Part shown: piece by piece, positions 1-64,000 of the stretch
How positions within the stretch are numbered: the first letter of the stretch is position 1
Layout: every line of letters begins with the position of its first letter
From: Chrysomallon squamiferum
Lineage: Eukaryota > Animalia > Mollusca
Direction of reading: 5' to 3'
Assembly: GCA_012295275.1 (NCBI GenBank)
Contig: CM022677.1
Location: forward strand, 11,470,001-11,534,000
DNA length: 64,000 bases
Position numbers and translations under genes: made by a program
The notes under the pieces: model-generated
Database searches by the model: none
Told to the model about the DNA's origin: nothing
Seen by the model: the letters and a program-made list of their open reading frames with translations, nothing else

Positions 1-487
1 AGAATTTATTAATATTATTCTTTCAATTTATAGAATATCAGTGTTCAAAAGGCGTGTAATAGCTCAAATGAAAGGAACAAATATCAATATAATACATTTT
101 TTTAGAAATTATATGTATCAGTGCTTTAAAATCATTCTAAATCAAAATCGTATTCAAAACAAACTTTCAATTTTTATTAACAAATATGTTAAGAACAATA
201 TTTTCCTAGAACTAAAAGATGACATACTTATTTTCAAATATCCTTTGGAAAGCCACAAATAATCAATATAGATATATCATGGAAATGGATAAAAGAATTA
301 ATACTATAAACTACTGTAAATTATATATGAATATTACGAATAAATAAGTATGCGTGCACGTGAGTGTGACTGAGTGTGTGAGAGGAAACAGTTTTTATTA
401 TAGTTATTTACAGTTTTAATGTTATTTTAATTGTGTACAACTGTTTATTATATTAATAAAGATAAAAAAAAAAAAAAAAAAACCCAA

Positions 488-582
488 AAGACCAGTTCTC
501 GTCCGATCACCGAAGTTAAGCAACGCAGGGCTCGGACAGTACTTGGATGGGTGACCGCCTGGGAACACCGAGTGCCGTAGAC
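488..582 (+). rRNA. 5'-truncated 5S rRNA copy (probable pseudogene)
   Basis: ccagttctcgtccgatcaccgaagttaagcaacgcagggctcggacagtacttggatgggtgaccgcctgggaacaccgagtgccgtag matches the conserved metazoan 5S body including box A/box C. The first ~20 nt are missing and replaced by a poly(A) tract. Confidence 0.88.
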
Positions 583-891
583 ACGCCTCTTTCTTCGTTT
601 CTTTCTTACTTTCTTTCTTTCTTATTTCTTTCTTATGTCAACAGCAAGAGCCAATTGACATCGGTAGCGAGTGTGTGCGTGGGCGCAGATTTTGGAGTGA
701 CCGTGTTGTGTATGTCTGATTGTGTGTGTACGTATGTTTGTTATTTCAGAACGCGCCTGTGTGTGTGTGTGCGTGTGTGTGTGTGTGCGTGTGTGCGCGA
801 GCCGGTTCGAAAAAGGAATCTTCCAACGAAAAATTGAATTGCCAGATCACGACGGCGCGATAATTAATGTATTTTCATTTCGATTTTATTA

Positions 892-959
<68 letters not shown>

Positions 960-1569
960 GTTATTATTATTGCCATCGTTATCGTTGTCGTTATTCAGCG
1001 CACGCAATAAGAAGAACGAAGATAAATAGACGTCGGTTCGTCTTTTTTTTTTTTTTTTTTTTCTTTCTTTTTCTTTCAAATTTTCAGTCACTGCCGGACA
1101 ATTCGGCTGTTGCCTCATCTATTGACGAATAACCTACCCATTTACAATTGACCAGGTTCTCTTCGAACATTAAAAATTAGTAAATTCTGTCTTAATTGAA
1201 AATAACGACGATTACGATTTAATTTATAAAATGATCAGACACGTTGTTGTTGTTGTTGTTCTTGAAGTTATTCTGAAACCATCTTTACAAATGGAAGATT
1301 GAGCCCACTCCACAGACAGTGTGCCTAGTGTGCGTCGGTGCCGTGGACTCAGTCTTGCATGCGTTTTTTGTTCACTGCAGCAAAACTAACTCATTTATTG
1401 AACGTATTGAACCCTGTTGAAAAAAAGCAAACAAATAAAAAAAAAAAAAAAACACAACAATTTTTTTGGCAGCACGCAGTTCAAACTAAATCCATATAGA
1501 ATAATTTTTTGGAATCAAGCACACAAAAAGTGGCGGCAACTTTCCATCTAATTTAGAGATTATTTTTCT

Positions 1570-1769
1570 NNNNNNNNNNNNNNNNNNNNNNNNNNNNNNN
1601 NNNNNNNNNNNNNNNNNNNNNNNNNNNNNNNNNNNNNNNNNNNNNNNNNNNNNNNNNNNNNNNNNNNNNNNNNNNNNNNNNNNNNNNNNNNNNNNNNNNN
1701 NNNNNNNNNNNNNNNNNNNNNNNNNNNNNNNNNNNNNNNNNNNNNNNNNNNNNNNNNNNNNNNNNNNNN
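1570..1769. other. Assembly gap (200 N)
   Basis: Run of 200 N. Confidence 0.99.
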
Positions 1770-1910
1770 TATATAATGGAATAATAATAGCAGCAGTAGT
1801 AGTAGTAGTAGTAATAATAGTATCACCTAAATATAGTTCAATGATTCATTTATTACTTATGCTATCTATTTGTGGATCTGATTACTTTAAATTACTTTAA
1901 TTCTTTTCAT

Positions 1911-1957
<47 letters not shown>

Positions 1958-3319
1958 TAGATTTATCCTCCCTGATCTCAGTGATCAAGAGCAGAGTTGT
2001 TCAACTGGAATTATTCATTTCTAAGAAATTATCGATCAGGACGTTTTTCAGGTAGGTATCTATTTTGAAACTACAAAGTATTTTATATTGTTCTTATTTA
2101 ATTTTAATTTTATTATTATTATTACATATCTTATTTATTTCTTTGCATGTGTTTCGTTCAGTCTTTCTTTCTTCCTTTCTTAATTCGTTCCTTCCTTGTT
2201 GTCTAACATTCGTTTTGATCTATCACCCATTCTAACCAGTATATAAAATGTTATTGCATTTGTTTTCATCTACAAGGGAAAACAAAATAAAAAAAAAAAA
2301 AAATAAAAAAGAAGAAGAAAGAATAAACATTATTGGATATACATGTAACAAACAGCATTATAGCATGAGGCTTTTTAAAGATGAAAACATATGTGCTAGA
2401 CCCGACTATAAAATGTTTCTCACCATCTGGTGTATGTAAGTAGATGATGTGTGATAATATTATCTCATATAATTTAATTTTTTTTTATTATATTTATGAG
2501 TTTGTCAGTTGGTTGTCTTTATTGTCTTTATTGAAATTATTTATCTTCTCACAAAGCTGACAAATGTAAATAATTTCTTATTTTCACGGGTTATTTCTAC
2601 ACTTATGGACAGATTGTGTATTAACAACGAAATTGTCAGATCGCTGTAAATAACACCCGAGTATATCTTTGTGTGTCTCGCGTACCAGTGACACGCTGTT
2701 TTTATATGACCTACATAACAAACAAACAGTCAGTGTTAGATTACATTGAAACTGGTCATGCAAGCCTCGTCAGAGAAATAAGACATGTACACTTATATTC
2801 AGTATACTGTAAAAATATTTTTATTATTATTATTGTTGTTGTTGATGATGTTGATGTTGTTGTTGTTGCTATTACAATTATTATTATTATTATTATTAAT
2901 ATTATAACTTACGTATAAGCAATGGCATCTAGTAGTATTTAATTTATCTGAATTAGAATTAATGTAATTTATTGTAAAGAAGATTTATGTAAGATCAGTG
3001 TACATATATCTCGTAGCACGATTTGTCTATTTTAATCTGAAACTGAAACGTAACACTTGATGACGTATAAGATATTTGACGTCAGTCGCGTGTTTATCAG
3101 TGGAGGGTTTCCTAACTAAAAGAACACAAAGCAGAACTGACAGCAGTCGGCCATATTGAACGTGTATAAAATTTTATATTTTATTATGTGTTGACGCTTC
3201 CACTGTTCTTAATTTATTATAAATATATCAGAGTTAGTTCTCTAACAAATAGATTACTTAAGTGTCAGGTGTTTTAAATTGAAATGAAAAAAGTTATGTA
3301 TATCCTGACTTTAATATGC

Positions 3320-3367
<48 letters not shown>

Positions 3368-4127
3368 TGCTATCCTATTATATCTCTTTTTCTTTTTTTT
3401 TTTTTTTTTTATTAACGCCTTTTGCTATATATCGCTTACTTTATATTATTTTATTTTATTTTAATTTATTCTTAGATCGGTGACATCTGTGATCTATAAC
3501 TGAGTTGATAGAAAATAGTCGCTTATAAGAAATTGTCGATCAGGAAGTTGAAATTACAAGGTATTTTATATTGTTTTATATTTCAAAAGTTTCACATCTT
3601 TTTTCTTGATTTTCCTCACTTATTATTCTTTTTTCTTATATCGTGTTTCTTTTAGATTTGTTATTGTCGGTTAATTATTTTGTCTTTTCGAGGAGTAAGT
3701 TGGTATAAATGACCATATGTACATTGCGATTTGAAAACCGTATCTCCCACAGTTAAATATGTCTGTGTATAATAATAATTATTGTTGTTGTCGTCATCAT
3801 AATAATCACTAGTGTAAGCATAATGTACTTCTTTTTATCTTTTATCGATTTGGTATATATTTATCTGATTTGTTTTCTTTCTTTCATTATCTTTTATTTA
3901 TTTATTTGTTTTTAGATTTCTGATCTCAGTGTTGAACAGTACAGGCCTTAAACAGAAAGTACTCGATTGTTAGAAATTATCTCAGGTTGATTATTTTTTT
4001 ACATAAAAATGTTTAGTATTTGAAATATTTCTATGTACAGGTCATAGCTAGATGTGAATATAGAAAACTGATCACTGCAATGTGAGGCTGCGTATTAGAA
4101 ACATTTTAAAATTATATTTCGTATGAG

Positions 4128-4181
<54 letters not shown>

Positions 4182-4235
4182 TTATTATTATTATTTTTAT
4201 TATTATTATTATTATTATTATTTGTTTTAGAAAAC

Positions 4236-4563
4236 ATGGCCACCTCAGCAGAAGTTTCAAGTTGGCAGACAGGGAAAACACTAACGGAGTGTATTGAACA
4301 CGTTTTTCATACGAGAACAGACAGCGACGTCAGATTTATTGTTGGGGAAGAAGAAAAAATTGTAGAAGCACATCGCTTCATCCTGATGATCAGAAGCGAT
4401 GTCTTCCACAAAATGATTATGGGAGAACTTCGCGAACAAAACAGCATCATCTTGCCTGATGTTCAGGCAGATATTTTTACCGAGTTTTTAAAGTATGTTA
4501 ACAAACTCATACACACACGCACACGCACACAGCCACACACAGAGACACAGACACAAACACACA

Positions 4564-4611
<48 letters not shown>

Positions 4612-5890
4612 ACACACACACACACAAACACACAGACACACACACACACACACACAGACACACACAGGTACGAACATAGTGAGTAACGAAACATACAAAC
4701 CGACACGAACGTTGATAACAATACAGTTTTTGTTAGTAATATAATTATTTTCTAATTGAATAATCTCACATAATTATCTCTCGTTTGAAGTCTTACTCTA
4801 CTTCTTTTACACAGATATCTTTACACGGATGACGTCGTCCTAACAGGCGACAACGTCACCGGTCTGCTGTATCTATCGAGGAAGTACATCGTCACGACAC
4901 TGGAAGAACAGTGCGTGAAATATTTGGAGTCGTCGTTGTCGTCACGGAATGCGTGCGTCGTGCTGGAACAAGCTCACCTGTTTGATGAACATGATCTAAG
5001 GAAAAAACTCTGGACTTCATTTTGAAAAATGGCGACGAAGTTCTGAAGTCAGATGAAGTCACCGATCTTTGTCACGAATGTCTGGTTGAGATCGTACGAT
5101 CAGACGAACTGACAGCAGACGAGAAAAATGTTTTTGAAGCCGCTGTGAAGTGGGCTGACAGCGCGTGCAGGAAGCAAGGGAGACAGACGAATGAAAAAAC
5201 ATGCGCGAAGCACTGGGAGAGGTCGTGAAGCACGTGCGTTATCCATTACTCGATCAGACGTATTTTGTAAAACACGTGACACCCACTCACATACTCACTG
5301 ACACAGAAGAAAACAAGATTTTGAGACACCTGGTGAGCAGTGATGAAGATGTTTCACCTTTCAACTCAAACAAGAGAACTGCAATGATTCCTAAAACACA
5401 GATTACAATAAACAGGTTTGGTTCGTATGGTTATACTGGTTTTATGTTTGGTTACTTGACATGTTCTGGTCTGAAGAAGATGAATCCATTACTTTCTCTG
5501 TCAACAAAAACGCTTTACTTCGCGGATTTCAGTTGTACGGTTACAACCAACCACGAAACTACGACGTCAGCGCCTTCGTCACTGACACAAGAACAGACGA
5601 AATACTGGACGGGTCTACACTGACACAGAGATATGAACACGTCGTGTCTGACGTGTATGACGTCGTGTTCAGACGTCCAGTGAAGATTACTAAAGACACT
5701 GAGTACAGCTTGTTTGTTAATGTTAAGGGAGGAGACTCATGGTGTGGACATGAAGGTAAATCAGAAATTGTTGTAGACTCTTTTGTTTGTAGATTTTCTG
5801 AGTCACACAAATCTAAACACAGTGACAGACAACTTCGTACACATGTGTGTGACAGACGGACAAATACCTGCTTTGTTATTTTTAGTGTAA
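4236..5890 (+). pseudogene. BTB/POZ-BACK-PHR domain protein gene (BTBD1/2/3/6-like family), two coding exons 4236-4492 and 4815-5890, frameshifted
   Basis: Exon 1 encodes SDVRFIVG..AHRFILMIRSDVFHKM..LPDV (BTB). A GT-AG intron 4493-4814 restores KYLYTD. BACK motifs follow (NACVVLEQAHLF, EKNVFEAAVKWA, VRYP), then a PHR-like C-terminus ending GQIPALLFLV*. About 4 frameshifts; two (~5005, ~5197) are single missing As in A-runs, so the gene may be intact and mis-assembled. Confidence 0.85.
4510..4666. repeat. (CA)n compound microsatellite in intron
   Basis: Direct inspection. Confidence 0.95.
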
Positions 5891-6099
5891 AAAACAACAT
5901 CGTTCAAACACTGTCACTTTTAGTCATCACTGGCCTAATATTTGTATTTATTTATTTATTTGTTTACTTATTGATTTATTGATTTGTTTATGTTTTTCTG
6001 ATGACGTCAGACAGCGGTGATGACGTCATAGACAGTTCCTTTGATTTGAAATTTTATAATGGACTGATTTGTGTCAAACAGATACATCTCATTGCTTTT

Positions 6100-6144
<45 letters not shown>

Positions 6145-6629
6145 GTATTTCTAATGTTTGTTGTTTGTATATAAAACGTAATATTATTAACTATTTCTTG
6201 CTTCATTTGTACTTTTTTATTTCGCTTTAAAATGTATATAAAATAAAATGTAGATAAATTATATATGTACTTACTGACTGTTGGACATGAAATACAAGAA
6301 CTGTTATTTGATTTATTTATCAATTTTCTTTCATTCAGATTTATATTAAATATGTTAGTAAATTAGATTATGTTTCGAATTTACTGTTTGTTTGTTTATG
6401 TATATAAACAAAATGCAAATAAATTTGTTTTGTATCATAAATTTCCACTTCATTTATTTTTGCATTTAGTTTGTGTTTAGAATGTAAACAGAAAAATTAT
6501 GTAGACAAATATCAAGTTTTATTATTTAGTTTCTGTAATATTTTTCTTTTCTGCATACAGCGTGTAATACATAAAGATGTTGTGAGACAGGATTCCAGAT
6601 CAGAACCTATAAATATAATTGATGTGTGT

Positions 6630-6766
<137 letters not shown>

Positions 6767-6987
6767 GTAAAATAAAGATAAAAATATACTTTATAAAAGA
6801 GTTTTGAAAATGGGGAGAGATTTCCCAAGCTGACTATAATCTATTATGAACAAAACTTTGAAAAATCTGGATCTCTCTACTTCGGATATCTGGTGTAAAT
6901 TCAAGAATAAAATACGATCAATTCAATGCCAACAATTAGCCACTGTATGACAAATAAGCCTATGACTAATGGGAGGTAACTCTATAC

Positions 6988-7295
6988 CACTGGTTTTCAA
7001 CCTTTATCATACCTTGACCCTTATGAGGAACTCAGTATGAGCGAAGACCCCTTTAAAATGTTTGATTCAATAATATGTAGTGTTACCATATTTTCATCAA
7101 CCAAAGTCAGTACAAAAGGAATCTATATTCACTATGACGGGTCCCAAACCAATCTACACGTTTTTATTTATTCCTCCTTCCAAGTCAAGTTGAAAAAAAC
7201 TAAAACATACCATTGCTCAAGAACGATCTCGCGACCCCCAGAAAAAAGTCTGGCGAGCCCTCTAGAGGTCATGACCCTTAGGTTGAAAACCTATG
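6988..7295. mobile_element. hAT-type MITE (non-autonomous DNA transposon)
   Basis: TIRs cactggttttcaacc ... ggttgaaaacctatg (13/15 match), subterminal gacccc/ggtc motifs, and a degenerate 8-bp TSD (ctctatac / ccctttac). Confidence 0.7.
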
Positions 7296-7749
7296 CCCTT
7301 TACACAGCTAAATGAACAAGAACATTATTAGTCTGTTAACACCTAAGTGAATTCACTCATTTAGAGTAAGTGTCAAAAGCAGAGGTCTATATAAATATGT
7401 ATGACGCACATATGCTTTCTTTTATTGAATTCATCGCAAAGCGACCTAAAAAACGGCAAAGTATCGAACTTTCAAATGCCACGCTATTGTCACAAACATA
7501 AAATTAAACATCAAATTACATACATCGATGTTTTGTTTCTAATACAAAAGCGCTGTTAGCAAAGTACTGTATACAGACCTTGTTAAAGCCATTATGTCAT
7601 TTATCGTGTGAATCTCAATTAAATTAATTTGTATACATGTTTAGAAGAACTGTGTTTATTGTCAAACTCTAATCACAACAGTAAACAATACATTTGACAG
7701 AAATAACAAAAGTCCACTGATTGATCGCAGAATGTTTTCTGGAGATCGT

Positions 7750-9341
<1,592 letters not shown>

Positions 9342-10112
9342 GTATGTGTGTGTATGTATGTATGCATGTATGTCAGCAGGTGTTCAAAAATGAATTGGTG
9401 ATTTATAATCAAATATTTATTTATGTCATGTTCCGCTCCCTTCTGATTTCTTTCACTCTCTCTCATATTCATTTATTTGTGTATTCTCTTTTTAGAGTAT
9501 ATAACATAACTCTGGTAATAAGTACACAAAAGCCACACTCTAATACTCTCTGTTTCTCAAAAAAAAACAACGCTTAAGTGATTAAGATGTGTTTTATGTT
9601 ACTGACAGCAGAACATTCAGTGTCAGTGTTGATAAGCTCGGCACGTACTCAGATAGTCACACGTCGCACTGACGTTGTATTAAACAGCTTAGTGCAAGGT
9701 TTCTATTTTTCATTCATAAAGACGTCACCTGTCTTTGTTGTTTTCGACTAGCACGACATCTACGTCTATTATATAGGTCATAAAAGTGAACATAACAAAA
9801 AAATAAAATGAGAATAATAATGTTTTCTTACTGAGTAATGTTTTACTTTCTCCATGGTAACAAGTCTCCTAGCATTTGACATTCATGATTTGTTCACCGT
9901 TGGCAACAAGCTTCAAACATGGATGCTTTGGGATATTTAATGTTTGTTTCTATGCGTGAAAGAGAGGAGTTCTTGGATGTTTGACACTGTCAGGTTCATT
10001 CAGTTGCCACAAGAGAGATATGATTAAAAATAAAACAACATCACAAATATACGCAAACTACGAGCATAATTGTAATTGTAAATTATAATAAATTTTATTA
10101 TTTTTATATGTG

Positions 10113-10149
<37 letters not shown>

Positions 10150-10749
10150 ATACACCTGCATATACGTGTGTGTGTGTGTGAGTCTGTGTGTGAAACAAAT
10201 ATCACTGAGTAAAATTATTATTGTATGACAGTATAATTAAATTGATTTCCCGATATTAATTATTATACTAAAGGTGGTGATAATGTGCTTGTCAATAAAT
10301 TTACAAAAAATAAACGTAAATTATTTTAACATAGGTTGCCGCTACTTTCTGTTATTTGTCATTTCGACCGTTTCTTTCCTGTGGAAAATGTATACACACA
10401 CATATTTATACACAGAGATATTTTTTCCCAGGAAAGAAAAGGTCGAAATGACAAAGTCAAATCTCCGTCTTTTGTTCAGTTAACAGCGTCCAGAGAGAGA
10501 AAAAAAAAAAAAAAAAAAACATCTTATGAGATTAAGATAAGATTTTGTTTCTCTGAAGAACAAAGGAGATTTTTCTTCTTGTGCTTCTCCCTTTCCATAC
10601 TTATTTTTTTATTTTTTTCATTTATATAGCTTTTCAAGTCTCCATTCACCGCATAACCTATTTTGAATCTGGTTCAGATAACATTTTATTTGTTACTGAA
10701 GCAAAACTTACTATGTTAATACAAATACTATTGCTATGGCTGTATGTAA

Positions 10750-10997
10750 AAAAGCTAAATTGTTCTGTAAATTCTAATTTTATTGTAATAAAAATGTTTA
10801 TCGTCTGAAGTTACCCGAGTCATTATTTTAATCTAATAAAATTTAGTTGCATTGAATTAATTATAGTATTATTGTAAATTCGAAAAGTTCTATGACCACC
10901 ATTTGAAATATTTGTTATCTGTGTTCAGTTTGTTTATAATTAACTTATTATTAAAACTTGAGTGAGCGAAACAAGACCTACTAATCTGTTTTGTCAC
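10750..10997 (+). repeat. ~250-bp dispersed direct repeat, second copy at ~12930-13173
   Basis: Shared ctaaattgttctgtaaatt..aaatttagttgcatt..gagtgagcgaaacaagacctactaatctgttttgtcac. Confidence 0.85.
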
Positions 10998-11599
10998 GGC
11001 CAAAGTTCTCAGCTTTATTACCTGGATATTTTTTAACAAAGAGATGACAATGAGGCTGTGTTACTGTGGAAACCAGGTTTCAGTTTTATGAGACAAACAC
11101 ACAAATACGTGATCTAACATACCCGCTTGAAGAGAACTTTGACCATCTCGTGATGGAGATAAAACTCAGGTGAGGTATTTCAGTCACAATCCATGGCCTT
11201 ATTTAGTAAACTGATGTTTTCTCTTTAACATGAAATACAACATCGAGGTCCGAGCTTGTTTAAATAATGGGAGGGGTGTGGTATTTGTATAGTTACTTAT
11301 TACAACCACTGTTACCTGTAATATTACAGCTACTACAACATGTTTGTAACATTCTCACTGCTGTTAACTTGTTTTACATTTTACAAATAGAACAAACAAC
11401 AACAGCTACAACATTTATTATTACTACTACTACTAAAAATACTATTACTAAAGCTGCTAATAGTACTGTTGCTGCTACAACTTTACTGCCACTACTAATA
11501 TCAATAGCACTAAACTATTATTAGTACTTCAGTTACTTTAACTACTGTTACTATATTTGATAAAACTACTTCTAATTCTACGACTGTCAATACTTCTAC

Positions 11600-12309
11600 T
11601 GTTAGCTACTGCTGTTATTACTGTTATTACTACTACTATTATTACTGTTATTACTACTACTATCTATTACTGTTATTACTACTACTATCATACTACTTAC
11701 TGTTATTACTACTACTATCATACTGTTATTACTGTTATTACTACTACTATCATACTGTTATTACTGTTATTACTACTACTATCATACTGTTATTACTGTT
11801 ATTACTACTACTCATACTGTTACCTAGTTTACTACTACTATATTACTACTACTACTACTACTATACTACTACTGTTATTACTACTACTATCATACTATTA
11901 TTACTACTACTACTACATCATACTACTACTACTTACTACTACTACTACTATCATACTGTTATTACTGTTATTATACTACTATCATACTGTTATTACTGTT
12001 ATTACTACTACTATTGTTATTACTGTTATTACTTACTACTATACTACTACTACTGTTATTACTGTTATTACTACTACTATCATACTGTTATTACTGTTAT
12101 TACTACTACTATCATACTGTTATTACTGTTATTACTACTACTATCATACTGTTATTACTGTTATTACTACTACTATCATACTGTTATTACTGTTATTACT
12201 ACTACTATCATACTGTTATTACTGTTATTACTACTACTATCATACTGTTACCAGTGTTACTAGTACCGCACGTGTTAGGCCTGCTGCTACACCTTTACTA
12301 CTACCACTG

Positions 12310-12395
<86 letters not shown>
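11600..12395. repeat. Compound (TAC/TAT/TGT) minisatellite (unit ~ catactgttattactgttattactactactat) ending in a pure (CTA)n tract
   Basis: Direct inspection. It explains the low-complexity ORFs 11557-12427. Confidence 0.93.
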
Positions 12396-12827
12396 GTAAC
12401 GATTACAATAATAACTGCTATTTCTAATCTTGTAAATTAAAATTTGTTTGTGATCACCTTTTTCTAATATTAACAATATCATTTAATTACTCTGTCTATA
12501 TTTAGTTATGTATGTTCAACTCGTGTATAATTAATTTATTACTAAAACACGTGTCAGTGATAACATGACTTACTGTCTTACTGACTTACTAATTTTCTGA
12601 CAAAACCGTGATTTAATAAGAGTACAGACAGGATACGCAGACAAACACACACACACACACACACACATAGACAAACACGCACACAAATACACACACATAC
12701 ATACATACAGACACACATACACACAGACAAACGGAGACACACACAATTATATTAATATAATATAAAAATAATATTCAAACTGAATATTACCAAAGAATAT
12801 TACTACTACTGCTATAACTACTAGTCT

Positions 12828-12862
<35 letters not shown>

Positions 12863-13237
12863 TATCTACTACTAGTAGTGTTACTTATACCACTGCTAAT
12901 GTTAATACAAATGCTAATGCTGAGGTTATTTGTAAAAACTAAATTGTTCTGTAAATTATAATTTCATTGTGATAAAATTGTAAATCGTCTGAAATTGCCA
13001 GTCATTTGTTTAATGTAATAAAATTTAGTTGCATTTTAATTAACTATATTATATATTGTAAATTCGATTATTTCTACGGTCACATTTGAAATATTTGTTA
13101 TCAGTGTTCAGTTTGGTAACTTGTTATTAAAACACGAGTGAGCGAAACAAGACCTACTAATCTGTTTTGTCACTTTTCTTTTCTAATGATCAACAAATTT
13201 GCTTTAGTACAAAGTCAGCTTTACAGCTATATATATG

Positions 13238-13450
<213 letters not shown>

Positions 13451-13564
13451 TGTAACTTTTAAAAACCTTTCGCTTCTGTGAAACTGCCAGAAAAGAAATG
13501 TAAAAAGATATAAATTAAAATATTTATTACTTCTTTATGACTTTTCGATTTTTATTATTACTCC

Positions 13565-13599
<35 letters not shown>

Positions 13600-13959
13600 G
13601 TTCCCAACAGTCGATCTGCTTTATATATCTCTGTCTATTTATTTATTTGTTTTCATTTTCTAAGGTAAATTAGAATCATAAGCTAGCAGTCGACGTTTTT
13701 TCACTTCGGGTCAAATCAGTGCATTTGTGATTTTTATCTTACATATATCTTGACAGCGATTTACTTTACTGAACCTAAGAATTCATATTAAATCAAATAC
13801 GCACGCGCACACACACACACACACAATTTTTTCTTTCTTGCCTGTATGCTAGCATGTATATGTGTGTATATGTATTTGTGAGCATGTGATTTTAATATGA
13901 GTTCGCAAACACATACAGACATGTTTGTATGTATTGCTGTATATATGTATGTGTGTATA

Positions 13960-13997
<38 letters not shown>

Positions 13998-14393
13998 TAG
14001 TCAAGCAGCCGTTATCTCTTCCCCCTCTTCCAGATTCTAAAATTATTACAGACTGCGAAAACATCATGAACATAGTTGAATGTTACTGTTTATAAGAAAA
14101 AGTAATATTCGGGTCTGTATGGCTTATGCGACAACAGAAAATAATCAGAATGTCTAATAGTAAAATTTCCCTGTTGTAACTAATTTTCTGACAATTCAGT
14201 GATTTAATAAGAGTACAGACCTGATATCAAATATTTCTCTCTCCAACAATCTGCTGACCGCGTGACTGACCCAGATAAAACACTTCTTAAAATAAATCTT
14301 TAACCTTTGTTGTATTCAAGATAACACTAGGTACAGAGGAAACACTTGGTTTAATGGTTTAATGTAATTTAAAATATTTGAAATAAAATTCAT

Positions 14394-14434
<41 letters not shown>

Positions 14435-14829
14435 TAATTCCTTTATTATCAAATTTTTCTATGTTTGATATTGTTAATGTCCTGTGTTTCATCTATTTAA
14501 ATTTCTTTGCTTATGAATAACTGGATTCTGTACTGAAAGTTGTTCAGCTTGTTATTGAAACACGTGTTAGCGATAAATAATAAAAGCACTGAATCACGTT
14601 AACTACCTAACTAAACTGAAAACACGTTATCTGTTTCCATAGACTCCACACAGGCAAAATGTATAAACAAGTTAAGAAAAAAGACCATAATAAAAAAATA
14701 ATAAAAAATTTTCTTCTCGATGTTCATCTCAAAGTTTGCTCCAACCTGTCAGAAAAAAAAACAAAAAACAACAATATTTAAGTAAGTCAAATGACTAAAA
14801 AGTAAAATCTATAAAATAACCTTAATAAT

Positions 14830-15605
14830 AGTTTTAGGGTCAGGGTTAGAAATAGACTTTGCATAAGAATTAAAGTTAGGCACTTCTTTAGCGTCAGAGT
14901 TAGGGCTTAAGGTTTGGGTTAGGGTTCGAGCTCGGGTTATGTAAATTTTAGTATGAGGTTATGATAATGTGGAAATAATTTTAGGCTCACGATTAGAAGT
15001 AACGTTAAGAATCAAGGATCGGGACTTGAGTAAGATTAGCTTTAGAAGTTCGGCTGTGGTTAGCTTTAGGATGAGGGTTAGGGTTAGGGTTAGGATTAGC
15101 GTTAGTGTTAGGATTACTCAAAGTTTATTATGAGTCTTATGATAATCTGCAAAACAGTTTTATGATCAGAGTTAGTATTAGTGTTAGGGATAGAGTCGGG
15201 GTTAGGCTTAGGGTTAGGATTAAGGTTAGGGTTAGGGTTAATTTAGGGTTAGGGTAAGGGTTAAGGTGATGTTTATTTAAAGATTATTATCAGTGTTACG
15301 ATAATATGCAAAATAATTTTAGGGTCACCATTAGGAGGAGCGTTAATGTAAAAATCCACGTTGTGGACTTAGTTAGGATTAGGTTTAGAATTTGAGCTAG
15401 GGTTAGGTTAGGTTAGGGTTAAGATTAGGGTTATTGTTTGGGTTAGGCTTAGGATTACGGTAGTGTGGAAAATAGTTTTAGGTCAGAGTTAGAGATAGGG
15501 CTCAATGTTATGGATATTGTAAATATTACTATGAATGTTATAATAATAATAAAAATAATATTAAGATCATCATTAGAAGTAGCCTTTGCGTAAGAATTAA
15601 GGTTT
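14830..15605 (+). repeat. Degenerate TTAGGG-rich tandem repeat (~170-240 bp units), interstitial telomere-like satellite
   Basis: Runs of ggttagggttagggttagg interleaved with a recurring ttatgataat..aaataattttagg..cac.attag block at ~14955, ~15135, ~15295 and ~15535. Confidence 0.8.
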
Positions 15606-16895
15606 CGGGGTATTGGCATTAAAATTACCTCACGTCATTAGTTTTACACTATCAACAAATTCTACCATGTATAAACAAAATTCTAAGACGAAGATGTTGT
15701 AAAAATGAAACTAACTTCGTCCTTCAGCAAGCATCATATTATTATTTTAGATGTCATAATATGCGACAGTTTTGGCAGCCGGAAAATAACGATGATCCCA
15801 AATAAATCTTTCTTTGAAAACTGATTTAAATTGAGATTGATGAAAACGAATTATCAGATATTTTCTTTTTAGGTGCAGTGTCACGTAATATACCAGACAA
15901 ACAGAAAGATCCATTTGCTGTATTCATCAACCTGTAATTAATTCTCACATTTTCCTGTAATAAAGCCTTCTGATAAAATCACCACCACTGTTTATGTGAC
16001 AAATTTATTATCGAGTGATTTTTAACTCGTTACAGTTATGCAGAAACAGTGGTAAGATTTGTAGCCTCTTCTTTATGAAACCGGAAAGTATAATCAGAAA
16101 TATGGAGGACATTCTATAGCAATATTAAATTACAAATTATGTTCAGAGTTATTAATGTCATTAATAAAATATTAAGTTATTTTCGTTGTTTTAACAGTGT
16201 ATAAACTGCGCTTCTGATAACTTGAGAATAAATGACTACAACGTGACTTTTCTTTCTTTTTTTAAACTTTTTCAGTATATTTTAACCTTGAGATATCCCG
16301 TTTATTTTGTAATAGGAGCACTGTTCATAAACGTGAATTGAGACTGAGCAAAAATGATATAAAATATAGGTTATTATAACTAAATCTCAGTGTATTCATT
16401 CAAACAGCTCTACTGGCGGTAATTATAAACTTTGCATTAAATAAAGTTGCAGAAAATGATTCATTCTATTAAAGTATATTAATTTACAGTACTGCTAGTA
16501 ACTAAAGGATAATTACTGTTGTGACATTCAAGTTAATAGAAAATTAGACTTTTAGGCAAAAAATGAAGATTAATTACAGGCTGATGGTATGAATCAACAT
16601 AAACCTTTTTAAAGTGAAATGCTTGATCGCTAGAAATTAATGTGGTTTACACAGCATATTAGAGTGATATTTAGATGTGCAGCGTAATATCAAGTGGTGC
16701 TGTGTTCTTTATTTAACAAATATTGTAAAAAGAAAAGTCTACATGACAGAAAAAGGTGAGATACATTTTATTATCTATCACAGTTTATTATTTATAATTA
16801 CAGTCTTCTAGAGTCAGAACAAGTTGAGAATAAAATATATTAATCTGAGTACTGTTGTGTAAATGAATAAATTGAGTTTCACCTATAATAATGTT

Positions 16896-16962
<67 letters not shown>

Positions 16963-19900
16963 GGACTTCTTTTTCATTTTATTTATTTTATTTTATTATT
17001 ATTATTTTTAATGAAACAAATCCCACAACAAACATCAAACACACACCTCAGTACTCATTCAAAATTTTTAATAATAACAATAACAGTCACATAATTACAG
17101 ATAAACCTGAATTTAATCATATGTCATGTTAATAATAAAAATACTGACAGTGAATACAACGTAAATTCCGACGCGCAGTTTTTCTTCAGATATCTGTAGA
17201 AATGTAATTCTCAGTTTGTCAGAATAACCGTTGTGACTCTAAAAGCCTTCTCTCCAGCTGCAATCTTAATACATTATCCAGAGATACTCGTATTTTCCTG
17301 TAATATATAAAATAAATAAAAAAAAAAAAAAAAAAAAAAAAAAATAATAATTTAATAATAATAATAATAATAATAATAATTTATAATAATAATAATTTTA
17401 TCTGAAATATTAACATTAATGTTTAGTTGTTATTAAAGTTTAAAAAAATGTTTATCACTTAACCTGTTCCATAATTCTCGATTTACACTGATTCTACATT
17501 CTGTCATATTAACTGCGCTCCTACTAAACATGTTTGTTTGGTTTTTTTTCATAAATAAAAATGAAATATTTACTTTATTTATACGGCGTTATTTGATTTT
17601 AATAACCTTTTCCCGCAATATCACCTTTCCTTTTTGTATTCTCTAATTGTTAAATACAAAATGTTTGACATTATACAGCGCCGTGTTTCACAATAATATG
17701 TGGGTAAGTAACAGAAAACAACATTGCGCCGTTTCTTAAACTAAATTTTGATAACCTTGACATAGTCGAAAAATAAAATGTTATTTTCAGTTACAGCACA
17801 GAAGATTTTGATATATTTTATTAAAAACGGCGTTAACTTGATAAGATGAATAATTTTCTGCAGATAACTCGTGCCTGTCTGACTTTTCCTATTGTTAAGA
17901 GAAAGTATATCAGTTAATTTTCTGAAAGGAAATATTTCTACTATAAAATAAGAATATAATTACCAAAATATTCAGTTTTGTACAGAAATAAGCCTGGGAA
18001 AAGGGAAACTTATTAATGTATTTTCACTCGGTCATTCTGTATTTTATCTATATTTATCTATTATTATTATTGTATTCAGAAGTGATTTAATACAATGAAA
18101 TATTAATTTTCGAGGTAAACAACAAAACTTCTTGACATTTTAAGTTTGTTTTGATAATGACGTGTAAAAACATGTGTTAAACAGAGGTACAGTTATTATA
18201 AGATTCAGGTAATTTTCGCTCATTGTCTCAATTTATTCCTGTAAACTGCTGGTAGTAAAATAAAACGTAAATTCTGTCCAACGTTCTCAAATTATCTTCA
18301 GAAAACTACGCTCATAGAAACTAAATATGATATTTATGTCATTAATTCTGAAGTTATTAATATAAATTACTGTGATTCCATTAAGGTAGCAGCTAGGTTT
18401 TAAAGTTATACTATTCTGTTCTTGACAACATATTTTTAAAGTTTTGTAGAAGACTATGGATAGGCATCTCTTTTTTTGTATATAACTTACAAATTATAAT
18501 ATTAATACAGTAGACATCTCTTAGTAGAACAAAATGTAACTGTAATGAAATTATCAATATTGTTTATGATACAAAACAGTGATAAATCATAATAAAACAT
18601 CACGTTATTTTCACTCAGTATCAATTTATGATATAAACGTCGCTGGTTTTATATATAAAACGTGAATTACGTCGCGTTTTACAAAACAGAAAACTTCGCT
18701 TATCTCTGTGAATTTTAATTTTAATGTCGTTTGCTTTGCAAAATCAAATTTTGTGATTCATGTAAAGAGCATATTCATTTTTAATTTGTTATTTTTATTT
18801 TTATTTTTTTTTTGAGAAGAAACTGTAACTCAGTTTAACAGAAAAATATTGTCACAATAGAGTAGCTTCCCCTGTATATCTAGTCATTAAGTTATTTATT
18901 TCTAAATTTACAAGTCGAGAGCTGTAAAATGCCACTATAAAATAAAAGCTCAGACTTAATAAGAATCCATTCATTTTTGTTGATACGTTGATAATAAATT
19001 TATGTTGTCAACATAAGCGCAGTTTTCACAGGTAATTTGAAACTGAACGGCGACATTTACTGTTATTAACTCTATCAAGATTATTCTTCAAAAGCCGATA
19101 TCTTTAGCTGTATCCAAGATTATACTGACAGTTTTAAATATTTGTTATGAAGCAAAACAGAGGTGAACGTACTAAAATATCGAGGTAAGGAGTGGTTCTT
19201 TTACTAAGATGGAACGTAATTTCCACTCAGTCTCAGTTTAGTCGTATAAGCTGGTACCTAATAAAAACGTAAATTCTGTCGAGCAGTCTCAAATTATTTT
19301 CAGGAAGCAACGAAAATAAATATGAAATTATACATAGAAACTAATGATTAACTGGTATAATATTGGTTACCATATTTAAAAGTATGATTTATTTGAAAGG
19401 CCCTCTGTATTTCTCAACAATAACAAAATATATAAATAAATAAATAAATAAATAAATATATAGTTTTATAAAATTTGTTTTAAAGAGACATGAAAAGATA
19501 TGATCAGTATGGCTTTCTGTTAGTTATTACTGTGATAATGAAATTTTCTGAAACAATTGTACAGTCAACTTTGCAAAAGTAATTTAAAATAATTAAATTT
19601 AAAATGAACATGCAACACTGAAACAGTAGGAGATACACAGAAAGAATATACATTATTAGGGAGATGCATAAAGATATAGATAGAACAATACTAATAGTAA
19701 CTAGTTTGGACTGTTCATAGAGAGAAGCAGGCGGCGACAGAAAAATTGTTAAAACTGACAGAGAAACACATGGACAGATGTGGGTATATGTGTTTGAATG
19801 TTAGAAAAACATATATACATACACACAAGTTGTATATGAGTGTATGTGTGTACTGAAGGAAATTATAATTTTTGTATGTGGTATCTGAGGCATGGATACC

Positions 19901-20514
19901 GAGCGATAGACAGACAGATGTGAATGTGAAAGGATGAGTTGGTACAGACAGGTTATCTGTGAGAAAGAGTTAATGTGTTTGTTGTCAAATAACTGCTGCA
20001 TGTGAAAGACAGTGTCCTTGTTTATGTATAAATAAAGTTCTAAGTGTTTTGATTGTTGTTTTGTTTTTAAAAAATGAATAGAAAAATGATATACAATTAG
20101 ATAAAAAAATACAATTAATAATTGGATTATTTTAATGATTTATTCTTATATCTTGATTTTGAATTGTTTATTAACATTAAAAGATATTTGAAAAAAGCTG
20201 AAATTAATCAGGCTAAAAGAGTAATTTTAGCTCTATTAAAACCAATATCTTTTTCAAAAACAGATTTGCAGTAATTTTTATTTTAAAGAAAATGAAAATG
20301 AAACGATGTAATAATAATAATAATAAATCAAATAAACCAACAAATAATGGAAACTCGTTGTTTAGAAACTGTTGTATTTAATATTGGAATATTTTGCTTG
20401 AATTTTTTTTTTTATTCAATTAGCTGAATTCATCTAAAAGTAGTAAATTGAATTTAGCTCAGTCTTTTTCTATTAATGGTCTAAGGGAAATAACTCTATT
20501 TAACGGGTTTGTAA

Positions 20515-20557
<43 letters not shown>

Positions 20558-20998
20558 TACAGAATGCCATTTTTGTTGATTAGTGTTCATTCTAGTGCTT
20601 TGATTGTTTGTTTTTGTAAAATCGAACAAGATGTCTATATAAAAGATAATGATTAAATCAGATTATCTTTTCTGGTTGACAACAAATAACGAAGATATTG
20701 ATCATTATAAATAATAAAACTAAAAACAGACAAAGACTAGTCTTTATTTATTTATTTTTGTTTTAAAATATTTGAATGTGCCTTAACATTTTTAATGTTA
20801 ACAAACTGAAAAATGTTTAGCATGATTTTCCATTTTGATTATTGTTTTTAGATAAGATGCAATGGGTTTGATTTTGTAGATGTCAGGATTTAAAACAGTT
20901 AAGAACAAATAATGTTTTTGTATTAAAAATATTTGTACTGCCACTCATTTATGTAACATGTCCTGGTTATATTTTATTGTTTTTTATTTTTTATTATT

Positions 20999-21030
<32 letters not shown>

Positions 21031-22446
21031 TTTCATTTTTCCCCCAGCTTTTTAATTGAATTAATTCAATACAGATTATAAAATACTTGGAAGACATTTC
21101 CATTTGCACATATTTGAAATAATTTTTTGAATTTTTCCAACATGTGAAAGGCTAATTATAAAATACTGAGAAAAATTCCATTTATGTACATTTTTTCTCT
21201 TCTTTGATTTTTATCATTTTTAAATTATGATTTTCTATTTTTAATAATTCAATTATTCTTTCTAAAGTGTTGTGGTTTCTCTGGACAGGGAAGACTGTGA
21301 TGTAAAAGCATTCTAGTGCTTTAGTTAACCTTTTCTGAAAATGGGTCTTACATCATTTTCAACTGAAGTGCTGGCTGAGGCAGCTTGAATCTGTTGTCGA
21401 GGATCCTACAACAAAATATAATATTCATTAATAAACAAAACATAAAACAAAGTGAAAGAAGTATTTGTTGTTGGCTCTAACTGCATTTCACTGTCTTAGC
21501 AAGAAAAATTTTAGTCCACATTTTTATTTTTTCCATAAAACTTTAATAATAACAATAATTTATTAAATGTTTTTATATTCTCAATTTAAATCAGTTTAAG
21601 ATTTTTTTTTTAACTTTGATATAAAAGGATTAAAATAGCAATACATCAGTAAAAGTGATTATGAAAAAATATATTTTAATATATTTGAATAATTCTGTAA
21701 CTTGATACAATTTGTTATTTACACTGTGCTTTAGTCCAGTTTAAGATGGCTGCAAGGAATATTAAGTAAATAAACATTTTAAACTATATAGCTATTCATT
21801 ACACAATACAGATTCTATTTGAAATACTAACAAACTAACAAATTATTTAATTAATTAAAATATTTAATTATAACATTCTTTCCTGCCACTTTAATGTAAT
21901 TTAATTGTTGCCATTAATGAAATATATTGTCTTATAAATAAACCAGAATTATTTTCTGCATTCAACCAATAGTTACAATAAAGAATCCTTTACATATAAT
22001 TTAAAATGTATTTAAAACAAAGACAATATTACACATGCATGAGATAAAATAAGAAAATAAGCTAAATCTTTCAAGCCAATTTATGCATATTCCATCTGTC
22101 TACCAAATTTCAAAATATGGTAAATATCTTCAGCCCTACCACATAAAGTATTAAAATGTATGGATTTCAGATTACAGGGAGATATTAATAAAAGCAAATT
22201 TCAAATTTATACAAATGTTCTGTTCCCTACTCTATTAGGCTGGCATGCAAATTATTACAAGGTTTACACTGATTCTATACTACTAATGTTCAGTGCATCA
22301 TTTTGCAAAAACACAAATGTATTATATTTTCATGTATGCTGCTTAAATCAGTATAACATTTTGTGTAGAATTTTGTGAAAGACTGAAGAAATATTTAAAA
22401 CTGAAGTAAAATGGAAAGGTTTACAATGAATAATGTATTTAAATAC

Positions 22447-22565
22447 CTGCTGGACAGCACCAAATACTTCAACTCTACTGGAGACTCAAGCTGCTCTTTG
22501 TTCCAAAATGTCAATTCGATTTTGAATTTATCAACAATTTCTTGAATAACAAGCTGATTTAACTT
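22447..22565 (-). CDS. Isolated coding-like exon of an unidentified gene (KLNQLVIQEIVDKFKIELTFWNKEQLESPVELKYLVLSS); probable next exon begins ~21406
   Basis: Open frame bounded by a ttcAG acceptor and GTat donor. A phase-compatible downstream exon (ILDNRFKLPQ) soon hits a stop. Confidence 0.4.
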
Positions 22566-25319
22566 CTGAAAACATACAGTTTAAATCCACAGACTAGTAT
22601 ATTGTTTTTTTCTATTCCTATAAATATATGTGATACCAGATGAAAGATCATTCAGTAAGTACTCTCATTTCCTTGTTATAAAATGATTTAATAAATTAAG
22701 TCATATGAATCAATAAAATTAGAGTAAATTAAAAATTGAAATATAACCTTCTTAAAATCTTTTCTTTGTATTCTAATGAGATCTAATGATGCGGTTATCA
22801 ATTCAAATTATTTACCGAAAGATAATTTAAAGTTAGATAACAAATATGTCTAAAATAAATTTGAATCACATAATTAAAGCTAAAGTAGAATTTTTCATTC
22901 AGAAAGACCTTCAAGAAAATTAACATAGATCTGTATTTCTTTATGAACTGATTTCACACATACCTCAACATCATTCCTTAAGCTATGCATTGTTATCATT
23001 ATTCATTGTCAAAAATCCCACAATAAAGGGCAACTGATTATTTTTGATAACTGTTACTGAATCACAACAATTTGTATAAATGTTTAGAACCTGGCAGAAA
23101 AAACTATGTTATTACAGTCATTTTGATTACATATTGCATTACCTTTCTGGGACAGCACAGTACTGACTCTATACATCTAATTTTATATTTGATTAAAAAT
23201 ATAAGTTTATAATCTGGCTACAACAATAAACTTATCCAGAATAATAATATTTTAATCTGAAAAGATCATTTTAGAATGAGATGATATAATTATTGCAAAC
23301 CACAAAAAAGTTGTTTATGCCTGCAGATCCGTTTCTTGAACAAGAAAGTGAACCAGCTGATAAAAAAAATTAAATTTTTTTTTAGACAAAAGTGGTTTCA
23401 CTTTATTTGCTGAATGGAAAAGTTTTGTGCCATTTTAATTTTTATTTTAACTTAACCTTTGAATGTTGTTGTATTATTGCTTTATTTATTCTTTGCATTT
23501 TATTATTGTTTTGAATTTATTCTATTCAAAATCAATTAGCTTAATATAAAAAACAATATAGTTGCGAATGTGAAACTGTAGAAAAAGCTTTATCATTAAG
23601 TTGTGGTTTATATTTTGAATAAAATTATTAAAATTACATTGATCACATTATTATAGCAATTAAAGAAAATCAAAATTAATATTTCAAAGAAAACATTTTT
23701 GACAGTAGCTCTCTTAACAATACTTATTATAACACTTTTGTTATATTCAAAGAACTAAAAACTCAATATGTAAAATGATAGAAATAGTAGAAATAATCAT
23801 ATAAGTGTATAATTAAGTTGTGCAAGTCTCAGACAAGAATGTAACAAGATTTAATTTTTTTAATGGTATTTTTAGCATTTGTATGAAGTTGAAATGATCT
23901 GCAAATGGTTTATTTTATGAATTCAGTGGAATATAAACTTAATTTATAGGGGAGATAATAGAATGTCAGTTTCTACAGTTAATTAAGTATTAATCCATTT
24001 TGTTTTATAGAAGAGCATTGGATAATGAGAAATATAGCTTGCGCTTATTGATTAACGTCATTTGTTTATTGACTATATTAGAACATATAAAATAAAAAAT
24101 AAAATGTCACATTATTATTACAGTTAAAACTAAATCTCTAAACTGTGAATTTAAAAAAAAAAAAATATGCTGCCGGGAAATAGAGAGTTAGGTACCCTTT
24201 TTTCAGCAGTAGCTGAAGAGTTGATACTTGGCACTAATAGAAGAAAATATCATTTTTATAATTCCAGGCAAAGCGTTGTATATATTTCAGAAATATACTT
24301 TTTCTAAGCAGGAGAATGATGATGGTGATTTTCATTACCACAGATTGTGTTCTTAATTAGTTTTCTGATAATTAATATTTAATCAGTATATTTTAATAAA
24401 TGTGGTACTTGCTCGTCCTATACCACGGCGAGTGTTTTGTGAAGAAACGTTTGTGTGAAATTAGTTTATTTGAGGTAAACATCACATAGCAAGAAGAAAA
24501 AGAAAAATATTACTGCAATTCCAAAAAATGTACTTGTTTGTAATTTTTACTAATTTTAAACCTAATTAAGTAAAGTAGAAAAAGTAAAATAAAATAAAAA
24601 TAAAATAAAAATAAAACTAATAATTACGGAATTGAACCCAACAGTGGTAAAAAGAAAAGTGAAATAGAAAAAACAAAACAATTATAAGAATGACCAAAAT
24701 AATTTTAATTCTAAAATTGCAATATACATGTAATATATATACTTTTCCTTGAAACTTGAGCAAAAAAAAAAATCAATAAATAAAATGTATATGACATTAG
24801 ATATGTGTATCGTTTAAAGTTTTAAATACAAAAAAAATCAATATTAATATTACTAAAAACTGATGTTTTTAATTTAATTTTTTTTATTTTCATCATCATT
24901 ATTATTTTTTAAGAAGATAAAAACTCAAAATTATTTTAGAAATATTGGTGTCTTGTAAATACTCAAAGTAGTCTTCTGAAACTAACTGAATATCATGATC
25001 CATATTCTCTGACAGTATCATACCTGTGATTTCCACTGAAAATTAATAACAAGCATCAGAAATTATGGGAAAACAATTTCAATAAAAACATTGATAATAG
25101 ACAAACATTCCACATTATTCAAATAATTGTAAATTCTGTAAATGAAACAGTGAAATAAATTCAAAATATTTGTTTATTGTTTAATTTTACACAGAGTTAT
25201 ATTATTCTATAATATAATAATAAGTGTGTATATAACCCACAAAAATAACCCCCAAGACAAAATATATACCATAATCTTAGATATATCAGGCATGGATCAT
25301 CAGCTAGATTGTTAAATAA

Positions 25320-26381
25320 CCTTCTACCAGTCTGTGTAGCAGATCCACATGTTGCAGACCAGGCACCATAAACATAAGCACTAACAAAAATAGTTTTGTA
25401 TAAATGGAATATAAAATATACATTATAACTTTAGAAATATGCTGTTTAATGGTTCAGTAAACCTAATGTAATTCAATGGCCTTAAAGTTCCACCAAATCA
25501 TTAACAACTGGATTATAGAGAAATCATTAAATAAATATTTTTTTATTTGTCATTCTTCACTTCTTAGGCAGAGAAGTAATTTTATTCCTCAGATTATTTA
25601 GTGACAACATCTTTCCTCACAATCTAGAGAGTGTTATTTATTGTCATCTTAGAATAGATGCATAAATGCCTCACAGTAAACAAGATGCCCACCTGTCTGT
25701 ACATAATTTGTTTAAACGAAAATATATGAATATATTTGATTTAATTATTGCCTGTTACTTGGACATAAAACATTTGTTTCACATGTTTCTTGAAGATTCC
25801 TGTGTCATCTGTTCCTCAGTCTTTGCCTCCATTCTTAGGATTTGTGCAGGTTCTTATCTCAAATCTTCTTCTGGTGCCTCTACCACATGTTTCACTACAA
25901 CTACCCAGTCTCTGAAGTGACCATGCAGTCCAGGCACCGTCAACTGTAAGAGTAAAATTAAAGAATAAATAAATAAATAAATAAATTAATTAATTAATTA
26001 AAACTGAGAATTAAATAGTTTTTAACAATGTCGTAGATAAAAGCTAAAAACATAATTTTGTATTTCAGACATTAGACAGAAAATGCAGACAGTTTCACCA
26101 AATTTAACACATATTCAATTCACCTAATTATAAAAATAGTTTAAGAAGCTCTTTATTGATATGACCAGATTTATAATTTTGATGAAAGCAGACACAGGAA
26201 TTAATTCTTGGTCATTTTAAAATTCTTCCTGCTATATAAAATAATCACCTCTGTTACATGATCCTCCAGTACAGGCTTCTGTGGTTGTGCATGCACCACC
26301 TTGAATACACCCTGACAATTCAGATCTGTGCAAGAAACATATGTCATAGGCCTCAGATATTCTTATCCAAGGGGGACCACA
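25320..26381 (-). pseudogene. Thrombospondin type-1 repeat (TSP1) exons, disrupted
   Basis: Exon ~25943-25758 translates DGAWTAWS..GSCSETCGRGTRRR..RTCTNPKNGGKD*G (a conserved Cys codon is TGA). Exon ~25380-25321 gives YGAWSATCGSATQTGR; a Cys-rich exon lies at ~26381-26249. Confidence 0.75.
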
Positions 26382-26619
26382 CTGAATATTAAATATTTAA
26401 ATATTTCTTATAATGGTTTTGCTTTTAATCAATAAAAACTAGAATGTCAATTGTTTCAGTACACTTTTGATATTAAACATTTGTGTGTGTTTATGTATGT
26501 ATGTGTGTGTGTGTGTTATCGTGTTTCTGTGAGTCTGTGTGTGTGTGTGTGTGTCAGAGAGAGACATATGAAAAGTTTTATATGGTAGAGGAGTAAGAGA
26601 ACATTTGGGGTATTTTCTC

Positions 26620-28085
26620 ATCACACAAATATGTTAACACACCACACCCTAGATCTGTACCTGCTGTCTTCTGTACAGATAAATTTCTATTTAACTTACA
26701 CTTGTTGTTTAGATGTTATAATTAATAATGTTGATATCTTTTAAAATAAATATAATTTTTTCATTTTCTGTTATTGCCTTGTTTTTCGTTATTAATGCCG
26801 CTTTAAGATAAATTTGAATGAACTTTTACGAATGCAATAAACATCTCTACCAAAACCCAGTAACAGTAATCTAAATAATCCATTGAAGAAATCTGTGAAT
26901 ATTATTAATAATGTTCATTACGCTTTACTAATCTTGACTTCAGAAAAACAGTTGATTAAAGACGTGCACATTTCATCATCTCTGAAAATATATCCTTAGA
27001 ACATGGTTATTGTAAACACTCATGTGACAAGAACCGTGATTTCTTCTAGTGAAATTCCATATCTATACAATAATATAACCGATAATCTCTAACAATCAAT
27101 ACAATAAAACTGCTTCTTATTTTGTTATCAGTGGGTAAAATTATCAGTGCAAATAGCGATATTCTTTAGTTAAAAATCAATGTTAAAAGTTCACGCTTTA
27201 TCATTTAAATAAATCAATCTATAAATAATCAGATAAATATATGTTTATATGGTTAAATATATTTTGATATAATTAAGTATTTCTGACTTAATTAAATATA
27301 TTTTGATATGATTACATAATTTCTCATTGAATTATATCATAAATAAATCATTTATAAACTGATTTATTTATAATATATTTTTTGCTTGTTTTTAAAAAGA
27401 AGTATTTGGTTTTTAACTCGACGGAAAAGATATACTAAGAATAAATCTGATTTCTCTGATAACTTTATGCGGCCTAATAAAAAATTCGAAGTAATTTTGA
27501 TACCCGCACTCAGAACAGTTCTAATGAAACTAAGAGCATAGAGTCAAATATATATAGGAAGCTTCCGATTTTACAGAAAAATAAAAACAAAATAAAAAAT
27601 AAAGATATTACTATTGTTGTTATTGTTCTGCTGTCGACAAAAAAAGAGGACAAATATGCTTCATTGTTATATAGATTATTACTGGTGGAGCGGTTATAGT
27701 AATATCTAAAGTAATAACATGTTCACCTTCTTTGTTCGCAGCTAATCATCGTGATTCCAGGGAATTAACTCTGATATTTTTCAATATAACCTGATATAAA
27801 TATCCGATATTAATAAAATATGAAATTAACTTTTCTCAACATACTTAATCTACAAACTAAATATCATTGTTCAACCAGCAATTAATTCTCACCTTTTTCT
27901 TTTTACAGGTAATTAAACCGCTTATTTTCATAACGCCATGTAGAATTATCATTTATAACTGTCAGTAATATCTAATAGATATAGTTATCAATATTTTCTG
28001 TAGTAATATTCAAGTTCAACGTTATAGTAAAATTACAACTTTTTATTATACGATTTAGAATTAGCAAAGTAAAATATTCTGCCTG
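26620..28085 (+). repeat. Segmental duplicate; paralog at ~53843-56075
   Basis: Collinear blocks: catttggg.tatt..tcatcacacaaat..cctagatct; ctaagaataaatctgatttctctgataacttt..ggcctaataaaaaattcgaag; gtgattccagggaattaactc; aattaaaccgcttattttcataacgccatgtagaatt. Confidence 0.9.
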
Positions 28086-28131
28086 ACATAAGATTTTAAA
28101 ATCAAACCATGAAAGAAACGGAATCCAAGAC

Positions 28132-28213
<82 letters not shown>

Positions 28214-30612
28214 TCACACTCTCACTCACTCACTCAGACACACTCACTCACAAATACACACACACACACACTTTCACTCACTAATACACAGGCACGCGCA
28301 CACCCACATCCAATAAAAATAAAATAGGAGAAACAACCGCACGAACAAAAAGTGCAAATATAAAAATATAAATACAAAGAAAAAACGTTTTAAAAACATG
28401 ATTAAATATGAAACTGTATACTGGAGATCTAAAGACATGTTTTAAATCCGAGTGTTTTAAATAGGGGTCATGTTTCGTCTTTATTTACCGAGTACGTTCA
28501 AGTTAGGTTTACATGTTAAACATTATTATACTGTTTCTATTAATGACGCAATCGTTGCCTTCGTAACGGCGTTGTTCCTAGTTTTATTCGAGTACGTCTC
28601 ATTAGTCTTCAGCGCTTTTTATTAATTATTCCTCATATTTTCTGAGCGCGCGGCTCACATATTAAAATATATTATTGTAATGTCGTTGCCGTCGTACTAG
28701 GCGTTGCCCCTAACGTTATTGGTGTACACTTCACTATTCTTATTAAAATATATTATTATCTCCGTTAATGTCGCCGTCGTTGTCATCGTAAAGCGGTTAT
28801 TCGTAATGTTTTTGGAGTACTTATCATTATTCTTTTAAAAAACATCACAAAAACATTATTAAAAATATGTAGAAATTTCACTGTGCACAATGACAACAGT
28901 CACAGACTTTCACTGGAACTGTCTCATTTATGTATGAGAATGGTTTTTATTTTTACTATGACAGATGAGAAAACATTAATGAAATATACATATTTATATA
29001 CTTTGTTTTTTCTTTGAGTGTCTGAATGAAAATAAAATATCTTATTCAGCTGTCTCTCTCTTTCACTTAGCTCCGTCTTTGTCACTGTCTCGTTGTCTCT
29101 AAATTGTCTCAATCTAATTATCTGCCTCATTCACGTGTTTTATAATTATTTTTATAATGATCTCTTTTTATAATTATTTCATTTATTTGTTGTATTTATT
29201 ATTATTAATTATTGCTTGGATATAGTCAGAAATTAAAGTGAAGAAGAGAGCTAGAAGTGACATCACTGTATTTCAAACTCAATGTGCAGCCAGTTAACTA
29301 AATTTTCAGCAGAATCAAAACAGTCTTAAATTCCACCACAACGTTAGACAAAATTGGACTTTGACATCTAGTTTTTTAATGAAATAGTTGTTTAAATTAG
29401 CAACAATAAATGTAACTTATTTTTCTTTACTATCAGATTTTGTAAAAAAACATATTGTTACTTCACTTAGTATTTTATCAAGAGAGAATAAAAATAACAA
29501 ACTCACATTAGCTATTTCTGAATAACGAGAATTAATTTGAATTATTTTATTATTTTTTTTAATTATTATTACTATTATTATATTTATTTTTATTACCCTT
29601 ACTGTTGTTATTACTATTACTATTATTATAATTATCATTATTATTATTATAATTACTACTGTGTTATTATTATAATTATTATTATTATAAATAATTCTGC
29701 CTATTCACTGGGTTCCTTCATTAGGAAATAAAACTAAACAACTTTCTTAGCTGAAATGGATGGTTTTTTTATTGCATACAAATTAACATTAAACATGATA
29801 ACGACCATTTCCCATCGTGATGTTTGCTTTATAATGAAGTAACTATTCACACCAGCCCACAAAACACATTTGCATATTATTTCAGATTCAGCTTGTGCCT
29901 TTACAATGTTTTTGTGTACGTTTTTACTGATCTAGGTTTACATATAATTAAATTTGAATAGATTATAGGCCATCAAATGAGAAATTTATATCATTTAAAA
30001 TTTATTTTAAATGTTTTGATACAATCTATTTTTAATTAATTTTTGTTTTAGACAGGAGCTGACAAAATGGAAATTTACATATATTTAAAACATTTTTAAA
30101 TTAAACTGTCATGAAATCTATTCATGAATTTTTTTATCATATTGGCAAAAAATACAAAATCTACATACTTGCATATTTAAGGTTAACAAAACATATATAT
30201 ATATATATATATATATCTATTTAATATTTTTAATAGATAATTGGGCCAATTAAAGGGAAATTATCTGATTTTTAAAGGTTTTTTTGTTTACAAACACAAA
30301 GCCCACTGATATGAAACTCTTTCCAGATGTAATCAGTTGCAGAAACTGGTACATCTAAACATTCTTTAAATTTCTACACACATATTATACATTGTATTTC
30401 TTTTTATTCTTTAACATCAAGACCATACTCTTACACTGTAAAAGAGAACATTTTGTTTTATAAAGCAAGAATCATCTCTCAGTTAGCAAAACAGCACTTT
30501 TGAAAAACTATTTATAAAAAATTTCATAAGGAATGAAACTGGAAAAATGAAGACATTATTAATAATAATAATTTTCATAACAGTAGTAATAGTAGTGGTA
30601 GTAATAATAGTA

Positions 30613-30653
<41 letters not shown>

Positions 30654-30942
30654 CTAGTAATAATAATAATAATACATTTTTTACATTTACCATTTGATAT
30701 GAGACATTAACTTGAAAGAGTCTATTTTCTGTCATTATCCATACAGAAATATATATATATATGTATTATAGAGATATATATATATATATATAAAAACTGA
30801 GAAGTATGCCATGTGTATGATTTTTCAGTGAATGACATAGATTAATAGAGATAATTATATATCTATATATAGATACAGAGATAGAGATAGATAAGATTGA
30901 CAGATGAGAGATAGATATGTGAGATAGGTGCATATATATATA

Positions 30943-31748
30943 CCGTATATACTTGTGTACAAGGCGACCTTATGTATAAGTCGACTGTAGATTCCAGGCA
31001 CCGTCACTAGTTTTAGACCAGTGTGACAGTGCCATGAAGGCCTACATTGTACGCCTACTGTAACATAACTTGCACGAGCTGTAACTTGCACGTGCAATTC
31101 AAAGTAAGATAATTTCGGAACCTCAGCAATTTTTTTTCTATCGAAACTCTGCTACAAGACACGCCCCCGATCCTATTCCTAGCGCGCTAATTGGCCGAGG
31201 CTTTGCGCACTTGGCAACCGACTAGAATAACAAATATGGCGAGAAGTTGAACTGATTTTTGTTGCAGAACGTTTATAGAAATTTAGTTTGTTTTCGATTT
31301 GTCGGTAGTGGATATTAATGACGATTGCAATATTATTTCACCAAATTCTTTACAATTACACAAGTGAGTTTTGTTTATGAAATTTAGTGCAATTTGGCAG
31401 AGAAGTCTGCATTCCTAGATCATTGCAAGACGCCGTAAGGCATAACACCGTACTGACGGTTTTCTCGCTTTAAAATGTATTTTTATGTCATTAAACGGAA
31501 GAATATCATGTTTTACATTCATATTTGGTTTTGTTATTTAATTTTTCCAAATTTTTTATATGATAAAATTATATTTTTGAAAAGCTGAAAGACCACGATT
31601 ATTTTAGATGCATCCCGTAGCAAAAAATAGTCAAAATGGCGACTCTTCAGCAACAGCTACAAAAGCATTACCTATGTATAAGTCGACCCCCAAAATATTA
31701 CCTTAATATAGTCTCCCAAAAATTTGACTTATACACAAGTATATACGG
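30943..31748. mobile_element. Tc1/mariner-pogo-like MITE
   Basis: TIRs ccgtatatacttgtgtacaaggc / gacttatacacaagtatatacgg (21/23 match), flanked by TA on both sides within (TA)n. The subterminal tatgtataagtcgac repeats near both ends. Confidence 0.85.
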
Positions 31749-32654
31749 TATATATATATATCTTTATTAAACAGAAAGAATATGTAAGAAAAAGTGAGTA
31801 TTTCTTCTTGTGAGCAAGATAGAGAATACATGCATGTTCAAAAAGGAGTGTTCTTTGTATAAAACACCCATTCTTTCTAAAAATAAACAAATGTTTTTCA
31901 AAAATACTCTGAAATACATACACTTCTGTGTATACTCTGTTCTCCTGTCTTTCTGTCTATATATAGAAAGGGCTTTGAAATTAATGCCACTGTATTCAAA
32001 ATTGGAAAAAGTAGCAGTACCCTATTATCCACAATCTCTCTAACACACAGACACGTAATATTACAAAGCCATACATGTTTACACACTACATCTTTTACAT
32101 TGACATATATCTTTCTATCTTTCTGTCTCTCTGTCTGCCTATGTATCTATCTACAATACATATGCACTCTCAAAAACAGGGAGAAAACACACACAAAACC
32201 ATATGTGATATAGCCATTCTTTCTATCTATCTCATAACCACATATTCCTACAGTTTCTTGCTCAAATACTCGAATCAACCTGTCAGACATGTTCATCATT
32301 TCATATCCACTCTGTAAAAAATATCTAACACCACATATATAGTCACACTTTATAATATACCCCACATTACCATTGTACAGTTGCTTACATCTATCATGTC
32401 TCTTAATCTGTTTGTCTTGGTATTTCTATATCTATGAGTATGCTGCTCTGTGGCTTTCTATTTATCTTTGTTCCTTTCTATCAGTCTATTTATCTGTCTA
32501 CAAATAATCTGTCAGTCTGTCTAAGTTTGTATCTGTATCAAACTCTCTCTACCTCTGAGTCTCTCTGTCTCACTCCTCTCCTGCGTGCATAACAACTTTC
32601 AAAATCCATATGTATATTTCTGTTTGTCTGTTCATTTATAACCCATACAAAAGT

Positions 32655-32764
<110 letters not shown>

Positions 32765-33712
32765 TCAAATACGACCTACCTACATAACTACCTATCTTAT
32801 CTATTTTTCTTGTATATATAAATTATATTTCATTTTACAATCCTATCAATCATCTATCCATCTCCTTGCTTACCTGTCTACATAACCTTCCTTCAAATCT
32901 CCCTCATTTTTCTATTTCTGTATATCTATTTTTTTTCTGTGAAAAAAGCATGTTTTTTAATGTTCATTTTACATTATAAGATTTCAGTTTATTGTGAATG
33001 AAACTGGATTTTAGAAGAAAATTTGCAGATTGTTCAGGTTTAATTTTCACAATCATTATACGTTTTATCTTACCCTTTTAATACATATTTCAGTTAACGT
33101 CACCGTCATTGCTTTCTTAGTGTGCACATCCTATATTGAAATGTGTTACTCTTATTAGAATTAATGTAATTTTTTTTATTATTTTGAGCATTTTAATAAC
33201 TATTATTCTTACTTTCTTTGTGTCTGCATTAAAGTATAATATTACTATTTCTGTTAATGTCACTGTCGTTGCTGTTGTATCTCTGTTTTTCTTAAGGTTC
33301 ACTTTTCATTATTCTTTTGTGCTTGTTATTACTATTATTCTTGCATTCTTAGTGTGCACCTGCTATTTCAAAATATGTTATTCTATTTCTGTTAACGTCA
33401 CCATCATTGCCTTCGCATCTGTGTTCTCCTTGATGTTATTTGTGTACTTTTATTTATTCTCTTTCTATTAATTCTTAGACTCACTTTCAGTGATAATTAA
33501 AATATATTATTAGTATTTCTATTAGTGAAAATTCCAGAAAGGTTTCCTTATAGACTCAGTCTTTGATACTTTTCACAATGAGACATGCAGTTTATTACCA
33601 TCATTTTAATTTCACATTTTACTGTCAGGATTTGATTTATGATATTTTGACAGACACATATATTTGTTGTTATTATTATTATTATTATTATTATTCTAAA
33701 TCTTAATTTCAG

Positions 33713-36700
33713 GATTGATTTATGGTGTTCTAGAGATCAGAAAGTGCAGAAGGCCCTATTGAGGTTAACATGTAATATCAATTTATTCAACAAGGTAATG
33801 TGAAGTTATATTGGTTTAATTATCCAAATTAAATAAAAATAAAATAAATAATTTCTTCATGAATAATTGTTTAAAATGAAATTATAATAGTAATTTTAAT
33901 CGTTATTTTGATCTCAGACTTTTTACATTATTAAACAATGTGATATGATTAATTAATCATGCTAAACATCATAAGTTTAAATCTTTGTAATAGTTTAAAT
34001 TAATGATTCTGTATTTTATAATATCAGTGTCTATAGATTTTCCTGACAATGTATCAAGAAAAAACATTTAGTTAAATTATGTTTTATTTAGGAATCTGGA
34101 AATGTACACATATCTTAATGTTATTTCTGTATATTTTAGTAAAAAAAAAATAAAATAAAATAAAGATAAAAATATTTTTATTAATAATTTAGAAATACTG
34201 ATGTCAGCTTGCCATCACATCATTTTACATCAAGAACAAAATAACTGTAATATTTACTATTACAGAATTCTCAGTATCCAAGATTTTACAATGGTGTTGT
34301 TGTGTGATGCTGATGTCAACACTCCTACCTATATCAGCAAATACTACTGGGTAAAGTTATTATAACAATTTTACTATTTGAATTAGTTTGAACATTTAAA
34401 TAAAGAATATTTTATTACCAGTATCAGGAATTTGAAATTTACTTAAACCAGTGTCGTAAAATATTCTTAACAGAAGTGTCCCAATAGATTGTTCTGTATT
34501 ATTTATTAAATACAAAATATAAACAGTTAATAACGCTATAGTATTACACTTCATTATCAACATATTAAGTTATTAAGTACAGAGATAGAGCTAGTTAATA
34601 ACTTTATTAACATGTTTGTTTATAACAAAATTTAAGATGACAATCAAGGACTTGCTCATGTGAAAATATTTAAATAATTTTTGTTTCCTGGTTTTACAGG
34701 GATCTTTGGATTTTTAGTTTTTCAGCTAAAATAATGTGGAAGATTCTAGAAAGTCACCCAGATGTCAGTCTCAAAAACCAGGTGAGCCTCTCATTACACA
34801 GTAGACTGTGACAAAAACGAAACTATGAATTAATCTAACTACTGTTTAACTTGATAGTGAACTTGGTTATCAAGTCTTTTAGGTTTGTGCTGTAAAATAG
34901 GGTCTACAGCTATTTGGTTGAAACCAAGAACTAGGGTGGGTGTTTTGTCATCAGTGGTAGAAGTAGAAGAGCTTCAGTCAATAAACAACATGGAGGTAAA
35001 ATTCAGAAAGACAGGAAAAGGAGAAGAGATTTGCATGGAGCAGATTACAGTTAGTATACACAGAATTTGACAGATTTCAAGTTGATATCTCAAACTGTGA
35101 TTATTCCAATGAGCAGAAGAAAAAGTTAGAAAGAATACTTAACAAATACTCTGATGTTAAAGTGAATACTTAACTGTATTTGCTAAAGATGACGTTGATT
35201 TGGGGTTTACTGTAAAATATCATATATGCACAATTGATAACATACTAGTGTCACCCATACAGAAGAATTTCACACAGTCAGTATCAGAAAGTCAAGGAGT
35301 GATCAAGAAACTTATAACAAGATGCAATTTGACCCAGCCACAGCCCATATTCATCTCCTATTGTTATAGTGAGAAAAACAGACAACACAATTCATCTGTG
35401 TGTGGACTACAGGTGGCTGAATGCTAAAACTAGGAAAGACTGCTTTCCACTACCCACAATAGAAGAGTCATTAGATGCTTTGCACAGAGCAAATTGGTTC
35501 ACTACACGGATATGGCCAGTGAATACAACCAAATTGCAGTTGAGGATAAAAACAAAGACAAAATTGCATTCATCACGCCAATGGATTTGTTTGAATACAA
35601 TCGAATGCAGTTTGGTTTATCAGGAGCACCAGCCACATTTCAAAGACTTTAGAGAGCAGATATTTCAGTTCTGTTTTTTTATGTGTGCATAGATTAACTA
35701 GAAGAAGTTTTAAACATTTTGAAACAGCATGGGCTCAGACAAAAACCAAGCTAAGGCTGTTTCCTTAAGAAAAGTGAAATATCTAGGACGTGATGTCTAG
35801 AGATGGGGTAGTTACAGATCCAGACAAAATAAAGGCTGTTCTTGAATGGGAAGTTCCAAAGACACCAAAGGACCTGATGTCATTTTTGCAGTTTGCCTGA
35901 TACTTCAGATGATATGTTAAAGGATTCTCAGTTACTGCTCAACCTTTGCATTCTTTGGTGAACAGGTTCCGAGATAAGAAAAATCAAGCATTGTTAAAGG
36001 GTGCTTGGGATGAGAGTTGTCAAAAAGCTTTCAATACTTTAAAAGAGAAGTTAACTTCAGCTCCAATATGAGGATACACTGATTTCAGTGAACTTTTCAT
36101 TGTGGAAACTGCTGACAGTTTTCATTGAGTGGGAATAGTTCTGTCACAGGAGCAAAATGGGCAAAGGTAAGAACTTACATATGTTAGGCAGAACTTGAGA
36201 CCCACTGAGAGAAACATGAATAATAACAGTTCCAGGAAATTAGAGTTTGTTGGTCTGAAATGGGCTGTGACCGAAAAGATTGAAAATTATCTTCTCAAAC
36301 ATCAATTTACCATATATACAGACAACAGTCCACTAAGTCATCTTGATAACATAAAACTACACGCAGTGGAATAAACATGGGGGTCTCAGCTGGTAGAATT
36401 TGATTTTTATGTGAAATATCATTCAACCCAATAAGAATGCCGATGGTCTGTCCAGGAAGAAATTTCACAGAACAACATCTACTTCAGTGGAAGCTGCTGT
36501 GAGAGATACTGCTAGTAGTACAGAAGTTCCTCAAACAATGAGACAAGTTATAAAGCGTGGTGGGAGAAAAGTCGCACAATAAATGGTAACAGTGGAACAG
36601 TTTCATGAAACTATGGAAGCCACAACATCATTTCCAAGCTTTAGAAGAACTAGCAGTGATGAAGGCAAAAGACAAGTTAATAAGGAGATTGCTGTATTAC

Positions 36701-39527
36701 ATGGCTACCACGCAGAGCTGAGAGAAGATTAGAAGAATCAGGTTTCTTCATGCTAATCTGGCAATGGGAAAGATTATTTCTTGAAAACAAAGTACTTTAC
36801 AGAAAAGTAAAGGACCCCAACTTGGCAAGTTTGCTGTTCATCTTATCTAGAAGAAATATCATCAAATACCTTCCTCTCTACAAACATAAATACAATTATA
36901 ATTAATAAATATTGTCTTAAAATGACTTAGAAAATATCCTTTTGACCTGAAAAACAGAAGTATTTGCTGATTGTGTTGAATGGTTTAATTATCTAAATCT
37001 GTTGTATTATCTACATTCAAGGATCTTCTGTCTGAAATGTTTAATTACGTGTGCACACATGGACAGGAAGACACATTTCAGTTTCTTTTATAATGGCGCC
37101 AGAAACAGTCTGGTGTAAGCACTAATGTGATTTGATTCTGTGCCTACCCACACTTCATACCACTGACTTACACATTAACTAGTGAGAAGTGTTTGATAAT
37201 CATACAGAAAACACAGCAGTCAGTTTAATTCATAGTTTACAGTTTTCTCTCTCACTTTATTCCAGTGATTAACCCCTGTGAAATAAAATACTTGATAACC
37301 AATTTGACTAGAAAATAAAATAAAATAAAATAAGGAAAGAAAATAATTAGGAAAAGCAGCTAAAAAAAATTCATAAATCGTGTTTCTCCTCGATATAATA
37401 GCTATTGAAACAGACCTATTATTTTACTAATTATTTATTTATTATTATTTTTATTATATGTAAATTAACAGAATTTAACTTTAAACACAGTAAATGTTTA
37501 AAAAAAGATAAAAAATTAAAACCTGATATCACATAATTCTAATTTTCATTTAGAATTTAACAATTTATAAAACTGTTTATTTCTTTAAAACATTATTCCA
37601 AAATCTGTAGAAATTAATGGTGGTTTAAGGCCCAGCACAGACACAATACAAGATACATTATTAATGGAGCTCAGTGTGGAATGGGAAATGCTAATGTTTC
37701 AAGGATAGAGTGAGCTCTGGGATCATTTCAGATTCTTATCTATTAAAACTAGTTGTAATTAAAACATTTATCAATTTAAATACTGATAAATTAAAAATTT
37801 AATTAACTATTAATCATATATATGTATGTTATAAGTTTTAATAATTCATGTACTTCTGTGTTATATTTAAGATGACTGAACTTCCACTGCAGTCCATGTT
37901 GTCCACAATGTTGATCATGTCAGTTCACGTGACAGAATTCTCACATTGTCTCCACGTTGTCTGGGCAGAATGTTCTCTACAGATCAAAGGTTTGAAACTG
38001 CTGGGTTTTATAGGTTTCAAAGATATAATTAAACTAATACTATATAAGAAAATAAGTAAAACAGAAAAGTTATTATTAACAAAGATCTTATATACAACAT
38101 CCTATGTTTTTGAAATTAAAAAATAAATAAATAAAAAAGATAAAAGCAAAGTGAACTCTTTATTATTAAAATCCAAGAAAAAAAGACATCCAAAATATTA
38201 TTTTGTTTATTTATTGTGAACAATCTTGTTAATTATAAAGTTTGACACAAAACTGAAGAAACTTGCTGATTATGAACACTAAAAATTATAAACTTCTGTA
38301 TTTTTAAAAAAATAACAGACAAGCAGATAATTTTCAAGAGATATCTTAATAATGATATAAGATGTAAAATGTATTTATTATGACTAAATCATTTGTAATT
38401 TTTAATACTTCAGGTAACTTTTAAATAATAATTTGCTACCTTTCCAATGATAAATGTTATAGTTAATGTTTTAAGTAAATCAATTTTATTTATCAGTGAT
38501 AAGTTTTGTTTATTATTTTTACAGGATAAACAAGCCCTTGCTGACCAGAAAAAGTTCTATCAGGCCAAGGATGACCACTTGACCAGGCTTGTAGTACAAT
38601 TCAGTGAAGAACAATCACTTCTCCGGTTTGTGGTGTTAAAAGAAATTTGTACAAACTCAGAAACTCAGATGAGTTCAATTGTTTGAAATCTGATGCTGAG
38701 TATAATGGACAGGTAATTCAGTTTACAACTAAATTTTATAAACTGTAAAATATAAATCATTTAATGCCATATGAGAATATTTTAATATTATTATTATATA
38801 TAATTTTCTTTTTTTAACTAATGGTATCTGTAGATGCAAAGAAAATGACAAAACGTGACATTGATACAGCAGTTGGGAGAAAAGGACTGTACTTTAGAAA
38901 ATGTATCTTCAAAAATTAAAACATAAATATTACTGATCTTACTTGTTGTCAATTTTTATAAAATATATTAATTTATGTACTTAATTAAAAGTAAAATGGA
39001 AGTTACTGCTTTAAGAACGAAAATATATATACAATGAAAAATAGACTGTTTAAATAAATATAACTAAACTTTATTTTATTTCAGTTAAATTAACTGTACT
39101 TATTATTGGTTGAAAACATTACTTCAGATTCAAATGATAAAATATAAAATTATAGTGGGTCTTGTTAAAATGTTTGAATGTAATATTTTTTATTTCAGTC
39201 ATCACAGAAAGCTATTTACAAGAACTGATGTCCACTGAATCTAAATGACTTGACAAGTTTGCCTCCAAGTTCTTCAGGTTTTCTGACTGTACTGAACTAA
39301 GTAAACAGAAGACAAAACATCTCCACGGTAAATATAAAGAACTGAATAACTGGATAAAATAACATTTTAAAAACATTACTTGTGTGAATCATGGACTGTT
39401 CTTATTGAAGAATTTATAATATTGTGATACTGAATTTAGATTCAAAGTTACAATGTTGTTCATGAAAGATGTGATCAGATATATTCAGTATACTGAACGT
39501 TTGGACCAGACACAGCACCAAGTACAG
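33713..39527 (+). pseudogene. Chain of small AG..GT-bounded exon-like segments of an unidentified, degraded gene
   Basis: GC-richer islands with splice signals at ~33713-33794, 34266-34350, 34700-34781, 37022-37113, 37611-37710, 37872-37989, 38525-38712, 39200-39277 and 39440-39527; several contain stops. Confidence 0.35.
34860..36830 (+). mobile_element. Ty3/Gypsy LTR-retrotransposon pol remnant (RT-RNase H), heavily degraded
   Basis: PYSSPIVIVRKTDNTIHLCVDYRWLNAKTRKDCFPLPTIEESLDAL; AFITPMDLFEYNRMQFGLSGAPATFQ; RNase H GIVLSQEQ..SSRKLE..LKWAVTEK..FTIYTDNSPLSHL. Many stops and frameshifts; no LTRs recognised. Confidence 0.92.
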
Positions 39528-39956
39528 GCAAGTCTGTGATAAAACAAGTTACTTTTTAAAAATGATTTAATATCAGAAATCCTTGATTACTTAAAAAGTA
39601 CACACTTCATATTAAAAAAAAAATGTTTGGTTGAAGGGAGATCATTTTTTTTTAAATTTAATTTATATTTTTAAATAATTTTGTTTTGAAAGAATACTGT
39701 ACTTAATAATCTAATCAAAACTTAAATAAATACCAAGAGTTCTGGTAAAAATGTACCCTATAAAACATCGTTAAAACATAAAATGGAATCAGTTGACCTA
39801 TTTAAATAACAGAGTTGAACAGACTGGCTTTTGGCTTTTTGACCAAATGTACTTTAACACCCGAAGGTGCATAGTCACGTGACATAACGTCATCTCAAAA
39901 TAAAATAAAAAGTATATAGGGTAGGGTGGAGTGAAAGACAAGACGTGATATATAGT

Positions 39957-40161
39957 CAACCTAACTCTTGTGATTTGTAAAAAAAAACAAAGATCTTCAT
40001 TACTGGCTTTTGGCTTTTTGACCAAATGTACTTTTAACCCGAAGGTGCTTAGGCTTCGCCCGAAGGAGCATAAGTTAAAGTACATTTGGTCAAAAAGCCA
40101 AAAGCCAAAAGCCAATCATGGGGAACTTTTTTTTTTTTTTACAATAACAAGAGTTTAGTTG
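39957..40161. repeat. Viral terminal palindrome 1 (imperfect arms, short core)
   Basis: ggcttttggctttttgaccaaatgtacttttaac-core-gttaaagtacatttggtcaaaaagccaaaagcc. Confidence 0.85.
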
Positions 40162-40163
40162 AA

Positions 40164-40364
40164 ATTGTAAAAAAAACAAAGTTCCTCACTACATGGCTTT
40201 TTAGCTTTTTGGCTTTTTGACCATAATGTACTTTTAACCCGAAGGTGATAACGTTCCTTCGGGCGTAGCCAGAACCCGAAGGATCATAAGTTAAAAGTAC
40301 ATTATGGTCAAAAAGCCAAAAAGCTAAAAAGCCATGTAGTGAGGAACTTTGTTTTTTTTACAAT
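40164..40364. repeat. Viral terminal palindrome 2: perfect 75-bp arms with a 51-nt core containing cccgaagg/ccttcggg mini-stems
   Basis: 40164-40238 is the exact reverse complement of 40290-40364. Confidence 0.95.
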
Positions 40365-40678
40365 AACAAGAGTAGAGTTGATAATCTATCATATCTTGCA
40401 TTTTCACCCCCACCCCTATTTTTTATTTTGAAGAGAGTATATCATTTAAACGGATATGACGTCATATCCGTTTTTTTAAATGACGTTATTTTATATGACG
40501 TCATTTCCGTTATATTGCAGACGATAATAATAGTTTATTTAAATAATTAACTGAACGAAGGTAATTAATTTTAATAAATAATTTTATTTCAAGAAATAAC
40601 TTTTAATGAACATTAATATCAACGTAACAACAATAAATCAGCACTGATTTCTTTTAATGTTTATTATTACGTTTATTT

Positions 40679-42347
40679 TTATTGTTTATAACGTTTAAAT
40701 ATGTCTATTTGTGTCTCTTGAATTGTTTCTGTGAAGTCGTCGTAGAACGGTTGAGATTCCGGTATGTAGATCTTTAATGTTTTGTTATTTGAAGGCGGTG
40801 AGGGACACACCACTTCATCCTCTTCTTCTAATTTACGTTTACTACCTTTGTTTTCATCAGATTCACCTTTGAATCGTTTCTGACTCTGTATGAAGAGATC
40901 CTGCGAAGCACAATAATTATTTTCCTGTTCTGGTTCGTCATCGTCTGACGATATCTCGATATATTTTCTTTTGTTAGGTGATGAATTGCAAAGTATACGT
41001 TGACTGTCTGACTGTCATCAAAGTTATCTCTGAAATAACTATTCCTGCCGTCGACTGTATTGTCATTTATATTGTTATTATGTTTTAGTCTAAAATATTC
41101 CCTGTCATTTTCCAAAGCTATCATCATTTCGACCTCTGTAGGTTCGAAACCCATTTTGAATAATCCTGGATGTATTAGATTATAGGCTTGCTTCAATGTA
41201 TCACTTTTCTTTAAATCATGTAGAAAATAGAGTCGGGTTTTCATTATACTGATCTGACTAGAGGTCAGTCCGTCTCCAAACGGGTTGTTAGAGTTGATCA
41301 TGCATAGATTAGCTCGACAGTAGGTAGGTGCAGTTCCTTTACGCTCACAAGTGGCTTTGCTTCCGCTTAGTAGATCTTTGTACTTGTCTATATTACTTTG
41401 CATGATACAAATCTCTTCACCTAGCACAATCTTCTTGTTACCTAGCATCTGCCAGGGGAAATTATCCTTGGCTATTTTTCCGGCGCAGTTAAGACATTCG
41501 AACATACTGCTCGATATCATTGTTTTACCGGAATCGGATTCTCCTTGTAAGTACAATCCTACTTTCTTTTTTCCTTTTCCTTTCAAAAGAGAAACAATTA
41601 ACACATACAACCATCGTTCTGGAATGCATTGTTCTACACACCAGGTGTTGAACACTTTTAAACTGTCATCTGGTGTCATGTAATTATCGATGTTATCCGA
41701 TAATGACAGAATCTGGTCGTATGCGTTCTTGTCTGCTTCCTCTTCCATGTATTTCGATCTAGCAGCCTTGAATAGCTTTTCTCCTGATGTGTTAGCTACT
41801 GCATTACATATGGCTTTAAACTCGTTACTGTTACTTCATATTTGCCGATTAACAAATTCAGTTTAACTGGATGTTTAACTATTAGTTTATACAAGAAGTC
41901 AAATGTATCAGCTGATTTGTTCGTTATCAGATGAGATGGAACTAGTTGATCCTGTTTGTTAGTATTACATACAGCAACATTGTTTTCGTCTTCAGGTATA
42001 GTTTCTAACATCACTTCCTCCATCTTAGCTGCTGCGGAAGATGTTCCTTTGCCGTGATTCACGACAGGAGATGATGTTGTACTCTTATTGGAATTGACGT
42101 CTTCCTTTCTCACAGGCTCTTTGATATCGGAAATAATTGTACTGTTACCTTTTATTGGTTGATCGTCAAAAAAATCTAACAGAACGTTCATTAAGTTTTC
42201 TTCCTCCTCTTTGGAACGTTTTTCTGTTTCGTTCCAAATGTGTAGCATCTTTTCGTCATTTGTTCCTAAATACATCTTCTCCGAATCGTTCATCAAATAC
42301 ACCATGTAGTTTTCTACAGATGTACATTGTGGATCCTTCAATTTTCA
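40679..42347 (-). pseudogene. NS1: NS1/Rep of unit A, lacking its N-terminus (HUH motif deleted), frameshifted
   Basis: YMVYLMND, Walker A GESDSGKT, Walker B VLGEE, B' KDLLSGSKATCERK, motif C CMINSN; C-terminus IQETQIDIFKRYKQ*. Confidence 0.88.
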
Positions 42348-42985
42348 CTAGTGAATGTTCGTTTAAATGTTTTTTTAATGGTAATATACCTCGGATTAGC
42401 TCCAGACGTTGTACCTCCAAATCCTTGGTATAAAACGTTATTTCCTGTAGCAGAGGCCATAGGAGCACCTTCTACAGCTTCACTTCCACCTGTATCAGTT
42501 ACTTCTTCGTTCATAATAGAATCAGGTTCCATTACGGACTCTTGATGTTGAAGATACGTTCCGTTTGAATTAGATTGTGATATCCTCGTAGATAGTTGAT
42601 TATTATTAGGAACTTTGGAGCTAGATCCTCCTCCAGGTTCGATGTTTTGTCGTTTCATGCCTTGTCGTGTTGTTGATTGATGTTCGTTTTGTTCTGATGT
42701 TTTTCCTGTTTGTTCGTCTTCTGGGTATATAGGCGTATTAAAAGGGTCCTCTTCGTCCGAATCCTCAATATGGTTATAGTCTTCCCGAATATTTTGTATT
42801 GCCGAATAGAAATCTTGATTAGGAATTTGTAAATTTGGATATTGACGTCGTATCTGTAGCCATCTATTTTGACGCTGATCCACCGGCACGTTTATCTCTG
42901 ATAATATAGCCAACGCTTTAGCTTTGGCTATGGCCCAAAGTCTAGTAACTTCCTTCTTGTTCAATATACGTTTCCATTTATTCAT
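42348..42985 (-). pseudogene. Capsid-like VP N-terminal fragment, unit A (truncated at KRTFTS by an internal deletion)
   Basis: Near-identical to the N-terminal ~210 aa of the unit B VP (48268 onward). Confidence 0.75.
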
Positions 42986-43345
42986 GAAATTGGACTAGTA
43001 GTACGCATATAATACACGTATTCGTCCTCTTGTGCTTCTAATTCTTGTCTCTCTGTAGGTGAAACGTCGTTATCTATTGATTTATCTTCTGGTTTCACTA
43101 AATCCGTAAATTGATGCACAGCCTCTTGTATTTGACTTAGTATAGTTGGCAATACCTTCTACAGAAGACTCCACTATACTTTGTCCAATAGCAGTCGCTT
43201 GGTTTATATATATACTATCAGCTCCAACAATTTCAGCTATAGCTGGGGCAGTCGAATCTATTATGGCTGTCGTAGCAAGTTCCACGGATGTATCAAATGC
43301 AAATTCTATGAGTTCAGCAGCTATTATACCCAAAGCTGTGAACAT
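42982..43345 (-). CDS. Small acidic ORF X (~120 aa), unit A, one frameshift in an A-run (~43138)
   Basis: MFTALGIIAAELIEFAFDTSVELAT...EDEYVYYMRTTSPIS*; conserved in unit B and in the 53489-53768 fragment. Confidence 0.7.
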
Positions 43346-43453
43346 CCTAATCCATCAAACGATACCAAACAAATGAAGCATTTACAGGTAAAACATATAC
43401 ATATATATAATTTCAATCACGTGATATATCATGTGACGTACGTATTAGGTCAC

Positions 43454-43823
43454 ATGATATACTCTCTTCAAAATAAAAAATAGGGGTGGGGGGTGAAAAT
43501 GCAAGATATGATAGATTATCAACTCTACTCTTGTTATTGTAAAAAAAAAAAGAGTTCCTCATGAATGGCTTTTAGCTTTCTGGCTTTTTGACCATAATGT
43601 ACTTTTAACCCGAAGGTGATAACGTTCCTTCTGGCGTAGCCAGAACCCGAAGGATCATAAGTTAAAAGTACATTATGGTCAAAAAGCCAAAAAGCTAAAA
43701 AGCCATGTAGTGAGGAACTTTTTTTTTTTTACAATAACAAGAGTTAGGTTGAAATCTATCAGGTCATTTTATTCTTCACCCCCACCCTAATTTTTTTATT
43801 TTGAAGAGTATGACGTCATATCC
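43454..43823. repeat. A/B junction: unit A ITR + hairpin core + unit B ITR
   Basis: 43454-43609 is the near-perfect reverse complement of 40290-40445; 43661-43823 is the near-perfect reverse complement of 48706-48870. Confidence 0.92.
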
Positions 43824-44054
43824 TATATTGACATAATATCCTGTATTAACGTCATTTCCTTTATATTTTAGCTGACGATATTTTTATTAATAATATAGTT
43901 TATTAAATTATATAATATTTTTAATAAACAAATAACAAAAATAATTAATGTTTAATTATATTTTATTAACAGTAATTAACAATAACGTAATCATTTATTT
44001 TATTATAATATTTTAATAATATTTTAAAGAGTAAATAAATGTTTATTTAATTAA

Positions 44055-46179
44055 TTAATTAGCAGATTTATATTTTTTCAAAATGTCCATTTGAGTTTCC
44101 TGTATTGTTTCTGTAAACTGATCATAAAATGACGGAGTTTCAGGTATGTAGAATTTGTATTTCTTCTGTTCAGGTTGTTCAGGTTCGGATCCTACAGTTA
44201 TGTATTGTCCGTCTATCTGTTCGTCCAAATTTCGTTTGATTCCTTTTTGCTCTTGTTTTTCTACATTATTTTCCTGTTGGCTGGTTATGAACAAATCTTG
44301 AGAAGGATTATATTTTTCTACTTCCTCTTTTTCTTCATCTTTACTTGATATTTCAATATACTCTATTTTATCTTCTGATTGCTTATCATTGGATTATTTG
44401 GTGCAATGATGGATTGACTGTCATCGAAATTGTCTCTGAAGTAACTATTACGTCCTTCGAAAGTGTTGTCTTCAACGTTATTGTTATGTTTCATAGAGAA
44501 ATATTCCCTGTCGTTTTCTAATGCAATTGTCATTTCGTCGTCTGTCGGTTCAAATCCTATGGTGAATAATTTAGGATGAATTAAATTGTAAGCATGTTTA
44601 AGAACATCACTTTTTTTCAAGTCCCGAAGAAAGTAAAGTCTAGTCTTCATAATGCTTATTTGGCTTGTTGTTAATCCATCTCCAAAACGATTATTCGAAT
44701 TAATCATGCAAAGATTAGCTCTGCAGTAACAAGGAGTAGTACCTTTTCTTTCGCAAGTAGCTTTACTGCCACTGAGTAAATCCTTGTATTTGTCTATATT
44801 TGTCTGATTAATCGATATTTCTTCACCTAAAACGATTCGAAAAATGTTCCCTAACATCTGCACAACTTAAACACTCAAACATACTGCTTGAGATCATAGT
44901 CTTACCGGAGTCAGACTCTCCTTGCAAATATACACCTACTTTCTTTTTACCTTTACCTTTTAGTAAAGCTACATCAAAACATATAACCATCTTTCGGGAA
45001 TTTGTTGTTCTACACACCAGCTGTTAAATATTTTAAGACTGTCCTCGGGTGTCATATAATGTTCTATATCATTGTTCAAATCGGTTATTTGATCATAAGC
45101 ATTCTTATCTGATTGTTCTTCCAAAAATTTAGATCTGGCCGCTTTAAATAACTTCTCTCCTGAAGTATTAGCAACAGCATTGCATATCGCTTTGAATTCA
45201 TTGGAGGTACTGTCATATTTGCTAATAAGCATGTTAAGCTTATTAACTTCCGGATTTTTTACAATTAGCTTGTAAAAAAAAGTCAAACGTGTCAGCTGAT
45301 TTATTGGTTATCAAGTGAGATGGAACGGTTTCATCCTTATTATTATTGTCTGTTGTTTTATTATCTTCCATCATTATTTCTAACACCTGTTCTTCTATTT
45401 TTGCATCGGCTGAGGTTGTACCTGTTCCATGTTTAATTGTCTTGTTGCTAGTTGTTGGCTGTGGTGTAGCTTTAACATCATCTTTTCGAACAGGTTCCTT
45501 AATGGCAGGTACAATAGAATCGTTGTTTGCAACATCTTGATTGTCAAAGAAGTCTAACAGTACGTTCATTAGTTCTTCCTCATTACTTCTGATACGTTTA
45601 TCTGTATCATTCCATAATTTCAGCATCCGGTCGTCGTTTGTACCCAGATACATTTTTTCTTTGTCATTCATTAGGTAAGTCATGTAGTTCTCCAATGATG
45701 TAGTTTGAGGTTCTTTGATCTGTCTGATTTTAATGTATCCTTTTTCATTCAATATAGCTGTGTGCAGTCTCCTGTATTGACGGTCCTGTGATGGCGTTTT
45801 CATATTATTTTTCCAAATAACATGTACATGTGATCCATATGTAGGATAATTTTTATCCAATGTACAGTCTTTTTGATGATAAACTACAAGATTTTTCCAA
45901 TTTTTGTTCCTTAAGAAGGCTTTCAATTCAGTTATGACGCGATCTTGACCTTTAGACAGGAACTCGTAATTTGGTGTCGCCCAGTGATCTACTGTCTTAT
46001 CCAAAATGTCTTGTGGGTCTATCTGATAACTCTTGATGTAATTTTTTCCCTGTGTGAAAACATACTTTCCATCTTTATCTTTTACTAAACTTCTTGGAAC
46101 CAGAAACTTTGGATGAACCATGTCGTAGTTTGTATGTCCAATAATAGTTCTCTTCTGCGAGTTCCATATATCGATCCAT
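44055..46179 (-). pseudogene. NS1: NS1/Rep of unit B, nearly full length (~700 codons), with frameshifts and small deletions
   Basis: Start MDRYMELAEENYY at 46179; HUH GSHVHVIW; YMTYLMND; GESDSGKT; VLGEE; CMINSN; a ~30-bp deletion removes GKIAKDNFPW at ~44860. Confidence 0.9.
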
Positions 46180-46209
46180 TGTTTCTTTTGTTTTAATATA
46201 TATATTTTA

Positions 46210-48268
46210 TATGTACCATGCACAGGCCATACTAATCGACGTCTAGCTTTACGTTTATTCCAGTTGTCCCATACAGGACAATATACTCTCATTTTCCATT
46301 GTTTTTCAATTCTGTCTTTATATTGTTTACCAGTTTCATCTAAAAACTGATCTTGTTCAGTATGTTTTACATTGTCTTTATTTCCTGTTGGTACAGTGTC
46401 GTTACCTTTAAATATAAGGCCTTGCATAGGACCAGGACATCCACCTAATCCTATAGGTATATATTTCGGACACATACCGGTTCTGACTAGAAATTCAACC
46501 TCACTATAATAAGTTATTTGTATATTAGCATGATAGTTAAAGAATAACGTGGCCCCACTAGTAGTTTTTTCCGACATCTGGATATAGACCAATTAAGAAT
46601 ATCGGAGGTCTATTACACTGAAAAGTCCTTCGATGTGATCCATCCATACATGTATTAACGTTCGGATCATCCATATCGTTGGACGCTACACCATTTTTAG
46701 ATAGTTTGGTACCTCCGTCATCTACCAAAGATGGAGCACCTAGATCTTTAGATGCTTTGTTCTGGTAACATCCTTTATAATTTACATTTCTATATTGGTG
46801 ATTAAAATATGTAGTAATTGCAGTTCCCATAGGATGTGTTGATGTATTAGTTACCGTAATTTCATGTGTAGGCCACACTTCTAAATTTGCTTTATTTTCA
46901 TTGCTGCATTGATATCTATCTTTTTTAATATTTGCTGTCATTTGAGTAAAATTTAAAGTCTGACTGCTTTCTCCCGGAAATATAACCAATGGAGAGTCTT
47001 TACAAGTATAATCTAATCCAAACCCACCTGCACTAATAACTGTTTCCCGATAACCATCATGCTTTTTCATGTCATATATATAATTTGGTGTTTCAGCTGT
47101 AAAATGCATATTATCTCCTGTCTGATCCCAAGCGCTATTCAATAATTGCATAGCTACATCACTTGGAAGATATAATTTACGATCTGGTTGTACTGGTATA
47201 GCTCTTTGAGAGGTTACATCCATGCATTCCTCGTCTTGGAATAGATTATTATGTGACAAGTTTAAATTTTTTTTCTGGTAATCCATAATCATTATAGATA
47301 TCTGTAAACGTCCAAATTCTTGCATTTGGTGGTGCCATAACTGGTACTTCGTTGGGATCGGATTTGGTATTATTTAAAACATGTATCATCATATTATTAA
47401 TATTAAATCCAATTTTTTTTATCTTATACCCAACAAATTTATCTGGTAAATTCCAATCATCAGCTTTCGTACTGGCTTGTTTGTACCAATATGGTATAAT
47501 GTGTCCTCCATGATTAAATACCAATTCACAAACATTAGGATCACCTATTGCTTTTTTCCAATTAGTGGAATCTGATCCGTTATCTAATATATTCATTTTA
47601 GCTTTTCTAGCTTTAGTAAAATGTATAACACTAGTAAATGTTCGTTTGAATGTCTTTTTAATAGTTATATATCTAGGATTAGCTCCTTTAGTGGTTCCTC
47701 CAAATCCTTGATACAAAACGTTGTTACCTGTAGCTGAAGCCATGGGAGCACCTTCAACAGCTTCGCTTCCCCCTGTATCGGTAACTTCTTCATTCATAAT
47801 AGAATCAGGTTCCATTACAGACTCTTGTGGTTGAAGGTATGTTCCTTTAGAATTAGATTGATCTAGTACATCTTGTGATATTCTATTAGATAATTGATTG
47901 TTATTAGGCAGTTTAGAATTGGAACCTCCTGCTGGTTCATTTGTTTGTCGCTTCATTGCTTGTTTTGTTTCGGTTGTTGTTGATCCTTGTCTTGACTCTT
48001 CTTCTGAGTATATAGGCGTATTAAAAGGGTCTTCTTCGTCCGAATCCTCAATATGGTTATTGTTTTCCCGAAGACCTTGTATTGCCGTATAGAAATTTTG
48101 ATTAGGAATTTGTAAATTTGGATACTGACGTCGTATCTGTAACCACCTCTTTTGACGCTGATCCACCGGCACATTTAAATCTGATAATATAGCAAATGCT
48201 TTAGCTTTAGCTATCGCCCAAAGTCTTGTCACTTCTTTCTTGTTTAACACACGTTTTCCTTTATTCAT
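46210..48268 (-). pseudogene. Capsid-like VP of unit B (~690 codons), two homopolymer frameshifts, last ~16 codons deleted
   Basis: Disordered acidic N-terminus, Gly-rich GFGGTT stretch, then KTFKRTF..GHIIPYW..GYKIKKIGFNINN, resembling the first beta-strands of parvoviral jelly-roll capsids. It has an Asn/Thr-rich body and basic C-terminal RKARRR, and lies between ITRs next to NS1. Confidence 0.72.
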
Positions 48269-48629
48269 GAAATAGGACTGGTTATACGCATATAATTCAC
48301 GTATTCGTCCTCTTCTTGTTCTAATTCTTCTCTCTCAGATATAGAAATGTTATTATCCAATTTTTTGTCGTCTGGTTGCAAGAAATCACTGAATTGATGT
48401 ACGGCTTCTTCTATTTGACTTTTAGTATATGTAGCAATACCTTCAACAGAAGATTCAACAATACTTTGTCCAATAGCTGTAGTGGCTCTAAATATATACT
48501 ATCTGCTCCAACAATTTCAGCAATAGCTGGTACTGTAGAATCTATTATAGCTGATGTCGCTAATTCAACAGATGTATCAAAAGCAAATTCTATTATTTCA
48601 GTAGCTATAATTCCCAAAGCTGTAAACAT
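48265..48629 (-). CDS. Small acidic ORF X, unit B, one frameshift (~48490)
   Basis: MFTALGIIATEIIEFAFDTSVELATSAIIDST...EEDEYVNYMRITSPIS*; its stop overlaps the VP ATG (ATGA). Confidence 0.7.
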
Positions 48630-48705
48630 CCTAACACATCATCAACAAACATAAAAATGAAAAATATATATATATATAGTTATATTATATATTATATATT
48701 ATTAC

Positions 48706-49203
48706 GGATATGGCGTCATACTCTTCAAAATAAAAAAAATTAGGGTGGGGGGTGAAGAATAAAATGACCTGATAGATTTCAACCTAACTCTTGTTATTGT
48801 AAAAAAAACAAAGTTCCTCATGATCTGGCTTTTTGGCTTTTTGGCTTTTTGGCCATAAGGTACTTTTAGCCCGAAGGTGATAACGTTCCTTCGGGCGTAG
48901 CCAGAACCCGAATGATCATAAGTTAAAAGTACATTATGGTCAAAAAGCCAAAAAGCTAAAAAGCCATGTAGTGAGGAACTTTGTTTTTTTTAAAATAACA
49001 AGAGTAGAGTTGATAATACTTTTAACTTAAGCTCCTTCGGGCGAAGCCTAAGCTCCTTCGGCTTAAAAGTACATTTGGTCAAAAAGCCAAAAAGCTAAAA
49101 GCCATTCATGAGGAACTTTGTTTGTTTTACAATAACAAGAGTAGAGTTGATAATCTATCATATCTTGCATTTTCACACCCCCACCCCATTTTTGTTTGAA
49201 GAG
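48706..49203. repeat. B/C junction: unit B ITR, long-core hairpin, partial second hairpin with inverted short core, unit C ITR
   Basis: Palindromic arms at 48795-49000; 49020-49070 is the reverse complement of the core at 40030-40080. Confidence 0.9.
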
Positions 49204-49318
49204 AAAATACAAACAAATTATAACTTTTAAACATATTATTTATTAATTATAAATACTTTATATTTAAACATATTTTTATTAACTCTGAACGTTGTATATT
49301 TAAACATATTTTTATTAA

Positions 49319-51501
49319 CTATGAACAATTTATATGTGTCATATATTTGTATTTTTTTAAAATGTCAAATACTTCTTTACTTTCGTCGTTATCGTCGTTG
49401 TCTTGAGTTTCTTCAATTGTCATTATCATCTTTATTGCACTTTATTTAGTTTCTGGTATGCAAATTTTTTTTTTTTTATTACAAGGTGAAGGACATATTA
49501 CTTCATCATCCGAACAGTCATCATCTTCAAATTTACGTTTCTTGCTATTGTCATATTCTTGATCACTTTGAATAGTTTTCAAGCTCTTTTGACTTTGTGT
49601 AAATAAAACTTGTGATGGATTATAACTGCTGTTTTGTTGATCTTCATCATCATCTGATATTTCAATGTAGAACCGTTTTCTAGATATGGAGTTGGATAAT
49701 TCTGGTTGTAATGTTTGTGAAATATCATCAAAATTATCTCTGAAATAACTCATTTTGCCATCTATTGTATTATCAGACACATTGTTGTTTGTTTTCAATC
49801 TGAAATAATCTCTATCGTTCTCTAACGCAATCATCATCTCATCCTCAGATGGTTCAAATCCAAGTTTAAACAAGTCAGGATGTAACAAATTATAACATTG
49901 TTTCAAAACATCATTTCTTTTCAAATCTTGGATAAAATATAGTCTTGTTTTCATTATGCTTATTTGGCTGGATGTTAAGCCGTCTCCAAATCTATTGTTG
50001 GAATTAAGCATACATAAGTTTGCTCTGCAATACGTTGGTGTAGTGTCTTTCCGTTCGCAGGTAGCCTTGCTACCGCTAAGCAAGTCTTTATATTTGTCAA
50101 TGTTACTTTGAGTGATGGAAATCTCCTCTCCTAATACTATTTTTTTATTTCCTAACATTTGCCAAGGAAAATTATCCTTGGCAATTTTTCCAGAACAATT
50201 TAAACATTCAAACATATGCTGGATATCATAGTTTTTCCGGAGTCTGATTCCCCCTGAATATATAATCCAACTTTTTTCTTCCCATTGCCTTTTAACAGAG
50301 AAATGAGGAGAACATATAACCATCTTTCCGGAATTGCTTGCTCTACACACCAACTATTAAATATTTTCAAACTGTCTTCGGGTGTCATATAGTTATCTAT
50401 TACGTTCTGGTAGATTTATGATCTGTTCGTATGCATTTTTTTCAGACTCTTCATTCATATACTTAGCTCTCGCTGCTTTGAATAATTTCTCACCGGATGT
50501 GTTGGCTACGGCACTGCAAATGGCTTTGAATTCATTACTGGTTGTATCATATTTACTTATCAGTAAATTTAATTTATTAACGTCTGGATGTTTCAGAATC
50601 AATTTGTAAAAAAAATCAAATGTCTCTGCTGATTTGTTAGCAATAAGATGTGAAGGCACTGGTTTATTTGTATCAATGTCATTTTCATTTTCGTTCATGT
50701 CAATATTTGTTGTTCTATTTTTGATGCAGCCGACGTTTCACCTTGTCCATGTTTAATGTTATTTAATGTGAGATCGGTTTCCTTACTTGCATCTTCTTTT
50801 CTTATCGGCTCTTTAAGCTGACAAATTATGGTATCTTTCTCTGTAATGTCTTTATCATCGAAAAAGTCAAGAAGAACATTCATAAGTTCTTCTTGATCTT
50901 TTGCAGTATTAATCAGTTGGTTCCATTGATATAACGTCTTTTCATCATTAGTTCCTAAGAACATTTTTTCTTTATCATTCATGAGATACATCATGTAATT
51001 ATTGAGTGATTTATCTACTGGAGACTTTAGTTTTCTTATCTTAATATACCCCTTCTCTGTCAATACAGCTCTGTGAAGACGTCTATACTGCCTGTCTTGA
51101 GAAGGTGTCTTCATGTTTGTTTTCCATATGAGATGTATATGGGATCCATACGTCGGATAATTGCTTTCTATATTGCAGTCTTTCTGATGGTATACCACTA
51201 ACATTTTCCAATTTTTATTTCGTAGAAATGACTTTAATTCTGTTATTACACGATCTTGTCCTTTTGCTAAATACTCATATTATGGTGTAGCCCAGTGATC
51301 AACTGTTTTATCCAAAATATCCTGAACATCCATTTGGTAACTTTTAATGTAGTTCTTTCCTTGCGCATATTCATATTTGCCATCCTTGTCTTTTACTAGT
51401 GAACGTGGTACTAGGTACTTTGGGTGGATCATATCATATCCAACATGTCCAATGACAACACTGTAATAGTTGTCATCTATCGTTTGTATAAATCTATCCA
51501 T
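49319..51501 (-). pseudogene. NS1: NS1/Rep of unit C, full length with in-frame stops and frameshifts
   Basis: MDRFIQTIDDNYYSVVIGH; HUH GSHIHLIW; YMMYLMND; GESDSGKT; VLGEE; CMLNSN; stops at ~51280, ~50695 and ~49442. Confidence 0.9.
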
Positions 51502-51578
51502 TCTTTTATCGTTTTTTAATTCTTTTCAGATAATATTGAATTAAATATTAATGAATTCAACCTGAAATGATAACAAGC

Positions 51579-51662
51579 AACTGAAATATTTTTGAACGTC
51601 TCTTTTATTTATAACGATATTAACATGACGTCATATTAATGACGTAATAATGTACTACGTGA
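51579..51662 (-). promoter_or_regulatory. Internal NS1 promoter (CRE/ATF-like sites, TATA, initiator)
   Basis: TATAAATA at 51613-51606; TCAGTT Inr with its A at 51582 (31 nt downstream); TGACGTCA at 51627-51634. Confidence 0.7.
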
Positions 51663-51736
51663 CAAACTGAACATAATATTATTAAAGACTGTTTACTGTA
51701 TTCATACGCTAATTAATTAAATAGTTCCAAATTAAA

Positions 51737-51890
51737 TTATATCGGATATGACCAATCTACTGTGTTGTCTGCAATAGGTACAGTTCTATCACCGTATGCA
51801 CCGTGTATAGGCCAAATAAATCGTCTTCTTGGTTTACACGTATTCCAATTATCCCAGATAGGAGCATATATTCTCATTTTCCATGTTTTT
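51737..51890 (-). pseudogene. VP C-terminal fragment with natural stop (..WPIHGAYGDRTVPIADNTVDWSYPI*)
   Basis: Homologous to the VP ends at 46210-46300 and 52339-52490. Confidence 0.75.
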
Positions 51891-52005
51891 TCGCAAGGGC
51901 TCTTGCTGTAAGATACTGTGGATGGACGAGATCATAGTCCTTGGGACCTATGATTACTGAGTAGTAATTCATCGTTTCGTTGTTGATCTCTGTATGTTGA
52001 TCCAT
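51891..52005 (-). pseudogene. NS1: NS1 N-terminal fragment of another genotype (MDQHTEINNETMNYYSVIIGPKDYDLVHPQYLTARALAK)
   Basis: Aligns to the NS1 starts of units B and C. Confidence 0.75.
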
Positions 52006-52076
52006 TATTCAATTAGTGCTTTTATATAAAGTATTTTAGTATTCGGAAGATCTTTACATTTCAATTAATGACGAAC

Positions 52077-52156
52077 GACTGAGAACGTTTGAAAGTCAGC
52101 TTTATTTATAGCAAATTAATAGTACGTCATCAAAGTGACGTAAAAACACGTGACGT
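52077..52156 (-). promoter_or_regulatory. Second copy of the internal NS1 promoter
   Basis: TATAAATAAA at 52110-52101; TCAGTC Inr with its A at 52080 (30 nt downstream); upstream acgtca/tgacgt and cacgtg motifs. Confidence 0.7.
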
Positions 52157-52338
52157 TAAGTATAACATAAAATACTTTTAACTGTATTAATACGCAGCGT
52201 AACAATAAATAGTTTATTAAATAATTAATTTATTTATTTTTTAAATTTAATTATTCTATATTATTATTTAATTTTAAATTATTAGTTAACAATAAATACA
52301 TAAATACAGCTGTTGATAACTATATATTTAACAAGTAA

Positions 52339-52614
52339 CTAAATAGGATATGACCAATCAGTTGTATTTGCAGTGATAGGTACACTTCTATCACCATAGG
52401 CACCATGTATAGGCCAAATAATTCGTCTTCTAGGTTTTCGTCTAACCCATTTATCCCATATTGGTGCATATATTGTTAATTGCCATGCTTTCTTTATTCT
52501 ATCATAATACTGTATAGCCGTTTCATCTAAAAATTGATCTTGTTCGGTATGTTTAACATTATCTTTTTTACCCTTTACGGTATTACTCAGCGTGAAAATT
52601 CCTCTCATAATGGC
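52339..52614 (-). pseudogene. VP C-terminal fragment with natural stop (third genotype)
   Basis: KDNVKHTEQDQFLDET..WDKWVRRKPRRRIIWPIHGAYGDRSVPITANTTDWSYPI*. Confidence 0.75.
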
Positions 52615-53017
52615 ATTCGTAATTTTCTTATCTTGATGTACCCTTTTTCTGTTAATACTGCTATGTAGCCTTCTGTATTGTCGATCTTGGATAGGTGTCT
52701 TCATACATGTTTTCCATAATATATGTATATGACTGCCATACGTTGGAATGTTCGTTTCCATATCACATGATTTGTCGTGATACACAACTAACACTTTCCA
52801 GTTTTTGTTTCGGAGCAACGCCTTCACTTCAGTGACTATTCTATCTTGTTCTTTTTGCAAAAATTCTGTTTGTGGTGAGCTCCAATGATCGACGGTACGA
52901 TCAAGTAGATCTTGATGATCCGTTGCCAAGGAATTTATATAATTTTTGCCACTGGCATAAACATACTTTGCCATCTTTGTCCTTTGCTAAAGCTCTTGCA
53001 GGTATATAGTTCGGATG
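52615..53017 (-). pseudogene. NS1: NS1 HUH-domain fragment (further genotype) inserted between VP fragments
   Basis: HPNYIPARALAKDKDGKY..TVDHW..LRNKNWKVLVVYH..GSHIHILW..QDRQYRRLH. Confidence 0.8.
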
Positions 53018-53768
53018 TCACTTCATTCCCTGATACTGAATCGGGATTCATCACACTTTCTTCTAGTTGTAATTATGCTCCTTTCCCACCAGTATTTTCT
53101 ACAACAGCTTCAGATACAGTTGTAGATAACTGTTGATTTTCTTTACGTTTCTTATTTGGTGGTGGATTAATTGGTTCTTCTTTGTGTCTTTTCATTGTTT
53201 CTTTTGTTTGTCTTTCGTGGTCTTCTGAGAATAAAGGCGAATAAAAAGGGTCCTGTTCTTTCGAATCTTCAGTATTGTTATATTCTTGCCAAAGATCATG
53301 TATTGCCGAATACAAATCTGAATTCGGTATTTGCAAATTTCGATATCTACGTCGAATCTATAACCAGTTTTCTTGAGCTTGATCCTTAGACACATTTAAC
53401 TGTTGTAATATATTTAATACTTTAGATTATGCTATTGCCCAAAGACGAGTAACTTCCTTTTTATCCAATATACGTTTTCCTTTGTGCATTAAAACGATTA
53501 ATATATAAGTAACGTTCTCTTCTTCCTCTTCTTCTTTCTGCTGTTCGTTATCTTTGCTTATAATATTTTTGTCAGATAAACTAGTTCCTTGCACAGCGTA
53601 AGGAAATTCTTCAACTGCTTTTTTTATCTGAGACTTAGTATAATCTGCAATAGATTCTGTTGAATATTCAACAACCGTTTGTGCTAATCCAGTTGCTTCG
53701 TCGAGAAATATATTATCAGCGCCAATGATTTCTGCTACTGCTGGTGCTGTTGATTCTAATATTGCTTG
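53018..53768 (-). pseudogene. Partial ORF X (53489-53768) plus VP N-terminal fragment (53018-53489) of a diverged genotype
   Basis: ILESTAPAVAEIIGADNIF..IADYTKSQ; MHKGKRILDKKEVTRLWAIA; LQIPNSDLYSAI..EQDPFYSPLF. Confidence 0.75.
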
Positions 53769-56700
53769 TGGTGTAAAAAAAACAAAGTTACACATACTGG
53801 CTTTTGGCTTTTTGACCAAATGCACTTTAACACCCGAAGGAGCATTTGGGATATTTCCTCATCACACAAATACGTTAACACACCACAGCCTAGATCTCTA
53901 CCTGCTGTGTCTTCTGTTTATCTTACATTTATTGTTTAGATGTTATAATTAATAATTGATATTTATTAAAATAAATATAATTGTTTTCATTTTCTTTTGT
54001 TGCCTTGTTTTTCATTATTAATGCATTTTCAAGATAAATTTGAATGAACTGTTACGAATGCAATAAATATCTCTACCAAAAACTTTGAACATGTTTCTGT
54101 AACAGTAATCTAAATATTCCAGTGAAGAAATTTGTGAATGTTGTTTATAATTTTCATTATTAGTTTATTAATCTTGAACTCGGTCGTCCCAGAAAAACAT
54201 GCTGTGTTGGTTAAACAAGTGCACATTTCAGCATCAAACCTATCTCTGAAAATATATCCTTTTTCACAGAACATGATTATTGTAAACACTCGTGTGAAAC
54301 AACTGTGATTTCTTCAAGTGAGGATAATGTAAATTCTCTTAACCCACTTGATCGCTGACTGTAAATCATAAAACAAAAGACCTGAATTGATATAAGGAAC
54401 ATGTTTTTATTACTTTGCGTACATTTCAATAAAAATATTGAGTCCTTTTTTCACATTCGCAGTTTACAAAAGGCACTTTACTTACACATTCCTATTCACA
54501 AAATAGATTTAAATACAAAATAATATTAAAAAGAACCCTTGCTTTTAGAATTAATGTTTGGTCTTTATTCCGAAACCTGAAAAACGCCTTCAGCTAACAT
54601 TACGGCCGTTTATACGACAAATCTGAAATTTACCAGTCCTCTGATCAAAAACAAATCAAGGCCTCAGAAGAAGGAACTATTTTATTATAAACGACAATAA
54701 ATATTAATATTATTATGTTTTCCCCCAAATTAATGTCCTCCTTATATATTGAAAAATTATGGTCTTTAATAATAAGTTATTTTATTATTAACAATAATAA
54801 GACTATACAGAAACGCGTGAAGTGCCAGATGAATATTATATTTATTATTGTGTTGATATTACTGAAAATTAATTGTGCACCTTTCAGTGTCACAATGTGA
54901 TGCTTTGTTTTATGACCACAGTAAAATGACATTCCGCGACACAATTTACATCTCTCTACATGAAATTACATGATTAATCTAAAATTCAAAATTATCAAAT
55001 TATGTAATTAAGAATATATCAGATTATTTTTTTAAAACTGAGAAATGTAAGTTAATCTAGAATGAAATTCCATGTTTATTCAATTATATAACTGATAATC
55101 TCTAATTAATGTAATTTTAATTTCTCATATTGCGTTTTATTTTGTTATCGATGAGTAACATTATCAATGTAAACAGCGATATTCTTTAGTTAAATGTGGT
55201 TTTATAAAAGTTCAATTTATTATTATTATTATTATTATTATCATTATTATATACTTTTTTAAAAAGAAATATTTAGATTTTATCTCGACAGAAACAATAC
55301 ACTAAGAATAAATCTGATTTCTCTGATAACTTTACGAGGCCTAATAAAAAATTCGAAGTAATTTTTATATCCGCACTCAGAACAGTTCTAATGAAACTAA
55401 TAGATAGCGTCAGACATATATAGGAAGCTTCCGTTTTTACAGAAAAATGAAAACAAAATAAAAAATAAAAATATTAAGATGTTATTATTGTTGTTGTTGT
55501 TGTTATTTAGCTGTTGACAAAGGCAGGACCTGTGACAAATATGGTGTCTGCTTCACTGACTCATTGATACTTACTGGTGGAGTGGTTATTTTAATATCTA
55601 ATAATAATAAGGTATAATAAGAAATGTAAAATATATTACACTATACAACTTGCGCTGATGTACACCTTGTAATGAAAAAAATAAACTTCGCATAATAAAA
55701 TGACATGTTCACCTTCTTTTTCTCATCTAATCAGTACAAACTGTCGTGATTCCAGGGAATTAACTCAGATATTTTTCAATATAACCTGATATAAATATAT
55801 ACGATCATTAATAAAATATGAGATTAATATTTCTCAACATAATTAACCTTCAAACTGTAAATATCACTGCTCATAATTAATTTTCATCTTTTTTTTTATA
55901 AGTAATTAAACCGCTTATTTTCATAACGCCATGTAGAATTATTATTTATAACTGTTAGTAATGTCTACTATATTAACTGTGGTTATTTTCTGTAGTGTAC
56001 ATAATATTTAAGTTCCACGTACAGTAAAATTACACCTTTCTATTATATGATTTCGAATTAGCAAAATAAAATATCACGTTACTTTTACTAAAACGGACAT
56101 TTCGAAGCGGTATCTGAATTTAGTTGCAGAATGTTCTCGATATATTTTGACGTCACATACAAAGTTACTGTTATTTTAAAAAATTACAACACGGAAGTTC
56201 CATCTATATTTTTGAATGTTCACAGTGAAATCATACCTGTAATTTTCAGTGTTTTGTAGTATAACTAACTGAATATCATCTCATTCACGAAGGATAGTTG
56301 AGAAATTTAGAAATAAAGAGGGTTTCCAAATTCCTAATTGCTCTGTTACTATCAAAATCAGCATTGGTTTTTAGTTGCACCTCAAATGGTATTGATAATT
56401 AAATATTGATTTTCTTTTTGTAGACAGGTGTGTATTGAAAAGCTGAGGTTTCTCTGTTAAATATTAGCAAATAATTTATTATATATGAAGTGATATTCAT
56501 CTTGATATTTCTAGTTGAGAAGTATAGTGAATATTCAGGAATAAAATATCGCAACCAGATAAAAATGTTATTTCATTAGCAACTGTGATATTAATGTGAT
56601 ATTTCTCAACGTAATTTATGTTGTGTTTACTATATCATGTCAGAATAATTATTTACTCAGCAAAAGTAACGTAGTGTTTTTGTTAAGACAATGTTATTAT

Positions 56701-57479
56701 TTTTTTAAAGACATATCTAAAATAAAAATAAAAACTCTCAGTTGAAGTCTGTCAAATTTGCTTAATAAAAGTTAATATCATCAAATTTAAATGGACGTTT
56801 TATTTGATTAATCTGAAATTCATCAACATTTTGAGGTTTATTAAACTACTTTTATTAGGATATATTTGTTTCACAGGCATTATTAAAATTAGAAATACTT
56901 TTATTACCATAGATTTATATAGGTTTCGTCGGAAATTAATATATATATATATATATATATTTATTATAGCACAAAACATACTGATAATTATACTTGTAGT
57001 GCAGATACTTACCTTTTTTTCTAAACTAAGAAAAAATGTAGCTAGTCTGGAAGGATATTCATAGGTATTCAAGATATCGGCGGACTTCTCTTACAATTTA
57101 CACGGTTGGTGTCACCGCTACTCTCTAACTTTGAATGTTCTGTGTAACACAATGCAACGAAAATCCCGCCTAAATTTCTACACTAATAGTGCAAACGTTT
57201 TTAAAATTTATTTTTATAACTCAGTGGTAAAATGAACAGTGCAAGTAGCGTTATCCTTAAGTAAAATTGACACCTCATTTTTACTTGTTTATAATTATGA
57301 AATGTTTGTATAATTTATTAGTGAAAATATCGGTGTCCTTAATCAAAAAAGTCTTGCTTGTTTATAATTACGGGATGTTTTATGATTTATAGTGTGAACT
57401 GCTCTCGTTATACAAAATACACGTGATAGCTTTCTATTCATAATGGAATATCATTTAAGTTTTCTTCTATTTTCTTATA

Positions 57480-57531
<52 letters not shown>

Positions 57532-58352
57532 TTAAAATAAACTGAAAGTACGCTCTATATTTCCCAAAATACAGGTATTCTCTATAATCTATGTTCTTAC
57601 TAGAAATTATCATTTTAATCTGTAGTGTAATATAATTTATGAAATTAATGTTGCACCTGATAACGTTTTCTGCTTTTAGTAGAAGGTAAGAATATACAGA
57701 AAGGTACAGATCAATAATGTTGTCTAAAACTGTTTGAGATGTAAAGGAAAAGTTGAGTGGGCGCGAGGTTAGACTGATACATTTTTTATTAATTGAATAC
57801 AAACTGTGACACGGTCATATCAACATTTTTATTCTATATCTATCTATCTATCTATCTATCTATCCACATACATATCTATCTTTCTATTAATCTATAATCT
57901 CTTGTTGGTTTATCTATCCGTTGAACAAAAATGCATCAAATCATCTCTGATTCCTTTCCCTGCATCCAGCATGTCCGTCAGTTTAGAGCTAAATGTAATT
58001 CATCCTGGTCTCTGTATCTGTGTGTGTCTCTGAGTGTGATGAACATCAGGTGTAACTTTCACCACCTTCTTTTGTACAGTGTAATAAAATTAAGAAGTAA
58101 TTTCAATACTCATCCCCAGCACGATTTGTAGACGTAAGAGATTATTGTAAAGGGACGGACAGGACGTCTCTCGGTGGCCTTGAACAACGTAGACCTTCCC
58201 GTTGTAATTAAACATAGATTACTGGTGACAAATAAAAACAGCCACTGAAAGAATTCAGTTAAAATTAACTGATCATTTTTCCATTTCTCAACCGTTTGTT
58301 AGCTTTCTTTACATTTGTTGTTAAACATTTAAACTTCTGTTCATGTTATAGC

Positions 58353-58398
<46 letters not shown>

Positions 58399-59075
58399 AG
58401 ATGATGATGTTGATAAATGAATACATTAATTAATTAATAATGTTCATCTATATTGCCTATATTACCACTAGTATATATAATAAAACTAAAAAAACTGCAC
58501 TTTCGCGAAAGGGGACAACTGTAACAGAACATTCGATCGATACAACATCATTCAATGATGCGAACTTTTTGATAGAAAAAAAGCAGATTTTAATAAGGAT
58601 ATTGTTATATCTGGCGACATACATTCTTGTTTATACAAAATATGATACAAAATATGATGGTGTAGCAGCCAGTGCGGTAGTGTTTTTGTAAAATAATGTT
58701 TTGAGAGGTTACAGATAGAGATTTATAGATTAAAAAAAAAAAGGATACTATGTAAACAGTTTTTGAAATGTTTTAAAAACATTTATAAATGCAGTGTTCT
58801 AGAAGTTTATTTCTGTACAATCCCGAATGCTTCTGTATTCAGTTTTAAAAAGTTGTATGCAGATGAATAAATGTTTAGTAAAAAACTGGAAAACTAGCGA
58901 ATTGGATTTAAAGTTCAACCGAAGCAGATTAAATAAATGCGAATGGAATTAGAAAATGATTATTTTTGACAATAAAATAAAATTCCTAAGCCAAAGCGTT
59001 TTCTAATTCTAAGTATATTCATAAACACATATAAAAACAATCACATATATAAATAATGTGTGTGTGTGTCATGTA

Positions 59076-59109
<34 letters not shown>

Positions 59110-59214
59110 GATATTTTGACGTAGATAACAACTGCTGAAATCTCTACGTCTACAGCCCATTCTGCATTCACTATTTCCCATTCTTTTTCTAAGGCTGATT
59201 ACTTTTTTATTTGA

Positions 59215-59860
59215 CGTTTGAAGAATCTTATACAGAATTGGTGTAATTGCAACAAAAAAGTTGCTTAAAGTATTTCATTTTGTGAAGCAGACAGGTAGTA
59301 CTATTAATTATTATAGTTGTTAATGAGTTTGGATTTTTTTTTTTTTTTTTAAGTATAATTTAAACATCACAGCCACCTGATGGCAGCCATCATATTCGGA
59401 AATAATATTTATTTATTATTTATTTTATAATTATATATATATTTTTTTTTCTTTAAATAACGACACTCGATTAATAACAAAATTCGCCAGTGTTTGTACT
59501 AATGTGAACAGCATATACAAGAATTGTTTTACCAATCACTGTGGCCAGCAATTAAATTTGTTTTAAAAGAAATTGACTTGTGTAGCACACACCAAAGTAA
59601 ACACCATACAACAACTATGTGTCAACTCACAATTTTTATTATTTATTTATTTATTTATTTTATTATTATTATTTTTTAATATACTAATAAAACTATTTTA
59701 ACCATATTAAAGTATATAATGGGTGGGGCCCTACATTCTTTCATATTATTAAAGCTAAATACCTGTATAGCTCTATGTTAACGATAAAAACCTATAAAGA
59801 TGAATACAAATTTAAGAAAAATATGACCACGTTATTTCAGATGTAGACACTGTAAAACAT
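59215..59860 (+). repeat. ~650-800 bp dispersed direct repeat, second copy at ~62790-63590
   Basis: Shared tacagaattggtgtaat..taaagtatttcattttgtgaag..ctgatggcagccat..aaataacgacactcgattaata..aagctaaatacctgtat..aagatgaatacaaatttaagaaa. Confidence 0.88.
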
Positions 59861-59888
59861 TAATACAATTATTTGTTATAATAATATT

Positions 59889-59934
<46 letters not shown>

Positions 59935-60999
59935 TGTAATCATAATCACAAAAGATATTAATACACTATACAGTCTCCATGCACAAAACATTACTAAGAT
60001 GATTCTTTTCTGAAGTAGGTGTCTTATTGTTTGACTGATGTATAAGATACAACGTGAACTAAAACAGGATACAACTGAAATCTGTCATGTTGACGTATGT
60101 CTTCAACACAGTGAGATCTCCTAAAAATGAAAAAAGATAAACATTCTATTATGAAATTAAGTGGAGGCATTGTAATAGTTTATGCATCATGTCATTATTT
60201 TTAAGTTATATACTTTAAAAGATAATTATATTTTTGAAACTACTATTACATATCTGCTAAATATAATTACATAATAACTTAAATGAAAAGCAAAATATAA
60301 GTGATTACTCTGTCGATTGATCAATAAAAATTCAGCTAAATTACTCAAAAAAATAAAAATTACACTTGAGTCTTGTGACAAGATTCTACATTGTATTGTT
60401 TAATAATTCATTTTCGATTATCTGCTCTTGAGAACGTTTCAAAAAGCAGACGACGAACATTTTACAAACTAAATTACAAACATGTACTTCAAAGTATATA
60501 AAGAATACAAAAAAAAAAAAAAAAAAACATTTCAAGAAAGTAATATTCTACCATTATATAAAGGTATACCAGTATATATAAAAAAATCAACTGAAACGAA
60601 TATAGCTGTATAATGAGTAACAAACGTAAATGTATAGGTATCTTCCAGGAATATCAATTAACAATAAACAATATACGAATCTATTATTGATAAATAACTA
60701 AAATATAAACAATAAAGATAAATACAGTGGACGCTGTCAAAACCGGATGATTCATTGAGACCAACGTGATATACCGTTTTAGACAGAGTGCAGATTTCTA
60801 AAGATTAAAATAACATAAAACTGGAATATTTTTTTTTTATTACAAATGTTAATGGTCTATCAGTTTTCAAAGGATAAAACAGTCTGTCATTGATCGACTG
60901 CGTTTTTTTTTGGGGGGGGTTGTGCTTTTTTTAGTTAGGTTTTTTTTTTTCGTATTTCTTTGTCTGTCATGGCCTCCAAGTTTAACATTAATTGCAGAA

Positions 61000-61580
61000 T
61001 CTCTTCTTTAGCAGGCTTAAGAATTAGAAGCGGATTTTTGATATTGTTATGGTAGCGACATATCAAACGATGTCGCTGTCGTACTTTAATAACGTCTTCA
61101 CCACGACAGAGAGCATCGAAAGTTGTTTTTTCTTTAACTCTGCCGTTTTTTCTCTTTTCTTTCCTAAGTTTTGATATACTTGAATACTTTTTTCTTCTGT
61201 TCGGAGCACATTCTAGTCCACGAGCTAACGTTAACTGTTCATTTGTCAAATTTAAAACTTGCTCTATCTGTCCCGCTAATTCTCTACTGTGTATGTCATA
61301 GTCATGAAGTTCTAACCGAGATACGTTCTGAATTTTTTCTGTTCTTACTTTCTCGAGACTTATCGTCCTCCAGATATGCACATATTTGTATTTTTTCAGT
61401 TTGTATGCAAGGCAACCTAATTGATAACAGTCTTCTGCTGATAATCTCTGTATATATCGTTCATATATAAAACCGTCTGTTAATCTTGTAGCATTTAATT
61501 TGTACGTGTCTTGAAGTCGAAACAGAGCTGCAGCGACCCCTTCTAAATCTTCGTAACTTGGAAGATGTTCACGGATTTCT
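61000..61580 (-). pseudogene. P4HA: Prolyl 4-hydroxylase alpha subunit-like fragment, intronless and degraded
   Basis: LPSYEDLEGVAAALFRLQDTY..LSAEDCYQLG..AY and FDALCRGE..RQRHRLICRYHNNIKNPLLILKPAKEEIL match P4HA N-terminal/substrate-binding motifs. The catalytic 2OG-Fe(II) domain is absent. Confidence 0.8.
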
Positions 61581-62054
61581 TATATTAATAATTTGTTTAT
61601 GTCAGAATAAAGTAACATACAGACAAAAAAGAAAAACAAAAACACTCCTCAAGAAAAAAAAAAAAAAAAAAAAACAGATTAAAATGTGCATTACAGCTGT
61701 CATTTAGAAGTGGCGCACTTCTTAAGTTATGAAGATTCTGAAGTGTTGTCTGCAGTTGTTCTGTTTCTTCTTCAAAACACATACAAATTAGATGTCACTA
61801 CTTCTTAATCGTTTATGCAAACTCGCCATGTTAAGACATTTTATGACATTTCTATTTTTTATTATGTTATTCCACATTTTTTATTTTTTTATTTTATTTT
61901 ATGAAGATGTTTGAATATATGTCAGTTTTAACTGATTACAAAATGTTTTTATCCAGAATCATTACACTTTATTTCATTTCTATTTTTCTTTTTCGTTTTC
62001 ATTCTTTCTCTGTAGCGGACCTTATTCTGTGAAATATGAAGAATCTCCTCTTAT

Positions 62055-62225
62055 TGTGATATTAGCAGTATTAAGTAAATAAATACTGAACCGTAACGTA
62101 ATAGTAGCAGAAATTAAGCAAAATAAATATGTACAGTAACGCGATATTAAGTAAATAAAAACTGTGACGTGATATTAGTAGTATTAAGTAAAGAAATACT
62201 GTACAGTGACGTGTGATATTAACCA
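62055..62225 (+). repeat. Short tandem repeat, ~35-40 bp unit (gtgatattag.agtattaagtaaataaatactg)
   Basis: 4-5 degenerate copies seen directly. Confidence 0.75.
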
Positions 62226-64000
62226 AGACGTTAATACTGGAACGACGGCGACATTACTAGAAATCACAATAATGTATTTGAAGAGGTGATTCGCCCGCTA
62301 AAGAATAATGAGAAGGACTCTAGAAAGCTAGAAACAACGCCGTTACGACGGCAACGATGGTGATATTGATAGAAATGGTATAATACATTTTAGAATAGGA
62401 TATCAAACATTGGTAAATTCCTGCACAATAATAAGCAACTTGTAGTGTGAGTTGTAAGTTTTGTGATTTTATTTGGTTTATTTTATTTTATTTTATTTTA
62501 TTAATATAAATAAGAAGAAGAAAGAAAAAGTAGGGGAAAAAAAAAAAAAAACACCGTTTATTTGAAGTTAACGGTCAACGATTGGCTAATAATAAGATAA
62601 AAAAATATAAATAAATAAATAAAATAAATATATTTTAATAAAGTTTGTGATGTTCCTTTATTTTATTTATTTGTTTTGAACATTATTTTAATTTTTTTTT
62701 TTTTTTTTTTTTTTTTTTTGTGCGGGATTGTATATGCAGAAAAATGCGGGATGATCGTCGGACTTTAAGGATTTACTTTTTTTATTTAATGTTCGAAGAA
62801 TTTTCTACAGAATTGGTGTAATCGCATTAAAACAGTTGTTTAAAGTATTTCATTTTGTGAAGGAGACAGGTATTACTATTTATTATTATAAATGTTAATA
62901 TGTTTGGATTTTTTTCGTTTTATTTAATTATAATTTAAAAGTAACAGACAACTGATGGCAGCCATATTATTTGAGAACAATATTTATTTATTTATTTATT
63001 TATAATTTTTTCAAATAACGACACTCGATTAATAATAACATTCACCAGTGGTTGTACTAATGTGAACAACATAAACAACGTCATGATGTATCAGCAAATT
63101 TTGAGTGGCCAGTAATTAAATTTGTTTTAAAATAAATTGACTTATGTAGCACCAAAGAAACACCACACAACAAGTCACAGAGAATTTAAAATTATTATTA
63201 TTATTATTTTATTGTTATTGTTATTATTTATTTTTCTAATCTTTTTTTTTTTATTTATTATTATTTTTGTTTTGTTGTTGTTGTTGAAATAAACTAATAA
63301 AACTATTAAAAGAAAATATGCTAATTTTGTTTGACAGGTTGTTTTCAGTCAGTTTATTTATGATTTATTATTTTTAAAGATTTAGGTTAAATTGCTGACT
63401 TGCTCTATAATTATTAAACATATTAAACTTTATAATGGGTGGGTCCCTAAATGCTTTCATATTATTTAAGCTAAATACCTGTATCGCTCTATGTTAACAC
63501 TAAAAACAAATAAAGATGAATACAAATTTAAGAAATACATGACCAGGTTATTTTATATGTAGATGATGCTATAAAATATTAATAAAATTATTTATAAAAA
63601 AAAATATTTAAAACACAAATAAACACTCAAATAATTTGTTATCCTGTTCTTTGTTTCTCTTCTTTTCTTAATGGTCAATTTTAATTTATTTATTTACACT
63701 TTGTTTTCTTTTGTTGAATTCCTTCTTTTTCATCTTCTTCTTCTCTTATTATTATTACTACTTTTTATTATTATTATTATGTTTTATTTTTATTATTATT
63801 ATTTTTTGTGATCTTTATTATTATTATCCATTTTATTTTTCATTACTAATATTTTTTATTTTTTATGTTTTCTAGGTCATGTGGAGAAAATGTTCCAAAT
63901 GAATTTAAAGAATGGTTCTGTAAAAAATCAGATGTGAGTGAAATATTTTATAAATTTTTCATCTAGCTACACAATCATTGATCAGTATCATACTGTAGAG

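Follow-up and report, generated by a model that had tools for sequence, protein, structure and literature searches.

A head-to-tail array of broken parvovirus-like units reading capsid before NS1 in the genome of Chrysomallon squamiferum

Layout of the array and its hairpins

The window (the whole stretch of 64,000 nucleotides analysed here, from contig CM022677.1 of the mollusc Chrysomallon squamiferum) holds at 39804-53845, within animal DNA, an array in which three broken parvovirus-like units, A, B and C, follow one another head to tail; they share 68-80% mutual identity and none is intact. Gene-less hairpin modules lie beside the three gene-bearing units (Table 1). The range 43661..52614 given in the first-pass annotation falls inside the array, but the array is wider. 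On the minus strand each unit reads hairpin, ORF X, VP, NS1, hairpin, and the ends of X, VP and NS1 adjoin the arms in 3 of 3 units. Unit B (43662-48868, a span of 5207 nt) is flanked by inverted arms (140 nt, 89%), with the X ATG at 48629, the VP ATG at 48268, the NS1 ATG at about 46179 and the NS1 end at 44055; ORFs, tblastn and the VP profile bear out the order X, VP, NS1 read from it earlier. Its span plus the missing gap puts the genome at an estimated 5.4-5.5 kb, which fits the 4-6 kb of Parvoviridae; the genome of about 5.5 kb proposed before is compatible in size but is an estimate, no unit being intact.

The hairpin arms measure about 150 nt. The last arm in J1 is the NS1-side arm of unit A, and the J2 palindrome has a fold z of -17.7, equalled by 0 of 200 shuffles. 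The second J3 tip (49017-49073) is the reverse complement of the J1 tip at 40029-40084, the cores of these flip and flop tips being identical at 32 of 34 positions as reverse complements and at 12 on the same strand. The coding region is flanked by palindromic hairpin ends, a trait of Parvoviridae, in flip and flop forms, and flip-flop ends are given as the mark of homotelomeric parvoviruses in the available part of PMC12297876. Over their inner 62 nt the two arms of unit B are 97% alike and those of unit A 98%, against 85% for the facing arms in J2, so the claim that unit B lies between its own matched ITRs holds. Identity among three junction tips and outer arms is 97-99%, compared with 68-80% for the units. 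Both host junctions lie inside hairpin arms, the one at the left boundary breaking off past the iterated motif. The right flank at 53840-55996 is similar to 26599-28004.

Table 1. Features of the array (window positions; identities are to the sequence named)
Feature	Position	Strand	Remarks
Left boundary, truncated hairpin arm fused to host repeat	39804..39874		90% direct repeat of 53777-53845
J1, two stacked hairpin modules, no genes between	39875..40435		tips near 40029-40084 and 40235-40295
Unit A NS1, 5' part deleted, SF3 helicase	40679..42344	-	PF01057 E 1.4e-7; tblastn P0011
Unit A VP, 5' third only	42345..42985	-	profile positions 1-235 of 700, E 2.7e-15
Unit A ORF X, about 120 codons, one frame break	42982..43345	-	stop overlaps VP start
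J2, full palindrome	43464..43808		left arm = unit A X side; right arm = unit B NS1 side
Unit B NS1, nearly full length, several frame breaks	44055..46179	-	tblastn P0011, P0006; alignments
Unit B VP-NS1 gap remnant, partly deleted	46180..46208	-	three-frame view, blastn limits
Unit B VP, 3' end deleted	46209..48268	-	one gene in three pieces; breaks near 47260 and 46570
Unit B ORF X, one frame break, hydrophobic N-terminal half	48265..48629	-	stop overlaps VP start
Unit B putative X/VP promoter by hairpin arm	48630..48725	-	TATA-like; predicted by motif scan only
J3, unit B X-side arm, tip, partial arm, second tip, unit C NS1-side arm	48722..49204		
Unit C NS1 from ATG 51501, frame breaks	49340..51501	-	PF01057 E 5e-4 on 49445-50353
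Intact VP-NS1 gap 1, AT-rich	51502..51736	-	CRE-like words about 20 nt before TATA box
VP 3' end and stop, genotype 1	51737..51892	-	77% to unit B VP end
NS1 start, other genotype, interrupted by jump back into VP	51893..52005	-	
Intact VP-NS1 gap 2	52006..52338	-	motif order as gap 1; AATAAA words upstream
VP 3' end and stop, genotype 2	52339..52610	-	75% to unit B VP
NS1 nuclease-region fragment, further genotype	52611..53017	-	tblastn P0011 42-177; 69% protein identity to unit C NS1
Unit C X 3' part and VP 5' part, deleted on both sides	53018..53766	-	
Right boundary, truncated arm, tip fused to host repeat	53772..53845		

NS1, VP, ORF X and the VP-NS1 junction

The SF3 helicase of NS1 is homologous to that of parvovirus NS1 (PF01057, 31.3 bits against a cut-off of 20), with PF01057 matched in 9 of the 12 members of the NS1 alignment and with AAV Rep (Rep40/68) and B19 NS1 (E 1e-4) as the top PDB profile matches. 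In unit B it follows HUH-like and tyrosine motifs placed in the first third of the protein; HxH-type and tyrosine motifs are conserved in the window NS1 copies and their relatives, no profile matches that region, and by these motifs the N-terminal domain may be called HUH-like. The unit A frame breaks near 41835 and 41010. NS1 relatives also sit several per contig on long ENA contigs.

The VP of unit A is joined by deletion to mid-NS1, and the three pieces of the unit B gene cover profile positions 1-358, 361-604 and 609-648 of 700. The VP has 45 database relatives at E<=0.001, found on Logan contigs of up to 7.2 kb. One of them, P0044, shares 35% identity with the core of the window VP; its predicted model (pLDDT 67.8) retrieved parvovirus capsid entries in all 45 PDB rows listed (best E 1.1e-10) and a best BFVD match of 7.6e-14, at TM-scores of only 0.26-0.43. 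The window VP is covered by the same family profile as P0044, and both fall in one starred 27-row clade of the VP tree (35 rows kept, 9 short matches left out). Structural modelling therefore supports VP as the capsid gene of a family with the parvovirus capsid fold, and the jelly-roll check comes out in favour of the family on P0044 rather than on the window's own protein: the latter gave no match in Pfam or in PDB sequence and profile searches, and the single-sequence fold of its core reached pLDDT 29. In the ESM Atlas the window VP yielded weak matches below the recognition threshold, with capsid-fragment clusters as top rows and PF00740 at rank 5, and the second VP piece gave no usable match. 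A word-index search of VP against proteins of 633-2000 aa returned none, a limit of sensitivity, since 45 relatives were found otherwise. P0060 was dismissed as a VP relative, being a tandem-repeat artefact, and the database relatives listed include no VP-NS1 fusion that could reveal gene order. PLA2, a trait of the VP1 N-terminus in Parvovirinae and Densovirinae, had no Pfam match on the window X or VP pieces; 1 of 33 relatives scanned (P0058) carries it (PF08398).

ORF X has a pN/pS of 0.14 between units A and B. A likeness of ORF X to polyomavirus VP2 N-termini found no support in a Pfam search.

Two intact copies of the junction, running from VP stop through the intergenic region to the NS1 ATG, lie at 51737-51501 and 52339-52005. 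The earlier claim that this junction survives twice in different genotypes was right in that both are intact and their VP ends share 73% protein identity, but they belong to unit C and not to unit B. Unit B has lost the end of VP and the greater part of the gap; what is left is the NS1 ATG with some 30 AT-rich bases, and VP and NS1 merge into one ORF (45243-46592). The two unit C gaps align and are homologous yet diverged, with promoter-like words kept in both, and neither holds a hairpin (fold z 0.16 for gap 1 and -0.87 for gap 2, at 52003-52300). CRE- and E-box-like words also occur at 43355-43470, the unit A counterpart of the putative X/VP promoter.

Divergence between units and copies elsewhere

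Between units, pN/pS was 0.09-0.37 in 14 of 15 in-frame pairs, with NS1 synonymous sites saturated, and 0.84 in one VP pair involving a broken piece; 2 of 17 rows, with the unit C X piece in the wrong frame, were left out. These ratios indicate that the units diverged under purifying selection. Among the joints listed (all but 4 of 19), three sets link the NS1 start to the VP end in the order of the window. They come from divergent contigs of runs X3 and X4 (studies P2 and P3) of the same host species, and their short side is 26-49 nt at 80% likeness, a range prone to false joints. Purifying selection together with divergent X3 and X4 contigs in the same order suggests that the order predates this insertion.

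The window locus is present in samples from three studies. Contigs differing from the window were deeper than contigs identical to it (242-273 against 89-120 in X1, 234 against 29-33 in X4), hairpin bins reached 823-2505 and the depth ratio varied between samples, contig depth not being equal to copy number. The RNA runs X6 and X7 contain a small share of related sequence, and the related contigs of 1.8-2.3 kb in X7 are <95% alike to the window and no proof of expression. Scans of viral contigs with a single NS1, P0001, A2, A3, A5, the VP piece, A9 and P0032 found no free genome, and metagenome scans with A5 and the VP piece found no match.

Origin of the gene order and relation to known parvoviruses

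We consider it probable that the locus consists of inherited, broken parvovirus-like genomes stacked head to tail, with the capsid gene before NS1 on one strand between matching hairpins, and that this order comes from the source virus lineage and not from host shuffling; the evidence on gene order is drawn from one host species and from integrated copies only. Rearrangement of an ordinary NS-first or ambisense parvovirus once inserted, followed by multiplication of the rearranged copy by the host, is very improbable. The array is indeed rich in deletions and contains two backward jumps, and jumbled parvoviral insertions have reportedly been found in shrimp (PMC8982415), but the copies that share the order have diverged to saturation at synonymous sites while purifying selection acted on them, the two VP-NS1 gaps are hairpin-free and have diverged while keeping promoter-like words, gene ends abut arms in every unit and further divergent copies show the same order. 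Misassembly of related repeats as the origin of the array is hardly credible: although no single contig spans the whole stretch and the host has many related copies, contigs from the runs of other studies cross the odd junctions with few differences (X4 at 50165-51656 and 52050-53164, X3 at 51658-52093).

The source virus might also have been a circle with one palindromic origin between the NS1 end and the X start, belonging to the large, apparently circular parvoviruses of Buck et al. (2024); VP-first would then reflect how the circle opened, and the group would perhaps already be deposited. The available part of that preprint (10.1101/2024.03.25.586562) reports parvoviruses of >5 kb with a candidate helical capsid protein, most of them apparently circular; X is a small extra ORF, VP relatives occur on the long Logan contigs, and a circle opened at its palindrome gives head-to-tail units with unit-matched arms. 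Hence the first-pass argument that unit-matched ITRs speak against circular permutation is weaker than claimed, excluding a permuted ordinary parvovirus while a circle with one palindromic origin still fits. We nevertheless regard a circular source as unlikely, because flip and flop tips indicate hairpin transfer at free ends and the viruses of Buck et al. apparently lack terminal repeats such as the arms found here; moreover, the origin would still sit between the NS1 end and the VP start, unlike in a circularised ordinary parvovirus. Somewhat less likely again is a host mobile element, in which NS1 supplied by an intact or episomal copy replicates hairpin-bounded units and puts them into resident hairpins, so that arrays form. 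The greater depth of window-differing contigs with its variable ratio, tips and outer arms more alike than the units, the several NS1 relatives per long ENA contig and the related contigs in X7 would suit such an element, but depth is not a copy number, the RNA contigs may be DNA carry-over, target-site duplication is absent with two flanks that appear unrelated, and the units are distinct recombinant genotypes instead of near-identical copies.

If the order is that of the source virus, X and VP would be transcribed from a promoter at the inner margin of one of the hairpin arms, the overlap of X stop and VP start being handled by coupled translation, leaky scanning or splicing, and a second promoter of the same CRE-like and TATA layout, in the gap of 235-335 nt, would drive NS1. 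NS1 may bind the A-tract motif that recurs in the arms and, after nicking, resolve the ends into flip and flop through hairpin transfer. X might be a minor, membrane-active entry protein replacing the absent PLA2, which is a guess. The array likely arose from recombination of at least four related genotypes, through their hairpin arms and by template jumps, ahead of or in the course of serial insertion at a single site. As a hypothesis, a single inversion of the NS cassette together with its promoter in an ambisense ancestor would yield the layout.

In the canonical parvovirus layout the NS cassette leads, and VP either follows it or lies on the other strand (PMC11357303, section 1.1.1, in its available part). 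This layout is absent here: VP precedes NS1 on one strand, and the opposite-strand arrangement of ambisense Densovirinae is not the case. The literature found, as far as its available parts go, describes NS-first or ambisense layouts only and no VP-first same-strand genus, in agreement with the earlier statement that the organisation is not recognised from described genera. The reading as a parvovirus-related lineage is likewise largely supported by the PF01057 helicase, the hairpin ends and the capsid fold of the VP family. The array would work like a parvovirus and is a candidate for Parvoviridae by its NS1, filed in no described genus because its layout is not canonical despite the parvovirus-type NS1. 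Its source lineage is likely undescribed, although the large, apparently circular parvoviruses of Buck et al. (2024), compared by description in the available text only, may include it.

Dependoparvovirus/AAV and Erythroparvovirus share with the array an NS1 helicase, identical end arms with flip and flop, and both genes on one strand, whereas here the capsid gene lies upstream of NS1, there is a separate ORF X, PLA2 is lacking in the window, and the window VP has no detectable sequence similarity to theirs. Head-to-tail arrays with junctions inside arms resemble AAV integration. The small ORF before the main VP ORF recalls the split VP cassettes of ambisense densoviruses. In these, too, the VP cassette begins beside the hairpin arm, and they provide the best structural matches of the VP family (Zophobas morio black wasting virus, PDB 8TJE, and BFVD ambidensoviruses), by a small margin over AAV and bocavirus; here, in contrast, NS1 is on the VP strand, an internal promoter-like gap is present, and neither NS2/NS3 nor PLA2 was seen. 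Megaparvoviruses (SwaBA-MePV-1, beetle EVEs; PMC13426907, available part) are homotelomeric, unplaced, known partly from EVEs and provided with extra 5' ORFs ahead of NS1, but read PLA2 ORF, unknown ORF, NS1, VP, with the capsid behind NS1. The large 'Cah-bearing', apparently circular parvoviruses from SRA assemblies (Buck et al., bioRxiv 10.1101/2024.03.25.586562) have NS1, VP and a small helical protein in >5 kb, a likeness judged by description in the available text only, and differ in that they are said to lack terminal repeats. No ORF for the protein-primed PolB of Bidnaviridae, nor room for one, was found between the arms. Helitron and Replitron are HUH transposons without a capsid. An element of that kind was rejected, as every unit includes a capsid-family gene under purifying selection.

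More tentatively, and with considerable doubt, the array might represent a third parvovirus genome plan, that of a subfamily-level lineage of animal viruses with about 30 capsid clusters among public sequencing data and the capsid before the replicase on one strand. Such a plan could have arisen when the NS cassette and its promoter were inverted once in an ambisense ancestor; a small entry protein would stand in for PLA2, and insertion into its own resident hairpins would build mixed-genotype germline arrays. If true, a VP-first lineage would be a third layout beside NS-first and ambisense, the cassette inversion would be a one-step link between ambisense and monosense genomes, and, with the capsid promoter at the hairpin, one would have to ask how the timing of early NS1 and late capsid expression is achieved. 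Through the VP family, about 30 unannotated protein clusters of 650-820 residues would be assigned a fold and a virus family, and the mixed-genotype array would serve as a natural archive of recombination through hairpins and of insertion into the germline.

Gene order and divergence of the units

Comparison of the window with itself placed the limits of the array at 39804 and 53845, both outer borders being truncated arms, i.e. broken parts of the hairpins that mark unit borders. The three units lie on the minus strand throughout, with pairwise identities of 68-80%, and palindromes were found between units at 39900-40435, 43464-43808 and 48722-49204. In all three units the start of ORF X adjoins one arm and the end of the replication gene NS1 adjoins the other.

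Gene-bearing units of the array, as delimited by self-comparison (window positions)
Feature	Position	Strand
Unit A	40290-43616	-
Unit B	43662-48868	-
Unit C	49063-53845	-

The most complete is unit B, where X is followed by the capsid gene VP, split into three pieces, and then by NS1. Its VP lacks the 3' end, and of the gap between VP stop and NS1 ATG, likewise mostly deleted, about 30 AT-rich bases survive; the NS1 ATG is retained near 46179. Unit A has lost its middle, so that the 5' third of VP is fused to mid-NS1. Unit C is mosaic: its sequence twice jumps backward from NS1 to VP ends of other genotypes. The capsid-first order proposed by the first-pass annotation is directly seen in the complete junctions of VP stop, gap and NS1 ATG at 51737-51501 and 52339-52005; however, both sit in unit C, whose two backward jumps explain why the junction is present twice. 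The gaps of these junctions can be aligned with each other and have CRE-like words in common about 20 nt ahead of a TATA box.

The age of this order was approached through selection and through divergent copies. Between units, pN/pS was 0.09-0.37 in 14 of 15 in-frame pairs (two wrong-frame rows were left out), the exceptional pair, at 0.84, being a broken VP piece. Synonymous sites of NS1 are saturated between units, whereas VP and X of units A and B are much closer (dS ~0.65), a difference that reflects cassette recombination among genotypes. Accordingly, the units are separate genotypes, recombinant and diverged while functional.

Contigs from public sequencing runs of the host organism were compared at 80% with positions 50700-52760, and 15 of the 19 joints were listed. 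Among these, divergent contigs showed three sets of joints leading from an NS1 start to a VP end: 51312 to 51780 (run X4 at depth 31.2, which matches a record of 2689 nt), 51278 to 52382 (X4 and X3), and 51113 to 51604 together with 51652 to 52386 (X4, equal depth), which we infer to lie on a single contig. Joints from gap to VP end also occurred in X1, X3, X4 and the RNA run X7, and none of the 15 changed strand. Each joint is individually weak, since its short side measures only 26-49 nt. Relative to contigs identical to the window, those differing from it were 2.5-3 times (X1) to 7-12 times (X4, X3) as deep, and hairpin bins were much higher still; these depths, which give no copy count, suggest a multi-copy family varying between samples.

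Hairpins, permutation and borders

J2, the palindromic junction between units A and B, folds with a z-score of -17.7 (0 of 200 shuffles equally good), and the two VP-NS1 gaps gave z-scores of 0.16 and -0.87. Within a unit the arms agree over their inner 62 nt at 98% (A) and 97% (B), as against 85% across J2. The tips at 40029-40084 and 49017-49073 have asymmetric cores that are reverse complementary at 32 of 34 positions (12 on the same strand) and represent flip and flop forms; such ends are described as a mark of homotelomeric parvoviruses in the accessible text of PMC12297876. The arms also carry an iterated A-tract motif, a plausible, putative NS1 binding site. Three further tips with their adjoining outer NS1-side arms (40225-40305, 43596-43676, 48857-48937) are 97-99% alike, well above the 68-80% identity of the adjoining units, which points to one junction donor or to gene conversion. 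In length this tip exceeds the flip/flop pair by about 16 nt, and it looks like a hybrid of the two forms.

The unit-matched ITRs had been taken at first pass to speak against a simple circular permutation. The matching as such fits a linear genome and equally a circle that was opened at its one palindrome, and does not discriminate between these two. If an ordinary parvovirus had been circularised or permuted, its hairpin would be expected between VP end and NS start, whereas in the array it lies on the opposite side. We consider it quite probable that the source lineage itself has VP first with respect to its hairpins, the copies seen being integrated ones.

Both host borders are located within arms, and no target-site duplication was seen at either. 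The left flank (39300-39800) is a host repeat of high depth; two X1 contigs connect NS1 sequence (41087, 41583) with position 39645, and this repeat may therefore adjoin further copies as well. The right flank (53840-55996) is likewise host repeat DNA, of which another copy, ~80% identical, lies at 26599-28004.

Proteins and relation to known parvoviruses

Sequence searches of Pfam and PDB with the window VP gave no match. A full HMMER scan retrieved 45 proteins at E<=0.001, mostly of 540-820 aa and 24-38% identical, with one short protein at 52%; P0060, among the 45, was rejected as an artefact. When a profile was made from 34 relatives, leaving out the window sequence, it covered the three VP pieces of unit B in order (1-358, 361-604 and 609-648 of 700). 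Pfam assigned no family to 31 of 33 relatives scanned, and in P0058 (984 aa) it recognised a parvoviral PLA2 (E 4.5e-11) in the N-terminal part, which we read as PLA2 gain or loss inside an otherwise unannotated family. The natural relative P0044, folded with the family alignment (pLDDT 67.8), shows long beta strands; its PDB matches, as far as listed, are parvovirus capsid entries, the best being that of Zophobas morio black wasting virus (E 1.1e-10, TM 0.35), and its best BFVD matches were Parvoviridae and ambidensovirus proteins. The proposed capsid fold was thus borne out through this relative, while the window's VP core modelled as a single sequence yielded no fold. A tree of 35 rows places the window VP on a long branch within the starred 27-row clade containing P0044. 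Of ten VP clusters looked up, nine were on Logan contigs whose length, 3.3-7.2 kb, is compatible with virus genomes.

The NS1 helicase scores above the Pfam Parvo_NS1 cut-off, and a profile search found P0001 and six more relatives, 56-72% identical in the helicase region. Full-length relatives are P0011 (724 aa), P0014 (698 aa) and P0006 (680 aa, from a 2.6 kb Logan contig), and a profile from four full-length relatives matches AAV Rep (E 1e-4). In the first third of NS1, HxH-type and tyrosine motifs are conserved but no profile match was found, so that a predicted HUH domain is likely only. The relatives P0002-P0018 are mostly on ENA contigs of 60,905, 297,455 and 452,437 nt, and the VP relative P0019 is on one of 559,615 nt. 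Since the NS1-bearing contigs hold several copies each, broken and whole, similar arrays are probably present in animal DNA elsewhere.

ORF X (~120 codons, hydrophobic in its first half) was found in every unit, with a pN/pS of 0.14 between A and B; in these two units the end of X and the VP start codon overlap. It has no Pfam family; an entry role replacing PLA2 is a guess.

According to the accessible part of PMC11357303, all parvoviruses have NS left and VP right, in the same or opposite sense. The portion available of PMC13426907 (2026) describes six subfamilies with monosense, ambisense and bipartite genomes, and atypical megaparvoviruses in which, unlike in the array, NS1 still precedes VP. 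No VP-first genome was found in the sections consulted of PMC9896142, PMC6950620, PMC5013282 and PMC12714852, nor by a full-text literature search at the level of titles and abstract starts, subscription journals lying mostly outside its scope. The layout, called unfamiliar at first pass, remained so against these NS-first or opposite-sense descriptions; large, apparently circular parvoviruses carrying an extra helical protein are reported in the available text of Buck et al. (2024), and that group may include the window lineage. The array is real and non-chance. The element works like a homotelomeric parvovirus. Apart from the canonical layout it shows the family features tested, the HUH domain as a likely one, for which reason we regard it as a variant of the parvovirus kind, assigned to no genus.

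Host setting and inheritance

The window is animal DNA, AT-rich and rich in microsatellites. Positions 43661-48870 are partly present in nine public runs, which belong to three studies of one organism, and all 30 bins of 39300-54400 are covered by each of the four runs compared, including those of P2 and P3, which count as independent studies because X1 may be the source sample. This coverage identifies the element as inherited DNA and not a one-off contig.

Elsewhere in the window, Pfam identified exons for the BTB and PHR domains of a host gene of BTBD type (4110-5979, plus strand) and a prolyl 4-hydroxylase alpha N-terminal region (60938-61579, minus strand), a single open stretch of 214 codons, apparently without introns and possibly a retrocopy. 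Inverted arms of 193 nt (9121-9313 and 13257-13449; 94%, partly microsatellite, 3.9 kb apart) enclose a 32-nt tandem array (11616-12302), possibly a non-autonomous element, and a degenerate telomere-like hexamer array lies internally at 14821-15457.
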